Positions 1 to 64,000 of a stretch of DNA of 64,000 nucleotides are shown piece by piece. Origin of the DNA: a virus; the IMG/VR virus record IMGVR_UViG_3300042309_002885, positions 32,001-96,000 of that record. One strand, 5' to 3'. Every line of letters starts with the position of its first letter. Within the stretch, counting starts at the first letter, position 1. The notes under the pieces are model-generated. The model was given only the letters and a program-made list of their open reading frames with translations. It was not told the DNA's origin and did not search any database. Made by a program: the position numbers and the translations under genes.

Positions 1-87
1 TGTTTTATAATTCTGTTGTGGGAATTCTACCGATTGAGCACTTCTGTAATCCTCATATAAAGACTGCAACTCACGAAAACTATTCAT
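1..87 (-). CDS. N-terminal part of a late hypothetical protein (MNSFRELQSLYE...), truncated by the window edge
   Basis: ATG at 87 on the minus strand, open to position 1; ACTAAATA late-promoter-like motif at 94-101, 6 nt upstream. Confidence 0.6.
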   Translation of the reverse strand, partial: MNSFRELQSLYEDYRSAQSVEFPQQNYKT

Positions 88-138
88 CGTGTATATTTAG
101 TTGAAAATTTGAAAAATACCGCTATAATATTACAAATA

Positions 139-492
139 ATGTCGAGGTCTCTTACATGTAAAATATCTGGTAAGTCATATACATTTTCGCAAGAGTATTA
201 CGCGAAAAAAATAGATGAGTACGGCGGTCAAGATAATATAATAAACTTTTTTGTAACAAAAAAAGTTAAATCGCTTATTAAGCGAGGATATGATCCGCAA
301 GAGATACGTAACATATTGCACGTAGATGATGTTGATCTTGTTGATGTATTATCCCCTGAAATTAAAGGCGTAATAAATTTTCATTCTGGTGATAAAATTG
401 ATATTAAAAAAGCAGCTTCTATAAGTAGTGTGGCATATAAAACTGATATAGACGTAGCTGCGTTTATAAATAATATTAGAAATGAACAATAA
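139..492 (+). CDS. hypothetical protein
   Basis: ORF track gives 109..492 with a TTG start; ATG 139 preferred because it follows TTGAAA(101)-N16-TATAAT(123). Confidence 0.65.
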   Translation: MSRSLTCKISGKSYTFSQEYYAKKIDEYGGQDNIINFFVTKKVKSLIKRGYDPQEIRNILHVDDVDLVDVLSPEIKGVINFHSGDKIDIKKAASISSVAYKTDIDVAAFINNIRNEQ

Positions 493-715
493 AGTAAACT
501 TTATCGCGCAACAGAGCGGTCCGAGAACGGTGAAAGTATTTAACACAGCAACAGGACAGCTTTATAAGATTATTGATGTAGGTGGTATAATTGCTACACC
601 TCCAGTCTGCACGCCTACAGAACTATCTGTAGGTGTTTATATTAGTGATAAAAAACAAGCGCTTAAGATATATACTGTACCTGGATTTAGCTTGAAAAAG
701 ACAGTATCCATATGA
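482..715 (+). CDS. hypothetical protein (77 aa)
   Basis: ORF overlapping the stop of the upstream gene; AT-rich codon usage typical of the phage. Confidence 0.6.
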   Translation: MNNKVNFIAQQSGPRTVKVFNTATGQLYKIIDVGGIIATPPVCTPTELSVGVYISDKKQALKIYTVPGFSLKKTVSI

Positions 716-781
716 CTTTCTTTATCGTTTAGAAAGGTAGAAATAATATCCTATTTAATTAGATTAATAGGAAAGTTATAC

Positions 782-789
782 TATAAATA
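782..789 (+). promoter_or_regulatory. T4-type late promoter upstream of nrdB
   Basis: TATAAATA exact match. Confidence 0.6.
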
Positions 790-800
790 CCATTAATATT

Positions 801-1784
801 ATGAGCGTTGTATGTATTTTCGATGAGCAGATTAGCCGTAAGCCTAACCAGTACCCGTGGACAGAGAAGTTCATAGAAGCAATGCATAACGGGTTTTGGA
901 CTGATAAAGAATTCAGCTTTAAATCTGATATACAACAATTTAAAGTTGAGCTTACAGATCAGGAGCGTGAAATTATCGTACGTACACTCTCCGCGATTGG
1001 CCAGATCGAAGTTGCTGTAAAAACATTTTGGGCTAAGCTTGGTGAAAATTTACCTCATCCATCTCTACAAGATCTTGGCTATGTTATGGCTAACGTAGAA
1101 GTTATTCATAATAGTGCTTATGAAAGATTGTTAAGTGTTTTGGATTTAGAAGATATTTTCGAAGAGAACTTAAAGCTCGAGTGGATTCAAGGTAGAGTAA
1201 AATATTTACGTAAGTATACTCATAAGTTCTATAAAGATTCGAAGAAGCAATATCTTTATGCATTAATATTGTTTACTCTCTTTGTTGAGAACGTTTCCCT
1301 GTTTTCGCAATTCTACGTTATTAACTGGTTCGCTAGATTTAAGAACGTACTTAAAGATACAGACCAACAGGTAAAATATACACGCAATGAAGAGAATATT
1401 CACGCTCTAGTAGGTATCCAAATTATTAACACTATTCGTGAAGAGCTTCCTGAATTGTTTGATGATGAGCTTGAAGAACGTATAGCACACGAGGCGGAGG
1501 AGGCTTATAAATCAGAAGCTAAGATTGTTGATTGGATGGTTAACGGTATCAATGAACCGGGTCTTTCTGCGCCTATCCTTAAAGAGTTTATTAAGAATAG
1601 AATTAACGAATCACTTCAACAAATTAAATTCAAGCCAGTTTTCGAAGTAGATAAAGAGGTATTAGAGTCTACCATATGGTTCGAGGAAGAGCTACTCGGT
1701 AATAATATGGCAGATTTCTTCCATACAAGACCAACTGAGTACGCTAAGAAGAATCAATCATTTGACGAAGACGATCTTTTTTAA
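801..1784 (+). CDS. nrdB: ribonucleotide reductase beta subunit, class Id-like (NrdBi)
   Basis: Ferritin-like ligands QIEVAVK, EVIHNSAY (Tyr kept), VENVSLF and RNEENIH; C-terminal DFF..RP..Y...DDLF tail. Confidence 0.95.
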   Translation: MSVVCIFDEQISRKPNQYPWTEKFIEAMHNGFWTDKEFSFKSDIQQFKVELTDQEREIIVRTLSAIGQIEVAVKTFWAKLGENLPHPSLQDLGYVMANVEVIHNSAYERLLSVLDLEDIFEENLKLEWIQGRVKYLRKYTHKFYKDSKKQYLYALILFTLFVENVSLFSQFYVINWFARFKNVLKDTDQQVKYTRNEENIHALVGIQIINTIREELPELFDDELEERIAHEAEEAYKSEAKIVDWMVNGINEPGLSAPILKEFIKNRINESLQQIKFKPVFEVDKEVLESTIWFEEELLGNNMADFFHTRPTEYAKKNQSFDEDDLF

Positions 1785-1788
1785 TTTT

Positions 1789-3435
1789 ATGCGAGAATAT
1801 AAATGGCTTAACAAGGACTCAAGAAAGTTCCTCGAAAGAGGATATTTAGAGGAAAATGAAACACCAGAACAAAGAATACAAGATATAGCTGATAGAGCAC
1901 AGCAGCTATTAGGTATTGATAGCTTCTCTGATAAGTTTCATGATTACATGGCGAGGGGATTCTATTCTTTAGCGTCTCCTATTTGGTCAAACTTTGGTCG
2001 TAAAAGAGGCTTACCTATTTCTTGCTTTGGTAGTTTCATTCCTGATGACATGGAGCAGATTCTGTATAAGATGGGTGAGATTGGAACTATGTCAAAAGTA
2101 GGTGGGGGTACTTCAGCTTACTTTGGAGCTGTGAGAGGTCGTGGAGCTCCTATTTCTTCAGGTGGTAATGCAACAGGTGTACATCATCAACTGACTGTAT
2201 TTGATTCTCTTATCAACTACGTATCACAAGGGAATGTACGTAGAGGTTCATTTGCTGCTTATCTACCTATTGATCATCCAGACATTGAAGAGTTTCTTAA
2301 GATTAGATCAGAAGGCAATTCAATTCAAGATCTCTCTATTGGCGTTTGCGTTTCGGATGAATGGATGAAGTCCATGGTTGATGGAGATAGGGATAAGCGT
2401 AAGCTTTGGGGTGCAGTAATTAAGAAGCGATTCGAGTCTGGGTATCCATATATCTTTTTCTCTGATAACGCTAACAACCAAGCACCACAGATGTATAAAG
2501 ATAAAGGATTAAAGATTAACGCTTCTAATCTTTGTACTGAGATCTTTCTCTCTACTAGCGATGATGAATCGTTTGTATGTGATCTTTCATCTCTCAATCT
2601 TGAAAAATGGGATGAGATTGCTGAAACAGATGCTGTAGAAACTCTCGTTTACTTTCTTGATGCTGTCATGTCTGAGTTTATTGAAAAGACAGATGGTGTT
2701 AAGTTTATGGAAGCTCCACGTAAGTTCGCTATTAATCAGCGCGCGTTAGGTGTAGGTATTCTTGGATGGCACTCATTACTTCAATCGAAAATGGTATCGT
2801 TTGAATCAATGGAAGCTAAGATGATGAATAATGAGATCTGGCACTCTATTAGAGAGAAAGCAGATAAAGCAACAGCTGAGTTAGCTTCAAAATTTGGTGA
2901 ACCACCAATGCTTGAAGGTTATAATAGAAGAAACTCTACTACTCTAGCTGTAGCGCCTACGACATCAAGTTCGTTTATTTTAGGCCAAGTTTCACCATCC
3001 ATCGAACCTCTTAATAGTAATTACTTCGTTAAGGACCTTGCTAAGGGTAAGTTCACATATAAGAATCCTTATCTAGAGAAGCTTCTCAAAGAAAAAGGTA
3101 AGAACGATCAAGAAACATGGAAGGATATTCTCACACATGGAGGTTCGGTTCAACATCTAGATTTTCTTACTAAAGAAGAAAGAGATGTGTTTAAGACGTT
3201 CGGTGAAATCTCTCAGAAAGAAATTGTTATTCAAGCAGCACAGAGACAGAAGCATATCGATCAAGGGCAATCGCTCAATCTTATGATTCCACCTACTGCT
3301 AAGCCGAAAGAGGTAAATGAACTTCTTATCTTCGCTTGGGAGCAAGGTATTAAGTCTCTTTATTACCAGCGTTCGGCTAATCCTTCACAGGAGCTAGCTA
3401 GGTCTATTATGACTTGCTCTACCTGCGAAGCTTGA
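1789..3435 (+). CDS. nrdA: ribonucleotide reductase alpha subunit, no ATP cone
   Basis: ISCFG, NLCTEI, FVCDL, APTTSSS, SLYY and C-terminal CSTC; ATG 1789 follows the nrdB stop (track start 1762 is TTG). Confidence 0.95.
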   Translation: MREYKWLNKDSRKFLERGYLEENETPEQRIQDIADRAQQLLGIDSFSDKFHDYMARGFYSLASPIWSNFGRKRGLPISCFGSFIPDDMEQILYKMGEIGTMSKVGGGTSAYFGAVRGRGAPISSGGNATGVHHQLTVFDSLINYVSQGNVRRGSFAAYLPIDHPDIEEFLKIRSEGNSIQDLSIGVCVSDEWMKSMVDGDRDKRKLWGAVIKKRFESGYPYIFFSDNANNQAPQMYKDKGLKINASNLCTEIFLSTSDDESFVCDLSSLNLEKWDEIAETDAVETLVYFLDAVMSEFIEKTDGVKFMEAPRKFAINQRALGVGILGWHSLLQSKMVSFESMEAKMMNNEIWHSIREKADKATAELASKFGEPPMLEGYNRRNSTTLAVAPTTSSSFILGQVSPSIEPLNSNYFVKDLAKGKFTYKNPYLEKLLKEKGKNDQETWKDILTHGGSVQHLDFLTKEERDVFKTFGEISQKEIVIQAAQRQKHIDQGQSLNLMIPPTAKPKEVNELLIFAWEQGIKSLYYQRSANPSQELARSIMTCSTCEA

Positions 3436-3453
3436 TTAATCTCATATTCAGTA

Positions 3454-3461
3454 TATAAATA
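3454..3461 (+). promoter_or_regulatory. T4-type late promoter upstream of hsp20
   Basis: TATAAATA, 8 nt before ATG. Confidence 0.7.
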
Positions 3462-3469
3462 TTATTGCT

Positions 3470-3895
3470 ATGAGTTATTTACTTACTAACAAAGCACTGT
3501 CGGACGTTTTCGGATTATCCGAAATCGGTAATTATACAAATAGTTTGATGAATAGTCACCCACTCTTCACATCTATTAACGAAAAAACGGGTGACACGGT
3601 TCGCTTCAACGAGACAGCGGATGGACATACGGTAGAGATCGACCTACCTGGTGTAAAAAAAGCTGACTGTAAAGTTGAGCTTTTTCAATCAGGTACTAAT
3701 GTCAAGGTGTATGTAAAAGCATCGCGAAAGATCACCCATAAGGGTGGTTCACGTGATGAGACCTTCACTCGTGAATTTTCTCTTCGAGAAGCGCGAGAAG
3801 AAAGCGTCAAAGCAGCACTAGAGGATGGAGTACTGACTATTACAGCGCCCATTGAGGTTAACAAGACACGTAGAAAGGTAATCGATCTACAATAA
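3470..3895 (+). CDS. small heat-shock protein (Hsp20 / alpha-crystallin)
   Basis: EIDLPGVKK...FTREFSL...AALEDGVLTITAP signature. Confidence 0.9.
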   Translation: MSYLLTNKALSDVFGLSEIGNYTNSLMNSHPLFTSINEKTGDTVRFNETADGHTVEIDLPGVKKADCKVELFQSGTNVKVYVKASRKITHKGGSRDETFTREFSLREAREESVKAALEDGVLTITAPIEVNKTRRKVIDLQ

Positions 3896-3906
3896 CAACT
3901 AACAAC

Positions 3907-3930
3907 AGCCCCGATGGAGACATCGGGGCT
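3907..3930. terminator. perfect 10-bp hairpin with GAGA tetraloop after hsp20 (terminator or RNA processing site)
   Basis: AGCCCCGATG-GAGA-CATCGGGGCT; no clear U-tract on the + strand. Confidence 0.6.
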
Positions 3931-3941
3931 CCTACTATCTT

Positions 3942-4580
3942 ATGAAATGGAAATACACACTTAATGAAAACAGCAATGAAGAAAAGCAGTCACCGCAACA
4001 AATTTTTATCACGCAGAGCGGCGGTTCTTCTGGGGGACCTGGTGCCAGTATACGAGTTTCGGAAAATACAATTTTCTTTTACTCAGATGTTACAGAGCAG
4101 AGTGCGCTCGATCTTAACCAGGCACTTTACGAAGTAGATTCTAAATTAAAAAACACATCTAATTTTTTAGGTCCTAATTTCACACCACACATTAAATTAC
4201 GAATTAATTCCTATGGCGGTTCGCTATTTGCTGGTCTTGCAATTCTTGATGTAATGCGAAATCTTAAATCAGAAATACATACCTATGTAGATGGTGCAGC
4301 TGCATCAGCTGCTACTATTATTTCTATTGCAGGTGCTAAGCGATATATTGGTAAAAATTCTATGATGCTCATACATCAACTCTCTACAGGTGCGTATGGT
4401 AAGTACTCTGAGCTTGAAGATGATATGGAGAATAACAAGCGGTTAATGAAGATGATTAAAGATATTTATAAACAATATACTAAAGTACCTATGAAGAACA
4501 TTGATGAAATTTTAAAGCATGATTTGTGGTTTGATTCATCAAAGTGTTTAGAGTTTGGTCTCGTCGATCAGATTGTGTAA
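3942..4580 (+). CDS. ClpP-family serine protease
   Basis: INSYGGS, AASAAT (catalytic Ser), MLIHQ (His), DLWF..CLEFGLVDQI (Asp region). Confidence 0.9.
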   Translation: MKWKYTLNENSNEEKQSPQQIFITQSGGSSGGPGASIRVSENTIFFYSDVTEQSALDLNQALYEVDSKLKNTSNFLGPNFTPHIKLRINSYGGSLFAGLAILDVMRNLKSEIHTYVDGAAASAATIISIAGAKRYIGKNSMMLIHQLSTGAYGKYSELEDDMENNKRLMKMIKDIYKQYTKVPMKNIDEILKHDLWFDSSKCLEFGLVDQIV

Positions 4581-4581
4581 A

Positions 4582-6345
4582 TTATTCTGTTCGCGGACCA
4601 GGATCTTTCCACGCGGTCTTACGACGATGATCCATTTTTAACGCTCTATTTGCAAACGAAGCAATATTTATTCCTTCGTTTGCAGCACGATTTCTTAGTG
4701 CTTTATTGGTCTCTGTCAATCTTAATGGTAAATTATGAAAGTGGTGAGAATGTGGGTAAAGCCTAACAGTATCGTGAACATTTGAACCGTATACTGGTAC
4801 ATATGCACCAGAGCCGTAAACATTGCGCGTATACGTAAGCGGTACATTGGTCAGTCCGTTAAAATAATATACTGTTATTGATACTCGTCCTATTACAGTG
4901 GTTGTTTTCATTTGAGCCCATCCGCATATTTTCTTAGTATCCCATGGCAGGTAACCCCAACATTCGGTATTTTCAGTTTGCTGTATTTCAAGAGGCGCGG
5001 TTACATGATGTGTAAATAATTCACCTTCAACATATAAACCTCCACCAACCGTTGCGTTATTTGTAACACCGAGAGAAGTATCAACAAGAACCTGCCGTCT
5101 AGATCTAAGGTGTATTTTTGGAGAGTATATATCAATATGACTTGCGCTTCCAAGAACTATACCATGCGAAGCATTAAGATCTACCCGGGTACATGCAGCT
5201 CTTAACGATGTACAACCTAACGTCATTGCGCCCGTTGTATTGACCTGTATACCGCCGGAGCCGACCATAACATTATATTTGTTACCGACTGTTAAGGTAT
5301 AATTTCCACAAGGAAAGTTCTCGTCGTTTGATATATCTTCTACATGCGGTACATAATCGTGATGTTTAATTAAACGTGTACCACTCACACCAACCTCTGT
5401 CGGCTGTGATCTACCATAATCGTCTATTCTCACTGAAGGGTAATTGTTTGTCATTACACCAATGCACTCCACTTTATGACGCTTTACAGATAGTATCGAG
5501 TCTCCATTTTTACCCATTCTTGCCTCGAGCGGTAGTAGTTTTTTGGGAGGTAACTCTACCAAATCTCCCGGGTCTTCAACCGGTAAATATAAGTTATTGA
5601 CAACTTCAGCGATTATTTTTACATTTTTTTGCTTGTTTAAAACCCACGAACCACCTTCTGTAGCAGAGCTTACAGACGCACCGAACTGCAATATTCCTGG
5701 TGCATTGGTGCCAAACTTACCAAACGCTTGTGATACATCGCCCACAGAAGGAACTACGCTTTGCGCTGAAGGTTGGTTTCTATTAGCAACGTTTGTATAC
5801 CGCCATACTTGATCAAGATTTGATTTTCGCAACGGCGTCGGTGTAACCTTACTTGTAGTATTTACTAGAGCCTTAGCGTTGAATTTAAGATCAGGATTTG
5901 TTGCACGTGAACCTACTTGAGGCGTCGTTATGCCATTGGGCTTAGAATACCCGCCCCTAAAAACGTCAAATTCCGAATTCCAGCTTGCAACCTGTCTATA
6001 ATCTTCTCTCCATCTATAGTGTACACCTATCTGTCTTCCTGTTAGATCAGGGTTATAGCCAATAAATTCGTAGCTATTTTCCCCTACATGTACTGTTCGC
6101 TCCTGACCAATAGAAGTATTAAGCGAATGACCTATTGTTCTGAATTCATCGTTGGCAACTTTTGTTTGCTTATTATTTGTAGCAAGCTCACTATTGACAA
6201 AGTTTGATATTGATATGTTAGAGCCGGAGTGCTGCGATATTTTTACTTGCTCGCGATTGGTAGAGTTGTTTATTACAATCGTACCTCCACGCTGATTAAG
6301 TACAAACTTGTTTTTATAATCGTAAGTAGCTGCTCGTGTTTGCAT
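4582..6345 (-). CDS. baseplate central spike, gp5 C-terminal-like (beta-helix and His-rich apex)
   Basis: NQRGGTIVINNSTNREQV.I...SG start typical of post-OB gp5; GNYTLTVGNKYNV.VG repeats; apex motifs THHVTAP and HSHHFH. Confidence 0.7.
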   Translation of the reverse strand: MQTRAATYDYKNKFVLNQRGGTIVINNSTNREQVKISQHSGSNISISNFVNSELATNNKQTKVANDEFRTIGHSLNTSIGQERTVHVGENSYEFIGYNPDLTGRQIGVHYRWREDYRQVASWNSEFDVFRGGYSKPNGITTPQVGSRATNPDLKFNAKALVNTTSKVTPTPLRKSNLDQVWRYTNVANRNQPSAQSVVPSVGDVSQAFGKFGTNAPGILQFGASVSSATEGGSWVLNKQKNVKIIAEVVNNLYLPVEDPGDLVELPPKKLLPLEARMGKNGDSILSVKRHKVECIGVMTNNYPSVRIDDYGRSQPTEVGVSGTRLIKHHDYVPHVEDISNDENFPCGNYTLTVGNKYNVMVGSGGIQVNTTGAMTLGCTSLRAACTRVDLNASHGIVLGSASHIDIYSPKIHLRSRRQVLVDTSLGVTNNATVGGGLYVEGELFTHHVTAPLEIQQTENTECWGYLPWDTKKICGWAQMKTTTVIGRVSITVYYFNGLTNVPLTYTRNVYGSGAYVPVYGSNVHDTVRLYPHSHHFHNLPLRLTETNKALRNRAANEGINIASFANRALKMDHRRKTAWKDPGPRTE

Positions 6346-6354
6346 TGAAAAAAA

Positions 6355-7278
6355 TTATTTTAGTGTTACTTGAAGATCCTCTCCTTGAGAGTTACTGTTT
6401 TTAAATATAAATGGATGTTCATTTTCATAATACCCCGGATAATCTAGCGATGTGGGTTCTATATCTTGATCATTCATTATAAGCGCCTCCCTGTAATCAT
6501 GTCGCACACCAAAATAAACCGGTAGATTTACATCGCCGTTATAATGGAATACCCAAACTTTTGTACCAACATTAGGTACCCCAAATACACCTTTAGGCTT
6601 ATTAACATAAGTAGCAGGTCTATATTCATAAGCATACGGGTTAGCTTGCGTCTTTAGACTACCGATCGCGTTAGTAAAATGATCACACACCATGGTCTCA
6701 TATGCTTCATAAAAATAAGACGGGGAAAAGGATCCATTGGTTATACTCATAGGCTTCGATTGATCAAAACCTTCATTTATATATGGGCCGCGGTCTCCTG
6801 TATATCTTTCCCCTGGCTGCAATTCGGTTCGGTTATCATATTCACCAAAGCTCCAGACTGGATCACACTGCGGCCCGGCCTTTGGACCAACAGCATAATC
6901 ATTTAATTGCTCCCTTAGGTGTGTCGAATCAGTTATATGTGTTGATTTTGAGATAACAGATGCTGGATGATAGTAACCTGAACCGCCTTCACCCATAAGG
7001 GGGAAGCTTGCTTCCGCCCATGGTAAAAACTTTGTTATTTCCTTAAATGTAACATCATCCGTCCATGTATCAGAGGGATTGGTACGCCCAGGAAACTTTA
7101 ATTCAAATTGATGTTTGTCCTCTAGCCAATTTTTATACGGTTGATTTGATAACTCCGGTATATAAATTTTTACACGATGCATTTGAAGCGGGTCATCATT
7201 ACGCACAACAATACCCTTATAGAAAGAATTATCTACCCGGCCGTATTCAATTGGCTGATCAACTCCACGTACAAACAT
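6355..7278 (-). CDS. baseplate hub gp5/VgrG N-terminal OB-fold protein
   Basis: FYKGIVVRNDDPLQMHRVKIYIP, LPWA and GVFGVPNVGTKVWVF..GD..PVYFG motifs. Confidence 0.8.
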   Translation of the reverse strand: MFVRGVDQPIEYGRVDNSFYKGIVVRNDDPLQMHRVKIYIPELSNQPYKNWLEDKHQFELKFPGRTNPSDTWTDDVTFKEITKFLPWAEASFPLMGEGGSGYYHPASVISKSTHITDSTHLREQLNDYAVGPKAGPQCDPVWSFGEYDNRTELQPGERYTGDRGPYINEGFDQSKPMSITNGSFSPSYFYEAYETMVCDHFTNAIGSLKTQANPYAYEYRPATYVNKPKGVFGVPNVGTKVWVFHYNGDVNLPVYFGVRHDYREALIMNDQDIEPTSLDYPGYYENEHPFIFKNSNSQGEDLQVTLK

Positions 7279-7295
7279 CTTTTAATATTTAATCG

Positions 7296-7323
7296 TTGAA
7301 CTTATTTATATATACACTATAAT
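7296..7323 (+). promoter_or_regulatory. sigma70-like promoter of dpdA
   Basis: TTGAAC-N16-TATAAT-N6-ATG. Confidence 0.7.
7303..7310 (-). promoter_or_regulatory. late promoter for the gp5 pair, back-to-back with the dpdA promoter
   Basis: TATAAATA on the minus strand. Confidence 0.6.
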
Positions 7324-7329
7324 AAATCT

Positions 7330-8133
7330 ATGCTTATATCGCACGAAACTCCTATTAGCTTTTTATCAAAGTCACACGAATATAATGATTACGACTACGC
7401 GTTAGTGCATTTATTTGAAACGCAACCAGAATATTATTCATTCTTTAAGTCGTGTGTCCTTCAAGGTCGTGAAGTTTTACTCGATAACTCAATCTTTGAA
7501 CTTAAAGAAGCATTCGACCATGTAAAGTATGCAAAATATATTGATGAGCTCAAACCTACATATTTTATCGTACCGGATGTTCTTGAAGACTCACGAGGTA
7601 CAATGGATTCGTATTTGAAGTTTAAGAGCGCTTACTTTAATTTACCAGGGCTGTGGATAGGTGCTGTTCAAGGAAAAACGTACCAAGATATTGTTGAGTG
7701 TTATAAATTTATGTCAAAGAATGCAGATTATATTGCAATTTCTTTTGACTATTCATGGTACCAGTTAATAGGTATTTCTAATAGCAGCGATCCTAATTTA
7801 GCTAGACTTGAACGCATGTGCTCGGGCCGTCAAAAATTAATCTCTATGCTACAAACAGATGGTATTTGGAATTATGAAAAGCCACACCACCTGCTAGGAG
7901 CGTCTCTTGCTCGTGAATTTAGCGCTTATAAACATGTTACGAGTATTAGATCTTGCGATACATCTAACCCGGTTGTAGCAGGTATTCTAGGAAAGAGATA
8001 CATACGGGGTATAGGCCTTTACGAAAAACCTAGTGTAATGCTTGCCGATCTAATTAATCACGACGTTACTGAGGAAGAAGAAATCGACATCTGGCACAAT
8101 GTTTATGAATTTAAAAGAATTTGTATGTCATGA
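7330..8133 (+). CDS. dpdA: DpdA-like 7-deazaguanine:DNA transglycosylase (TGT barrel)
   Basis: TGT-like motifs in the expected order: LLDNS, VPDV, GAVQG, HLLG, SCDTSNP; 267 aa with no tRNA-TGT Zn domain; sits in an operon with queF. Confidence 0.75.
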   Translation: MLISHETPISFLSKSHEYNDYDYALVHLFETQPEYYSFFKSCVLQGREVLLDNSIFELKEAFDHVKYAKYIDELKPTYFIVPDVLEDSRGTMDSYLKFKSAYFNLPGLWIGAVQGKTYQDIVECYKFMSKNADYIAISFDYSWYQLIGISNSSDPNLARLERMCSGRQKLISMLQTDGIWNYEKPHHLLGASLAREFSAYKHVTSIRSCDTSNPVVAGILGKRYIRGIGLYEKPSVMLADLINHDVTEEEEIDIWHNVYEFKRICMS

Positions 8134-8693
8134 AATGGGCAGCATTATTCTCACAAACTGGTTCTGAGATTTGCAATCTTTCAGAAAAACTAGGTCATTA
8201 TCCTGATCTAGTTATTTCAGATAATACTAATGAAGCTAATATAGTAGATCCAAGAATTGAACTTAACTGTAAAAAGCTTCTTTGGAGAAAGTATAAGGGA
8301 TTAACGAAAGAAGAAAAGCTCGATTATTATAGAAAATATCTTCAAGGGTATGATATTATAACGCTCCACGGCTGGCTTAACATTGTACCTGCAGATATAT
8401 GTAATGAATTTAATATATACAACGGTCACCCTGGTCTTATTAATTACTTTCCAGAGTTAAAAGGTAAGAATCCGCAGGTACGAGCTTGGGATAATATTAG
8501 CAATTATCAATTTGTAGGTAGTGTTATTCATAAAGTTACACCAGGAGTAGATGAAGGTCCTATTATTTGTTATAGTAAGGTAAGTTCAAATTGTTGTATT
8601 GGTTTAGATTCTACTTTCGGTAGTTTAAAACAAACATCGCTTGATTCTTGGGTTGATTTCTTTAACAATAAACGATATAATATTATATGCTAA
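8121..8693 (+). CDS. PurN/Fmt-like formyltransferase, candidate dPreQ1 formyltransferase (DpdN-like)
   Basis: ITLHGWLNIV, YNGHPGL...P.LKG, GSVIHKVTPGVDEGPII formyltransferase motifs; overlaps dpdA. Confidence 0.8.
   Translation: MYVMKWAALFSQTGSEICNLSEKLGHYPDLVISDNTNEANIVDPRIELNCKKLLWRKYKGLTKEEKLDYYRKYLQGYDIITLHGWLNIVPADICNEFNIYNGHPGLINYFPELKGKNPQVRAWDNISNYQFVGSVIHKVTPGVDEGPIICYSKVSSNCCIGLDSTFGSLKQTSLDSWVDFFNNKRYNIIC
8653..8681 (+). promoter_or_regulatory. sigma70-like promoter of the kinase gene
   Basis: TTGATT-N17-TATAAT-N5-ATG. Confidence 0.7.
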
Positions 8694-9292
8694 TTAGCTT
8701 TTCGGGAGCACAAAGTACGGGAAAAAGTACATTACTAAAGATGTGGCAGGAAGCTATACCTGAGTGGGATTATATTCCTGAAGTTACTAGATTGGTTAAA
8801 CGTGAATATGATTTACCAATTAACGAAGATGGTAATGATCTTACTCAGACAATGATAATGGGCGAGCATTTGCGTAATGCTTTTATAAAGAGAGAGAAAC
8901 ATGCAATTTTAGATAGATGTTCTCTTGATGGGCTTGTATATACACATTGGCTTTGTGATAATAAAAAAGTATCTGTGGGTGCGTATTCGCATGCTAGATA
9001 TGTATTTGATAATACTATCGATAAGTATGATCTTATTATATATACATCACCGGAAGATGTTCCTGTTGTAGATGATGGTGAGAGAAGTATTAATATAAAA
9101 TTTAGAGAAGAAATTATTGAATTGTTTGAACAATATCTTATTACTATTCCTGAACGAAAGCTTCTTAGGGTTAGAGGTGATGTAAGGCAGCGTATTGATC
9201 AGATAGGACTTGCATTTGAGTATATCGGCATGGGTAACTACAGTCCTCTTACCTTTAATAGATCTTTTTTTCGTCCTATCTCCTGTAATTAA
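8687..9292 (+). CDS. P-loop nucleotide kinase-like protein (AAA_28/NadR/dNMP-kinase type)
   Basis: GAQSTGKST, ILDRCSLDGLVYT, YDLIIY, VVDDGER. Confidence 0.75.
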   Translation: MLISFSGAQSTGKSTLLKMWQEAIPEWDYIPEVTRLVKREYDLPINEDGNDLTQTMIMGEHLRNAFIKREKHAILDRCSLDGLVYTHWLCDNKKVSVGAYSHARYVFDNTIDKYDLIIYTSPEDVPVVDDGERSINIKFREEIIELFEQYLITIPERKLLRVRGDVRQRIDQIGLAFEYIGMGNYSPLTFNRSFFRPISCN

Positions 9293-9326
9293 CTTGCAGA
9301 ACAAACATATTAATATAAAATAAATT

Positions 9327-10268
9327 ATGGCATCAAAAACGAAACTAGATAATTCGAATATCAGCAAACACCTTGGTCAGACGTCACAATATAAATCGAC
9401 TTACGATCCATCGCTCTTGGTACGCGAACCAAGACAATCAAATAGAACGCACCTTAATATTCAAGATGATAATCTCCCTTTCATCGGCAACGATACCTGG
9501 AATGCGTATGAGGTGTCTGGTTTGACAGATACGGGGTTACCTGTAACAGGTGTCGCTAAAATTGTCTATCCATGTACAAGTAAGTATATTGTTGAGTCAA
9601 AGTCTATTAAGCTTTACTTTAATAGCTTCAACATGACTAAGCTAGGCGAAACATCAGATGAAGTACGTTCGGTTATTTCGCGTAGAGCTAGTGTAGATCT
9701 TTCAAGACTCCTGGAAACAGATGTACAGGTTCATGTATTTAGTAATATATCTATATTAGAAGATGCAGAGTGTGCTATTAATGAGTGGGGTCATGATGTT
9801 AGTAAGCATAAAGGAGCAACATATGTTACACTCGAAGAAGTGTATCCTGTTGAGGGTGTAGAATTTAATACATATATTGAAACGCCTAAACTTCTTAGGG
9901 TGCTAGATTCAGAAGTTGCAGAAGTATACTATCATAGTGCTTTACTTAAATCAAACTGTAGAGTTACTTCGCAGCCTGATTGGGGCGATGTGTATATTTA
10001 TATGAAAGGAGACAAAACTGTAGATCCTATTTCCCTCCTACAATATATTGTTTCGTTTAGAGATGAATGTCACTTTCATGAAGAAATTTGCGAAACTATT
10101 TATAAAAGACTATACGACGCGATTAAACCTGATGAGCTTTGTGTGAGGTGTTTATATGCAAGACGTGGTGGTATTGATATTAACCCGGAACGTGCTTCTA
10201 GTAAAAGTCTGCTTCACCCTACTTTGAGTGACGAAACAGTACCGTATATTAAAACCCCCAAGCAATAA
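9327..10268 (+). CDS. queF: NADPH-dependent preQ0 reductase, bimodular type II
   Basis: VESKSIKLYFNSF, LLKSNCRVTSQPDWG (catalytic Cys), FHEEICE, YARRGGIDINP. Confidence 0.95.
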   Translation: MASKTKLDNSNISKHLGQTSQYKSTYDPSLLVREPRQSNRTHLNIQDDNLPFIGNDTWNAYEVSGLTDTGLPVTGVAKIVYPCTSKYIVESKSIKLYFNSFNMTKLGETSDEVRSVISRRASVDLSRLLETDVQVHVFSNISILEDAECAINEWGHDVSKHKGATYVTLEEVYPVEGVEFNTYIETPKLLRVLDSEVAEVYYHSALLKSNCRVTSQPDWGDVYIYMKGDKTVDPISLLQYIVSFRDECHFHEEICETIYKRLYDAIKPDELCVRCLYARRGGIDINPERASSKSLLHPTLSDETVPYIKTPKQ

Positions 10269-10292
10269 GCTACTGCTATAATAAATAATGGT

Positions 10293-10613
10293 ATGCCTAT
10301 ACCTACCACAAACAATGGTTCAACATTTTATAATATTAATGAATGTAGATCTTTCAAACAAGCTATCGGTACAAGTCTCGTAGGTCTTTCTGCTCAACCA
10401 TGCTCTGAGGTTATTATAATAAATAAGACAGGTGGAAATTTAACTATTTATGATAATAACTATTCAAGTAATAGTTTTGGGTTTCTTTTAGCGAGTAACG
10501 AGTCGTTTACTTTTAGAGGTATAACCAATACAAACATGGTATCCGCTATAGCAGCTTCAAGCGGAGATATATACTACCGTACACAGTTTTTTAGTTTACT
10601 TCCACAGCGCTAA
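10293..10613 (+). CDS. late hypothetical protein, probably virion-associated
   Basis: AATAAATA 5 nt upstream; Ser/Thr/Asn-rich beta-type sequence. Confidence 0.65.
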   Translation: MPIPTTNNGSTFYNINECRSFKQAIGTSLVGLSAQPCSEVIIINKTGGNLTIYDNNYSSNSFGFLLASNESFTFRGITNTNMVSAIAASSGDIYYRTQFFSLLPQR

Positions 10614-10628
10614 GCATAAATATAAACG

Positions 10629-12206
10629 ATGAGACTGTTTAGCGAAAAGGTAGTACCTACCTTTACTAGCTCAAACCTAAACATCCTAACAGTTGAAGAT
10701 TTTCAAGAGATCTTTTTCGATGTTTTTGAGTTTGAGATAAACGGGAAAAAGTTTATAGCAGAAAAAGTTTCCGAGTATAAGGGAGCCCCTGTTGTAGATA
10801 TTCCTTTAGTAATGGAAGGTAAAGAATACAATGCACTGTTTGTAGTGCATCAGGGAGCTTTTGAGGTTCTTTTTAATAAGAGTAGTGCTGTATATAAAAG
10901 AGATGTAGATATAGAGTCTACTTTACATATAAAAGAATCACACGAAGAACTAGAAGAAATTATCTTTGAGAAAAAAGAAGATATACTTACTGAAATTTCT
11001 CAAGCTAGACAGTCTGCAGAGAGATATGCTAAGAAATTAAAGCAGCAAAAAATTCATGAAGCGGATCAATATTTAAATAAAAGAAAAGAAATTTTAGATG
11101 CTGAAATTAATGAGTCTAAAAAAGATCTTTTAAATGAATTTTTATCTCTAGTTGAGAATGTTAAGGGTGAGTTCTTTGAGTTTAATGAAAAGGAAAGGGA
11201 AAAACTCTCTATCTTTATCGAGGATTCTATTTCTGAACTAGCCAATCAGCTGGTTGAGTCTATTGAAGAGAAGCAAGAAGTAGCAGAGAAGAGGTTTAAT
11301 GAGCAGTTAAATGAATTAGCTACAAATATTCTCTCTGGTGTTCTACTTAAAGAGATTAGCTCTAATAACGATAAGTGCGTTAAAGATATTAATGAGCGCT
11401 TTACGTTTATAACTAGCAATCTCAAAACATTATTAAGATCTGAAAGAGATCAAATAGATGAGAATGTAAATAATAAGCTTACTGAATTTAACGATGCTAT
11501 CGTTAGTCTAGAAAAGACCAATATAGAGTTAAATGACCTGATCAACAAGAGAGACAATAGAGCTCTCAGCAGGATCGGTAATGTTAAGTCTCAGTTAGAG
11601 GAAGCTATTGACCTTAGTACTAATACTCTAGTAGCCCGGGTGGATGAGGCTGAGAATAAAATAAGAACCTTTTACGACAATAAGATATCACTAATTGAAG
11701 AGAAAGTAGTTGACCTTACTACAGAAAATAAGCAATACTTTATAGATTTAGTAAATGAATCTAAACAATCTCTCTTAAATGAAATCTCTAATATAAAGGT
11801 TGATGTTCCAAACATTGTTATAGAAAAATCTAATGGTAAGCAGGAAGTAGATCTAAAGGGTATTAAGTCTGAGCTAGAAAAGATTATAGGTACAAGATTT
11901 TCAAATGAGCTACAATCATTAAAGAGATTAATAGAGATGTCTTCTGGTGGTGGTTCCGTTGCAAAGCAGTTTGCAGCTGGAGGTACTATGGAAGGTACAC
12001 TTAATGTAACAGGTCAATATCTTTCAGGCGGTGTAGATCTGCTTACTATTTTCGGTAGTGGTGATGATGTTGCAGTTAACACAGTAGTACGCTCTAGCAG
12101 TGCTAACTGGAATAGTACTTATAGTACGGTAAGCGCTTTAAGTGCTACATGGAGTTTAGGTCCTGATGACTCAAATACAATCATAGGTCTTTCAATCTTT
12201 TTATAA
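10629..12206 (+). CDS. long coiled-coil virion protein with fibre-like C-terminus
   Basis: ~400 aa E/K/L heptad region, then SSGGGSVA linker and SSANWNSTYSTVSALSATW segment; CATAAATA upstream. Confidence 0.65.
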   Translation: MRLFSEKVVPTFTSSNLNILTVEDFQEIFFDVFEFEINGKKFIAEKVSEYKGAPVVDIPLVMEGKEYNALFVVHQGAFEVLFNKSSAVYKRDVDIESTLHIKESHEELEEIIFEKKEDILTEISQARQSAERYAKKLKQQKIHEADQYLNKRKEILDAEINESKKDLLNEFLSLVENVKGEFFEFNEKEREKLSIFIEDSISELANQLVESIEEKQEVAEKRFNEQLNELATNILSGVLLKEISSNNDKCVKDINERFTFITSNLKTLLRSERDQIDENVNNKLTEFNDAIVSLEKTNIELNDLINKRDNRALSRIGNVKSQLEEAIDLSTNTLVARVDEAENKIRTFYDNKISLIEEKVVDLTTENKQYFIDLVNESKQSLLNEISNIKVDVPNIVIEKSNGKQEVDLKGIKSELEKIIGTRFSNELQSLKRLIEMSSGGGSVAKQFAAGGTMEGTLNVTGQYLSGGVDLLTIFGSGDDVAVNTVVRSSSANWNSTYSTVSALSATWSLGPDDSNTIIGLSIFL

Positions 12207-12222
12207 AAAAATAAATAAAATT

Positions 12223-12588
12223 ATGGCAACATATACAAAGCAATTATTATCACAAAGCACAAATGGCAAGTCTATTGTTATAGCTGCCAGTGGTGCTAAC
12301 ACTACAACAATACACACAACACAAGCCTCATCAGATATAATGGACGAGGTATGGTTGTATGCTACAAATTCTACAGCAGCAGATATTACATTAAATGTAT
12401 TGTATGGAGGTACAAATTTTTCAACTGATATTTTATTTGAAGGTGTTATTGAGGCTTATGCTGGAAATACATTAATCTGCCCTGGTTTAATTTTACAAGG
12501 AGATGGAACTACGGGATCTTCTATATATGGAAATGCTAGTGTATTGAGTGGCATTAATGTTTTCGGCTATGTAAATAGGATAAGTTAA
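12223..12588 (+). CDS. late hypothetical protein in the tail-fibre module
   Basis: AATAAATA 5 nt upstream; directly precedes the repeat protein. Confidence 0.65.
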   Translation: MATYTKQLLSQSTNGKSIVIAASGANTTTIHTTQASSDIMDEVWLYATNSTAADITLNVLYGGTNFSTDILFEGVIEAYAGNTLICPGLILQGDGTTGSSIYGNASVLSGINVFGYVNRIS

Positions 12589-12589
12589 T

Positions 12590-15109
12590 ATGAGTATTCG
12601 TTACGGAAATAAAGTTGGACCGTTAGTCTCACGTAAGTCTTCTTTTTTTAAAAAGGATAGATTTGATCGACTGCGTATTAAACAACCATCACCTACTAGC
12701 TCAACATCAAGCACTTGGACACGTCCAGCTGATTGGCTAACAATGCCGACTATAATATCTTCAGAGCAAAAAATAGCTTTGTTGATGCCAGTGTTTCCGC
12801 AACAATCTAACTTTCTCGCTTTTACAATATCTGGAGCATATACAGTTGATTGGGGTGATGGTGTAACAGAAAATGTTGCATCTGGTGTTAAGGCTCAACA
12901 TGAATACTCTTATACCGACCCAGATTTAAATGCCACCGTTACAAGTGATGGTTATAAAATGGCAGTTGTAGTCATTACTCCTCAAGCTGGTCAAAATATA
13001 ACAAGTGTAGACTTTAACCAAAAATATGCATTAACGGGATCTACATTTCCTGATTCTTCTCCTATATTAGAAATAGTTTTATCTTGCCCAAGTTTAACAG
13101 GTTTAACTCTTGGTAGTGCAACTGTTGCTTCTGTTTTCTGTAAAAATTTAGTTAGTTTTACTGGAGTTAATATGGGATTATTAACTGACTTAACTAATTC
13201 ATTTGCAAATTTAGTTTCATTAAAAAATATATCCCTCAGCGGTACTACTAACGTTACTAATATGACAAGTGCATTTAGTGGTTGTTCTAGTCTTATAAGT
13301 GTATCATTGTCTGATACAGGAAGTGTTACTAATATGACTAGTATGTTTAATAATTGCAGGTCTCTTAATACTGTACCATTATTCAATACAGCAGCTGTTA
13401 CTAATATGAGTGGTATGTTTAGTGGTTGCTCTTCTCTTACAAGTGTTCCACTATTCAATACAGGGGCTGTTACTAGTATGAATAGTATGTTTAGTAGTTG
13501 TACTTCTCTTACAAGCGTACCACTGTTTAATACAGCAGCTGTTACTAATATGAGTTCTATGTTTAGTGGTTGCTCTTCTCTTACAAGTGTTCCACTATTC
13601 AATACAGGGGCTGTTACTAATATGAATAGTATGTTTGCCTCTTGTTCCCGTCTTCAGACTGTACCATTATTTAACACGCAAAATGTTACTACTATGGGAG
13701 GTAATATTCCACCAGAAGGAATGTTTTTTAGCTGTAGATCACTTACAAGTGTACCACTATTCAATACAGCAGCTGTTACTAGTATGGGTAGTATGTTTTT
13801 TAGTTGTACTTCTCTTACAAGTGTACCGCTTTTTAATACAATAGCTGTTACTAATATGGTTAGTATGTTTAGTAGTTGTACTTCTCTTACAACTGTACCA
13901 CTGTTTAATACAGCAGCTGTTACTAATATGGGTAGTATGTTTTTTAGTTGTACTTCTCTTACAAGTGTACCGTTATTCAATACAGGGGCTGTGCAATTCA
14001 CGAGTACTATGTTTAATAGTTGTACTTCTCTTACAACTGTACCACTGTTTAATACAGCAGCTGTTACTAGTATGAATAGTATGTTTAATAGTTGTACTTC
14101 TCTTACAACTGTACCGTTATTCAATACAGGGGCTGTTACTGATATGAATAGTATGTTTAGTGGTTGCTCTTCTCTTACAACTGTACCACTGTTTAATACA
14201 GCAGCTGTTACTAATATGGGTGGTATGTTTAGTAGTTGTACTTCTCTTACAACTGTACCACTGTTTAATACAGCAGCTGTTACTAATATGGTTAGTATGT
14301 TTAGTGGTTGCTCTTCTCTTACAAGTGTACCGTTATTCAATACAGCAGCTGTTACTAATATGAGTTCTATGTTTAGTGGTTGCTCTTCTCTTACAACTGT
14401 ACCGTTATTAATTTCAGGTGCTGGAACAAGTACAGGAAAGTTTGGTAGTATTTTTACAAGTTGTATATCACTTACAAGAGCAGCATTAAGCGGATCTGAA
14501 TATTCAATAAGTTATAGTGGTTGTAAATTATCAAAAGAAGAATTAGAATCTATATTCAATTATCTAGACACAATAGGTGCTGCTTCTCAAACAATAACAG
14601 TAACAAACAATTGGGGAGCGCCGACACCTGTAACTCTTACAGGAACTACAACAGCTGGTAGCACAACAATAACAATGGCAAACACAACTGGTATTGCTGT
14701 AGGTATGCAAATTACTGGTACTGGTTCCCCTCTTACAACAGCAAGAGCTGTTACATTTACTGATGCTGGCGATCTGGTCAACTTAGCATCACATGGTTTA
14801 AGTAATGGAGATGAAGTTTCTTTTGCAACTATAGTAACAACGACTGGTATTGTTACTAATAGAATTTATTATGTAGTCAATGCTACAGCTGGAACATTTC
14901 AAGTAGCAGCAACTCTAGGTGGTCCAGCACTAGCATTAACGATAAACGGTTCTGGAACCTTACGCTATCGTACACAGGTTGTATCAATTAACCCCAACGT
15001 AAGCGTCACAGTATCACGACAAATGGCTGCGGGGGGTGCAAATAGTTTAACATTTAGACAATTAAGAACTGGAACAGCCCTATTAAAAGGCTGGGCAGTA
15101 ACAGCATAA
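12590..15109 (+). CDS. BspA/DUF285-type leucine-rich-repeat tail fibre or adhesin
   Basis: YTVDWGDG (PKD-like) N-terminal region, 24-aa repeats TSVPLFNTAAVTNMSSMFSGCSSL, Thr/Gly-rich C-terminal domains. Confidence 0.8.
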   Translation: MSIRYGNKVGPLVSRKSSFFKKDRFDRLRIKQPSPTSSTSSTWTRPADWLTMPTIISSEQKIALLMPVFPQQSNFLAFTISGAYTVDWGDGVTENVASGVKAQHEYSYTDPDLNATVTSDGYKMAVVVITPQAGQNITSVDFNQKYALTGSTFPDSSPILEIVLSCPSLTGLTLGSATVASVFCKNLVSFTGVNMGLLTDLTNSFANLVSLKNISLSGTTNVTNMTSAFSGCSSLISVSLSDTGSVTNMTSMFNNCRSLNTVPLFNTAAVTNMSGMFSGCSSLTSVPLFNTGAVTSMNSMFSSCTSLTSVPLFNTAAVTNMSSMFSGCSSLTSVPLFNTGAVTNMNSMFASCSRLQTVPLFNTQNVTTMGGNIPPEGMFFSCRSLTSVPLFNTAAVTSMGSMFFSCTSLTSVPLFNTIAVTNMVSMFSSCTSLTTVPLFNTAAVTNMGSMFFSCTSLTSVPLFNTGAVQFTSTMFNSCTSLTTVPLFNTAAVTSMNSMFNSCTSLTTVPLFNTGAVTDMNSMFSGCSSLTTVPLFNTAAVTNMGGMFSSCTSLTTVPLFNTAAVTNMVSMFSGCSSLTSVPLFNTAAVTNMSSMFSGCSSLTTVPLLISGAGTSTGKFGSIFTSCISLTRAALSGSEYSISYSGCKLSKEELESIFNYLDTIGAASQTITVTNNWGAPTPVTLTGTTTAGSTTITMANTTGIAVGMQITGTGSPLTTARAVTFTDAGDLVNLASHGLSNGDEVSFATIVTTTGIVTNRIYYVVNATAGTFQVAATLGGPALALTINGSGTLRYRTQVVSINPNVSVTVSRQMAAGGANSLTFRQLRTGTALLKGWAVTA
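13367..14410 (+). repeat. 14 near-perfect tandem 72-nt (24-aa) repeats, one with a 6-aa insertion
   Basis: attcaataca recurs at 13381 and 13453 (period 72); 14x72+18 nt leads exactly to the TTVPLL codons at 14393. Confidence 0.95.
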
Positions 15110-15113
15110 TTTT

Positions 15114-15281
15114 ATGACATCAGGATTTTACAAAAAAGATAATGAGGAACTTTTCTATGCTCCAAACATAGTAGAAGGAAATGGGTTTGTGTTAGTAGCG
15201 CAAGACAAAGATCAATATGAATATCCAGTAGATGGATGGTATTGGTTTGAAAGTGAAGAAGAAGCTATTACGACACTATAA
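15114..15281 (+). CDS. 55-aa protein, possible fibre assembly chaperone (not in the ORF track)
   Basis: Manual translation MTSGFYKKDNEELFYAPNIVEGNGFVLVAQDKDQYEYPVDGWYWFESEEEAITTL, starting 4 nt after the fibre stop. Confidence 0.7.
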   Translation: MTSGFYKKDNEELFYAPNIVEGNGFVLVAQDKDQYEYPVDGWYWFESEEEAITTL

Positions 15282-15282
15282 T

Positions 15283-15312
15283 AAAAAAAGAGCCGATCTT
15301 TCGATCGGCTCT
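15283..15312 (-). terminator. rho-independent terminator, possibly bidirectional
   Basis: AGAGCCGATC-loop-GATCGGCTCT stem with a GAAA loop and U-tract on the minus strand, between convergent genes. Confidence 0.85.
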
Positions 15313-15334
15313 CTTAGTATATGAAGAAGAAGTA

Positions 15335-15730
15335 TTAACGATAACCTAGATATACTTCCTTTTGAATCTGCGGATAAGATGTATTAAATCCATTTGCTGT
15401 TAGACTCTGTGTAGCTGCTCCTGTTGCTACTGTGAAGAGCGAGGAAGAATTATCTGTGAATATAAGAGCCATTGTTTGACCGTTATATGCTTGATCTACT
15501 CTCAGTGTTGTTCCAATAGCTGCAGAGAGAGTAGTAAAAGAACCTGTTCCAGAAGCTGGTGCGGTGAGTGCGTTAAAAGCAATACCACGTACCTGACTAT
15601 TATTAGCTGTACCGGTAGATACAAGTTCGACTGTTTTAAATTCACCCGTACTAGATAACGACCAATTTAAATTAACAGGTGTAGTACCGAACGAAGAGAG
15701 AGCTTGATTGTTGAAACTAATGACTGGCAT
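15335..15730 (-). CDS. late hypothetical protein downstream of gp23, possible capsid decoration
   Basis: AATAAATA 5 nt upstream; Ser/Thr/Ala-rich. Confidence 0.65.
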   Translation of the reverse strand: MPVISFNNQALSSFGTTPVNLNWSLSSTGEFKTVELVSTGTANNSQVRGIAFNALTAPASGTGSFTTLSAAIGTTLRVDQAYNGQTMALIFTDNSSSLFTVATGAATQSLTANGFNTSYPQIQKEVYLGYR

Positions 15731-15764
15731 ATTATTATTTATTCATCTCCATATCTTTTTATAT

Positions 15765-15798
15765 AAAAAAATGGCGAGGTCTTCGGCCCCCGCCATTT
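15765..15798 (-). terminator. rho-independent terminator after gp23
   Basis: Minus strand ATGGCGGGG...CCTCGCCAT followed by a T7 tract. Confidence 0.8.
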
Positions 15799-15829
15799 AA
15801 AGTTTAGTTGTACCTAACGCAACTATCTA

Positions 15830-17299
15830 TCAAAAATAGACATTTTGTGCAGCCGGGCTAAATGCAGTACCTAAGCCGTTTACAATTACAACGTGGTAAT
15901 AGAGATTTGCACCAAAGATGTTATCTACAACACCATAACGTGTAAGTAGACCTACGCGTGGAGCGAAGTCATTTGGACCAATTGTTCTCTGTACCATGAT
16001 TGGAATGTAAGGGCAATAGATGATACCTGTATCGTAGAACTCTGAGCCCTTGTAACCAAGAAGCGCATATTCAATCGAAGAGGTGTAGTTATTTGAATAA
16101 CCTGCATTATATCCGTATTGTACTTCTGTACGTGTATCGCGATAAACCGTGAATCTTCCACCAACAGAGCCTACTTTCGCTACACCAACTGGCTGTGTTG
16201 ATACATCACCTTGAACTGGTACCCACTGAAATTCAGGGAGCATTTCAAGAATTGCACAAACACGTGGTGTTGCAACAATGAAGTTAGCAGCACCGCGTCT
16301 GTTACGAACAGCGATTCTGTTTGCTTCAATAATAAGCTTTTGATAGAAGTCTCTATTTCTTTCAACGAGCCATCTGCCGTCAGCAGAAGCTGGGCTCCAG
16401 AAGGAGTAACCTGCTCCTTGACCTGCGTTCAGTGCGGATTGAATCATTCTTATGATCATTTCACGGTCGATTTCTGCTTGAATCTCATACGACATAGCGT
16501 TTGTGATTTCAGCATCGATATCAATACCGTTCATGTTCTTAAGGTCTTGTTCAAGCTCAACTGACCAGCGTGCACCAAGTCTACGTGTACCTGCTTCAAC
16601 AGCGGTCTTCTCGAACTTAACTTCAACTTGCGGGATGTTACCTGTAATTTCAAACGCAGATAAGATCTGAGCAACGCCCTGATCTTGTGCGGAGAAAGTC
16701 CAAGGAGCAGCGCCAGAGAGTCTCGACGAAGATGCACCAGTGAAACGAGTATCTAAGAATTGATAGCCAAGCTCTCTGTTTTCAACAGTACCATTATACT
16801 GAGTTTGGCCTGGGTAACCAACAGGTGTACCTGGACCAGTAGTACCGGCATTGTTGTAAGCAGATGCTACACCATCAATACCATTACCGAGGTATTGTGA
16901 TTGATATGTGTAACGAAGAGCAAATGCAAGACCTACTGGACCTGACATTGGCTGTACGCCTACGATCTCGTTTGAAATAAGCTCAGGGAATGTGCGACGG
17001 ATCATCGGAATAAGGATCTTTGGAAGACGTTGATCTCCTGTAGCATAGCTATCAGAAGAATTAACTTGGCCAGCTCCTGGGTTGTAACCACCACCACCAC
17101 CGAGAATACCGGTGTTGTTAGCTTCAGTCATACACCATTGTTCTTGGTTCTCAAGAAGAATAGCGGTATTTAAGCGAGCGTGTTCGTCTTTAATTTCCTT
17201 TACCGAATCAGAAGAATAGTTAAGAACAGGTGACCACTTTTCTAGAAGTGCTTCAGCTCTGTTTTTATCTACAAATGATTGTGTCGGACGAATTTTCAT
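15830..17299 (-). CDS. gp23: major capsid protein (T4 gp23-like)
   Basis: LLEKWSPVL, ILLENQE, LIPMIRRTFP, GVQPMSGPVGLAFALR, ELEQDLK..GID, YCPYIP, PRVGLLTRYG. Confidence 0.98.
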   Translation of the reverse strand: MKIRPTQSFVDKNRAEALLEKWSPVLNYSSDSVKEIKDEHARLNTAILLENQEQWCMTEANNTGILGGGGGYNPGAGQVNSSDSYATGDQRLPKILIPMIRRTFPELISNEIVGVQPMSGPVGLAFALRYTYQSQYLGNGIDGVASAYNNAGTTGPGTPVGYPGQTQYNGTVENRELGYQFLDTRFTGASSSRLSGAAPWTFSAQDQGVAQILSAFEITGNIPQVEVKFEKTAVEAGTRRLGARWSVELEQDLKNMNGIDIDAEITNAMSYEIQAEIDREMIIRMIQSALNAGQGAGYSFWSPASADGRWLVERNRDFYQKLIIEANRIAVRNRRGAANFIVATPRVCAILEMLPEFQWVPVQGDVSTQPVGVAKVGSVGGRFTVYRDTRTEVQYGYNAGYSNNYTSSIEYALLGYKGSEFYDTGIIYCPYIPIMVQRTIGPNDFAPRVGLLTRYGVVDNIFGANLYYHVVIVNGLGTAFSPAAQNVYF

Positions 17300-17326
17300 A
17301 TTGCTTTGTTTCCTTTCAAAATACTC

Positions 17327-17343
17327 AGGTTATATTATAACCT
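17327..17343. promoter_or_regulatory. perfect palindrome in the gp23 leader
   Basis: AGGTTATA-T-TATAACCT, 28 nt upstream of the gp23 start. Confidence 0.5.
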
Positions 17344-17362
17344 CAACAATTGGGAGAATTTT

Positions 17363-18214
17363 TTATTTATATTTCTGTAACTCTGAAATATAGGGATTAT
17401 TGATCACCGTTTTAGGAGCTTGTGTTTCCTTTATTACTGGTGTATCTGATTTTACTTTTCTAGTTTGAAACGCTTCTTCTTTTAGAATGTTTAATCTTTC
17501 AGTTTCTTTTTTCTCAAAAAGTCGTAGCGTATAGTTGAAATTTTCTTCTATAAATTTTGGCGCTTTGTCACCTAGAACACGCTTAATGTATTCTTTCTTT
17601 TTATCCGAAAGACCAGCGGTTTTGTTTTCAAGAATGAGGGCGGATTTTGTTTTAATGTAATTTTCTTTTATTACGGTATTTTCCTTTTCAAGACTTGTAA
17701 CTTTATTTGTTAGCTCATCGATTTGATTTTTACCATCGATTACAGCGGTCTGAACCGATTCGCTCATAAGTGCTGAGTCAATTGCTAATACACGACGTAA
17801 GTTACCAAGTACCTCTCTAGCTGTCTTATTCTTAGTTGCTTCTACAATTGCTTCAGATGGAATAGCTTCTTCGAGAAACTCTTCTAAGTAATTAGAAATA
17901 GATTCTACAAGAGTCTCTTTAAAGTTGTTAGCTTCATTTGTAAGCTCTGCTTCGTATTTTTTAATAACCTTTACAAGCTTGTTAGAGTTATTCTTATCAA
18001 TAGATTCAACTACTCTCTTTAGTTTTGCCGTGTGATCTTTATCTATAGCAGTTATTAGTTGTTGTAACTTTTTGGCATATAAATCATCCTGCTGTGCTAG
18101 TGCCGATTCTACGGTAATTTCTAGCTTTTTAGTAAAAGCCTCTTCTATAGCGTGAAGAGACTCTTCTGTTAAAACTTGCTTTGCTTCATCTGTTAGTAGT
18201 GTTGATACTTTCAT
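17363..18214 (-). CDS. gp22: prohead core scaffold protein (gp22-like)
   Basis: Acidic coiled-coil located between the prohead protease and gp23. Confidence 0.85.
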   Translation of the reverse strand: MKVSTLLTDEAKQVLTEESLHAIEEAFTKKLEITVESALAQQDDLYAKKLQQLITAIDKDHTAKLKRVVESIDKNNSNKLVKVIKKYEAELTNEANNFKETLVESISNYLEEFLEEAIPSEAIVEATKNKTAREVLGNLRRVLAIDSALMSESVQTAVIDGKNQIDELTNKVTSLEKENTVIKENYIKTKSALILENKTAGLSDKKKEYIKRVLGDKAPKFIEENFNYTLRLFEKKETERLNILKEEAFQTRKVKSDTPVIKETQAPKTVINNPYISELQKYK

Positions 18215-18217
18215 ATA

Positions 18218-18484
18218 TTAAAAGAGAGGTTTGTTAAGCGAAGAAGATATTCTAGATTTAATCTTGTCTTCTATTACTTGCTTTAAATATTTATGAGCAA
18301 GAGCGTATTTTTTTGTAGAAATTGATGTAATAAAGTTTTTTATATCTGGTGACTCTTTCACTATCTTTTTCTTCTTATTTTTAGTAGACTTTATAACTCT
18401 ATCCTTAGAACCCTTAAATTCATCTGATGGCGACTCAATCTTACCGTCGCGATCATAATCTTTTTTAGCTTTTTGCTTAGACAT
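18218..18484 (-). CDS. small prohead core protein (gp67/68 position) with a DxDxDG motif
   Basis: Position; KDYDRDGKIES; TATAAATA 5 nt upstream. Confidence 0.65.
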   Translation of the reverse strand: MSKQKAKKDYDRDGKIESPSDEFKGSKDRVIKSTKNKKKKIVKESPDIKNFITSISTKKYALAHKYLKQVIEDKIKSRISSSLNKPLF

Positions 18485-18489
18485 ACTAT

Positions 18490-18497
18490 TATTTATA
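18490..18497 (-). promoter_or_regulatory. late promoter for the core protein/gp22 unit
   Basis: TATAAATA-N5-ATG. Confidence 0.7.
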
Positions 18498-19158
18498 TCG
18501 AACGTATGAATTTTAGTATGTGTTCTCTTAAAAATGCATCAACTCCTTTTTTAGGTAGTCTGTTAATAGCTTTTTCGAAATTTTCATATACTTCCTCGTA
18601 TTTACCGTTATCTGCTACTACCCACTGTTTTGATTCTAAAATACCATTCACAAAGGCCTTAGGGAATGATGGATCCGCAACACAATCAACAGCAACTAAT
18701 TTAAGATTTCTAACAACATTATGACTTGCTCCCTCTTCGAGTGTTCCGAGTGCTCTTGACGACATGCCCACCTTCACACCATCGTTAATTAATGACCGTA
18801 CAATCATACCACACGGTGTTGATAATACTTTCGATTTACCGTAGAATACGTTATTATCTTCATATAATTCTGTAACTATATGACATGCCCTCTCAAGATC
18901 TACATCTGCAGAAGTAGGGTGATTAAGCTCACCCATTGCTCTCCCTGGTAGTACCATTTCTTGGTTATAGCGCTCTACCTCTCTTCTTAATTCATCTATA
19001 GGGTACATTCGCTTATTCTTGTTAACTCCCTCCGCCATCATATAAGGCCCTTTAATGAATAATGTTGAAGGTGCATTTCTATTGGATTCTTCAACTACAT
19101 ATTCAAACTGATCGTCGAGAGCTGGTTTTTCTACTAATAGGTTAAGCTTAAGTGCCAT
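18493..19158 (-). CDS. gp21: prohead protease (gp21-like)
   Basis: GPYMMAEGVNKNKRMYP, AMGELNHP, GMSSRALG, DCVADPS; start moved to 19158 (MALKL) behind AATAAATA. Confidence 0.95.
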   Translation of the reverse strand: MALKLNLLVEKPALDDQFEYVVEESNRNAPSTLFIKGPYMMAEGVNKNKRMYPIDELRREVERYNQEMVLPGRAMGELNHPTSADVDLERACHIVTELYEDNNVFYGKSKVLSTPCGMIVRSLINDGVKVGMSSRALGTLEEGASHNVVRNLKLVAVDCVADPSFPKAFVNGILESKQWVVADNGKYEEVYENFEKAINRLPKKGVDAFLREHILKFIRSI

Positions 19159-19220
19159 ATTTATATTTATTGTTTTTATATAATAATCTATAAAATATCG
19201 CAACAAACATGTAAAGTGGA

Positions 19221-19664
19221 CTATTTTAATTCCTTCTCTGTTATAATAATAAATTCCATGTTCTTTTTTTTACAAAATTCTCTTGCTGCCTGCCACTTTG
19301 ATTGATTTTTTAAATACATGGTTTGTTCGTATATTAAGTGTTCTTTGTTTTTATATTTTGTTTTTGGAGGTAGTAATTGTTTAGAGGGTTTTATCTCTAC
19401 AAGATATTGTTTAATTTTACTACCTTCTTTTATTACAACGAAATTATCTACATAATATCTATGGACTTTATTGTCTAAAGGCGAAATATACGGTATAACA
19501 ACGTTTTCACTACCCCATTTTATAATGTTATCATTTGTATCACAAAAACGCATAAACTTAAGCTCGAGACCAGATCGGTATATTGCCTGCGTACCAATAA
19601 ATTTTTGTTTATTTGTTGGTACAAAAATACCTTGCCTGTATTTGTTATTCTTTATTAATTTCAT
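19221..19664 (-). CDS. gp4: head completion nuclease (gp4-like, TnsA-like fold)
   Basis: YRSGLELKFMRFCD, WGSE...IPYISPLDNKVHRYYVDN, LVEIKP, N..KW.AA..FC. Confidence 0.9.
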   Translation of the reverse strand: MKLIKNNKYRQGIFVPTNKQKFIGTQAIYRSGLELKFMRFCDTNDNIIKWGSENVVIPYISPLDNKVHRYYVDNFVVIKEGSKIKQYLVEIKPSKQLLPPKTKYKNKEHLIYEQTMYLKNQSKWQAAREFCKKKNMEFIIITEKELK

Positions 19665-19666
19665 AA

Positions 19667-20812
19667 TTAACCAATAAAGAAAAACGGTGGATCAGCATCA
19701 CCAAAGCCTGCAGATGCCCCAGTAAGTAGCATTTGTTCAAGCTCTTTTTTCTCCGTTAGTCCCTCAGCGAGCAAGTCGTAATTTAACGTACCACCACCTA
19801 ACAGCGAAACATTTGAAAATTTACTACGTACTCTGCCTATAACAATTTTTGTCAGTGCTGTTGCATACTCATACACCCACTGCTCTTTTACTAAGTCTCG
19901 GATCGGTCTTTCTAAGTAACACGCTAAGACACCGTAAAAAGCGCTTGAGCCGGGCTGTGGATACATTTGAAGGTATTGAGTTCTTTCATCGAACTTTAAA
20001 TCTCGCCTAACAGCGAGTATTTTCTCTCGTGTGTCAAGCCATTCTTTTAAGGCGTACCACGACACTAAATCAAAACCATAATTACCTAACGCATAACTAA
20101 AGTATGTTTGTTGTGCTAGTGTTTGTTCTAATGTAAATAGTGTATTGACACCCTGATTTGAACCTTCTTCAAACTCAACAACACTAACCACCTTTCTATA
20201 ATCCATCACATCGTAATCAAATACATTAGAATAATCCATTGCTGTAGTAATATTTGATTCGAGAGATATATTCTTTTTTTGTGATTTTTTAAAATAGCTA
20301 CTCAGTGTAATATCAAATGTGGTTATTTTATTAAATAATTGCTCGTCAAATATTTCCAATTCATCTATACCGTCTGTAAACAGACCTGATAGTTCATTGC
20401 TTTGTGAAAAAACCGATGTGGGTATTGATGATAGGGATATATAAACCTGGTTGGGTGTTTCGGCTGTAAAGTCTGACCCTGCCCATTTCGGTACATTACT
20501 TGTCTTTTCTTTATCTGTTAACCCGGCTTTAGCTATTGTATATAAATGATCCAGCCTTATACCTCTATTCTTTTCATACAGCTTTGAGCTGAAGATTAAG
20601 AATTCTTTTGTAAAACCTGCAAACTTTGAAAAATACTCTACTGCTATTTGTATGTTTTGAAACAACTGATCCTGGTGTACTTCAAGTGTAATTAACGGAT
20701 ATCCTAAAGATCTCTTAATCCTCTCTGCAACATCAGAAAAAGTCTCTAACTTATTATTTAAGTTAGTTGATTGAAAAGCTGAAACAGGCTGTACTTCACA
20801 TGCTAATGACAT
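19667..20812 (-). CDS. gp13: neck protein (gp13-like)
   Basis: IKRSLGYPLITLE, EQWVYEYATALTKIVIG..RSKF..V.L.GGGTLN. Confidence 0.85.
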   Translation of the reverse strand: MSLACEVQPVSAFQSTNLNNKLETFSDVAERIKRSLGYPLITLEVHQDQLFQNIQIAVEYFSKFAGFTKEFLIFSSKLYEKNRGIRLDHLYTIAKAGLTDKEKTSNVPKWAGSDFTAETPNQVYISLSSIPTSVFSQSNELSGLFTDGIDELEIFDEQLFNKITTFDITLSSYFKKSQKKNISLESNITTAMDYSNVFDYDVMDYRKVVSVVEFEEGSNQGVNTLFTLEQTLAQQTYFSYALGNYGFDLVSWYALKEWLDTREKILAVRRDLKFDERTQYLQMYPQPGSSAFYGVLACYLERPIRDLVKEQWVYEYATALTKIVIGRVRSKFSNVSLLGGGTLNYDLLAEGLTEKKELEQMLLTGASAGFGDADPPFFFIG

Positions 20813-20817
20813 GTATA

Positions 20818-20825
20818 TATTTAGT
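20818..20825 (-). promoter_or_regulatory. late promoter variant upstream of gp13
   Basis: ACTAAATA-N5-ATG. Confidence 0.65.
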
Positions 20826-20827
20826 CA

Positions 20828-22633
20828 TTATGCTGCTGGCGCCGGCGTTTCCGGAGGAGGAGCTTCTGCTTCTCCCGCTGGTGAAACTTCACCGGTCTCT
20901 GCTGGGCCTCCTGTAAAGTCAGGTGGCGCTCCACCGCCACCGCCACCACCAACCATAGGCGCACCGCCTGCCTCACCAGGTCCTTCTGCACCAGCAATAT
21001 CTCCTGCCACTACTTGCTCACGCCATGCGGGACCGAGAGCGGTAATCTGCTGTATCTCCCATTGCAGCTCTGCATCTTTACGTAAAAACTCTCTATTAGC
21101 AAGTATATCTTTGTCTTTCCAATTAAGATATTTCTTCTGCGCGTAAGTATTTGAAACAAATTCACTCTGACTCATGTTATTAAAGGCTTGAACCTTTTGG
21201 TCAAGTCGCTGACCTTCTCTCATTTCATAGAAATTGGTAGGTACATTAAACTCAATTTCTATATTAGGTTCCGTGAGTTCAAATTTATCCCACAACCCCT
21301 TTAGTTTTAGATGTGTAACAAATCCCCTTTTAATACCAGCTGCAAATCTCTGCTGCTGTCTTATTATAAATCTAGCAAATTTTAATTCTTCGCGTAATAT
21401 TTCAGAGCCATCTCTAAATGCATCTTCTGGATCTAGTCTCGATGTTGGTACCTTAAGAGATCTATACAGCTTTTTAATAAAGTACATTAAATCAGCTAAT
21501 TCACCTAAGTTCTGACCCCCAGCTAACTGGCTTACACTTGATCCTTCTGATCCAGACCTTTTCGGGAACCAAAACGCATCAAGCATTGATTGAGGGTTAA
21601 ACTTTTTAACGACATCTGCCTGATCAATATCAAATGTTTTTGATGACCAATAATTACTAATTAACTTTTTAAGATACGCTTCTGCCTTAGGTGCGGGCAT
21701 GTTGCCTACATCAACGTTGAATACAAGACGTTCAGGTGCTCTTACCAGCCTGTAAATAACAATAGCATCTTCAATTAGTGAAAGCTGTCTGTAGGCGCGC
21801 CGAGCATTCTCTAAAAATGGTAATACCATATTTTTTGTCTCGTTCATTATACCAGAGTTTATGTATATTACCTGATTTTCGTCTAACGGTATATATTCGA
21901 TACGCTCTTGCCTATCCGGCTTTAACGGGTCAAATATAGGCTTCCTATATATAAAACCCTTTACCATCATGTTTTGTATATTATTATATACAGGGTCGAT
22001 TAACTCACATGGTAGATTGAGTGCACCTAATACCCCTTCATTAAGGTAATCTTTATGAATAATAAGTTCAAAAAAGAGCTCACCTTCTATTAAAAATTGT
22101 CTAAAATATTGCCAGCCTTTATTTTTAAAATCAAAATATTCTATAAACTTTGAAAACTCTTCATCAATTGAATTTTTATTACTAGAGGATAAATCAGTGT
22201 TTTTGTATAATATTTTTATCTCATTACCAGCGTCATCAGTATTGATTGCTTCGTCACATATCTCGTCTAGAGCATCTGCAACATCTGAATATGCAGCCAT
22301 TACTCTATAGTCACGTAATCTAGCTGCTTTATTCTCCTGAATATTAGCATACATTACCTGCCCGAAAGAGGTATCTTTGCCCATAGAGCCTATAGGCATA
22401 TTATTGTATTCGTTCGAAATAGATACGGAGTGCTTGGCTAATGCTTCGGAACGCCTTAATCCAGTGTCTGCGAAAGCCTTATATTTTGGATTGAGATTAT
22501 TATTTTCCGTATCTATTAAATTTGAATACGGCAGACGATTTTGAATAAACGCTGCTAAATTTCTACCAAATGTTGATGCTCTACCATCGTTTGATGTGTA
22601 GTTTTTATTTTGCGATTGTGTGCTATCAGCCAT
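20828..22633 (-). CDS. gp20: portal protein (gp20-like)
   Basis: LIEDAIVIYRLVRAPERLVFNVDVGNMP..KAE, SMLDAFWFP.R.G..G, LY.SLKVP.SRL; Pro/Gly-rich C-terminal tail. Confidence 0.97.
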   Translation of the reverse strand: MADSTQSQNKNYTSNDGRASTFGRNLAAFIQNRLPYSNLIDTENNNLNPKYKAFADTGLRRSEALAKHSVSISNEYNNMPIGSMGKDTSFGQVMYANIQENKAARLRDYRVMAAYSDVADALDEICDEAINTDDAGNEIKILYKNTDLSSSNKNSIDEEFSKFIEYFDFKNKGWQYFRQFLIEGELFFELIIHKDYLNEGVLGALNLPCELIDPVYNNIQNMMVKGFIYRKPIFDPLKPDRQERIEYIPLDENQVIYINSGIMNETKNMVLPFLENARRAYRQLSLIEDAIVIYRLVRAPERLVFNVDVGNMPAPKAEAYLKKLISNYWSSKTFDIDQADVVKKFNPQSMLDAFWFPKRSGSEGSSVSQLAGGQNLGELADLMYFIKKLYRSLKVPTSRLDPEDAFRDGSEILREELKFARFIIRQQQRFAAGIKRGFVTHLKLKGLWDKFELTEPNIEIEFNVPTNFYEMREGQRLDQKVQAFNNMSQSEFVSNTYAQKKYLNWKDKDILANREFLRKDAELQWEIQQITALGPAWREQVVAGDIAGAEGPGEAGGAPMVGGGGGGGAPPDFTGGPAETGEVSPAGEAEAPPPETPAPAA

Positions 22634-22640
22634 TTTAGTA

Positions 22641-22648
22641 TATTTAGT
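22641..22648 (-). promoter_or_regulatory. late promoter variant upstream of the portal gene
   Basis: ACTAAATA-N7-ATG. Confidence 0.65.
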
Positions 22649-23771
22649 CTATGGTTATAGTATATCCATGACTGGATGTACCCCAACCTGCGCTATTTGC
22701 AGTTATGAATGTAAATTGATTACCAGACCCTGATAGAGCGTTAGCGGATAGATTAATTACCGCTATATTATCATTTAATATAGAGAATTGATTTTCATTA
22801 AGCTTATAAGCGCTTATATATAAACTCTTTGATGTGCTTATTGATGTGAAGTTGCTGTGTATATTTTGCGCATAACTACTAAGATAGAATTTATTGTCGT
22901 AACTAAAACGCTTACCGTATATTAAGAACTGATTGCTTATGCTTTTTTTAATTGTAATAGGATCTTGTATTCTCCTAGGTAATTGATCAGTCATATAAAA
23001 GAGATTAGTTATCTCTGGTATAGCTGAGACAGTTACGCTATCTGTTTGTGCGGAGATGTTTGTATATAGCGCGTTAAGAGTCTCGTAATCGTCGATTGTG
23101 TGTATTTTGCTACGTAGGTTAGAGTTAGTAAAATTTGCTGTAACCTTATATATTGTTTTGAGTGTCTCTGCTGGTTTAAATAGCCAGCTCTTTATAGTAA
23201 ATGATGTATCAGCAACAGCTCTAAACTTATCTGAAAAAGTAAGGTCTGTTGGTGCGTTGTAGCTAATATTTCCATCCCATAATACTTCAGATCGAATTTC
23301 TGTAGTATTTTTTAAATTATACTCCTCTGGTAGTGTCCAAGATAAGACTATATATGGGTTTGTATACGGCACGAAATTAGATATAATTTGATCTATATCT
23401 GACATATATCTAGCAAGTATGGAAAAACTTACTTCAATGTTTATAGGTACCGGTGATAGTATTTTTGTACTTGTAGGACCGAAGGGCGACAGCTTGCCTT
23501 CTAAGTAAGAGGAATCTATTTTATTAAAAACTCTTGTATTGTCTCTCGATATAGATGTTGTATTTACTGCGATTACAGGTAGTGTTAAGTTTTGTGCTTT
23601 ATTAACAATATCATACATTACTCTCTGCTTAGGACCAAATACATACCTTACCTCAACGCTCTCCTTTGGCTCTCTATTATTATTGTAGCGCTTTATTACA
23701 ACATCGTCAAACGCAGCGATAAACTGAGTTATAATATCTTTTATTTCCCAGAAAAACGTCTCGTTATTCAT
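22644..23771 (-). CDS. gp15: tail sheath stabiliser/terminator (gp15-like) with C-terminal extension
   Basis: IKDIITQFIAAFDD, V.VRYVFGPKQR, LTLPVIA, PVPINIEVSFSILARY..DIDQII. Confidence 0.8.
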   Translation of the reverse strand: MNNETFFWEIKDIITQFIAAFDDVVIKRYNNNREPKESVEVRYVFGPKQRVMYDIVNKAQNLTLPVIAVNTTSISRDNTRVFNKIDSSYLEGKLSPFGPTSTKILSPVPINIEVSFSILARYMSDIDQIISNFVPYTNPYIVLSWTLPEEYNLKNTTEIRSEVLWDGNISYNAPTDLTFSDKFRAVADTSFTIKSWLFKPAETLKTIYKVTANFTNSNLRSKIHTIDDYETLNALYTNISAQTDSVTVSAIPEITNLFYMTDQLPRRIQDPITIKKSISNQFLIYGKRFSYDNKFYLSSYAQNIHSNFTSISTSKSLYISAYKLNENQFSILNDNIAVINLSANALSGSGNQFTFITANSAGWGTSSHGYTITID

Positions 23772-23777
23772 ATTGTA

Positions 23778-23785
23778 TATTTAGT
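23778..23785 (-). promoter_or_regulatory. late promoter variant upstream of gp15
   Basis: ACTAAATA-N6-ATG. Confidence 0.65.
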
Positions 23786-25432
23786 TTAGACGAACCTATC
23801 TAAGAAATATTTTGGAATTTTATGCTTGTTTTTTAATATAACATCTGTTATTGCACCGTCGAGAACGTATGTAGTGCAAAAATCTCCCTTAGATCTAACG
23901 CCGCGACCGCAAGACTGAATGAAGGAAGCTAACATTTTATTAATGTACCAGTTAGAATCGCTCTTCATTAGCCTTTCAATTCTTTTATCTGCTGTAGGTA
24001 AATAGGGCGCTTTAACAATAATTTGAAATCTCGCGAGATCGCCTTTTAGATCAACACCATACGACATAGACGGTGAGGCTAATATTGTAGGTGTGTTACT
24101 CGCTTGATGTATCTTTAATAAATCTTCATTTGTTGTACCTGCTTCGCGATATAGAATTCTTTTGTTAGAAATGTGTTTTTGAAGTGTTTCGGTAATAAAG
24201 TTTGTATGTGTGTGTATAATTCCCTTGTCGTTTTTGTGTATATTACAAATTTCATCTACTTGCTTTGCTATTTTTGGAAGTGTAGATTTAAGATTTGAAA
24301 AATTAAGCTTGTATTTAGTAGATATATAAATTGGGGCTTTCTTTGAATCAAAGGTAGATTCTGCCTCTATGTATTTATAGTTAGTAATACCTAGAGTCTT
24401 GCAGAAATTCTCTGGGTCGATAATTGTTGCGGACATAAGTATAATTTTTTTTCCGCTTTCAAAAATATATTTTGAAAGTTTATCTACCTTTAGTGGTGTA
24501 AAGGTTACACCACTATCGTGTCGCTCAATTATATATTCACTATCACTCCAAGTATTTGTAAGGGTTTTAATTTTATTGTGTATGCCCTGTAATGTAGAAA
24601 GTTCATTGCTTCTTATAGTTAATTGCAGACCACTGAGTGTTTTTTTTGTGTTGGTTATGTTAGATTTTAACTCTGCAACACGATCGTCTATCTCAGCACT
24701 GATTGTTTGTACCCATCTACCAAAGCTGGTATAATTACTACTACTAGGTAGAATGGGAATTTCCACTCCTAGTTTTTTTAGAGTATTGAAATTAATAGGA
24801 CAAGTAAACATCTTGACTAGCTGATCCTCTAACTCTGACGCTTCGTCACACACAATGAATTCTTTCTGCTTTATGTGACTGGGCAGAGCGAAAAACATAT
24901 CATAATTTAGCGCTGCAAATTTTGATGTAATAGTTTTATTTCTTGCGTTATAATATAGGCAGCTGTTTTTTGACCAGCAGCTTTCCTTTAGCCCAGATAG
25001 ATACATACAAGGAGCTGTGTCAACACCAAAATTATTATCATATGTACACTGGTAGTTCGATTTACCTTTAAGTATAGAGATATCATCAAAAAGAGCTTGA
25101 TACTGATCTTGTAACGCTTTAGTTATTGTGAGAGCGAAGCACCCAAACGGCTCTTGCTGATTTTCAGTGTTTTCATATTGATATCCTCCATACTGCGTTC
25201 GTTTAAATATTTCATAGCTTTCCACCGCATCAATAAAATTTGATTCCGGCAGTGAGGATACTTCACCTAGTGTTTTTGAAATAAACGATTTACCTGAACC
25301 CGTTGGTGCACTACATACCACAAACTTATACCCTTCTTCGAACGCTCTCTCAATGCTGTTTATTAAAAGTAGCTGAGTATCATTCGGATTAAATTGTGAT
25401 GGAAATTTACTAATATAACTTAACCCCATCAC
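23786..25432 (-). CDS. DinG/XPD-like SF2 helicase with a putative Fe-S cluster
   Basis: APTGSGKS, VCDEASE, ILMSAT, GVDLKGD..RFQII.KAPY, QSCGRGVR; four Cys between motifs I and II. Confidence 0.85.
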   Translation of the reverse strand: MMGLSYISKFPSQFNPNDTQLLLINSIERAFEEGYKFVVCSAPTGSGKSFISKTLGEVSSLPESNFIDAVESYEIFKRTQYGGYQYENTENQQEPFGCFALTITKALQDQYQALFDDISILKGKSNYQCTYDNNFGVDTAPCMYLSGLKESCWSKNSCLYYNARNKTITSKFAALNYDMFFALPSHIKQKEFIVCDEASELEDQLVKMFTCPINFNTLKKLGVEIPILPSSSNYTSFGRWVQTISAEIDDRVAELKSNITNTKKTLSGLQLTIRSNELSTLQGIHNKIKTLTNTWSDSEYIIERHDSGVTFTPLKVDKLSKYIFESGKKIILMSATIIDPENFCKTLGITNYKYIEAESTFDSKKAPIYISTKYKLNFSNLKSTLPKIAKQVDEICNIHKNDKGIIHTHTNFITETLQKHISNKRILYREAGTTNEDLLKIHQASNTPTILASPSMSYGVDLKGDLARFQIIVKAPYLPTADKRIERLMKSDSNWYINKMLASFIQSCGRGVRSKGDFCTTYVLDGAITDVILKNKHKIPKYFLDRFV

Positions 25433-25450
25433 TAATGATATCGAAGTTCC

Positions 25451-25798
25451 TTAACTCGCAACTCTCGATATGACTACTAAATTATCATACATTTTGTATG
25501 TGTTATTTGTCTTGAGCGATCGCAGCTTACTAGTTATGTTATTATTACTACCAGTTAAAACACTCAACCGATAGTTTAGCGTGCATGTTGTATCTGTGAG
25601 GTGTATTGCGTATGGATAAGGCAGTTCAAGTATTTTGTTTTCTTTTTTCGATGTTTCGATATTAAAACGTATAAAATATTGTTTTGTAGAAAACAGCTTT
25701 AAGCGCCCTGCTTTAAGAACTTTACTATCACACTTTATAGAAATGTTCATTTGTAGGAAGCGTTGAAGTGCTTTGGTATATGTTTCAATATTTGTCAT
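25451..25798 (-). CDS. hypothetical protein
   Basis: ORF inside the minus-strand operon, overlapping its neighbours. Confidence 0.6.
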   Translation of the reverse strand: MTNIETYTKALQRFLQMNISIKCDSKVLKAGRLKLFSTKQYFIRFNIETSKKENKILELPYPYAIHLTDTTCTLNYRLSVLTGSNNNITSKLRSLKTNNTYKMYDNLVVISRVAS

Positions 25799-26172
25799 GT
25801 ATCCATATATTCTATTTTCTTATCGGGTGACATTGTATATATTTGTGTATTAAAAAAATTCCAGAATTCATCGGTTGCAGGAATCACTTTTAATACATCA
25901 ACCGAGTCCACTGACACAATTCTATAGTCCTGCATTATAATGTCCCAAACAACACACGCATTGTTTGTAGCTTCGTTAAATTGTTTACCCCTTTTAGGAG
26001 GTCTGTAGTTTAAAACTACCCTTCCATTTGTAGTGTTAAGAAGATTGAAAGATTTAGTACATAACATACGACGTGTACTAGGTCTTCCTGGTTGAGGTCT
26101 TCTTCTTACAAATCTTAAATCAATAACATTATCTAATAATAACGTTTCAAGAGTCTGTCTGGTTACTTGCAT
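25795..26172 (-). CDS. WYL_2/Sm-like (SH3-fold) domain protein
   Basis: IDLRFVRR...RRMLCT...VVWDI..QDYRIV pattern; start adjusted to MQVTR. Confidence 0.55.
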   Translation of the reverse strand: MQVTRQTLETLLLDNVIDLRFVRRRPQPGRPSTRRMLCTKSFNLLNTTNGRVVLNYRPPKRGKQFNEATNNACVVWDIIMQDYRIVSVDSVDVLKVIPATDEFWNFFNTQIYTMSPDKKIEYMDT

Positions 26173-26566
26173 GTTTATTCTTACTACAAATTCCAAAAAT
26201 TCGACTCTCGTTTAAAAAGATTCCACGGTCTACTCTCCCGTAGTCCTTAATATCAATATTCGAAACAGATACTCCGTAGTTGTTTGGAAAAATAACGATA
26301 TCATCTACTTTGGTATATTTTGCTTGCGGACCTACTAATATGACTTTTGCTTTACGCCAAGCTTTAGTTAGTGTGTTAGTAGGTATATATAGACCATTTC
26401 TCATTATACCATCGCTATCTGCTAGGTCTACATATTCTACAAGCAATATATCATCAAAGACAAAATTCAATTGATATTCTTCTAGTCCAAAATCCCCACT
26501 AGAATGTGATGATAAATCTATTAAGCTTCTCTGTGGTACAAGCTTGTCAATACTTTCAGTTGCCAT
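26147..26566 (-). CDS. GroES-like co-chaperonin (gp31 analogue)
   Basis: FDDILLVEY...GLYIP...AKVILVGP....KVDDIVIF. Confidence 0.75.
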   Translation of the reverse strand: MATESIDKLVPQRSLIDLSSHSSGDFGLEEYQLNFVFDDILLVEYVDLADSDGIMRNGLYIPTNTLTKAWRKAKVILVGPQAKYTKVDDIVIFPNNYGVSVSNIDIKDYGRVDRGIFLNESRIFGICSKNKHASNQTDS

Positions 26567-26585
26567 TATAATATATATTAAATGT

Positions 26586-26954
26586 TTATAATAAATCCAT
26601 ATACATTTTTACCTCTCTTGATGAGATGTTGTGATTTTTTGCTAACATGATTATATTAGCTTCCAAACTATTCTCATCTTTTGACTCTTTTGTTTTTTTA
26701 ATATATTGAATTTTTTTATATGACAGCTTTGGTATCAACTCATAATACAGCTTATATAGAGAAGATTTGTTTTCATCTATCGAATGAAACCGATTTAGTG
26801 TTTCATTCGATAGAATGCATTGACGCTTATCATAAAAGGACAACCATCTCGAAATCATGTATGGTGTAAATTGCTGTATGTCGGCTTCTTCCAGTGAAGC
26901 TTCTTTTATAGGTCTCTTATAAAAAAGATGACTAATAATATCGAAGAAGGTCAT
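26586..26954 (-). CDS. gp62: clamp loader small subunit (gp62-like)
   Basis: FTPYMISRWLS...N, LYYELIPK....QYIKK, NISSREVKMY. Confidence 0.7.
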   Translation of the reverse strand: MTFFDIISHLFYKRPIKEASLEEADIQQFTPYMISRWLSFYDKRQCILSNETLNRFHSIDENKSSLYKLYYELIPKLSYKKIQYIKKTKESKDENSLEANIIMLAKNHNISSREVKMYMDLL

Positions 26955-27532
26955 ACAATTACCTTTGTAGTAGCAAGATGAATATCTTGAACTACATCGT
27001 TAAAGAACTCAACAACATTAGACATGAACTCTTGTGCTTGTTCGTCTTGAAGACCTGTACTGTAAGCAAAACCAGGCGCCTTTTTACCAGCTTTAATATT
27101 AATACCCGTATGACCTATAGCTACACTTTCTTTTGAGTATGTAATAGATACACTTGCTTTACCCGACTCTTGTTCTTTTTTGTCAGAACCAATAAATTTA
27201 TCATGTACGATAATATCATCACCCCTCATCTCTAAAGATTTCTCAATATATCGAGACAGAAGATTAGCTATTACGGTGTTAAAGAGTCGTTGAAAAGAAA
27301 CAGCTCCTAACGGACAGAGGTTAGGAATTTCCCAGCAAAAGTTTATAGCATCATCGCTATAGATGTAATCTTTAGCCATTGAGTCTTCTAAATCAATTAA
27401 ATTATCACTCACAAACATCGGTGCGCGAAAGGCAACTACATTACCGTAGGGTGATGTTTTTTCTTTGAAGAAACGATATGCAAATCGCTTGTGGATAAAG
27501 TCTCCGTTATAAATAGGTTGTTCTATGATCAT
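26951..27532 (-). CDS. DUF366-family protein (BPL/LplA-like fold)
   Basis: YNGDFIHKRFAY, VVAFRAPM.V, LIDLED, IYSDDAINF, RGDDI, KASVSI, GHTGINI. Confidence 0.7.
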   Translation of the reverse strand: MIIEQPIYNGDFIHKRFAYRFFKEKTSPYGNVVAFRAPMFVSDNLIDLEDSMAKDYIYSDDAINFCWEIPNLCPLGAVSFQRLFNTVIANLLSRYIEKSLEMRGDDIIVHDKFIGSDKKEQESGKASVSITYSKESVAIGHTGINIKAGKKAPGFAYSTGLQDEQAQEFMSNVVEFFNDVVQDIHLATTKVIV

Positions 27533-27539
27533 ATAATAA

Positions 27540-27567
27540 AGTATAGTAAACCAATCTTATTTTTCAA
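27540..27567 (-). promoter_or_regulatory. sigma70-like promoter of DUF366
   Basis: TTGAAA-N16-TATACT-N7-ATG. Confidence 0.65.
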
Positions 27568-28240
27568 TAAGAAAATCTTTTATTCTTTCAAAGAAAATAT
27601 CAAACATTGCATTATCACTACTACCGTCCCAATTCTCATCCGCCTCTACCCACGAAGTTGTTGTTTGAAAGTGACCGTGTAAAAGATTTGGATGCGGTGT
27701 AGATATATTTAGAGATTTAAAATCGTTAGTATTATTTGTTAATAATACACCTTTGAATTCTTTATTATACCTTGTCTGCAGGCAGGTAATAAGCTCGTGG
27801 TATTTTTTTATAATTAACTGTATATCTTGCGAGTCGTGCCATCTACTATAGTAAAATAATGTTGTAGGTGTTTCACATTCAAACAGTTGCTTTGTTCTAA
27901 TTATCTTTCGATCGTAACTATCACGATGCGCTTGTGTAGCTTCGTCATGATGAAATAGCGGCGCGTACATTGGCCAGCTATATATTGTATCCTCTTGTAA
28001 AGAGTAAAGTGTGTTTATCCATTTAGGGTATTGAATTCCCTGTTTTGGATAGTAGGTGTAATTTTTAAATTCTAGATAACTTTCATTGAGTATATCGTTA
28101 AAATTGTTTTCAATAATTTTTCTTACGATATCAATATTCACAAGAACGTTTTCAAACATATTAACAGGTCCGTCAATAATATTAAGGCGTCTTAGTTGTT
28201 TAGCGAGTAGGCACGTTTCTCCTATGATAAGCTTATTCAT
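27557..28240 (-). CDS. hypothetical protein with a DUF1796-like N-terminus
   Basis: IIGETCLLAKQLRRL...P..MF resembles the LGxxC..QL..L pattern; start adjusted to MNKLII. Confidence 0.45.
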   Translation of the reverse strand: MNKLIIGETCLLAKQLRRLNIIDGPVNMFENVLVNIDIVRKIIENNFNDILNESYLEFKNYTYYPKQGIQYPKWINTLYSLQEDTIYSWPMYAPLFHHDEATQAHRDSYDRKIIRTKQLFECETPTTLFYYSRWHDSQDIQLIIKKYHELITCLQTRYNKEFKGVLLTNNTNDFKSLNISTPHPNLLHGHFQTTTSWVEADENWDGSSDNAMFDIFFERIKDFLIEK

Positions 28241-28919
28241 ATAAGTGTTTGTTGTATAAATGTGGTCTTGTTGAACAGTCTCCACCAATATGGTAACAAG
28301 CGGTGTCCAATAAGGTTACTGCAGTATAGTTGAATTGTCTTGTATGCTTAGAGCATTGCATTTCGTCTTTAAAATTAGCTATTCCCTGAGGAAACATTTT
28401 TTTATAATCTGATTTTCTGCGCAATCCGGGATTCCAGGAGTAGCCATTCCACTCACTATTTTGAAATTCTGGATCCATTATTTGATATTGTACATTATCT
28501 ACGGTATAGATTTCAGGCAAAGCTTTATGTGGCGTGTCGTATTGGTGTCTTACATGTACTTGATGTACATGAGGGCAATTTTGTAGAATTGTCAGTGATT
28601 GAGATATGTAAGGTATACTTTTGTCAAATAACCAATCTTCTTCAATATGAAAAATGTATTCGTTTTTTACACTATTAAAAAGAGTATCTAATGATCGTGA
28701 TAACCCTCTATTTTCTGTATTACATATTACTGTTACATCAGGATACTTATGTTGAATATATTTACATATATCTATAGATCCTGAATCGTTTATTATTATA
28801 AATTCATCTATAGCATATGTATTTGTCGAATAAAAACTGCTTATAGTTTCATCAAGTAGATGTAATCTATTATACGATGTTAGTGTGATAGATATAGGTA
28901 TTATATTATTTCCGTGCAT
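28233..28919 (-). CDS. GT-A (family 2-like) glycosyltransferase
   Basis: TLTSYNR, IIINDSG, NRGL, IFHIEEDW. Confidence 0.85.
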   Translation of the reverse strand: MHGNNIIPISITLTSYNRLHLLDETISSFYSTNTYAIDEFIIINDSGSIDICKYIQHKYPDVTVICNTENRGLSRSLDTLFNSVKNEYIFHIEEDWLFDKSIPYISQSLTILQNCPHVHQVHVRHQYDTPHKALPEIYTVDNVQYQIMDPEFQNSEWNGYSWNPGLRRKSDYKKMFPQGIANFKDEMQCSKHTRQFNYTAVTLLDTACYHIGGDCSTRPHLYNKHLYE

Positions 28920-29629
28920 TCCTGTAATAATTTACGAAATTCATTTAATTGATGTTCACGTGTAAAATTAAAATGTGTGCTACTTCCTATTGCAATATTT
29001 GAGCTTGACTGTCGGCAGCCAAACATAGAGTTTTTTTCAAACCTATAATCAAACGATATATTTTTATAGTGTAGCAACTTTAAGTTTTGATCTCTATATG
29101 GTTCAACTATATTATCGTTATAGTCGTAAAAATTACCACCATGACAACCTAACAATAGTTCACACCGTTTAATTTTTACCGGGCTAAATATGCACGGTTT
29201 AGAATAATTTATTTGTGAGACGCCTGTTTTAATTTCTGAGGTAATAATACCGCTTTTTGGAAAAGATACAGAAACCATATCGTAACCATACGGGAGGTAT
29301 AGAGGGTATGTTGTTTGTTCGATAAATTCTATAAGGTTAGGATGATATAATAACTCATCTACATCTACTGTAATCACATAATCGCTTTGATCACTCTTCC
29401 AGCATGTACTTTTTATATTTACAAGTTCTATATCGTCGAAACTGTTATCTGTATTAAAGGTAATGACCTCTGTTTCACACTTTGTATAATTCTTAACTAT
29501 ATTCACCGTGTTATCTGTTGAACAATTATCATACACAACAATTTTTTTCACGAATTGTGAATAATGATCTAGAAAAAATGGCATAATTTTTTCTTCATTA
29601 TATGCCACTGCGTATACGGTAATTTGCAT
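28901..29629 (-). CDS. GT-A (family 2-like) glycosyltransferase
   Basis: VAYNEEKIMPFFLDHY, VYDNCSTD, ITVDVDE, YSKP, LLHYK. Confidence 0.85.
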   Translation of the reverse strand: MQITVYAVAYNEEKIMPFFLDHYSQFVKKIVVYDNCSTDNTVNIVKNYTKCETEVITFNTDNSFDDIELVNIKSTCWKSDQSDYVITVDVDELLYHPNLIEFIEQTTYPLYLPYGYDMVSVSFPKSGIITSEIKTGVSQINYSKPCIFSPVKIKRCELLLGCHGGNFYDYNDNIVEPYRDQNLKLLHYKNISFDYRFEKNSMFGCRQSSSNIAIGSSTHFNFTREHQLNEFRKLLQECTEII

Positions 29630-29630
29630 A

Positions 29631-30299
29631 TTAATTATGAATATATAATACTTTGTTAATTTTAATAGCGTCTTTTTTTAATTGTTTGAGTAGAGGTATT
29701 AGCGAGTTAACAAGATCCCAATCTGCAGCAAAATTACGTGACTTTAAACCGACCTGTTTTATTAATTCTGTTTCAGCTGCAAAGCATCCAAAGTCTATCC
29801 AACTCGATTCGAGTCTTGATTCAATATGCCCGTTATAGTCACCTTCGCCTCGATCATGGTGTGTTATAAAGTCGCAAAAAATAAACCCTACTCTCGAAGA
29901 GCCGTTTGCAATAGACTCAAAATATTCGATAAATTTAGGTACATAGTAGTTATCATACCCTGTCATAATGGTATATTTGCAATTGGATGTGTATATACCA
30001 AACTCCCTCGGTGTATGTCCCCAGTCGTTATATCTCTCATCAAGCTCATAATATGAAATATTATTACACCCGCCATACTTATTAATTTGATTAGATATAT
30101 CAGGACACGGTCCATCTGATACTATTGTAAGATGAAAATTATCACTCGTCTGCGAGAGGAAAGAATTAATCATAACCTCAAGAGGCGGCCCTCCACCAAA
30201 CACAGGTATAACTATATTAAATAGTTTATTGTTGTTTGGAGCACAATTATTTTTTAAGACACCAGTCATAATTATAAAAATATTACCCCTATACCGCAA
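29631..30299 (-). CDS. GT-A (family 2-like) glycosyltransferase
   Basis: IVIPVF, IVSDG, NDWGHTPR..G, GYDNY, FAADW, LYIHN. Confidence 0.8.
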   Translation of the reverse strand: MRYRGNIFIIMTGVLKNNCAPNNNKLFNIVIPVFGGGPPLEVMINSFLSQTSDNFHLTIVSDGPCPDISNQINKYGGCNNISYYELDERYNDWGHTPREFGIYTSNCKYTIMTGYDNYYVPKFIEYFESIANGSSRVGFIFCDFITHHDRGEGDYNGHIESRLESSWIDFGCFAAETELIKQVGLKSRNFAADWDLVNSLIPLLKQLKKDAIKINKVLYIHN

Positions 30300-31579
30300 G
30301 CATATCCATTATTGGGTGATGCTCTGTAACTAAATTCTTTTACCTGTTTATGATTGTTTTTAATCTCTTGCCATAGTTGAGCTACACCTGTATCGGTATT
30401 AGCGATGTCATGCAGAATGATAATACCATTAGTGTTTATTATCTTCATAGCATTGTCATAATCCTCTTTAACACCATCATAACTATGATCTGCATCAATA
30501 AAGATGCAGTCATATTGATTTTTATTTTCATTAAAAAAGTCGTGAGTAGAAGCATTAAAGAATTTAATATCCTTTTCGTTAAACATTGCACTTAGTTTGT
30601 CAACTTTCGCCTGTATTTTTGTTTCAGTTTGTTTTATGTGTGTATTTCTATATGCGATATTATCAACACAATGAAGAGTTCTGGCTGTTTTTTGTAAGAA
30701 TATTGAGTTAACGAAGAAGCTTCCGCCATTACCTACACCCAGTTCTAGGTACGATGTAACATTACTCGTTCTTAGTATATCGAGTAGTTCAGAGTATTCT
30801 TCTGGTATCTGCTGTAATTGTAAATTACCGGGTGTATTACATAAAAAATAATCGGGTTGCTGACTACCGGCTTTATTACGTATCCAATCTTTTAAATCAT
30901 CTTTACTTAAGTTAAGTAAATCATCACGATAGTGTGCCTGTATTAATTTGCGTATTTCCTCAATATGCTGTGGTGTATGTTTTCCGTGAAAAGCAAATGT
31001 ATCACCTACTTGCAACTGTATATCATCACATGGCTGCTCTACAGAAAATGTTGCTGCTATCTCTAATGGTGCAAACTTATACCCCTTTTCAATAAGATGT
31101 GGGTATAAGTTAGAGCATATTAGTGTATCTTCATGACCTCTTAAATTAGGTATAGTTTTTATATACTCCATTATTCGCTTACTACGTATCGATACACCAC
31201 CGTTACCGACTCTGTTGTTGTTATATAAAAAATGTGCATCTCGGCGCCATGGAGCTCCTATGAAATCATATTTAAGATAATCATCCTTCCATAAATCAGG
31301 CCGTACTACAAAACCGTCATAGTGTATAGAGAAACAGAAATCTGTAGTTATGTACTCTACGAGCTTGTATAACATGAACTCACTATATTCATCTAGACTA
31401 CCTATTCTATCAATTTGTATAAATTTAAATTTACTGTTAAAGTTTTTCGGCTTAACATCTGAAAATAATATAATTTCGTAGAAGGTAAGTTGCTCGCTTG
31501 TCTTTTCCAGAGCTTTGATGGCGAGCTCTGGTTGTATACAATCTACTGCAAATAATGTACAATTGTTTATATGATTCAT
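30272..31579 (-). CDS. DUF5672 (GT-A-like) domain fused to a class I SAM methyltransferase (Methyltransf_24-like)
   Basis: IHYDGFV....W...Y..YDFIGAPW, VGNGG.SIRS, ED, FAFHG; then YLELGV..GGS, DCIFIDADHSYDGV..D, ILHDI. Confidence 0.8.
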   Translation of the reverse strand: MNHINNCTLFAVDCIQPELAIKALEKTSEQLTFYEIILFSDVKPKNFNSKFKFIQIDRIGSLDEYSEFMLYKLVEYITTDFCFSIHYDGFVVRPDLWKDDYLKYDFIGAPWRRDAHFLYNNNRVGNGGVSIRSKRIMEYIKTIPNLRGHEDTLICSNLYPHLIEKGYKFAPLEIAATFSVEQPCDDIQLQVGDTFAFHGKHTPQHIEEIRKLIQAHYRDDLLNLSKDDLKDWIRNKAGSQQPDYFLCNTPGNLQLQQIPEEYSELLDILRTSNVTSYLELGVGNGGSFFVNSIFLQKTARTLHCVDNIAYRNTHIKQTETKIQAKVDKLSAMFNEKDIKFFNASTHDFFNENKNQYDCIFIDADHSYDGVKEDYDNAMKIINTNGIIILHDIANTDTGVAQLWQEIKNNHKQVKEFSYRASPNNGYACGIGVIFL

Positions 31580-31587
31580 GAAGTGTA

Positions 31588-32394
31588 CTAATTATATAGT
31601 ATATGTTGATCGATTTCAACATATTTTATCGCAGGATTTATCATTAGAACGGAATTAGATACATTAGAAATAGTTTTTATTAAAAAATCCGACCGTGACA
31701 TTAAGTACGTCTCAATAACTACATCTTCTCCCATTTTGTATGGGTTAGATAGCCCAATAGACTGATGAACACCAATGTTATTTTTTTCCTTAGACCGTAT
31801 ACTATCGTATGTTATTAGTTTTTGTTTATATCTTTCAGAAAAGATATCTACAGTGTACTCTTCATCAGTGCACAATAAAAGTTTATCATAATTTTCTATA
31901 TGTTTATCAATATGACTAAAATACACATCGATTGGTAACAGAGGCGCATCGTTTATATGATCTGTACCACGCTTGTGAACAGCTAATACACGATCACCTG
32001 GCATAATGTTAGCTGCAATAAACGTATCAATTTTAACTTGTACATGATTTTTAAGTTTAATGTATTTGCTAATAATTTCACCGCATTTTTTTATTATTTC
32101 AGGTGTTAGTCTTGATGGTATATTTAGATTACCCTCAAACCAAACATTTTTTATTTTTTCGGCTCCCTCTACTTCTTCTTTTGTAAAATTAAACGGTTGC
32201 TCGAAGTAATAATCCCATACATTTCTTCCATGCCGTAAATCTTGATACCTCATGTGTTCGTCGAGTTTTATATAAAGTTTATTGTTTGTGTTAGATAGAA
32301 CATGTAGATTAGAAACTACCTGTGTAAAATAGCTCATTAGACCTGCATATCTGGTACCGGGTGTTGTTATATATATTCGTTTGACTAGTTCCAT
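31588..32394 (-). CDS. NodZ/GT23-like (alpha-1,6-fucosyltransferase-type) glycosyltransferase
   Basis: YAGLMS.F, LAVHKRGTD, LLLCTDE, VIETYLMSRSDFLI...SNVS. Confidence 0.75.
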   Translation of the reverse strand: MELVKRIYITTPGTRYAGLMSYFTQVVSNLHVLSNTNNKLYIKLDEHMRYQDLRHGRNVWDYYFEQPFNFTKEEVEGAEKIKNVWFEGNLNIPSRLTPEIIKKCGEIISKYIKLKNHVQVKIDTFIAANIMPGDRVLAVHKRGTDHINDAPLLPIDVYFSHIDKHIENYDKLLLCTDEEYTVDIFSERYKQKLITYDSIRSKEKNNIGVHQSIGLSNPYKMGEDVVIETYLMSRSDFLIKTISNVSNSVLMINPAIKYVEIDQHILYN

Positions 32395-33053
32395 TTGTTA
32401 TTAAAGATAATTTCTTGACCTGTTGTCTTTTCTGTTAATTTATCTCCTAGTAGATCTTTACTCTGTTCAACGAGATGAAGTACAGTAGTATCACCAACAA
32501 GAGCGTGTTTTAAATTATGTTGTTTTAGTAGGTTGGCATAATCGTCATCTGCATACCAGAAAGAAAAGCGCTCGTCAAATTGACCGCCTATAGCGGCAAT
32601 AGTTTTTTTTGTAGTACAAAAACACCACCCTGTAACGTACTGTCTTGTGATATAACCTTCATATATACCCCTCTCTTTAAAGTATCTCGGCGAATAATGC
32701 TTCTCCCACGGACTGACTGAGTCGTATTTTTGTAGATACTTTACCAGAGTGCTTAATGTATCATCTTGATATACGACATCATTGTTTGAAAAACAAATAT
32801 AATCACTTTCTACAAAGTTAAGACCGTAATTTTGAAATTTATTGTAATTAAATGACTCGTCATCAGGCACATAAAATACATCCACAGGAAGCTTAAGATC
32901 TTCTTTCTTGTTTTTAAGTTTTTTATTAGATTCAATTAGTATTATACGTGGAATTATATTTTTACTCTCCTTGAGACTTGTAATACATGCCTTTAGTGTG
33001 GAATATAATTGTACGTTCGCAGTATTGGATAATATTATTATATCAATATTCAT
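32385..33053 (-). CDS. GT-A (family 2-like) glycosyltransferase
   Basis: FNYNKFQNYG, ICFSNNDV, GGQFDERFSFWYADDD. Confidence 0.85.
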   Translation of the reverse strand: MNIDIIILSNTANVQLYSTLKACITSLKESKNIIPRIILIESNKKLKNKKEDLKLPVDVFYVPDDESFNYNKFQNYGLNFVESDYICFSNNDVVYQDDTLSTLVKYLQKYDSVSPWEKHYSPRYFKERGIYEGYITRQYVTGWCFCTTKKTIAAIGGQFDERFSFWYADDDYANLLKQHNLKHALVGDTTVLHLVEQSKDLLGDKLTEKTTGQEIIFNNKWN

Positions 33054-33850
33054 GTAAATAAAAAGTTATAGTTATTGAAAATGTAACTCTCCGGTTCCTT
33101 ATATTTTAGTGCAATATTATAGTTTTCGTGTATTGCGCTTTTTTTCTCATCGTACAGTTCAGGTGTAATTTGTTTGAGTATTGATCTGAGCTCACTTGCT
33201 GTTTCAAAAAAAATAATACCATCACTATTAAAGAAGCTGCATATATCTCGCGTTCCCCAATAAAGTGGGATGGTTTTTGTTACAAAGCAATCAAGTATTT
33301 TTTCTGTCCAGTAGCTATTTTGTATAGAGTTCTCAATAGCTATAGAATAATAATAATTATCTAGAGCTTCATTTTTTGTTTGTATAAATTTGTATTGTGG
33401 GTGCTTACCATAAACATCAATATTTTGTGTTGTGTTAATAATATGATGTCTAAGTTTATGACCCACTGTTTCATTTTTAAACGATGCAATTATGGATACG
33501 TGTTTCGTTTTTTTGTAACTTTTTCTATCTTCCACCCAATATGTCCCATACGGCGCATATAGACCATTATTAATTTTAGATAACAACTTACGATCAAAAG
33601 TCAATACATAATTAAATAGCTTATAGTTAGTTTCAATATATTCGTAAGTAAGAGGCGATATAGCTCTTGGTTCGAGTAACCACGCTACTTTTTTTTGTAT
33701 TGTATTATTTTCTGCAGCTTTTTGCAGGCAGCCATCTGTATAAAATGCATACTCGCTTACAACATTTGAACCTGTATACCACTTAAATTCTTTAGGGCTG
33801 ACAGTGAGATCTCGTCCCTCGAAATTTTTATCAAAGAGATTTATTTCCAT
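33050..33850 (-). CDS. GT10-like (alpha-1,3-fucosyltransferase-type) glycosyltransferase
   Basis: WLLEP, IDVYG, YYYSIAIENS..NSYWTEKILDCF...IPLYWG. Confidence 0.85.
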   Translation of the reverse strand: MEINLFDKNFEGRDLTVSPKEFKWYTGSNVVSEYAFYTDGCLQKAAENNTIQKKVAWLLEPRAISPLTYEYIETNYKLFNYVLTFDRKLLSKINNGLYAPYGTYWVEDRKSYKKTKHVSIIASFKNETVGHKLRHHIINTTQNIDVYGKHPQYKFIQTKNEALDNYYYSIAIENSIQNSYWTEKILDCFVTKTIPLYWGTRDICSFFNSDGIIFFETASELRSILKQITPELYDEKKSAIHENYNIALKYKEPESYIFNNYNFLFT

Positions 33851-34650
33851 GAATTAATATAATTTGTGAGTTCACTTTCACTGAAGGACAGTATTTTTAA
33901 ATACTCTGCTTCATTGCTCTTATAAAAAGAATGATTTTTGACTTCATTTTTTTCAACGTCAATATGTGGGAGATGAAAGAGATACGGTTTATCTGTATTG
34001 GTATAAAAAACTGGAATTCCTAATTTATGCATACGTACAATAATCTCATTATCTTCATAGCCCCATCCCGTGAAGTTTGGGTTAAAGCCACCAACACTAG
34101 TGAAGGTATTATTACGTCCTATAACCACACCGCCGACGGCCTTCGTATTGCCTATATGGTAGTTATCGTTAGTAAATTCATTATATATGTTTGACCTATC
34201 TACGAGTGTATCGAAATGTTCGTATAAGTTTATTAGTTGGGCATTTTTTATCTGCTCTTTTGCGAGATAACTCAAATATATTGATATTCCATTATAACCT
34301 ATACTTACACAGTCACTCTTTAATACTGTTTCAAGAGCCTTATATAGATTCTGCTTGCTTATGATGCAATCTATATCGAGAAAGCAAACAATCTCCGTTG
34401 TTGCGTGCGTTAGGCCTATATTATACGATTTACATTTATTATAGTTTTGATTATTATTAGTGTGTATATATTGTATATTGTTATGATCTGCAAGGTATTC
34501 AAATTCTTTTTTCGTATCATCTTCTACGACTATGAATTTAGAGTTAGGGGCTATTGTTTTATAGTACGGTATAACAATATTAGCGTTTTTCTTTCGCTCC
34601 TCTGTATCCTTCCGTATGTGTATAATAAATGTTAAGTTATCTGTATTCAT
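33841..34650 (-). CDS. GT7-like (galactosyltransferase-type) glycosyltransferase
   Basis: YNKCKSYNIG, FLDIDC, VGGFNPNFTGWGYEDNE. Confidence 0.85.
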   Translation of the reverse strand: MNTDNLTFIIHIRKDTEERKKNANIVIPYYKTIAPNSKFIVVEDDTKKEFEYLADHNNIQYIHTNNNQNYNKCKSYNIGLTHATTEIVCFLDIDCIISKQNLYKALETVLKSDCVSIGYNGISIYLSYLAKEQIKNAQLINLYEHFDTLVDRSNIYNEFTNDNYHIGNTKAVGGVVIGRNNTFTSVGGFNPNFTGWGYEDNEIIVRMHKLGIPVFYTNTDKPYLFHLPHIDVEKNEVKNHSFYKSNEAEYLKILSFSESELTNYINSWK

Positions 34651-35390
34651 ATATACATATTTTTAATATTATAACCTTCATACTTGCTAGCAATGCTTTC
34701 AAAAATTGTATATTTGCTATTGAATAATTCTACATATTGATAATTGTCGTGAGTACCGCCGAAATCTATACCCGTATCGCCATTAGCATTGCTGTATTTG
34801 TTTTTATACCAGCTCATACCTTCAAGATGATAATAGTAGTTGGTACTTAGATCTATATCGCCAATTTTTAACTTATTGCTTTTAATGTCTTCAAGAAAGG
34901 TGGATCCTATGTCATAGATCTTGCTTGTCTTAAAGCTCTCTCGCATACGACCTTCATCAAAGAAGATAATATTTTTTTCTTTAATATGATCTACGTTGAT
35001 AAAACAATGCCATGGATTAACACGATTGTGTATCAATTTACCGCCTCTATCTCCCTCTACTTTGCCCATTAGAGTGAGGTCCATTTCCTTAAATTTTTGA
35101 AAAATACTTGTATGATTTTTTAAAAAAATTATATCCGTATCTACTAGAAGGGCATATTTTGTAGTACATTTTTCTATTAACTTGTTTACACCGCAACCGT
35201 GTGTACCACCAGGGTCGGTAAAATAAGGTATATTGTGTTCGTTTAATAATTTAGAAGTCTCTTCATTAGTAGAATTATCACATATAATAGCTTTCTGTAC
35301 ATTGCTGTGTGTTGACACCCACGATCTAAGCATAGTTAGCGTTATGGTTGGTGTGTTGAATGAGCAGGAGATTAATGTTAGATCGTCCAT
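34647..35390 (-). CDS. GT-A (family 2-like) glycosyltransferase
   Basis: SCSFNTP, ICDNS, HGCG, LLVDTDI, YDIGS. Confidence 0.75.
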   Translation of the reverse strand: MDDLTLISCSFNTPTITLTMLRSWVSTHSNVQKAIICDNSTNEETSKLLNEHNIPYFTDPGGTHGCGVNKLIEKCTTKYALLVDTDIIFLKNHTSIFQKFKEMDLTLMGKVEGDRGGKLIHNRVNPWHCFINVDHIKEKNIIFFDEGRMRESFKTSKIYDIGSTFLEDIKSNKLKIGDIDLSTNYYYHLEGMSWYKNKYSNANGDTGIDFGGTHDNYQYVELFNSKYTIFESIASKYEGYNIKNMYI

Positions 35391-36214
35391 TTTGATTTTA
35401 TATACTTTAGTGCCTCGATGACTTCTACCTTAGTAGATAAAGGACACATATTCGGGTAGAAGCCATGCTTTGTTTTATAAGTCTCGCGGCCTCTATGAAT
35501 ATTAGCGAACCACTCTTCCTTGTTTTCAGCTGTTACACTTTTATTAATTGAGTCTTCTTGTACAGTTAGAAATTTATAACTATCTGTTATATCTGCAAAC
35601 CACCAAAATGGTGGATGTGCGCGATGGTTAATAATACGTAGTGTATGATCTACATGCTCCCATGCATTATAAAACGCCTCATCATGTAAACCTACTTCAT
35701 TTAAGATAGTTGATGTGAAAAAACTTAGTACACCTGCGCAGTGTTCATATAGATCTATAGATACACTATCATTATATTCTACAGTTATTTTCGGCGCTGG
35801 TTGCGAAAAAGTATCGAGTTCGTTTCTGTTGTATAAATCAAAATGTGTATTTTGCTTGCGATTAAAAGGCGTACCTGGCCCGTAATTAAAATGTTGTATA
35901 CCTGTTACTTTTGATGCTTCAATATATCTATGAAATATATCTGTATCAATTATTTGTAGATCATCCTCTAGTATAAAAATATAATCACTCTTACCCTCAA
36001 GGAGATATTGCATAGCCTTGTTCTTAGATTTTCCTACACCAATATTTTTACCATTGTTAATAACATGTACACCGGTGATGTGTAAGTCTGTCTCAGAATC
36101 ATTTATAACTACTAAATCACTTATATAATTGCAGGAAGTAAGGCTATTTATTAAAGAATTAATAAAATTTAACCTATTACGTGTAACAATACCTATTCCT
36201 ACCCTCTCTAACAT
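35378..36214 (-). CDS. GT-A (family 2-like) glycosyltransferase
   Basis: IVTRNR, VINDS, NIGVGKSKN, FILEDD, VGLHDE.F..AWEHVD. Confidence 0.85.
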   Translation of the reverse strand: MLERVGIGIVTRNRLNFINSLINSLTSCNYISDLVVINDSETDLHITGVHVINNGKNIGVGKSKNKAMQYLLEGKSDYIFILEDDLQIIDTDIFHRYIEASKVTGIQHFNYGPGTPFNRKQNTHFDLYNRNELDTFSQPAPKITVEYNDSVSIDLYEHCAGVLSFFTSTILNEVGLHDEAFYNAWEHVDHTLRIINHRAHPPFWWFADITDSYKFLTVQEDSINKSVTAENKEEWFANIHRGRETYKTKHGFYPNMCPLSTKVEVIEALKYIKSKWTI

Positions 36215-36251
36215 ACCATAAATTTATTTACAATACTATAAAAAAAATCAA

Positions 36252-36983
36252 CTATATCAGTCCGAATTTTTTGTATAACTCCTTTTCATGCTCCTCTTGT
36301 TCGAGAGCAGCTTTTTGTTGTTTAACGAGAGCTTCAAGCTCGTCGAGTTTTTCTGGATTAAATAAAGAATGCTCATCACCATACAGTTCGCCATCTTCAT
36401 TAATGTACTCGGATATTATATCTATACGTCTTTGTGGATTACCGGGTAGTTTTATTACACCTGGCGAATCATCTTTAGGGAAGAAGACATCAGCATCGTA
36501 ATTTTGCTCGTATTGTGCAAAGAGAGCTTTAAATATATTATCTATTTCCTTTATATACTCTACATTAGTGTCTCTTAAAGTATCTTCTTGTATCTTTATT
36601 GAACTATCATATTCAAGTAAGAATATGATATCTAAATGTCTCATTGATTCTTTGGTTAAAGTGATACATTTATCAACATATTTCTTATCGAATCCATCGA
36701 TACCTTTTTCATGCGCCCATAATGTATATACTAGATTGTCAAGTGGGCATCTATCAAAAACTACTTTAGATTTTTTATCATATGATTGAAGTTGATCAAT
36801 CATAAAATTAAGTATATCCCACTGTGTACTAGTTGTAGTTGAAGAAGAGTGTGGTAAACTTTTTTCTATAATAATATCTCGGTAGGTCTTTTCAGGTGTG
36901 GTGTATTTTGACCATACCGTTAAAAAGTTTTTTATAAGTGTCGTCTTACCGGTGTTTGCTGTACCTGAAAAAGCTATGCGCAT
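36252..36983 (-). CDS. second P-loop nucleotide kinase-like protein (AAA_28 type)
   Basis: GTANTGKTT, VFDRCPLDNLVYT, LDIIF, D.LRD. Confidence 0.75.
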   Translation of the reverse strand: MRIAFSGTANTGKTTLIKNFLTVWSKYTTPEKTYRDIIIEKSLPHSSSTTTSTQWDILNFMIDQLQSYDKKSKVVFDRCPLDNLVYTLWAHEKGIDGFDKKYVDKCITLTKESMRHLDIIFLLEYDSSIKIQEDTLRDTNVEYIKEIDNIFKALFAQYEQNYDADVFFPKDDSPGVIKLPGNPQRRIDIISEYINEDGELYGDEHSLFNPEKLDELEALVKQQKAALEQEEHEKELYKKFGLI

Positions 36984-37001
36984 AATATTATATATTATGG
37001 G

Positions 37002-37604
37002 TTAGCAATTTTTCAAGAAAGAAGACCACTCATCTTTGTATATATCAAAAGTAAGTCCGTTATTTGGCTTATACGGTCTATATCTTAATTTAAGACCTAC
37101 TTCGCTTAAATATTTGTTACTTTTCTTTGAATTTAAAAGTCTGTCACATGTGACTAAATTTTCCCAGGTATCTTTACCCCCCTTACTTTTCGGTACAACA
37201 TGATCAACACTAAGTTGCTCTTTGGTTAATTTTTTACCTGTATACACGCATGTGTAATTATCTCTCTTATATATATTATGCTTAGTAGGAAATTGTACAC
37301 GATTAAAAATAACTCTATCGAAGTTAGTGCAGATTACTACCTGAGGGATTCTTACAGGTCCTCTAGCAGTATGTAAGTAATCATCATAAGGTCTTATTGG
37401 TAAAGATAGCCAATCCTTAACCCTAGGAACTGTAGTAAAGTATTCTACATTCTCTAAGTTTACACTAGCATCATCTCCCTCTTCGTAAGTTATATCTAAA
37501 GGTATTACTGCACCGGAAAATATATTTCCGAATGTCTTCTGCACTCCCTCAACAGCAACAGGAAAATAATACTTATTAAGTACTAAGGTCTTGTATGTTT
37601 TCAT
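37002..37604 (-). CDS. HNH endonuclease (McrA-like)
   Basis: RDNYTCVYTG, SVDHVVPKSKGG..TWENLVTC...NSKK. Confidence 0.9.
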   Translation of the reverse strand: MKTYKTLVLNKYYFPVAVEGVQKTFGNIFSGAVIPLDITYEEGDDASVNLENVEYFTTVPRVKDWLSLPIRPYDDYLHTARGPVRIPQVVICTNFDRVIFNRVQFPTKHNIYKRDNYTCVYTGKKLTKEQLSVDHVVPKSKGGKDTWENLVTCDRLLNSKKSNKYLSEVGLKLRYRPYKPNNGLTFDIYKDEWSSFLKNC

Positions 37605-38365
37605 CAGACTTTAAGTGCCATATTCCAGAGAAGAAGATGAAGTCTCGGACTGAAGTTAACATGCATTGCTTTAGCGTATTCTGCAACAGCTGGAGCTTTC
37701 TCAATATGCTCTTCGCGTGACCCGCAACATGGCATAAACCATACACGACTAAGCGGTACGTTAATATTTTCCTTATCGTTTACATATTTACGCCAGATTT
37801 CTTCAATGTCTTCTGATCTGCTAATTACAAATTTGAATCCAGAGTTATGATCTTTATGCCATTTCAGTACTTCTGGCTTATAGGTCTTTTCCTCTGGATC
37901 GCCGTTAGTGGTAAGTTTAGGTGAGGTAGTAAAAGTAGCATTAAATTCTGTAACCCATCGCTCATCGGGCATTAATGTAGCATTGGTTTCGAAGTCAATA
38001 CGAGGTATAAAATTATATCGATCTCTAAACGCCTCAACAAATTTAAGCAATTGTTTCTGCTGAATCATAGGCTCACCACCAGTTAGCTTCCAAATAGCAC
38101 CCTCACGCAAGTGAGTGACGTGATTACCGGTCGCCATGAGTTCGAAGATTTCATTAAATGACTTCTTATTCTTTACTGACCAAGAAATAAACGAATCACA
38201 ACCATTAGGAGAATCTTTTGACGCAAACCCGGAGCAACTCAAATTACACATGGACATCCTCATAAAAACAGATGGTTGACCAATATATTCTCCTTCACCT
38301 TCTAGTGTGTAAAAGATAAGATCATCACTCAAAAAGATAGTCTCTGTATCACAATCTACGCTCAT
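37604..38365 (-). CDS. queE: 7-carboxy-7-deazaguanine synthase (radical SAM)
   Basis: FYTLEGEG..IG.PSVFMR...CNLSC-x11-CDS, LTGGEP, ETN, SPK, FSPRLH. Confidence 0.9.
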   Translation of the reverse strand: MSVDCDTETIFLSDDLIFYTLEGEGEYIGQPSVFMRMSMCNLSCSGFASKDSPNGCDSFISWSVKNKKSFNEIFELMATGNHVTHLREGAIWKLTGGEPMIQQKQLLKFVEAFRDRYNFIPRIDFETNATLMPDERWVTEFNATFTTSPKLTTNGDPEEKTYKPEVLKWHKDHNSGFKFVISRSEDIEEIWRKYVNDKENINVPLSRVWFMPCCGSREEHIEKAPAVAEYAKAMHVNFSPRLHLLLWNMALKV

Positions 38366-38426
38366 ATATAATATATTATGATATAGTTCCCGACAGAATC
38401 AAGTGTTTTTGAATAAATACTAATGC

Positions 38427-39176
38427 ATGACTCACAAGTCCCCTACGCGTAAGCGTAAAAATGCAGGTTTGGATGAATTAGTAGATATCGAAGATTCTAT
38501 CCAAAAAAACTGGCTTTTTAATTTTAAAATTAAAAAGCCCTTCTACTTCAACACCAACCACAAAGCGTTTTATGAGTGTATAAAGCGTGAAGAGACTAAT
38601 ATGGTCTTTGTTGATGGTCCAGCGGGTAGTGCAAAGTCATATATTGCCGTACTTGCCGGGTTAGAGCTTATAAAAGATCAAAAGACACGAGGTATTACCT
38701 ACATTAGATCTGTTATTGAGTCTGCGTCAAGATCTATTGGTGCACTTCCAGGTGAGGTAGATGATAAATTCTTACCTTACGCAATGCCTTTAATTGAAAA
38801 GGTTAGAGAGGTTACCGATGATAGTACATGCGGGTTACTACAGTCTAGTAACATTATACATGCAGTGCCTGTTAACTTTGTTAGAGGACTTACATTCAAC
38901 GATAGTGTTGTAATAGTTGACGAAGCGCAAAATCTAACCAAGGGTGAGCTTGTAACAATATTAACGCGTTTTGGTAAGAATACAAAATATATTGTTTGTG
39001 GAGATTTAAAACAATCTGATATTGGTAAAGCTTCAGGATATGAGGAAATATTTAAACGTTTTAATAATGAAAAATGCGTAGATAATGAAATCTACGCATT
39101 TAAATTTGGTGAAGCAGAAATCGTAAGAAGTAAAATTCTACGATTTATTGTTGATGTTTTAGAAGCTAAACATTAA
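38427..39176 (+). CDS. phoH: PhoH-like ATPase
   Basis: GPAGSAKS, GALPG, FVRGLTF, VDEAQN, GD.KQSD, IVRS. Confidence 0.92.
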   Translation: MTHKSPTRKRKNAGLDELVDIEDSIQKNWLFNFKIKKPFYFNTNHKAFYECIKREETNMVFVDGPAGSAKSYIAVLAGLELIKDQKTRGITYIRSVIESASRSIGALPGEVDDKFLPYAMPLIEKVREVTDDSTCGLLQSSNIIHAVPVNFVRGLTFNDSVVIVDEAQNLTKGELVTILTRFGKNTKYIVCGDLKQSDIGKASGYEEIFKRFNNEKCVDNEIYAFKFGEAEIVRSKILRFIVDVLEAKH

Positions 39177-39802
39177 CCCCAGCTAGTACCAGAAAACCAG
39201 TTACCTTTACCGGATGTAACGTTTGAGCCTACGTGTGCAGCGTTAGCGGATACATGCCCAATATCTATCGATGGACTTACATTATTTGTAGTAATGTTAA
39301 CCTCTTCATGTACTTTGCTATTAAGTGGTTGTGTGCTTGGTTTTGTTAAGCAGCATTTTTTTTCTGTGTAAGTAGCGGAATTTTCTTCGTGTTCAAACAC
39401 TTCAACCTTTTCCACCCAGCATCTATCGTTGGTGTGATTTTTAATAAAATTATTTGCAACACTAAAAACCGTTTCGGCAACTCGCTCAATACCTACACCC
39501 TTTTCTAAGACTCTTAATTGAATAATTCCTCGCTTATCGAGATCTTCAAAAACAGGTAATTCAGGATCATCTGCTGCAACAGTTGTAGTATGATCAAAAA
39601 TATGCTTAAGTTTATCTTTAAGATCTTTTAGTCCTCCAAAATCTACACACCAGTTTTTATCATCAAGAGATGAAGCTCCAAACCAGAGCTTAGCTTTAAG
39701 TTGATAACCGTGAAGGAATTTACAATGTGAATGCGAAGCCCTCCATTGGCGAAACGCACATGATCCTAATTCAATAATTTTTGTTGATTCATACTTACTC
39801 AT
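39173..39802 (-). CDS. queD: 6-carboxy-tetrahydropterin synthase with a C-terminal extension
   Basis: HCKFLHGY, WCVDFGGLK, FDH, E..A, VEVFEH..NSA. Confidence 0.88.
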   Translation of the reverse strand: MSKYESTKIIELGSCAFRQWRASHSHCKFLHGYQLKAKLWFGASSLDDKNWCVDFGGLKDLKDKLKHIFDHTTTVAADDPELPVFEDLDKRGIIQLRVLEKGVGIERVAETVFSVANNFIKNHTNDRCWVEKVEVFEHEENSATYTEKKCCLTKPSTQPLNSKVHEEVNITTNNVSPSIDIGHVSANAAHVGSNVTSGKGNWFSGTSWG

Positions 39803-39811
39803 AATTTATAT

Positions 39812-39840
39812 AGTATAGGCACCATATAAATATTTTTCAA
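39812..39840 (-). promoter_or_regulatory. sigma70-like promoter of queD
   Basis: TTGAAA-N17-TATACT-N9-ATG. Confidence 0.7.
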
Positions 39841-40784
39841 CTGCGAGAAAGTAATAAAGTTTCTTCTAATAGTTGTTTCTGTGTTTTGCCTGTTATAGGT
39901 ACGTTAGATTCTACATACAGTGGAACTAGGACGCTTTTTAGTTTATCTATTTGATTATCAGGTATTACCGTGTTTATATCAACTATATTTACACCCGTTG
40001 CTTTGCTTATTAAATCCTGTAAGTTTTTAGCATTAGGTAGTACATTTCTTGCAGACCTGTCATTTAATCGAATCTCTCTTGTTAAAAAAGCGATAATATT
40101 TTTAACGGGATAGCCATTTGCTTTATTATCTCTATACCTACGTACAAGCTCATTAAATACAGGCAATCGTCCCGTTTTACTTGCACTTGAATGATATACA
40201 TACCCCGTCTTTGTATCATATATCTCACCTATCTGTAGCCCCTTGGCTGTTCTAAAAACTTCTGCTGTTAGGGTCGCAAGCGGCGTTGTTTCTTCGGTTT
40301 TAGAAGGTGTATCTTCAGCGTCGCCCTGCTTTTTAACTTTACGTATTTTACGTTTAACTATTTCACGTCCAATGGGTATAAATGGCTTTACTAACGATCC
40401 CGCTGCTTCTCCGTATTGTTTGTATCTACGGTCTCCACCACGCTCATATACATATGCTGTAAAGGTTATAAGTGTTACGTTTTTAGGACCGACTAACTCT
40501 CTAAACCAGGATTTTTTAGGGTTAGCGGGTTTTTGTTTTTGGTCAATAATTTTAACTAGTTCTATATCAGTATTATACCCAAGATATTGCTCTAAAACAC
40601 TAGCAGGTTGTTGACTTTTATACGCGCTATAGGTTTTGATAAACGGACTTGCGACTGCTGCTAAAGGTTCTGTTATTTCGGGAGCAAAGGCTGTAATAGC
40701 TGCTTTTGCTGCAGCAGCACCACCTCTAATTCGATCTAAAAACCCAGTCTCTAATAAAAGATCCTTTTGTGTTATGTGACCCAT
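39837..40784 (-). CDS. late hypothetical protein, possibly virion-internal
   Basis: TATAAATA at 40790-40797 points to the start MGHITQKDLLLE at 40784. Confidence 0.65.
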   Translation of the reverse strand: MGHITQKDLLLETGFLDRIRGGAAAAKAAITAFAPEITEPLAAVASPFIKTYSAYKSQQPASVLEQYLGYNTDIELVKIIDQKQKPANPKKSWFRELVGPKNVTLITFTAYVYERGGDRRYKQYGEAAGSLVKPFIPIGREIVKRKIRKVKKQGDAEDTPSKTEETTPLATLTAEVFRTAKGLQIGEIYDTKTGYVYHSSASKTGRLPVFNELVRRYRDNKANGYPVKNIIAFLTREIRLNDRSARNVLPNAKNLQDLISKATGVNIVDINTVIPDNQIDKLKSVLVPLYVESNVPITGKTQKQLLEETLLLSRS

Positions 40785-40832
40785 GTACATATTTATAGTA
40801 GAAAATGAAATATTTAGTATTATATTTAGCTT

Positions 40833-41501
40833 ATGGATGATTTTGAAGAACAAGACCTACAAGGTGAAGCGGTAAAGCTACCTAACGCTAATGGCAATGC
40901 ACCTAGAACAGATAAAGAAAAACAAAATATAATTAAACGCGCTGCAAAAGCTTATGAAAAGTATCTAGACGCATTAGGCTTTGATTGGAGAAACGATCCA
41001 AACTCCTCTAATACACCGATGCGAGTAGCGAAAGCTTTTGTTAATGATATCGCATCGGGGTGCTATAATAACCCACCGACGGTGACAGCGTTTCCTACTG
41101 ATGGTTATGACGGGGTTATAGCACAATGTAATATACCTGTCAAATCCCTCTGCTCACACCATCACCTTGCTTTTACAGGTGTAGCTCATGTAGCATATAT
41201 TCCTTCTCTCGATGGTAAGGTTATCGGACTTAGTAAGCTTAATCGTATAGTTGAATTCTATGCACGTAGACCTCAAATTCAGGAAGGTCTTACCAAACAA
41301 ATTGCAGAAGCTATTGATCAGGTATGTGAAAAAAATCGCGGAGTAGCCGTAGTTGTTAAAGCTCAACATACATGTGCATGTCACCGCGGTGTAAAGCATG
41401 AAGGCTGTTATATGATTACATCAAAGCTAACAGGTGATTTTATGGAAGATGAAAAGACACGGACGGAGTTCTATAAGTTTATTGATATGGCCTCTAAATA
41501 G
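40833..41501 (+). CDS. folE: GTP cyclohydrolase I
   Basis: [43 protein letters not shown]. Confidence 0.95.
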
Positions 41502-41521
41502 GAACTTAGTCATACTTCTGT

Positions 41522-42058
41522 ATGAATATTTTTATTACTAATGAAGATCCCGTGTTAGCCGCACGGGATCTTTGTGATAAGCATGTACGGTCTAAAATGC
41601 AAATTGAAGGAGCTATTATGTTAGCTCATGCGTTTCCTCAAGAGGTTTTAGATCACCCCTCTACTCCAAAAACCAAAACTGGTAAGTCTCGTAAATCTGG
41701 TAAAGGGTATTCAAAGCATCAATGTTCTATATGGGCGCGAGAGTCAAAAGAAAATTTTATGTGGTTAGTAAATCACACTCTTGAGCAGTTTGAAGAAAGA
41801 ATGTATAGGTGGCCTAATTCGACTGAGCATTTCACAAAAGAATTTATCGGATGGTGTAGTAAAAATTTACATAATACTTTTATTGAAAAAACTTCATTAA
41901 CTCCTTTTGCTGTAGCTATAAAAAGTGATTGCATTTGTCGTAAAATTATTACTAATTTTGACAGCTTACCGGTAGTAGAGCAATATAGAGCTTATATAAT
42001 ACACGATAAAAGTTTTGCTGCCTGGACAAAAAGAGAAATACCTAGTTGGTATAGTTAA
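41522..42058 (+). CDS. pyrimidine-dimer DNA glycosylase / endonuclease V-like protein
   Basis: MNIF....DP..AA..LCDKHV..KM..E, H.CSIW.R.S..N..WL, YRAY...K. Confidence 0.75.
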   Translation: MNIFITNEDPVLAARDLCDKHVRSKMQIEGAIMLAHAFPQEVLDHPSTPKTKTGKSRKSGKGYSKHQCSIWARESKENFMWLVNHTLEQFEERMYRWPNSTEHFTKEFIGWCSKNLHNTFIEKTSLTPFAVAIKSDCICRKIITNFDSLPVVEQYRAYIIHDKSFAAWTKREIPSWYS

Positions 42059-42482
42059 TCTCGATCTGATCATCAGCAATATGATTTGAAGATACATCAA
42101 TTAGCGCGTCAAGCTGCTTAATAAAATCTTTACCTATAAGTACTTTATACTCATTCTGCGATCTATTACCAATACTAAAAGGTATATTATCGAACTCTGT
42201 TCCAGCAAATTTCATTCTAAATGAAACAACAGGTCTTTCCTCTACGTGACCTGCACCTACATTAATGTTAATAGTATCATGAACGTCTTTAATGATTCGC
42301 TTACCGCCGACCGTTGTAAAGGTAACCTTATTGCCTTGCTTTGCAATATCATCGCCGTGTAACACGTTGTAAGCTCCATTACCAGAGTCAATTTTTGCCT
42401 CGAGAGATCCGACTCCAGCGAGCTCTATTTTTTCAATAAGGCCTATAACTGTCGCTTCAAAGAATTTCTTAAAACTTTTCAT
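42042..42482 (-). CDS. retropepsin-like aspartic protease (RimK-associated type)
   Basis: EAKIDSGNG.YNVLH, ERPVV, SIGNRS....VLIGKDF; start MKSFKKFFE is TAATG-coupled to the upstream gene. Confidence 0.8.
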   Translation of the reverse strand: MKSFKKFFEATVIGLIEKIELAGVGSLEAKIDSGNGAYNVLHGDDIAKQGNKVTFTTVGGKRIIKDVHDTININVGAGHVEERPVVSFRMKFAGTEFDNIPFSIGNRSQNEYKVLIGKDFIKQLDALIDVSSNHIADDQIEINYTN

Positions 42483-42973
42483 TAATGACAATCTGGGCAA
42501 CCTCCGCAAGTACAGCCTTGTTTTGCATAAGAACAACCTACATCTTCATGACCCGCATTATACATATCCTCCTCCTCATGATGGCAACAATCTGTACCTT
42601 CACCTTCGTGTTGTTTGAACTCCATCCAGTGATAAACAGAAGAAATATAATCGGACGCCTTTGTAATTTTTGAAGATACCCACCCCTCTAATCCAGACAT
42701 CTGCTGTACCATTTCCTTTAATTTAGGAGCATATTCAGCGAGCTTATGAAGTTCAGCTGATGCCATTTCTATTTCACTGGGGTCGTTTTCACCTGCATGC
42801 TCTGCATGTTCTTCTTCATGTGATTCATGACCTTCGTGATCGATCTCTGCACCAGGTAAATCCATCGTTATCATTACTGGTTTACCGCCTAACATACTAG
42901 TAGGTGATAGTGGCGTACCACCTACATTACCATATGCTTCTGCTAGCATCTTTAAATCTTCTCTCTTTGACAT
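42482..42973 (-). CDS. late hypothetical protein with His-rich segments and a Cys-rich tail
   Basis: CATAAATA upstream; LEGWVSSKITKASDY helix; CxxxxCxCxxCxxC at the C-terminus. Confidence 0.7.
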   Translation of the reverse strand: MSKREDLKMLAEAYGNVGGTPLSPTSMLGGKPVMITMDLPGAEIDHEGHESHEEEHAEHAGENDPSEIEMASAELHKLAEYAPKLKEMVQQMSGLEGWVSSKITKASDYISSVYHWMEFKQHEGEGTDCCHHEEEDMYNAGHEDVGCSYAKQGCTCGGCPDCH

Positions 42974-42981
42974 GTTAATAT

Positions 42982-43515
42982 TTATGTTATACCTAGTATC
43001 TTCTTAATTCTTTCTTTATCAGTTTGATTAATAATTTCCGGTACAAAGAAATCTATTGAAGTGGGGTCTTTAGATATTATTTTTTCTCTTGTTGTAGTTC
43101 CACGTACACCCTCTCCACTTAGAGGTATATCCACTATATATACATTGGGGTATTTTTCAGGGTTTTTACGGAAAGAATTATATCTTGCACTATCTTCCGG
43201 GCCAGCACCAACAATAATATTTAAGTTAGGATTATCTAGAGCATAATCATAAGTAGAATTTAACGGTGTAACCGGACTCTTATACACTTCTACAGGTCTT
43301 GATAGATAAGGTACATATATACTCCATATCAAATATGACGTTTCCTGATCTATACCATCACGAGGGCTTTTACCTATAAATACAACACCCTTATCTGCTT
43401 TTTTTAATAATTCGTTTAGTGCTTCAAAATGTCCCTTGGTGGGTGGTTTGAAGCCTCCAGGGAAGACAGCCACTGTTTCTTTTTTCTGCTCAAAGAATAT
43501 TTTAAAACTTTTCAT
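42982..43515 (-). CDS. HIGH-superfamily (cytidylyltransferase-like) nucleotidyltransferase
   Basis: VAVFPGGFKPPTKGH, IIVGAG..D..RY, GVRGTTTR. Confidence 0.8.
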   Translation of the reverse strand: MKSFKIFFEQKKETVAVFPGGFKPPTKGHFEALNELLKKADKGVVFIGKSPRDGIDQETSYLIWSIYVPYLSRPVEVYKSPVTPLNSTYDYALDNPNLNIIVGAGPEDSARYNSFRKNPEKYPNVYIVDIPLSGEGVRGTTTREKIISKDPTSIDFFVPEIINQTDKERIKKILGIT

Positions 43516-45206
43516 ATACGACCTTTATTTTTATGGAAAGTTGGGGATATAACCTTAAAGATAAATGTATCTGTTGGTTGTGAAATCTTTATAACTAAGC
43601 CTTCATAATCACCTAGCTTCCCTGCTAGTTTTCCTAACTTACGAAGTATTTTTGTGTGCATCCTGCGCTGATACGGTAATAGTACCCTTATTAAATGAGA
43701 CCTCATGTCTTTTTTAGCTGCTTGATCGTCACGCTTTCTCGAGGCGTTGTAAAGAACTTCTTCGTAATTTGGGTTTTGAGCCACGAAGGTTTTAATCTCC
43801 TGAGCTGCATTTTCTGTTTCGTATTTTAAATTTATTGGATCAAACACATCAATGCCGAGAGGTATAAATTTAACATTACTATCCGATAGATCGGTTAAAC
43901 TTCTCGTTATACCTTCCACCAATTCTGAAGAAAGCTCCTGGCCATTATAATCTGTTACAGAAATAATAGGAAAAGTCGACCATACACCTAGCTTGTCTCT
44001 CTCATAATTTGTTGCAACAAAGTATACAATACCCGGAAGCTCTTCACGTGTTAGTGCAAACGGTGAGTAAAGCCATTCTGCCTGTACTCTAATACCATCA
44101 ATTTTTAAGTCCTTTTTATATCTCAACAGTGTTTTATATACAAGTTTTTTAATCTTAGAGAAGTTTTCTTCGAAAGCCTTTCTGGTGGGTTCATGCATTA
44201 TTTTATCCTTAAAAACACCATCAACAACAGGCCCTGAATAGCTACCCTGTAAAAAGAATTTATTTTGCGGAGTAATGCCGAACTTAACTGACATCCCATC
44301 AGCTTTTTCTGATATACTTGAATTACCTGGTTGTATTACGCCATTTGTTTGCTCTAATGCATCAATAAGTTTGGTGAAGTTTTCAAAATCCATTGAATAC
44401 TGATTCGGTTTATATTCTGAATATAAGTGTTGCACTCCTATTCTTTTACCTGTCGAATCAGCGCTTTCTTTCACAATCTCATTACCACTAAAAATATCTA
44501 TACCGTCCTTGCTAATAGTCTGTCTTGCTTCATTAAGGAGTGACATTATTATGTTAATATCCTTATATTTTTTGAGTAGAAATGCTATTATAGATTTTAT
44601 ATTGATGAGGTTTCTAGCACGTGCGCTAGAATCACCCAGCAAAATTTGTGACACTCTATCTGGATTTGTATTTTCAATAGTACTACCTGTTTGACGATCT
44701 GTAATACCTTTTAAGCCACTCCACCTTAAATTTAAATTTTTAGCCAAGTTAGCCATAACTACACTTCTATACGCTCCCTTAAGCGGGAAGGGTTCGTCGT
44801 TAGCTAGTGCAAATTTTGCAAAATTAATATCGGGTACAAACATGAAATCTGTTTGTACATATTCACCGTCTTTGTTGTATATGGGTGTTTTGAAATGAAC
44901 ACTTATACCTGATTTTGCAATATAATCTTTTGGATTTAAGTTACGTTCCATACACCAATTGGCAAGAATATCGTATAACCGTACCTTAGACATTTTAAGC
45001 TCGTTAATAGCTATATCTAAATCTCCTGATGTCTCTCTTTTGCCTGTACTACCTAATAGGTTATTGTTTAAATTTACCCCTACTATTTTGGATAGAAAAT
45101 CTACAGTTGGCTTTATGTCTACTAAGCTTATACGCTGCGTAGGATGTTGTTTAAAAACATTACCACCTTCTTGGAGAATGTTAAAGTATTTGTAAAAGTT
45201 AATCAT
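43512..45206 (-). CDS. fusion of a DNA pol-beta-superfamily nucleotidyltransferase and an RNA-ligase-like (ATP-grasp) domain
   Basis: N-terminal GGNVF, LLGSTGK..TSGDLDIA, VQTDF; C-terminal SEKADG, QAEWL, YFV, YEGLVIK, FKVIS. Confidence 0.75.
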   Translation of the reverse strand: MINFYKYFNILQEGGNVFKQHPTQRISLVDIKPTVDFLSKIVGVNLNNNLLGSTGKRETSGDLDIAINELKMSKVRLYDILANWCMERNLNPKDYIAKSGISVHFKTPIYNKDGEYVQTDFMFVPDINFAKFALANDEPFPLKGAYRSVVMANLAKNLNLRWSGLKGITDRQTGSTIENTNPDRVSQILLGDSSARARNLINIKSIIAFLLKKYKDINIIMSLLNEARQTISKDGIDIFSGNEIVKESADSTGKRIGVQHLYSEYKPNQYSMDFENFTKLIDALEQTNGVIQPGNSSISEKADGMSVKFGITPQNKFFLQGSYSGPVVDGVFKDKIMHEPTRKAFEENFSKIKKLVYKTLLRYKKDLKIDGIRVQAEWLYSPFALTREELPGIVYFVATNYERDKLGVWSTFPIISVTDYNGQELSSELVEGITRSLTDLSDSNVKFIPLGIDVFDPINLKYETENAAQEIKTFVAQNPNYEEVLYNASRKRDDQAAKKDMRSHLIRVLLPYQRRMHTKILRKLGKLAGKLGDYEGLVIKISQPTDTFIFKVISPTFHKNKGRI

Positions 45207-45336
45207 ACTGAGATAGAATGTTTTTTATTTCCGGGGTACTAGTATTAATTTTTGTTATATTAGCCTTACTCTGTGTAATATCTGCTTTACTACCACCTCT
45301 CACTAAATTTTTCCGTATAAATTTTTTGTAGCTCTC

Positions 45337-46062
45337 TTAGACATTACTTAAATTATCTTCTACTTCTTTGTCTTCAAGTGATTGTGCTAAAATGCTCTGA
45401 ATAGCTTCTACTATTTTTTCTGGATCAATATCTGCATATTCATTTACAATAGGTTTAATTATCATTAACTCTTCATCAGTAGGTGAGTGTTTAAGAGCTT
45501 TCATAATTAACTCTTTATAGAGCGAATTAAAAACCTCTGATAGGTCGAGGTCATTTTCTGAATTACTACCCGGTGGTGTCTCGAGCTTAGTATCTGCACT
45601 AGGTGCTATTTTACTTGTATCAGATTGTGGTTCTGTTGCATCAGCAGACTGTTCAATAAATATCATATATTTATTGAGTAAATTGAGAGTTTTCGACTCT
45701 ACTCTCAGACTTCTATCTAATGATATAATTTGCTTTATATTTTTAATTACTTTTGAAACAGGTACATTTACCATGTTTTTAATTGTATCTATTTTATTAT
45801 AGATATATTTTTCTCTCTGTGAGCCAAACATCTTTGGGTTGAAGATAAAAGCATTTGTAAGAATTTTTATTACATATTTCTCGTTGCTAGTTAGTTGTTT
45901 AGGCACTCCGGTAGGTGCTTCTTGTGCTGTATTAGGTATGGGTGTAATACCTGCAGGATTCATTCCAGCTACAGTGCTACCAGGCTGTTCTGGCGTCTGT
46001 TCTTCAAGAACACCGTATTTAACTAGATAATTATTAAAAAGTTGTATTGTTTTATTTTTCAT
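45337..46062 (-). CDS. late hypothetical protein
   Basis: ATGA-coupled to the upstream ORF; internally duplicated helical segments. Confidence 0.65.
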   Translation of the reverse strand: MKNKTIQLFNNYLVKYGVLEEQTPEQPGSTVAGMNPAGITPIPNTAQEAPTGVPKQLTSNEKYVIKILTNAFIFNPKMFGSQREKYIYNKIDTIKNMVNVPVSKVIKNIKQIISLDRSLRVESKTLNLLNKYMIFIEQSADATEPQSDTSKIAPSADTKLETPPGSNSENDLDLSEVFNSLYKELIMKALKHSPTDEELMIIKPIVNEYADIDPEKIVEAIQSILAQSLEDKEVEDNLSNV

Positions 46063-46535
46063 ATAACGTTTACACTATTTGAGGTTAGGCCCTTCTTTGA
46101 TGCTTTAATAGCTTCGCGTATATTATTTGTAACACGCTTATATACACCAATACCCTCTTTTGCGACATTTTCACGCTCACCCACTGCTGTTTTAGCTTGC
46201 TGGTATGCAGATCCTAACTTACCTGCTGCCCACCCAAGAGGTCCATTTTTTGCTTTTGCTGCGAGTTCTTCAACTCCATGGTCTAAGCTATACGTAATAC
46301 TCTCATTATCTTCTTCAGGTGTATTACTATTGTTTGACTCACTAACACTTGTAACATGCAATGTAATAGTACTTCCTTTTACTTGTATTAGAAGTTCTTC
46401 TGGTTTATTCGTAGATATTACATTTATTTCAGGTATTTTATTTAAAAGATCTGCTAACAAATCTACCATTTCTCCCTTTGCAGTACTATCTGCAGAAGGC
46501 ATAGTACCCTCTACAATATCTAAAAACTTACTCAT
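46059..46535 (-). CDS. late hypothetical protein (MSKFLDIVE...)
   Basis: GATAAATA 5 nt upstream. Confidence 0.65.
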   Translation of the reverse strand: MSKFLDIVEGTMPSADSTAKGEMVDLLADLLNKIPEINVISTNKPEELLIQVKGSTITLHVTSVSESNNSNTPEEDNESITYSLDHGVEELAAKAKNGPLGWAAGKLGSAYQQAKTAVGERENVAKEGIGVYKRVTNNIREAIKASKKGLTSNSVNVI

Positions 46536-46543
46536 GTTTATAT

Positions 46544-47074
46544 TTATCGTAAAAGCATAATTTTATTACCTGGCTGCTTTAGATAAGTATCAACAACATA
46601 GAGCAGTTGCCATTTTTTTAAAAAACGCTTAAATTTCTGAAAAGCCTTTACACTATCCTTTTTTAGCATAATGCATCTTTCTAATTCCTCTACACACATA
46701 CAATCTCTATTATCTAATTTAGATACGAATTGCTGTAGATATAAATCACTAAAAATTACCTGACATGGTAATTTTTCTAAGAATTCAACAATAAAACGAG
46801 TGTTGTTATCATTTTTATTTTTTTTAAAAAAAATAATTATTTCTTTATTTTTGGATTCTTTTTTTAAAAAATCGCATAATGCTAATAAAACACTATGATA
46901 AAGAAGTTTAATACTATCGTTCGATTTGAGATCTGTTATTGAATATGAATCTAAAAGAGGATATAATTTTAGATATGCGTCATTTAAAATATAATCGAAA
47001 TTAATTAAGAGTAAATTATGTTTTTTTAACTCTTGATATTCCAGGTCTTGATACTCGTAAGTTAATAATTCCAT
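46544..47074 (-). CDS. hypothetical protein
   Basis: ORF with probable start MELLTYE; no motif recognised. Confidence 0.55.
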   Translation of the reverse strand: MELLTYEYQDLEYQELKKHNLLLINFDYILNDAYLKLYPLLDSYSITDLKSNDSIKLLYHSVLLALCDFLKKESKNKEIIIFFKKNKNDNNTRFIVEFLEKLPCQVIFSDLYLQQFVSKLDNRDCMCVEELERCIMLKKDSVKAFQKFKRFLKKWQLLYVVDTYLKQPGNKIMLLR

Positions 47075-47444
47075 TATAATAATCCTCGCGTAATAAAACC
47101 TCTTTGTCAAATTGAAGTTTAGCTTCTGCATATGCAAGTGCAAATTTTGACTCACAAAATTGTAATATTTCAAACTTGAAATTATTTTTACCGTGTATTT
47201 TAATATCTTCGTTTAATTCTCTTGAGGATGATGTGTATACTCTCCAGTCAGTTTCAACAGCTTGATGCCTTTTTTTTGTCTTACCTTTTAAAGGTTGCTT
47301 TTTTTTAATAGTTATGCACTGTTTTTTACCTATATATTTTTTATTTGTTATTATACATGTAATGCAATATATAAAGCCGAAGGGCGTAGTAGCTGTATTA
47401 TAAACTACATTTTCCGCTAAATGCCAGTGACCAGTATCAATCAT
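47016..47444 (-). CDS. GIY-YIG nuclease (SegE-like, conserved in T4-like phages)
   Basis: FGFIYCIT..ITNKKYIGKKQ, DWRVYTSSS, F..EIL, YYNG. Confidence 0.85.
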   Translation of the reverse strand: MIDTGHWHLAENVVYNTATTPFGFIYCITCIITNKKYIGKKQCITIKKKQPLKGKTKKRHQAVETDWRVYTSSSRELNEDIKIHGKNNFKFEILQFCESKFALAYAEAKLQFDKEVLLREDYYNGIINLRVSRPGISRVKKT

Positions 47445-47650
47445 TTTTTTATTTTCTTGCGGCGCTTATTTTTATACTTACCTTTTCTTGTAAATACAGC
47501 GCCGCCTTTTGGTATTTGTAACTTGCCCGGAGCATAAAAATCACCACTAAAAGGTGTATCTGGTGTAAATCCTCCTACACTACCTCCAAGTGCAGAACCT
47601 GCTGTGAGGTTTTCATAAAAAAACTGCTTAAAAGTTCCAGTTGATTTCAT
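47441..47650 (-). CDS. small late protein (MKSTGTFKQFFYE...)
   Basis: TATAAATA at 47660-47667; Gly-rich core and basic tail. Confidence 0.65.
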   Translation of the reverse strand: MKSTGTFKQFFYENLTAGSALGGSVGGFTPDTPFSGDFYAPGKLQIPKGGAVFTRKGKYKNKRRKKIKK

Positions 47651-47669
47651 TATATAAAGTATTTATAAT
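47641..47669 (+). promoter_or_regulatory. sigma70-like promoter of uvsY, overlapping a divergent late promoter
   Basis: TTGATT-N17-TATAAT-N6-GTG; TATAAATA on the minus strand at 47660-47667. Confidence 0.75.
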
Positions 47670-47675
47670 AATTCT

Positions 47676-48071
47676 GTGGAATTGCTAAATAAATATAAAC
47701 AGGAAATCGAACAAGATCTCATAATAAACGATTTCAATATTAAAGAAGTTCAACTTAAACTCGCAAGTCGTAAACATTTTTGGGCTGCGCGATTAATCGA
47801 TGAAAAAATTAAGTTAAACAGTTTACTAAAAAGAAAAAAACAACTCAAAAAGGCATTAACTGTAAAAATTATAAACGAGGCTCCTGTCAGACTTACACAA
47901 CAAACTGCAGAACAAGCAGCTGAAAACACCGATGAAATTATCAGTATTGCTGATAAAATTAAAGAGAGTGAATTTATAATAGAATATCTTGAAAAGGTAG
48001 AAAAAATTATGGTAAATTTACACTGGGATATCAAAAATATTATTGATATACAAAAAATGGAGCAATTATGA
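47676..48071 (+). CDS. uvsY: recombination mediator UvsY-like
   Basis: Helical protein directly upstream of uvsW; IEYLEKVEK......WDIKNIID..K ending. Confidence 0.75.
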   Translation: MELLNKYKQEIEQDLIINDFNIKEVQLKLASRKHFWAARLIDEKIKLNSLLKRKKQLKKALTVKIINEAPVRLTQQTAEQAAENTDEIISIADKIKESEFIIEYLEKVEKIMVNLHWDIKNIIDIQKMEQL

Positions 48072-49519
48072 TAGTTCTAGATTATTTGCCATCAAAAAAC
48101 AAGCTCATAATAAAATGTGAGAATGAAAAAACATTTTCGCTTTTACGGGAGCACTTTAGCGTGGTAGATAAAAATTCTTCTTTTAAACAAAATCGTTTCA
48201 AGAGATATGGTGTAAAGATACCATCACGAAAATACTGCATCACACCAACAGGTCAGTGCGATATAGGATTATACGAAGAACTTAATAACTATTTTATTGA
48301 AAAACAAATAGTAGAAAAAATCTCTATAACACCATTATTGCAATCAGCTTTGAATATTGGTAAACAGTGGTTATTAAATAATAATTTAAATATACAACTA
48401 CGCGACTATCAGAAAGAAGTAGTTCAAAAAGCTATAACCGCTGGCTGTGGTACGTGTGTTCTTGGAACTGGCGCTGGTAAGACTTTTGTAACAGCTGCTC
48501 TGATTGAATCATTTCATTTAAATGCATCACGTAAATCAACTTTTAAATGCTTAATGGTAGTACCGGATATAGGCCTTGTAGAACAAACCTATAACGAATT
48601 TCAAAAATCCGGTATTACTGCACATATTACAAAGTGGTCCGGTGCAAACACACTTGATATAAACGCAAATATAATTATATGTAATATACAAATATTGCAG
48701 TCACAGCTTGCAGAAAATAATTGGATAAAACACGTTGATCTGCTCGTTATAGATGAGTGTCATAAAATAAGACCTGACAACAAAATTAGTAAGATAATTA
48801 CCACTATTAAAACGAGACACAAATATGGTTTTACTGGAACCTTACCAGAGGATGCATACGATCGTTGGTTTATTATCGGTAAAATAGGTCCGGTTTTATA
48901 CAAAAAAAGTAGCTACGAGCTCAGGACTGAAAACTTTCTTTCAAATGTCGAGATAAAAATATTAAGGCTTAACTATAGTAATAATTTTATTCCTAAGACA
49001 GATAAGTCTGAATATAGAAGTGAGTTAAACTTCATACACAATTGTGATAAGCGCAACACCATTATACAAAGGCTTTGCCATAAACTTACAAGTAATACTC
49101 TCATTCTCGTGAATCATATTATTCATGGTGAAATTTTATTTAATAAACTCTCTCCTCTAACAGATAAACAGGTATTTTTTATACAGGGTGAAATAAATGT
49201 TGAAGAGAGAGAGCGTATTAAACAAATAATGGAAAAAGACAGTAACGTTATATGTATTGCTATTAGTGCTATTTTTTCTACAGGTGTAAATGTTACTAAT
49301 ATTCATAATATCATTTTTGCAGCTGGCGGCAAATCCTTCATACGTACAGTTCAATCCATTGGCCGGGGATTGCGCTTACATAATCAAAAAAAGCGATTAC
49401 TAATTATAGATATTTATGAAAATTTAAAATATAGTATAAGACATCAACTTAACAGGCAGAATATCTATATAACAGAAAAAATACAATATACAGAAAAAGT
49501 TATTGATATTACTCAATAA
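48068..49519 (+). CDS. uvsW: UvsW helicase
   Basis: LRDYQ, GTGAGKT, DECH, GFTGT, FSTGVN, QSIGRGLR. Confidence 0.92.
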   Translation: MIVLDYLPSKNKLIIKCENEKTFSLLREHFSVVDKNSSFKQNRFKRYGVKIPSRKYCITPTGQCDIGLYEELNNYFIEKQIVEKISITPLLQSALNIGKQWLLNNNLNIQLRDYQKEVVQKAITAGCGTCVLGTGAGKTFVTAALIESFHLNASRKSTFKCLMVVPDIGLVEQTYNEFQKSGITAHITKWSGANTLDINANIIICNIQILQSQLAENNWIKHVDLLVIDECHKIRPDNKISKIITTIKTRHKYGFTGTLPEDAYDRWFIIGKIGPVLYKKSSYELRTENFLSNVEIKILRLNYSNNFIPKTDKSEYRSELNFIHNCDKRNTIIQRLCHKLTSNTLILVNHIIHGEILFNKLSPLTDKQVFFIQGEINVEERERIKQIMEKDSNVICIAISAIFSTGVNVTNIHNIIFAAGGKSFIRTVQSIGRGLRLHNQKKRLLIIDIYENLKYSIRHQLNRQNIYITEKIQYTEKVIDITQ

Positions 49520-49535
49520 CATAATACTATACAGT

Positions 49536-49973
49536 ATGTCTAAAGAAAATTATTATGTTGATCCTCATGAATTTAAAGAATCGCTTCGTAAATATTATGA
49601 AACAGACAACCTTACAGACGATCTGGCAGAGAATATTAAAAAAATAGCCTATGGTTTGAGTTATAATAGTTCCTTTATCAATTACACATATAAAGATGAT
49701 ATGATAGGTGATTCATTAATAAAAATGTATTCAGCTCTTAAAGGTAAAAAATATAGCTTCAAAGAAGAAACGAACCCCTTTTCATATTTTACAACAATCG
49801 CATTTAATGCTTTTGTTAATAGAATAAAAAAAGAAAAAAGACATCACGAGGCAGAAAAAAATTACAGAGAAAAGGTATATGAGGATATAATGACTGATCC
49901 TAGGACATGTAATAATCTTGTTTATATTAAGCCGTCTAGTAATGAAGATGGTAGTTTTTACGATGAAAATTAA
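49536..49973 (+). CDS. gp55: late-transcription sigma factor (gp55-like)
   Basis: YYVD..EF, KIAYGLS...FINYTYKDDMIGD, NPFSYFTTIAFNAFVNRIKKEK. Confidence 0.9.
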   Translation: MSKENYYVDPHEFKESLRKYYETDNLTDDLAENIKKIAYGLSYNSSFINYTYKDDMIGDSLIKMYSALKGKKYSFKEETNPFSYFTTIAFNAFVNRIKKEKRHHEAEKNYREKVYEDIMTDPRTCNNLVYIKPSSNEDGSFYDEN

Positions 49974-51009
49974 TAACGATAGAGTAGGTGTTATTTCCGA
50001 CCTTCATTTAGGTGTACATTCAAACAGCCCCAATTGGCATGATATTGCTTTAAAGTGGGCGAAGTGGCAGTGTAGAGAGTTCAATAAACACAATATAGCA
50101 GATGTTATATTTTGTGGCGACTGGCACCACAATAGAAATGAAATATCTGTTAGTACCTTACAAATATCGGCTGATATTTTAGACATTTTTAGTGAATTCA
50201 ATATTTTTATTGTAGTGGGTAATCATGATATTTTTTATAAACATCGCGTTGATGTAAATTCTCTATCTATTTTTAAAAACAGGCAAAATGTACATATAAT
50301 TGATACTGTACAAACACTAACCTATAATAACAAAAATATTACCTTATGTCCATGGAATACCCAGATTGATGATATACCTCAAAGCGATGTAATATTCGGG
50401 CACTTTGAAATCGAGACATTTAAAATGAACGCATTCAGGGTATGCGATCACGGTCTAAAAGTTAGTTCGCTTCTACGCAAAAGTCCGCTAATTGTTTCAG
50501 GCCACTTTCATACAAGACATGAAAAAACATATCAAGCAGGTACTATTCTATATGTAGGTAATCCATTTGAAATGGATTTCGGTGACATGGACAATGAGAA
50601 AGGATACTATATATTAGATCTTTCAACACTAGAATATGAATTTTTTATTAATGCTATCTCTCCTAAACACAAAAAAACAACACTAGACAATCTTGTAAAG
50701 CATGGTAATATTACTCAAGAAGTTAAAGACCTCTTCAAAAACAATATTGTAAAACTTAGTATCGATCGAAATATTTCACCCGAAGATCTTAATTACCTAA
50801 CAGCAAAACTCAATGCACTCGGACCTGAAGCACTACAATTAGACTACGACATAACACAACGTAAAGAAGTATCACACAACGTAGATAAAGATCTATCCGG
50901 TATCGATATGTTACAAGCAATAGAGGAATTTATTAATCTAATTGATGTTAGCAATAAAGCTAGAGTTTTAAACTACACTATTGACTTGTATAGGCGATGC
51001 TCCATATGA
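49963..51009 (+). CDS. gp47: Mre11/SbcD-like nuclease (gp47)
   Basis: SDLHLG, GDWHH, GNHD, GHFE, SGHFH, YVGNP. Confidence 0.92.
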   Translation: MKINNDRVGVISDLHLGVHSNSPNWHDIALKWAKWQCREFNKHNIADVIFCGDWHHNRNEISVSTLQISADILDIFSEFNIFIVVGNHDIFYKHRVDVNSLSIFKNRQNVHIIDTVQTLTYNNKNITLCPWNTQIDDIPQSDVIFGHFEIETFKMNAFRVCDHGLKVSSLLRKSPLIVSGHFHTRHEKTYQAGTILYVGNPFEMDFGDMDNEKGYYILDLSTLEYEFFINAISPKHKKTTLDNLVKHGNITQEVKDLFKNNIVKLSIDRNISPEDLNYLTAKLNALGPEALQLDYDITQRKEVSHNVDKDLSGIDMLQAIEEFINLIDVSNKARVLNYTIDLYRRCSI

Positions 51010-52811
51010 AAAAAGTAACATTTACAAAAATTACTATTCAAAACTTTCTCTCTATTGGCGAAGACCCAGTAATTGTTAACTTTAGAGAAGGTCTACATAT
51101 TATAACAGGCCGCAATCTTGATAAGCCAGATCGGCAAAACGCTGTTGGTAAGTCTACAGTCGCTGATGCTATATATTTTGCAATATTCGGTGAGACCTTG
51201 AGAGAACTCAAAAAAGAACTTATACTGAACAATATAACAGGAGGTAAAACAAATGTAACGCTTGAGTTTGAAGTAGACTCACCCAAAGGTAGAAATAAGT
51301 TCATTATTCAACGTACTCTAAACCCAACCAAAGCCTCTATCTTTAAGGACGGTGTAGATAAAACAAGAGACAGCATCGCAAACACTACAAAATATATATG
51401 TGAAGTACTAAGTGCGACGCCAGCAATGTTTCAAAATTGCGTTATTATGACTGTAAACAGCGCAACACCATTTATGGCAAAAAGTAAAGTGGATAAACGA
51501 AAGTTTATCGAAGATATATTTGGTATGGAGGTTTTTGGTAAGATGCTCTCCGCACTAAGACAGGAATATAATGATGTCAAACGAAACCACGAAATTCAAA
51601 TAACAAAACTTGAAGAAGTAGACCGTAATATTCTTAATCTCAAAGATCAGAAAGATAAGGCTTTAGCGCGCCGTGAAGAAAAAAAGAAGCTCTATCAAGA
51701 GAGGTATGAATCAAATAGCTGCGAAGTGCAAGAATTAACTATTAAACTTGATAATATGAGTGAGTTAGAGAGCATAGAAAGTGTTAGAGCAGAAATTGCT
51801 AAATATGAGACTCATATTGTTGATTGTGATGATAAAATTAACACACTAATTGAATCAAGCGGTAATACAAAAACGGAACTTTTATTTAAAAAGGAACAAT
51901 ACAAAAAAATAGGTACGGGTGAGGATAAGTGTCCTGTTTGCTTGCGCAAAATTCACGAACATGACCGTGAGGTTTTTGATGCAGAAAAAAATAAACTTAA
52001 AGAGACAATCCACAACTTAGCAGATAGTGTTCAAGACTTAGCCAATAAAACACTTAAAATAAAAAGTGTTAAAGAAAAAGTAAAGCAAGCCATTAGTATA
52101 AAGACAAGTCAGTTAAATGATTTAAATATTAAACAACGTGACAAAAAAAATATTAATGAAAGAATTATTCAATTAAATAAATGGCAAGATGAGCTCGTTA
52201 TAGATCTTGACTCTATTAATTTTGAAACAACGGAGTATGATGAACTAATTAACGAAACAACACAACGATATAATAACCTACAAAAGGAAACAGAAAATAT
52301 ATCGGAAGAACTTGACAAAATGAATGTAGTAAAATACATCGTAAGTGAAGAAGGTATTAAATCATTTATTGTCAATAAACTTCTTGAACTTTTAAACAAT
52401 AGACTGTATTACTATTTACGAAAGCTAGACTCTAATTCTATATGCACATTTGATGAATATTTCGAAGAGCAAATTGTTAACGAAAAAAACAAAATATGCT
52501 CCTATTTTAACTTTTCGGGTGCTGAGCGTAAATCAATTGATTTAGCGTGTCTGTTTACCTTTTCGGATTTGAGAAGAATGCAGGGTGGTGTAAGTTATAA
52601 CATAGCTATATATGATGAGCTTTTCGATTCATCGTTTGACGAAAAGGGCATAGAGCTAATTACAGAAATCCTACACGAGCGTGTTACAACACTTAACGAA
52701 TGCTCGATAGTCATAACTCATAGAAAAGAATCGCATAAGGCTATAACTGGAGATGTTATTTTCCTCGAAAAGGAAAACGGCATAACACGCCAGGTTGATT
52801 ATATTGAATAA
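51006..52811 (+). CDS. gp46: Rad50/SbcC-like ATPase (gp46)
   Basis: NFLSIG, NAVGKST, CPVC zinc hook, FSGAE, YDELFD, ITH. Confidence 0.95.
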   Translation: MKKVTFTKITIQNFLSIGEDPVIVNFREGLHIITGRNLDKPDRQNAVGKSTVADAIYFAIFGETLRELKKELILNNITGGKTNVTLEFEVDSPKGRNKFIIQRTLNPTKASIFKDGVDKTRDSIANTTKYICEVLSATPAMFQNCVIMTVNSATPFMAKSKVDKRKFIEDIFGMEVFGKMLSALRQEYNDVKRNHEIQITKLEEVDRNILNLKDQKDKALARREEKKKLYQERYESNSCEVQELTIKLDNMSELESIESVRAEIAKYETHIVDCDDKINTLIESSGNTKTELLFKKEQYKKIGTGEDKCPVCLRKIHEHDREVFDAEKNKLKETIHNLADSVQDLANKTLKIKSVKEKVKQAISIKTSQLNDLNIKQRDKKNINERIIQLNKWQDELVIDLDSINFETTEYDELINETTQRYNNLQKETENISEELDKMNVVKYIVSEEGIKSFIVNKLLELLNNRLYYYLRKLDSNSICTFDEYFEEQIVNEKNKICSYFNFSGAERKSIDLACLFTFSDLRRMQGGVSYNIAIYDELFDSSFDEKGIELITEILHERVTTLNECSIVITHRKESHKAITGDVIFLEKENGITRQVDYIE

Positions 52812-52834
52812 TTAGATATATATAAAATAATCTT

Positions 52835-54046
52835 ATGATTGTCTCTCCTTTCGCAAATCCATTTCCTGCACCTATTCCTGAATTTTTACCTACACCAACC
52901 ATAAATCAGGTACACACACCAGAGCAACCTAGAGAGTTATCACTTCCAAGATATATAAACTATTTAGCTGATTATTCTGGATGCGGATTTTGGAGAATAA
53001 TATGGCCTGAAATGCATATAAATTCTTCGGGACTGGGTTGCTCGACATCATTAACAGCAATGGTATTTGATCCGAGATGGTATACTGGAGTTAAGTGCGT
53101 TAAAGTTCAGCGACAGGCTTCCTCTGATCAGAGGGAGTTTATTAAACATCTTAAAAATATTCAACGCGATCATAATTTTAAATTAATCTACGAAGTAGAT
53201 GATGTTGTATTTAGAGAAGAAATACCCGATTATAATAAATTCAAGTTTGCATTTGATAACGATGAGATTCGAAATAATTGTATAGAAATTATGAACATGT
53301 GTGACGAAATAACCGTTACATGTGACTATATGCGCAAACTATATCAGGAAAAGACAGGTAAAAGAGAGGTTACTGTTATACCTAACTTTGTTCCATATAG
53401 CTGGATGGGTCATCTATACAACAAGAATCAAATTTACTCGAACTATGATAAACACAAGCGCAAACCGCGTATTTTATATACAGGGTCAGGTGCTCACTAT
53501 GATGTAGATAATAAAAATAACGGTATAGATGATTTCTCTCACGTACTTGAAGCAGTTATACAAACAATTGATGTATATCAGTGGGTATTCGTCGGTTCGT
53601 TTCCTCCTAGATTGGCGGAGTATGTTAAAAATAAGAAGATAGAATTTCACCCCTGGCAGACGATATCAGATTACCCCAAATTTATTACCGGTCTAAATGC
53701 CCAGGCAATGGTTGCGCCTCTCTTTAATAACAATTTTAATAAATCAAAATCAGATATTAAATATATTGAAGCTTGTGTACTAGGGCTCCCGTGTCTTGTA
53801 CAGGATATGGAGACGTACCAAGACGCACCTTCATTCTTAAAATTCACAACAGGTGAGGATCTCAAAAACAAGCTCGGGGAGATATGTAAAAACAAATCAC
53901 AATACTATCGTAATGTGGAAAAATATAGAGAAATTGGCTCTCGTAGATTTTTAGAATTGCCTGAAAATATAGGGTGTCATATAGAAGCTCTCAATACACC
54001 ATATGGTTCTCCTAATAGGAAGTATCTTAAAAGATGGAACCCTTGA
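52835..54046 (+). CDS. GT-B glycosyltransferase inside the replication module
   Basis: DYSGCGFWR..WP, YEVDD, VTCDY, VIPN, ILYTGS, APL..N.FN.SKSDIK.IE...LGLP. Confidence 0.8.
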   Translation: MIVSPFANPFPAPIPEFLPTPTINQVHTPEQPRELSLPRYINYLADYSGCGFWRIIWPEMHINSSGLGCSTSLTAMVFDPRWYTGVKCVKVQRQASSDQREFIKHLKNIQRDHNFKLIYEVDDVVFREEIPDYNKFKFAFDNDEIRNNCIEIMNMCDEITVTCDYMRKLYQEKTGKREVTVIPNFVPYSWMGHLYNKNQIYSNYDKHKRKPRILYTGSGAHYDVDNKNNGIDDFSHVLEAVIQTIDVYQWVFVGSFPPRLAEYVKNKKIEFHPWQTISDYPKFITGLNAQAMVAPLFNNNFNKSKSDIKYIEACVLGLPCLVQDMETYQDAPSFLKFTTGEDLKNKLGEICKNKSQYYRNVEKYREIGSRRFLELPENIGCHIEALNTPYGSPNRKYLKRWNP

Positions 54047-54071
54047 TATAGCTTAGTAGCTATATTATAAT
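54043..54071 (+). promoter_or_regulatory. sigma70-like promoter of gp43
   Basis: TTGATA-N17-TATAAT-N6-ATG. Confidence 0.75.
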
Positions 54072-54077
54072 ATGTAT

Positions 54078-56645
54078 ATGTCATATCGTAATTGCGTATA
54101 CAATAGCCGTACACAATCTGTATGTTTGTTTACTTGGGATAATGATGGCAAGAGAGTTAAATATGATGTTAGTGTACTCCCATATCTTTATACTGAGGAT
54201 AATAGCGGCGATAAAAAGACTATATATGGCACGAAAGCAAAAAAAAGGGTGTTTAATAACACCTACGAGCGAAATAAATTTATACAAACCTCCGGCACAA
54301 GGCGACTTTACGAAAATATACCAGCTGTGCAGCAATATTTACTCGATACTTTTTGGAGAGAGAACGAAGATGTTAAATTTATTAAAAATGAGCTCAAGGT
54401 AACCTTTTTAGATATTGAGACCTATTCTGTTGATTCGTTTCCAGATATTAATAACCCCGAGCATACCGTAAACGTAATAACATGCTATGATAATTTCTCT
54501 AAAAAGTTTCATACATTTGGGTTAAAGGATTATACTACTAGTAAGGAAAATGTTATATATTATCGCTGCAAGAACGAACGCGATTTATTCATCAAATTTA
54601 TTGATTATATTGAAAAGGATTACCCTGATGTTCTTTCTGGCTGGAACTCAGAGTTTTTTGATATACCGTATATTATAAACAGATGTGAACGCTTACTCGG
54701 TGATGAGTATGTCAAGCGTCTATCGCCTCTCGGTAATGTTTACTATCGCGAGGTAATTGGTAAATTCGGCAAGCAGCAAAAACGATATTACATTGATGGT
54801 ATAGCGTGTATTGACTACTTGGACATTTATAGACGATTTTGCTTAAAGTTACGTGAATCGTATAAACTCGACGCTATAGGCGAGATTGAGCTTGGTGAAA
54901 GAAAGATAGATTATGGAGATATGAATCTATCGTCTCTAGCAGATACTGATTGGAGCCTATTTGTTGATTACAACATACAAGACGTAAACCTTATTGTAAA
55001 ATTAGAAGAGAAGTTGCAATATGTTGCGCTATTGCGAATGCTTTCATATGTAGGTCTAACTACTCTCGAGGGCGCAATGGGAACCATCTCCGTAATTAAC
55101 GGTGCGCTAGTTATACGAGCAAGAAAACGTAATGAGCTTATGTCTACGTTTGTTCGAACAGCGACTGATGGCAAAAACCCTGGAGCGTATGTCGCGGAAC
55201 CGAAATCAGGCTTTAAGACAAATATTGTCTCGTTTGATGCAAACTCCCTCTATCCGAATGTAATGATCTCGCTTAACCTATCCCCTGAAACAAAGATAGG
55301 GCGCGTGGAGCGTACACACACTGGTAATGTTAACATTTACCATACAAGCGGTAAATGTATAGAGCTTACACCAGAAAAATTTAATAATTTTATTACAAGT
55401 GAAGAATGCTCTGTTACTAAAGCAGGGTTTTTATTCTCACAAAAAAAGAAAGGTATAATACCCGAGTTTCTTGATTACTACTACAACGAGCGAGTTAAGG
55501 TTCGTGAGACCCTTTTTAATCTTAAAAAAGCAATCCTAGCTATATCAAAGGATAGCGCAGAATATACAGAACTAAAGTATGAAATAGAACGGTTAAATAC
55601 TAAGCAGATGGTAATCAAGATTCTTATCAATTCTGCTTATGGTTATATGGGCAACAAACAAGCACCCATTGGTGATGATGATATTGCCTCATCTGTCACC
55701 CTTACAGGTCAGGCTATTATTAAGCAAGCAGGTAGCTTGTTGCAGAAATATTTAAGTGAAAACTTCAATATTACTGATACCGTCACACTTGATGATAGCT
55801 GGGTGTACTCTGATACCGATAGTTGCTACTTTTCGCTAGGCTGTATATCCGATGTACTACCTATTAAGACAGGTGACAACATTTCAGATAAGTTTTATAA
55901 TGAGGTGGAGCAGATTGAGAAATTTCTCAACACCGAGATTGCTATTTGGGCAAAAAAACAACTTAGGACAAAAGATAGTAGATTTGTATTTAAGCGAGAG
56001 TGTATAGCAGATGTAGGGCTGTTTTTACAAAAAAAACGATACGTAATGCGAGTGTTAGACGATGAAGGCATAAAAACATCCAAATTTAAATACACAGGCG
56101 TAGAGGTTGTACGTACCTCCATGCCAAACGCTGTTAAGCCATATGCTAAAAAAATTATTGAAACAATGTTGCTTACACAGTCGCTTAGCGAGACAAATAA
56201 CGTTCTCAAAGAGACTTATGAAATATTTAAAACTCTATCAATCGAAGACATTGCGTTCGTAATGGGATTGAAGGGTTATGATAAATACGCGAGTAAGTGT
56301 AATGAGTTTAATATTGCAAAAGGTACACCTATTCACGTTAAAGCTGCCTATATTCATAACACTATTAATAAAAAAATAGGCATTAATAAACAGCACGAAG
56401 ATCTAACTACAGGTGATAAAATTAGATTCGTATATGTACAACAACCTAACAAATATAGAGTTGAAGTTGTTGGGTTTAAGTACAACATGCCAAACGAGTA
56501 TAATGATTTATTTAAAGTTGATTATGAAAAAATGTTTGAAAAGATATTGTTCAATTCTATTGAGCGGTTTTATGAAAAGGTGAACTGGCAAATACGTAAA
56601 CCCACCGAAAGTGTGCAAACGGAACTCTTTGATCTATTTAGTTGA
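54078..56645 (+). CDS. gp43: family B DNA polymerase (gp43)
   Basis: DIET, GWNS.FFD, SYKLD, SFDANSLYP, KILINSAYG, YSDTDS, KKRY; ATG 54078 lies 6 nt after TATAAT. Confidence 0.97.
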   Translation: MSYRNCVYNSRTQSVCLFTWDNDGKRVKYDVSVLPYLYTEDNSGDKKTIYGTKAKKRVFNNTYERNKFIQTSGTRRLYENIPAVQQYLLDTFWRENEDVKFIKNELKVTFLDIETYSVDSFPDINNPEHTVNVITCYDNFSKKFHTFGLKDYTTSKENVIYYRCKNERDLFIKFIDYIEKDYPDVLSGWNSEFFDIPYIINRCERLLGDEYVKRLSPLGNVYYREVIGKFGKQQKRYYIDGIACIDYLDIYRRFCLKLRESYKLDAIGEIELGERKIDYGDMNLSSLADTDWSLFVDYNIQDVNLIVKLEEKLQYVALLRMLSYVGLTTLEGAMGTISVINGALVIRARKRNELMSTFVRTATDGKNPGAYVAEPKSGFKTNIVSFDANSLYPNVMISLNLSPETKIGRVERTHTGNVNIYHTSGKCIELTPEKFNNFITSEECSVTKAGFLFSQKKKGIIPEFLDYYYNERVKVRETLFNLKKAILAISKDSAEYTELKYEIERLNTKQMVIKILINSAYGYMGNKQAPIGDDDIASSVTLTGQAIIKQAGSLLQKYLSENFNITDTVTLDDSWVYSDTDSCYFSLGCISDVLPIKTGDNISDKFYNEVEQIEKFLNTEIAIWAKKQLRTKDSRFVFKRECIADVGLFLQKKRYVMRVLDDEGIKTSKFKYTGVEVVRTSMPNAVKPYAKKIIETMLLTQSLSETNNVLKETYEIFKTLSIEDIAFVMGLKGYDKYASKCNEFNIAKGTPIHVKAAYIHNTINKKIGINKQHEDLTTGDKIRFVYVQQPNKYRVEVVGFKYNMPNEYNDLFKVDYEKMFEKILFNSIERFYEKVNWQIRKPTESVQTELFDLFS

Positions 56646-56674
56646 TTTTTACAAACCATTAGCATATATACTAC

Positions 56675-56908
56675 ATGCAAATGGAATACTTAGATAAGCC
56701 AGCCCTTGATAACACGCCTAAAGCACATCCCGCGTATTGGCGTGGTAAGGCTGCAGGTATTTCCGAGACACTAAAAATCGTATCAGATATAATGATGGGA
56801 AAAGATAACGGATCAGGATACAATAATAATAAAGATATTGAACTCATGAGACAGTCTCTTTTAGTTTGGCGTGACGAGTTAGATAAAATTACCCAATCTA
56901 AAAAATAA
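56675..56908 (+). CDS. hypothetical protein
   Basis: ORF after gp43 with its own TTGATT-N17-TATATA. Confidence 0.6.
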   Translation: MQMEYLDKPALDNTPKAHPAYWRGKAAGISETLKIVSDIMMGKDNGSGYNNNKDIELMRQSLLVWRDELDKITQSKK

Positions 56909-56944
56909 TAATTGACATTTTAAATATCTTTTATATATATTTAT

Positions 56945-57292
56945 ATGCAAGAAAAAATAGTAACAATTATTGATCATATCGGTCGTACCGTCGTAGGAGC
57001 AGAAATCGCTAATAGCGATACACATCTGACTCTTAACAACCCTGTAATAATACACGTACAGCCTAACCAGCAAACAGGTCAAATTCAGGTGCAATCCTTT
57101 CCTTATATCTTTATGGAATTTTTAAATAAAGAATCGCGAGCATCTAACCACTGGACGTTCAATAAACAAAATATAGTAGTGTCAACTGTAACCTTGGATG
57201 AAAAAATTATCGCGCAATACAATGCAATTAACACTCCTCCAGCTCAGCCAGCGGTAGAAACGGATCCAGAAGTAATAAGACTCTTTGATTGA
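56945..57292 (+). CDS. hypothetical small beta-barrel-like protein
   Basis: Strong TTGACA promoter upstream and terminator downstream. Confidence 0.7.
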   Translation: MQEKIVTIIDHIGRTVVGAEIANSDTHLTLNNPVIIHVQPNQQTGQIQVQSFPYIFMEFLNKESRASNHWTFNKQNIVVSTVTLDEKIIAQYNAINTPPAQPAVETDPEVIRLFD

Positions 57293-57305
57293 TAGTTGCA
57301 AACTT

Positions 57306-57343
57306 AAAAAAGCCTATACCGTGCCGCGGTATAGGCTTTTTTT
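57306..57343. terminator. bidirectional rho-independent terminator
   Basis: A6-GCCTATACCG-TGCCG-CGGTATAGGC-T7. Confidence 0.9.
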
Positions 57344-57356
57344 ATATGCATTTACC

Positions 57357-57384
57357 TTGATTAATTACTAATATATTTCATAAT
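57357..57384 (+). promoter_or_regulatory. sigma70-like promoter of uvsX
   Basis: TTGATT-N16-CATAAT-N6-ATG. Confidence 0.65.
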
Positions 57385-57390
57385 CAACCT

Positions 57391-58485
57391 ATGGATAAAG
57401 ATGTTCTAAGTGCTTTAAATGAAATTGATGATGTAAATCCTTTCGCTACTTATTTGAGTGATAGTACGCTTAGCCGCGTTGGAGGATGGGTAGATACAGG
57501 TAGCTATGTTCTCAATGCTATTATCTCAGGTTCTATTCACGGTGGTATTCCAAAGGGTCGAGTTACTATGCTTGCCGGTGAATCCATGACAGGTAAATCA
57601 TTATTTGTACAAAAGATTCTCGCTAAGGCTCAACAAGAAGGTCTTATACCAGTAATTTTTGATACTGAAAACGCTATTGATCCTGAAGGAGCTCAACGAC
57701 TAGGTCTTGATATTAGTAAGGTAAAGTATGTGCCGTGTATCAGTATCGAACAAACGCGTAACGCTCTCTTTAAATTTCTTACATCTGTTAAAGAAAAGAA
57801 ACTTGAGGGTAAGTTCATTGTTGCAATCGACTCTTTAGGCAACCTTCAATCAGAGCTCGAGCTAGCTCGCATGGGAAAGGATAGTACCTCTGCAGATATG
57901 GGTACTAAAGCACGTGCAATGAAGTCACTAATGCAGACTTGTACCAATCTAGGTGCTGTAACTCAGACTACTATTCTTTGCACTAACCATGTTTATGACG
58001 ATCCCTCTGCTATGTTTCCATCAATTGAAAAACATATGCCAGGTGGTAAGGCATGTGTATATCTTCCATCAGTAACAGTTCAACTTGCACGTAAGCCGAT
58101 GAAATCTGATGATGGTAAAACAACAGACGGTGAATTAGCTGTCGGTCAAAAATCTTATGCAGGTATTATTATTAGAGCTCTTACGCGTAAAAATAGATTT
58201 ATTAAACAGTATCTCGAAGGCGAGATGTACCTATCCTTTGCTAACGGACTGGATAGGTATTATGGCTTGCTCGATCTTGCGGTCGGTCTTGGTGTAGTTA
58301 TTCAGAACGGATCGACATACGCTCTTGAAGATGGAACTAAGCTAGGGTATTATCGCAACTTTAGAAAGGACACCAAATTATGGGAAGAAATCATACTTCC
58401 CAAACTAGATGCGCGTATCAAAAAAGAGTGGTCCTACAGCAATCTCGAAGAAGAGACACCAGAAGAAATAAACGATGAAGCGTAA
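57391..58485 (+). CDS. uvsX: UvsX/RecA-like recombinase
   Basis: DTGSYVLN, AGESMTGKS, FDTENA, IDSLG, NHVY, PGG, GLDRYYGL. Confidence 0.93.
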   Translation: MDKDVLSALNEIDDVNPFATYLSDSTLSRVGGWVDTGSYVLNAIISGSIHGGIPKGRVTMLAGESMTGKSLFVQKILAKAQQEGLIPVIFDTENAIDPEGAQRLGLDISKVKYVPCISIEQTRNALFKFLTSVKEKKLEGKFIVAIDSLGNLQSELELARMGKDSTSADMGTKARAMKSLMQTCTNLGAVTQTTILCTNHVYDDPSAMFPSIEKHMPGGKACVYLPSVTVQLARKPMKSDDGKTTDGELAVGQKSYAGIIIRALTRKNRFIKQYLEGEMYLSFANGLDRYYGLLDLAVGLGVVIQNGSTYALEDGTKLGYYRNFRKDTKLWEEIILPKLDARIKKEWSYSNLEEETPEEINDEA

Positions 58486-59224
58486 AAAATTAGTATTAGC
58501 ATTTTCTGGCGGTTGCGATTCATCTGTACTTCTCTTTATGGCGGCAGGTAGAGGATATGAAGAAATTCATACCGTAACCTTCGATTATGGTCAAAGACAT
58601 CGTCGTGAAATGCAATGTGTACCGCTTCAAAAATGGAGTCTTGAAGAGAAATACCCTAATGTTAAATTTACAAATAAAGTATTAGATGTAAGCTATCTAA
58701 AGGATATCTCTCCTACGTCCTCGTTAACAAATCTAGAAATTGATAATCCAGATATAAGTAAAATCGCCGGTGATGCACAGCCTGTTTCATATGTTCCGTT
58801 TCGTAATCAAATGTTTATTACGATTTGCTGTGCTTACGCGGAAAGTCTCGGTGCAGACGCGGTTTGGTACGGTGCAGCGCAAGTAGACTCGTTAGCTGGC
58901 TACTGGGATGGCTCGCAAGAATTCGTTGATAGTATAAATCAGTTAGCAGCTCTTAACAGACAACATAGGATCCTCATTGAAGCTCCATTGCTCTCCTTGT
59001 CAAAAGCAGACATCATACGAGAAGGTGTAAAACTAGGCGTTCAGTTCGAGAACACATGGACATGTTATAGTAACCGCGAGGATGGTCTTGCTGATGCTAC
59101 TACACCGTCGAGTAGTTTGCGAGTTCAGGGCTTTATTAGCGCTGGATATAAGGATCCCATCAAGTACCTTCAACAGGATAAGCTTGATGGGATATATAAA
59201 GAAAAGAATTGTAAAGAATTATAA
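58475..59224 (+). CDS. queC: 7-cyano-7-deazaguanine synthase QueC, atypical (Zn ligands missing)
   Basis: FSGGCDSS, YGQRH..E, YVPFRN, TWTCY; lacks the CxxCxxC triad and YPDC. Confidence 0.85.
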   Translation: MKRKKLVLAFSGGCDSSVLLFMAAGRGYEEIHTVTFDYGQRHRREMQCVPLQKWSLEEKYPNVKFTNKVLDVSYLKDISPTSSLTNLEIDNPDISKIAGDAQPVSYVPFRNQMFITICCAYAESLGADAVWYGAAQVDSLAGYWDGSQEFVDSINQLAALNRQHRILIEAPLLSLSKADIIREGVKLGVQFENTWTCYSNREDGLADATTPSSSLRVQGFISAGYKDPIKYLQQDKLDGIYKEKNCKEL

Positions 59225-60706
59225 TCCGTATCTTCTAAGCTCTTCTAATTGAAAAGAAGTTTTAGGTTTATATTTGTCTTTGAAAGATAGATTTTGCTGA
59301 GGTTGTGATCTTCTAGCGCTATCACTCTTTGTCTGCTCTGTAAGATATATAGCAGTGGTTATATTAACATTTTCTTGTATCTGTATAGTATCGGGTATTT
59401 TGTAGGTTTGACGCATTTCTTGTTCTGTTTTTCTAAATTCATCTCTCATACGCGTAACCCGGTCAGATTTACCTGATAATCTAGCTGCTGTTCCTTCATC
59501 TCTAAGAGCTTGTAACTCATTTTGTACTCTTTCTCTATCCTCATCGTTTTTAATTCTAGCTAAAAACTCATCTGTACCACCTCTTGATGCAATATCTCCT
59601 GCAATCTCTTTACCGGCTTGATATGCTTTAGGAGCTAAATGACTGCCTCCTACTGCTGTACCGACTAGCGCTGCGGCTCCCGCTAAACCTCTACCCACAC
59701 GTTTTGCTGACTCCATGTCAAATTTTTCTGTAGTTAAGGATTCATTACCTCTAACTATCTTTACAGGTCTAGGCTCATCTTGATATTTCTTAACAAAGCC
59801 AATAAGTCTTTGTAAATAAGGATCATTCGTTGTTGATTCATCTTCTGCTTCTTCTGTAGGATACTCTTCATCTTCTATAGATGTTGATTTGAGATTACCA
59901 ATCATATCTTTCTGATTCATGTCTGGTTCATGTATAACAACCCCCGCACCACCAAAAGACTTAAGATCGTCCGCTATTTGTCTTTCAATTTTCTCTACTC
60001 CTAATCTAGATATTATCTTACCTAGCTTGCTAGATACACCAAACACAACATCAATACTTCTACCTTCTACCTCAATGTCACCTTCATCTACAAATTTCGA
60101 GAGATATCTAACAATTTGTGTTATATCGCTCAAATCACTATCTCTATCAGCAATTATTTCGAGCATGTATTCATTACTATAGGATGATTCTAAAGAACCG
60201 ATAAGATCATCATACATATTTACAGTCTGACTCATAGACGACATTGCACTTGCTGTCTCTTTTTTACGCTCTAGTCTCGCTACCTTCTTAGCTGCTTTAA
60301 GTTCAGCATTAAGTTTATTAACCTCATAGCGTTGTTGCGCTGCATCTGTTCTATTACCTGTAGTAAAGCTGACTTTATTCTCAAGTTGATCCTTAATATG
60401 AGCTTGAATTTCGTCGCGCTTGGATTTTATCTTAGAAGCTATACCATTTGATTCAAAATATTCAACCATTCTACTAACGGAAGGGTCATTTTTAAACATT
60501 CTAACTACAGAATCATCTATAATATCCAAATCAAACAATATACCAAGCATCGCTAAGCGACCTTCACGTGTGCCGGAAGAAGCACCTCTTGATTTAGCTA
60601 ATGAACGAGCTTGATTTTGAAATCCAGGCATTATCCTGTCCATTGGCGAATCTTTAGCTTCATGTAAAGAGGATAGCCTTGATAGTAGCTTTGTAAAGGA
60701 ACTCAT
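59219..60706 (-). CDS. late hypothetical protein, possible ejection protein
   Basis: TATAAATA 6 nt upstream; MSSFTKLLSRLSSLHE start; hydrophobic GLAGAAALVGTAVGG segment. Confidence 0.65.
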   Translation of the reverse strand: MSSFTKLLSRLSSLHEAKDSPMDRIMPGFQNQARSLAKSRGASSGTREGRLAMLGILFDLDIIDDSVVRMFKNDPSVSRMVEYFESNGIASKIKSKRDEIQAHIKDQLENKVSFTTGNRTDAAQQRYEVNKLNAELKAAKKVARLERKKETASAMSSMSQTVNMYDDLIGSLESSYSNEYMLEIIADRDSDLSDITQIVRYLSKFVDEGDIEVEGRSIDVVFGVSSKLGKIISRLGVEKIERQIADDLKSFGGAGVVIHEPDMNQKDMIGNLKSTSIEDEEYPTEEAEDESTTNDPYLQRLIGFVKKYQDEPRPVKIVRGNESLTTEKFDMESAKRVGRGLAGAAALVGTAVGGSHLAPKAYQAGKEIAGDIASRGGTDEFLARIKNDEDRERVQNELQALRDEGTAARLSGKSDRVTRMRDEFRKTEQEMRQTYKIPDTIQIQENVNITTAIYLTEQTKSDSARRSQPQQNLSFKDKYKPKTSFQLEELRRYGL

Positions 60707-60712
60707 ATATTA

Positions 60713-60720
60713 TATTTATA
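60713..60720 (-). promoter_or_regulatory. late promoter for the 59219..60706 gene
   Basis: TATAAATA-N6-ATG. Confidence 0.7.
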
Positions 60721-60724
60721 CATT

Positions 60725-61048
60725 ATGCAATTAAATTGGAAAGATTTTAATGAAATGTCGTTTAATAATATTTGTAAATTGCCAGGAATCGGTAAAAAGG
60801 CTGCGGAACGTGTAATTGCTAACAGACCCTTTAGATCAAACAATGATCTTTTTAAGATTAAAGGGTTAGGTACCAGAACTTTAAGGAATTTAGGTATAGA
60901 AAAGACAAAAAAAGAGCGAAAGTCGTGGTATCTCATGGAAGATGGTATAGAATACCCGTCTTACGCACTTGCAAAGAATATTTTGACTGGAAAAATTGAT
61001 TTTTTCTGGAGAATTTCAAAAGATAAGCGAGAATATCTTGTAAGATAA
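60725..61048 (+). CDS. helix-hairpin-helix DNA-binding protein (ComEA-like)
   Basis: LPGIGKKAAERVI..RPF....DL..IKGLG. Confidence 0.85.
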   Translation: MQLNWKDFNEMSFNNICKLPGIGKKAAERVIANRPFRSNNDLFKIKGLGTRTLRNLGIEKTKKERKSWYLMEDGIEYPSYALAKNILTGKIDFFWRISKDKREYLVR

Positions 61049-61052
61049 CGTA

Positions 61053-61718
61053 ATGTGTGCAATTATTGGCTCTAAAAACACTTCAAAACTTGAAGTTATG
61101 TATACTGCTAACCTACCACGTGGTACTTTTGCTACTGGAATTGTTAGTTTGTATGATCATAACAATCAACAAACTATTAAAAAGCAAGGTACAATCGATT
61201 TTGACCAGATTCAGCTAGATGAATCGTGTGATTATTACGTCGGACACGTACAAGCACCTACATCTGCTAAGAGAATATGGTCATATGACACGTCTCATCC
61301 GTTCGAATCACTATCTTGGTCGGTTTTACATAACGGAGTGCTTACAAATCACGAGGAAATACGCTCAAAACACGTAAATTGGGACGTTAATCCCGTTGAT
61401 ACTGCGGTAATTCCGAATTTATTACAGCATTTCACAGAAAAATGCATAGAAGAGTGTCCTAGCCATGAAATTATTAAGAAAACACTTAGTTTATTGGAAG
61501 GTACATTTGCTTTATGTATTATCGATACTGATTGTAATGATATTTACCTCGCAAGACAGGGATCCATTCTCCACTACAACGATAGTGGAGATTTTTCCAC
61601 ACTCGGCGGCGAGGGATTTAAAATAGTACCAGAAGGTGTCATATTAATGCTTAAAGATTATACAAACTGGGAAGTAGTAAATCATTTTGAAGTTAAGTCT
61701 CCATTTTTATTCTTATGA
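61053..61718 (+). CDS. stand-alone class II (Ntn) glutamine amidotransferase
   Basis: N-terminal MC, GHVQAPT, HPF, LHNGVL.N, DT, GTFAL. Confidence 0.85.
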   Translation: MCAIIGSKNTSKLEVMYTANLPRGTFATGIVSLYDHNNQQTIKKQGTIDFDQIQLDESCDYYVGHVQAPTSAKRIWSYDTSHPFESLSWSVLHNGVLTNHEEIRSKHVNWDVNPVDTAVIPNLLQHFTEKCIEECPSHEIIKKTLSLLEGTFALCIIDTDCNDIYLARQGSILHYNDSGDFSTLGGEGFKIVPEGVILMLKDYTNWEVVNHFEVKSPFLFL

Positions 61719-62371
61719 AAACATTTTATTTTTCTGCTACGAAGGGAAGTCGAAAAAATACCATACTAGCTAGCAATTATTCGACGCATAATGAGTTTAT
61801 TTTCAAAGAGAATAACGCAGAGCCCCTACCCGTCGTTTATAACAAAGCAATAGACTTTGCGATTCAAGAAGATATGGATTTTTTAGTCTTATGCCATGAC
61901 GATGTAATTATAGAGTCAGACTTATCGCATAAAATTCCACCACTAATGCAGGAATTTGACATTATTGGTGTTGCAGGTGCAACAGAATGTAAGCTAAGTG
62001 AACCCGCTCTTTGGCATATAATGGGTGGAGGCTTTAATTCGGGTAAGCTACACGGCGCTGTAGCACACGGCGATAATAAAGCGAAGCATATGACTTGTTT
62101 TGGAAGTTACCCTGAACGTGTTTTGCTTCTTGACGGTGTATTCTTGTGCATGAGTAGAAATGTTTTTACGCAGGTGAGATTCGATGAATCTAATCCTGCA
62201 GGCTTTCACTTTTACGATCTTGATTATAGTTTATCTTGCTATAAAGCAGGCTTTAAGCTAGGTGTTTCAGATATCTTAATTACACATGCATCTCCAGGTC
62301 TGCGAGAATTTACCCCAGAATTTTTAGAAGGTCAACAATGGTTTCTTGAAAAGTGGAAGGGAGCGCTATAA
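61715..62371 (+). CDS. GT-A glycosyltransferase (Glyco_tranf_2_5-like)
   Basis: YNKAI, LVLCHDDV, IIGVAG, LLDGVF, FHFYDLD.S, ITHASPG; ATGA-coupled to the GATase. Confidence 0.85.
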   Translation: MKTFYFSATKGSRKNTILASNYSTHNEFIFKENNAEPLPVVYNKAIDFAIQEDMDFLVLCHDDVIIESDLSHKIPPLMQEFDIIGVAGATECKLSEPALWHIMGGGFNSGKLHGAVAHGDNKAKHMTCFGSYPERVLLLDGVFLCMSRNVFTQVRFDESNPAGFHFYDLDYSLSCYKAGFKLGVSDILITHASPGLREFTPEFLEGQQWFLEKWKGAL

Positions 62372-62378
62372 TAAAAAG

Positions 62379-63695
62379 GTGAGTAAGCTAGATCTCGATT
62401 ATTTTGAAAAGGTGCTATGTTATAGAGCTTTATTCGATACCACATATCTTTCAAGTATTGTTGATTATATAAAGCCATCGTATTTTAAAGATAAAGGTAT
62501 CGCAGCGATCTTTGATATTATAACTAATTTTTACGAGCGTAGAAATAAACTACCTACGATAACAGAAGTAAAAACCTATCTTAATACAGAGGAATCCAAA
62601 AACTCTTTTATACAGCTTGTTAACTCGTTTAAAGATATAGATAAAAACATCGATAAAGATGAACTGTATGATAATACAGAAAGATTTTTAAAAGAAAAAG
62701 CCGTCTATATGACGATGCTTGATGTAGCAAGTGATATTGCAAGTGGTAATATTGACACATCCACGATTCTAGATAAAATAGAAAAAACATGTAATATAAA
62801 TCTTGTAACTGATACAGGATTTGACTTGTATAATGATATTGATTTATTAATTGATGATCTATGTAACGTTCAAAAATCTATTCCAAGTACGTGGCCGTGG
62901 CTAGATGAAGCTCTTAATGGTGGGTTTCATGAATCTGGACGCTCCTTATATGTTTTTGCAGGAGAGACGAATATAGGTAAGTCAATTTTTCTTGGAAATA
63001 TTGCTTCTAACATAGCCAAACAGGGTAAAAATGTATTACTCGTAACGCTAGAAATGTCTGAACTTCTATACGCACGTCGTATTTGTACAAACGTTACCAA
63101 GATACCTTTAAATGATCTATCCATACACTCTAAATCACTCAAGCAAGCAATTATTGAGCAGCAAAATAGTAACGCTGGTAGGATCTTTATTAAAGAATTT
63201 CCTCCCTCAACAATAACTCCCAATCAACTTAAAGCATTTGTTAAGAAGCTAACAGATACTGGTATTACTATACACGCTATCGTACTAGATTATCTAAATT
63301 TACTACATACAACAATCGGGTCAAACTCATACGAGCGTATTAAGAACGTAACAGAGCAAGTACGAGCTATGTCCTATACATTTAATTGCCCTATCATATC
63401 TGCAACACAGTTAAACAGATCAGGATTTAATACAGAAAATCCTGATCTTGCAACAATATCTGAGTCTGTTGGTCTTGCAGCTACCGCCGATGTAATTGTT
63501 TCGATATTTCAAAATGAAGAGGATCGAGATCTTGGGATTATACGATTAGGTATGATGAAAAATAGGTATGGTCCGAGAGGTCATACACAAGCAATGCGCA
63601 TAGATTATACAACTCTTTCTATCTCGCAAGCAGAAAGCGAAGATCAAACTGCTGAAGATAGTGTATTTAGTACACTTCAAATGCTTGCAGGTTGA
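62379..63695 (+). CDS. gp41: replicative DnaB-like helicase (gp41)
   Basis: GETNIGKS, TLEMSE, IKEFP, DYLNL, SATQLNRSG, SESVGL.ATAD, KNRYG; GTG start 6 nt after TATAAT. Confidence 0.93.
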   Translation: MSKLDLDYFEKVLCYRALFDTTYLSSIVDYIKPSYFKDKGIAAIFDIITNFYERRNKLPTITEVKTYLNTEESKNSFIQLVNSFKDIDKNIDKDELYDNTERFLKEKAVYMTMLDVASDIASGNIDTSTILDKIEKTCNINLVTDTGFDLYNDIDLLIDDLCNVQKSIPSTWPWLDEALNGGFHESGRSLYVFAGETNIGKSIFLGNIASNIAKQGKNVLLVTLEMSELLYARRICTNVTKIPLNDLSIHSKSLKQAIIEQQNSNAGRIFIKEFPPSTITPNQLKAFVKKLTDTGITIHAIVLDYLNLLHTTIGSNSYERIKNVTEQVRAMSYTFNCPIISATQLNRSGFNTENPDLATISESVGLAATADVIVSIFQNEEDRDLGIIRLGMMKNRYGPRGHTQAMRIDYTTLSISQAESEDQTAEDSVFSTLQMLAG

Positions 63696-63725
63696 TTAAA
63701 CTGTCACGTTATATAAATATGTAGC

Positions 63726-64000
63726 GTGAATCGTACTCTACCCGGCAACCTAACTATACACGAAAAAATTAAAATTTTTCAGACAAATAGTGCTAATCTT
63801 ACACACGAAGACCTAAATGAGATAAAATTATATTTACTCGAATATAAAGATAACCTTCAACAGATTCAATTTTTTGAGGGGGAAATAAAAAATAATAAGA
63901 TTGTAAGCTGCTTTAGTGAGTCATACCACGAAGAGTTAATTGAGCACATGAAAAAAAAATTAAATGCTGCAATCGTGATAATAGTAGTGTTATCAAAACA
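63726..64000 (+). CDS. hypothetical protein truncated by the window edge
   Basis: GTG 6 nt after TATAAATA (63712-63719); frame open to the end of the window. Confidence 0.55.
   Translation, partial: MNRTLPGNLTIHEKIKIFQTNSANLTHEDLNEIKLYLLEYKDNLQQIQFFEGEIKNNKIVSCFSESYHEELIEHMKKKLNAAIVIIVVLSK

Follow-up and report, generated by a model that had tools for sequence, protein, structure and literature searches.

The 64,000-nucleotide stretch analysed here (positions 32,001 to 96,000 of IMG/VR record IMGVR_UViG_3300042309_002885, hereafter the window) comes from an uncultured T4-like phage and very probably encodes a system for hypermodifying DNA with 7-deazaguanine, of the type known from Flavobacterium phage immuto_2-6A and with fdPreQ1 as its predicted end product. 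This study established which genes are present, how they correspond to those of other phages in orthology and synteny, and what folds and conserved residues their proteins have; from these results we infer the same product as in immuto. The prediction is well supported because the DNA of immuto_2-6A, whose genes are orthologous, has G fully replaced by fdPreQ1 (345,000 fdPreQ1 per 10^6 nucleotides, with dG absent; Cui et al. 2023, PMC10516641). In addition, comparison of related loci identified a P-loop kinase, Kin1, as the most constant partner of the transglycosylase-like protein DpdA3, and we regard Kin1 as well as a paralogue, Kin2, as integral to the modification system.

A sequence-only reading of the window had described four adjacent co-oriented genes at 7330-10268, encoding a TGT-barrel protein, a PurN-like protein, a P-loop kinase and a type II QueF. 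All four ORFs are present there on the plus strand (Table 1), and their identities were upheld by profile matches and fold models. The queE, queD, folE and queC genes, which had been placed at scattered positions over 37.6-59.2 kb, were each matched by family profiles, and the transglycosylase subfamily, which had been left unassigned, is DpdA3 by homology to its founding members. The proposal of fdPreQ1 agrees with the one system that has been analysed experimentally, immuto_2-6A, and remains a prediction for the uncultured phage, whose record is estimated to be 58% complete.

Table 1. Features of the modification system and neighbouring genes in the window
Feature	Position	Strand	Length	Description
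dpdA3	7330..8133	+	267 aa	DpdA3-family TGT-fold protein, predicted guanine/7-deazaguanine exchange enzyme
dpdN	8130..8693	+	187 aa from ATG 8130 (likely start)	PurN-like formyltransferase
Kin1	8687..9292	+	201 aa	NadR-RNK/deoxynucleoside-kinase-like P-loop kinase
QueF	9327..10268	+	313 aa	Bimodular (type II) preQ0 reductase
orf106	10293..10613	+		Small protein, conserved directly 3' of QueF in closest relatives
Kin2	36252..36983	-		Second AAA_28 kinase paralogue, downstream of QueE
HNH endonuclease gene	37002-37604			Between QueE and Kin2
QueE	37604..38365	-		QueE-like radical-SAM enzyme, divergent
QueD	39173..39802	-		6-carboxytetrahydropterin synthase
FolE	40833..41501	+		GTP cyclohydrolase I
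QueC	58475..59224	+		7-cyano-7-deazaguanine synthase
Free class-II glutamine amidotransferase	61053..61718	+		1.8 kb from QueC
Sigma-70-like promoter candidate	7296..7323	+		TTGAAC-16-TATAAT, 10/12 matches

The genes of the cassette are translationally coupled: the dpdA3 stop and the dpdN start share an ATGA overlap (8130-8133), and dpdN and Kin1 overlap by 7 nt (8687-8693). The mechanical ORF for dpdN begins further upstream, at TTG 8121 (190 aa). The promoter candidate is located in the 51-nt divergent intergenic region 5' of dpdA3 and is treated as a lead only, because sigma-70-like sites in this region are no more numerous than expected from shuffled sequence. Searches with Pfam, NCBIfam and PHROG profiles gave no family match for orf106, a homologue of which lies 3' of QueF in five DpdA3-seeded and 17 kinase-seeded loci.

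Assignment to DpdA3 was based on the founding members of this family, namely phiST CGPG_00065, Campylobacter phage homologues and immuto gp206 (Cui et al. 2023). In tblastn searches, the protein of the window was 47.7% identical to the 'DNA guanine transglycosylase' of immuto, 41% to CP220 gp056 and 27% to phiST CGPG_00065, and its ORF matches phrog_19058 (1.2e-52). No match was obtained with Pfam (including the TGT model) or NCBIfam, and a sequence search of the PDB returned nothing meaningful. The AlphaFold model is a TIM barrel (pLDDT 95.2), and all of its top Foldseek matches in the PDB are tRNA-guanine transglycosylases (E 1e-8); it is closest to ArcTGT (Z 17.7) and bacterial DpdA (Z 17.3), whereas generic barrels score no higher than about 15.3. 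Like the bacterial DpdA/DpdB preQ0 insertase (Salmonella Montevideo, PDB 7UI4, PMC10164549), which shares the TIM-barrel TGT fold, DpdA3 has an Asp/Phe/Asp/Leu/Asp active site of the same order and spacing, in which D52, F/Y56, D83, Q114, L189 and D210 parallel Asp95, Phe99, Asp130, His181, Leu236 and Asp256. D52, D83 and D210 are invariant across 43 diverse homologues, and the order and spacing of the aspartates also fit the motifs of E. coli Tgt. When DpdA3 profiles were compared with the single E. coli Tgt sequence by hhalign, the matches were weak (probability 1.5% and 14%) and only the VQG and KPxxLxG motifs aligned; we accordingly base the residue equivalences on the order and spacing of the motifs together with the fold matches. 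In our reading, DpdA3 is a TGT-fold barrel of minimal size in which the acid/base, base-recognition and nucleophile Asp residues are retained.

Bacterial DpdA modifies <0.1% of Gs (PMC10516641). It has 413 residues and binds and flips DNA with Ins8, an insertion of about 128 residues, whereas the 267-residue DpdA3 of the window lacks Ins8, ends 57 residues past the nucleophile Asp and contains neither a Cys cluster nor a Zn subdomain. Isoelectric point and net charge failed to separate DNA binding from small-molecule use (median pI 5.55 for DpdA3 and 5.97 for E. coli Tgt). Grouped at 90% identity, the family comprises 3,955 clusters, and at the 50% level it has 3,526 representatives; all of them lack both a name and a Pfam domain. 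It is common in the searched metagenomes and viral contigs, some of them marine (Tara). A megablast search of the cassette against cultured phages found no match, and relatives surfaced only by protein-level search.

DpdN belongs to the Formyl_trans_N/PurN-like proteins (PF00551, 4.1e-7, 30.4 bits against a cut-off of 26.1) and is 45% identical to immuto DpdN (YP_010114479, E 1e-45); among 50,697 cultured-phage records, only the immuto phages gave strong matches. N101-x-H103 and D144 are invariant in ten orthologues and align with the catalytic NxH and D of PurN (GAR transformylase 3AUF). QueF exceeds the Pfam cut-offs for both of its domains (QueF_N, 5e-33; QueF, 2.1e-22), scores 249.8 bits against TIGR03138, under the cut-off of 293.45, and is 47% identical to immuto QueF. 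Its sequence contains ESKSIKLY, which we take to be the QueF motif, and C211 within ..NCRVTSQPDW.., presumably the catalytic Cys. QueD (PTPS, 8.5e-14; 42% identical to immuto QueD), FolE (PF01227, 6.2e-52; NF006826, 165.7 bits, over the cut-off) and QueC (PF06508, 1.1e-49; TIGR00364, 1.1e-42) were readily recognized. QueE matched Fer4_12 and five QueE NCBIfam models (1e-7 to 2e-12, all under the cut-offs), and its Cys spacing is C-x3-C-x11-C. Judged from these matches, the window contains a complete preQ1 pathway.

According to our model, FolE, QueD, QueE and QueC would convert GTP to preQ0, and QueF would convert preQ0 to preQ1. DpdA3 would then exchange guanine on 2'-deoxyribose for the deazaguanine, while DpdN, with its intact N-x-H...D set, would transfer a formyl group from formyl-folate to the 7-aminomethyl group, an activity that is a prediction in Cui et al. 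2023 as well (PMC10516641). G in virion DNA would be largely or wholly fdPreQ1, and restriction would be blocked. Several points count against such a system: the divergent QueE falls below all curated cut-offs, the free amidotransferase near QueC could divert preQ0 elsewhere, tests of DpdA3 in E. coli failed (PMC10516641), and the record is incomplete.

This amidotransferase shows a GATase_6/7 match and a weak match (32%) to the Gat part of the Gat-QueC region of a Vibrio phage. It is possibly an accessory protein that provides ammonia for QueC or serves an archaeosine-type branch. Its proximity to QueC and its absence from immuto, together with the predicted status of DpdN activity (PMC10516641) and the existence of sister cassettes that have no DpdN or a GNAT in its place, would also fit a final base other than fdPreQ1, such as dPreQ1, dPreQ0, dG+ (made by QueC together with the free GATase) or some other derivative. 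We consider a different base unlikely, as the catalytic residues of DpdN are all intact, its gene is translationally coupled to those of DpdA3 and Kin1, and the same four genes in immuto yield fdPreQ1 alone (PMC10516641). Far less probable still is a role of these genes in RNA or general metabolism, in which the TGT-like protein would act on tRNA and boost host queuosine, or the PurN-like protein would be a sugar or purine formyltransferase. The PurN-like protein does match sugar N-formyltransferases weakly (VioF, 2.7e-4; PseJ, 8e-4), but DpdN lies inside a deazaguanine cassette at every locus examined and is naturally fused to DpdA3 in two proteins (P0155 and P0160), no QueA/QueG-type genes were noticed among the scanned ORFs, and the DNA of cultured phages with DpdA3 is fully modified in all three groups (PMC10516641).

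The closest characterized counterpart of the fdPreQ1 system proposed here, that of immuto_2-6A, has the same DpdA3-DpdN-kinase-QueF order, proteins that are 35-48% identical and, like the window, a full FolE-QueD-QueE-QueC set. The two differ in that the synthesis genes adjoin the cassette in immuto and lie 27-49 kb away in the window. In immuto they are accompanied by a PRA-PH/MazG-like hydrolase and a phosphoribosyltransferase. A hydrolase of this kind was not found in the window, which has an additional kinase paralogue near QueE and the free GATase near QueC. The DNA polymerases also differ (T4-like gp43 in the window and family A in immuto). A more distant counterpart is found in Campylobacter Firehammervirus CP220, in whose DNA G is completely replaced (PMC10516641). 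Its DpdA3 (gp056, 41% identical) is followed directly by a Kin1 homologue (AAA_28, gp057, 32% identical by BLASTP) and preceded by an HD::AAA_33 phosphohydrolase-kinase fusion (gp055); QueF and DpdN are missing, and the product is dADG.

The same gene order was found in dozens of independent viral contigs, and the order of the cassette is therefore not due to chance. The kinase lies between DpdA3 and QueF in 64 of the 72 DpdA3-seeded related IMG/VR loci that have enough downstream flank, while the variable slot of these 64 loci is occupied by DpdN, by a GNAT or by nothing. Conversely, all kinase-seeded loci with enough flank (71/71) fall within such cassettes. The kinase adjoins DpdA3 even where the order is changed (L030, L126) or QueF is missing (Campylobacter phages CP220 and CC_R7). 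In the literature searched, we found no discussion of its role in the cassette, and no follow-up to the 2023 paper, whether on DpdA3 and fdPreQ1, on a connection with the kinase, on pre-replicative synthesis or on an acetylated derivative. The sequence-only reading, too, had named the kinase among the four genes and given it no role.

Kin1 matches AAA_28 (5.9e-13; 49.8 bits, cut-off 27) and is 35% identical to its immuto counterpart. The top Foldseek matches of its model (pLDDT 86) are dAK, dCK, Dm-dNK, NadR and TMPK, and its profile matches NadR RNK and Aquifex TMPK equally (1.7e-5). It shares the P-loop kinase fold of the NadR ribosylnicotinamide kinase domain, dAK/dCK/Dm-dNK and thymidylate kinase, a [DE]R motif after strand 3 and the DDGxR(S) lid-region motif of NadR; however, sequence likeness to these enzymes is at the profile level only (E about 1e-5), and among the kinase-seeded loci the Kin1 family is restricted to deazaguanine cassettes. 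The thymidylate kinase models of Pfam and NCBIfam gave no match at E<=0.01, and PHROG 2107, which Kin1 matches at 6.8e-23, is labelled 'thymidylate kinase', as are the Kin1 counterparts in the immuto and CP220 records. Homologues in Streptomyces phages are uninformative because they are distant (29%) and outside any deazaguanine context. Kin2 (AAA_28, 1.4e-11) shares 33% identity with Kin1 in the N-terminal 90 residues, a stretch that contains the DRC.LD..VYT motif. It is present in five of five large relatives, in three of which it lies less than 1 kb from QueE. Bacterial DpdA likewise has an NTP-using partner protein, DpdB, and an analogy between Kin1 and DpdB was considered. DpdB is an ATPase with a ParB-like fold and a DGQQR motif (PMC10164549), whereas Kin1 is a Walker-A P-loop kinase with nucleoside/nucleotide kinase neighbours, and the analogy was rejected on the basis of fold.

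The same end product could arise on finished DNA or in the nucleotide pool. In the published, post-replicative model, DpdA3 is a DNA transglycosylase that would act on finished phage DNA and swap every G, DpdN would formylate either the free base or dPreQ1 already present in DNA, and the kinases would be accessory, for example by making GMP/GTP for FolE from released guanine, or would serve general nucleotide metabolism. We give this model close to an even chance. The characterized relatives TGT, ArcTGT, bDpdA and DpdA1/2 all act on polymers, in line with the proposal for DpdA3 by Cui et al. 2023 (PMC10516641), and two of them, ArcTGT and bDpdA, are nearest to DpdA3 in fold; the phosphoribosyltransferases of immuto and phiST-type loci would moreover fit guanine salvage. 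Several points argue against it. Three cassette types have the kinase in a fixed place between DpdA3 and QueF; it stays beside DpdA3 when order or content changes, and its fold is that of nucleoside/nucleotide kinases and not that of DpdB. DpdA3 itself lacks the DNA-handling Ins8 and the Zn subdomain, and was inactive when expressed alone in E. coli (Cui et al. 2023, PMC10516641). The ADG nucleoside has also been observed in cells infected with CP220 (cited in PMC10516641).

Alternatively, DpdA3 may be a mononucleotide or nucleoside base-exchange enzyme, for which dG or dGMP plus preQ1 would give dPreQ1 or dPreQ1-MP plus guanine; Kin1/Kin2 would lift the DpdN-formylated nucleotide to the di-/triphosphate, and the polymerase would build fdPreQ1 DNA. 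We hold this view tentatively, at somewhat less than an even chance. Such a pre-replicative route is a live alternative because DpdA3 keeps the catalytic aspartates and lacks the DNA-binding insertion. Complete replacement, which speaks against exchange on finished DNA, is typical of pool-level pathways such as those of T4 (hmC; dCTPase, dCMP hydroxymethylase and dNMP kinase) and the Z-genome phages (PurZ, MazZ and DatZ). The DpdA3 systems are analogous to these in that one base is wholly replaced, the base-modifying enzyme is genetically tied to a nucleotide kinase, and NTP pyrophosphatases adjoin DpdA3 in immuto, phiST and loci L127/L128. In contrast to them, no dGTP-removing enzyme (MazG, PRA-PH or HD) was found in the window's clade, that is, in its record and four to five large relatives (two classed as 100% complete), which weakens the pool-level model and favours the post-replicative one; DCD/dUTPase-like genes occur in three relatives, unlinked to the cassette. 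Furthermore, we know of no precedent for a TGT-fold enzyme acting on a mononucleotide. A modified dGTP was proposed by Crippen et al. 2019, as cited in Hutinet et al. 2019. We lean slightly towards the view that Kin1/Kin2 phosphorylate the modified deoxynucleoside or nucleotide and that replacement proceeds at least partly via the dNTP pool.

The prediction of fdPreQ1 by itself is not new, since the window represents one more uncultured member of a published system. The near-constant kinase partner, on the other hand, makes the question of whether complete G replacement occurs on DNA or in the nucleotide pool directly testable and suggests a reason for the failed reconstitution of DpdA3. If the pool route is true, phages with DpdA3 would achieve complete replacement before replication and not after it, as was proposed in 2023, and the inactivity of DpdA3 alone in E. 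coli would be explained. Variation in the slot, which is empty or holds DpdN or a GNAT, suggests that other deazaguanine derivatives await description. Because the DpdA3 family is very large and common in the metagenomes searched, environmental viromes may frequently contain DNA that is fully substituted with deazaguanine, and such DNA could bias restriction-, PCR- or nanopore-based analyses.

The sequence-only reading had described four adjacent co-oriented genes, for a TGT-barrel protein, a PurN-like protein, a P-loop kinase and a type II QueF. ORF calling confirmed four tightly packed plus-strand ORFs, the last encoding a bimodular QueF. The dpdA3 stop and the likely dpdN start form an ATGA overlap, and the dpdN stop and kinase start overlap by 7 nt. 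A 51-nt divergent intergenic region precedes the cassette; its sigma-70-like site (TTGAAC-16-TATAAT) is no more than a lead, as the region shows no enrichment for sites of this kind. The dispersal of folE, queD, queE and queC over 37.6-59.2 kb was also borne out.

Coordinates and strands of the cassette, preQ1 synthesis and associated genes
Feature	Coordinates	Strand	Remarks
ORF1, DpdA3	7330-8133	+	ORF calling
ORF2, DpdN	8121-8693	+	ORF calling; likely start ATG 8130
ORF3, Kin1	8687-9292	+	ORF calling
ORF4, QueF	9327-10268	+	ORF calling
Kin2	36252-36983	-	AAA_28 kinase paralogue, 243 aa, downstream of QueE
HNH homing-endonuclease gene	37002-37604	-	between QueE and Kin2
QueE	37604-38365	-	divergent, scores under all curated QueE cut-offs
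QueD	39173-39802	-
FolE	40833-41501	+
QueC	58475-59224	+

The window corresponds to bases 32001-96000 of its source record (121,925 bp, completeness estimate 58%), which is classed by IMG/VR as a 'provirus', whereas the gene content of the window is T4-like (gp5-like spike, gp43-type polymerase, UvsX/RecA-like protein and PhoH). The polymerase shares ~31-33% identity with its counterparts in T4-like phages of Pelagibacter and cyanobacteria.

ORF1 has no sequence match in Pfam, NCBIfam or PDB but matches phrog_19058. Its counterparts in cultured phages are the 'DNA guanine transglycosylase' of Flavobacterium immuto phages (47.7% identity), a hypothetical protein of Campylobacter Firehammerviruses (41%) and Cellulophaga phiST CGPG_00065 (27%). 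These are the founding members of DpdA3 (PMC10516641), and the subfamily, previously left open, can thus be assigned; the family is very large and without annotation. The AlphaFold model is a TIM barrel (pLDDT 95.2) whose top Foldseek matches are all tRNA-guanine transglycosylases (E 1e-8), and an independent all-against-representatives structure search ranked ArcTGT (Z 17.7), bacterial DpdA 7UI4 (17.3), TGT (15.7) and QTRT2 (15.4) highest. Across 43 diverse DpdA3 sequences, D52, D83 and D210 are among the invariant residues, position 56 is F or Y and L189 is also conserved. Their order and spacing match the active site of Salmonella DpdA, where Asp95 is assigned as acid/base, Phe99 as gate, Asp130 and His181 to the base edge, Leu236 to stacking and Asp256 as nucleophile (PMC10164549): D-to-F spacing is +4 in both, and L-to-D spacing 21 versus 20 residues. 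Two motifs, VQG and KPxxLxG, can be aligned with E. coli Tgt. With no cluster of Cys residues and only 57 residues past D210, DpdA3 lacks both the TGT Zn subdomain and the ~128-residue Ins8 with which bacterial DpdA binds and flips DNA (PMC10164549).

The PurN-like ORF2 is 45% identical to immuto DpdN, and a search of 50,697 phage records gave no other strong match; the PurN catalytic residues (N101-x-H103, D144) are kept, and an N-terminal FSQTGSE loop is conserved. In the QueE-like protein the cysteines are unusually spaced, as C40-x3-C44-x11-C56 in place of the customary radical-SAM CxxxCxxC. The stretch 1.5-3 kb past QueC (60725-62371) encodes an HhH protein, a free class-II glutamine amidotransferase and a coupled GT-A glycosyltransferase. 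The amidotransferase, absent from immuto, weakly resembles the Gat part of a Vibrio phage Gat-QueC region and might either feed ammonia to QueC or lead into a branch of archaeosine type.

In immuto_2-6A the order is DpdA3, a 50-aa ORF, DpdN, 'thymidylate kinase' and QueF, which is the order in the window apart from the extra ORF. Its DNA contains 345,000 fdPreQ1 per 10^6 nt and zero dG (PMC10516641). Together, these facts lend good support, by homology, to the earlier proposal of fdPreQ1 in phage DNA, and the virion DNA of this phage is probably of the fdPreQ1 type. In the best-supported reading, the pathway genes would make preQ1, DpdA3 would exchange the base and DpdN, whose activity Cui et al. 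2023 (PMC10516641) put forward as a proposal, would formylate it.

The kinase is not mentioned in that paper. ORF3 is an AAA_28 P-loop kinase whose model (pLDDT 86) is nearest to deoxyadenosine kinase, dCK, Drosophila dNK, the NadR RNK domain and thymidylate kinases; the family profile matches NadR RNK and TMPK at 1.7e-5 and Giardia dNK at 1.4e-4. The P-loop, T34-R35, Q54, D76-R77 and D130-G131-x-R133-S134 are invariant, and a DDGxR motif is shared with NadR. We collected 84 distinct IMG/VR loci seeded by DpdA3 and counted the 72 with at least 2.5 kb downstream: DpdA3-Kin-QueF was found in 35, DpdA3-DpdN-Kin-QueF in 25, DpdA3-GNAT-Kin-QueF in four and DpdA3 alone in eight, at least three of which have DpdN-Kin-QueF ~7 kb off, beyond an insertion. 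When seeded by the kinase (best 80 of 382 matches), all 71 loci with enough flank placed it inside such cassettes. In cultured phages, Kin1 homologues occur in DpdA3 phages only, save distant Streptomyces phages in unrelated context. The pairing survives rearrangement and QueF loss: the order is Kin-DpdA3::DpdN in locus L030, Kin-DpdA3-DCD-Vut_1 transporter in L126, DpdA3-Kin in CP220 and QueC-DpdA3-Kin-polymerase in CC_R7. Kin2 is conserved in 5/5 large relatives; in one, G004, it directly adjoins QueE and the HNH gene is absent.

The kinases bear on the question of where the exchange would occur. That DpdA3 acts on DNA, as published, has close to an even chance in our estimate; characterised TGT-fold transglycosylases all act on polymer. 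An exchange on free nucleotides before replication, with the kinases as dedicated partners, is a serious contender of slightly lower probability. It would fit partners of nucleoside-kinase fold, a DpdA3 without DNA-handling insertions, and the nucleotide-enzyme neighbourhoods of other lineages: in phiST-type loci DpdA3 is immediately preceded by a P-loop kinase of another family, AAA_18, along with MazG; relatives of these loci have a phosphoribosyltransferase and a DCD-like gene; and a PRA-PH/MazG-like hydrolase directly precedes DpdA3 in immuto. Single-gene tests of DpdA3 in E. coli were also unsuccessful (PMC10516641), an ADG nucleoside was reported from CP220-infected cells (as cited in PMC10516641) and modified dGTP was earlier proposed for Campylobacter phages (as cited in PMC6884629). 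Against such a route, no MazG, PRA-PH or HD enzyme able to exclude dGTP was found in the window's record or in four or five large relatives. The remaining probability falls to mixed or other kinase roles.

Several relatives carry altered cassettes. Natural DpdA3::DpdN fusions of 447 aa (P0155 and P0160; L030:554-1897 and L031:2262-3605) each adjoin an AAA_28 kinase, which in L030 lies upstream, the order altered and the linkage kept. In L127 and L128 (4001-5761), DpdA3 has 586 aa, of which 317 form an extension at the N terminus. MazG and dUTPase come immediately before it, and a 236-aa protein fills the slot ahead of Kin-QueF. The L126 cassette (610-4086) continues past Vut_1 with SDR and MT-A70 genes, and its 419-aa DpdA3 has a C-terminal extension; Vut_1 is the YhhQ-type queuosine-precursor transporter family, and this cassette seems to import its precursor rather than make its own. 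A phiST-type relative, L123 (416-3627), has, in this order, FolE, a phosphoribosyltransferase, a DCD-like gene, a phiST hyp67 homologue fused to an AAA_18 kinase, a DNA ligase and DpdA3, which links a different kinase family to DpdA3.

The window's cassette is a further member of an already published system. In a third cassette type (L094:5788-6360, also L097, L107 and L111), a GNAT acyltransferase replaces DpdN (PF00583 at 2e-4; weak PDB matches to amine acetyltransferases such as PaiA); the G007 genome, associated with this cassette type, spans 184.5 kb and carries terminal repeats. A GNAT in the DpdN slot predicts an N-acyl, perhaps acetyl, dPreQ1, a product that would lie outside the eight published deazaguanine derivatives.
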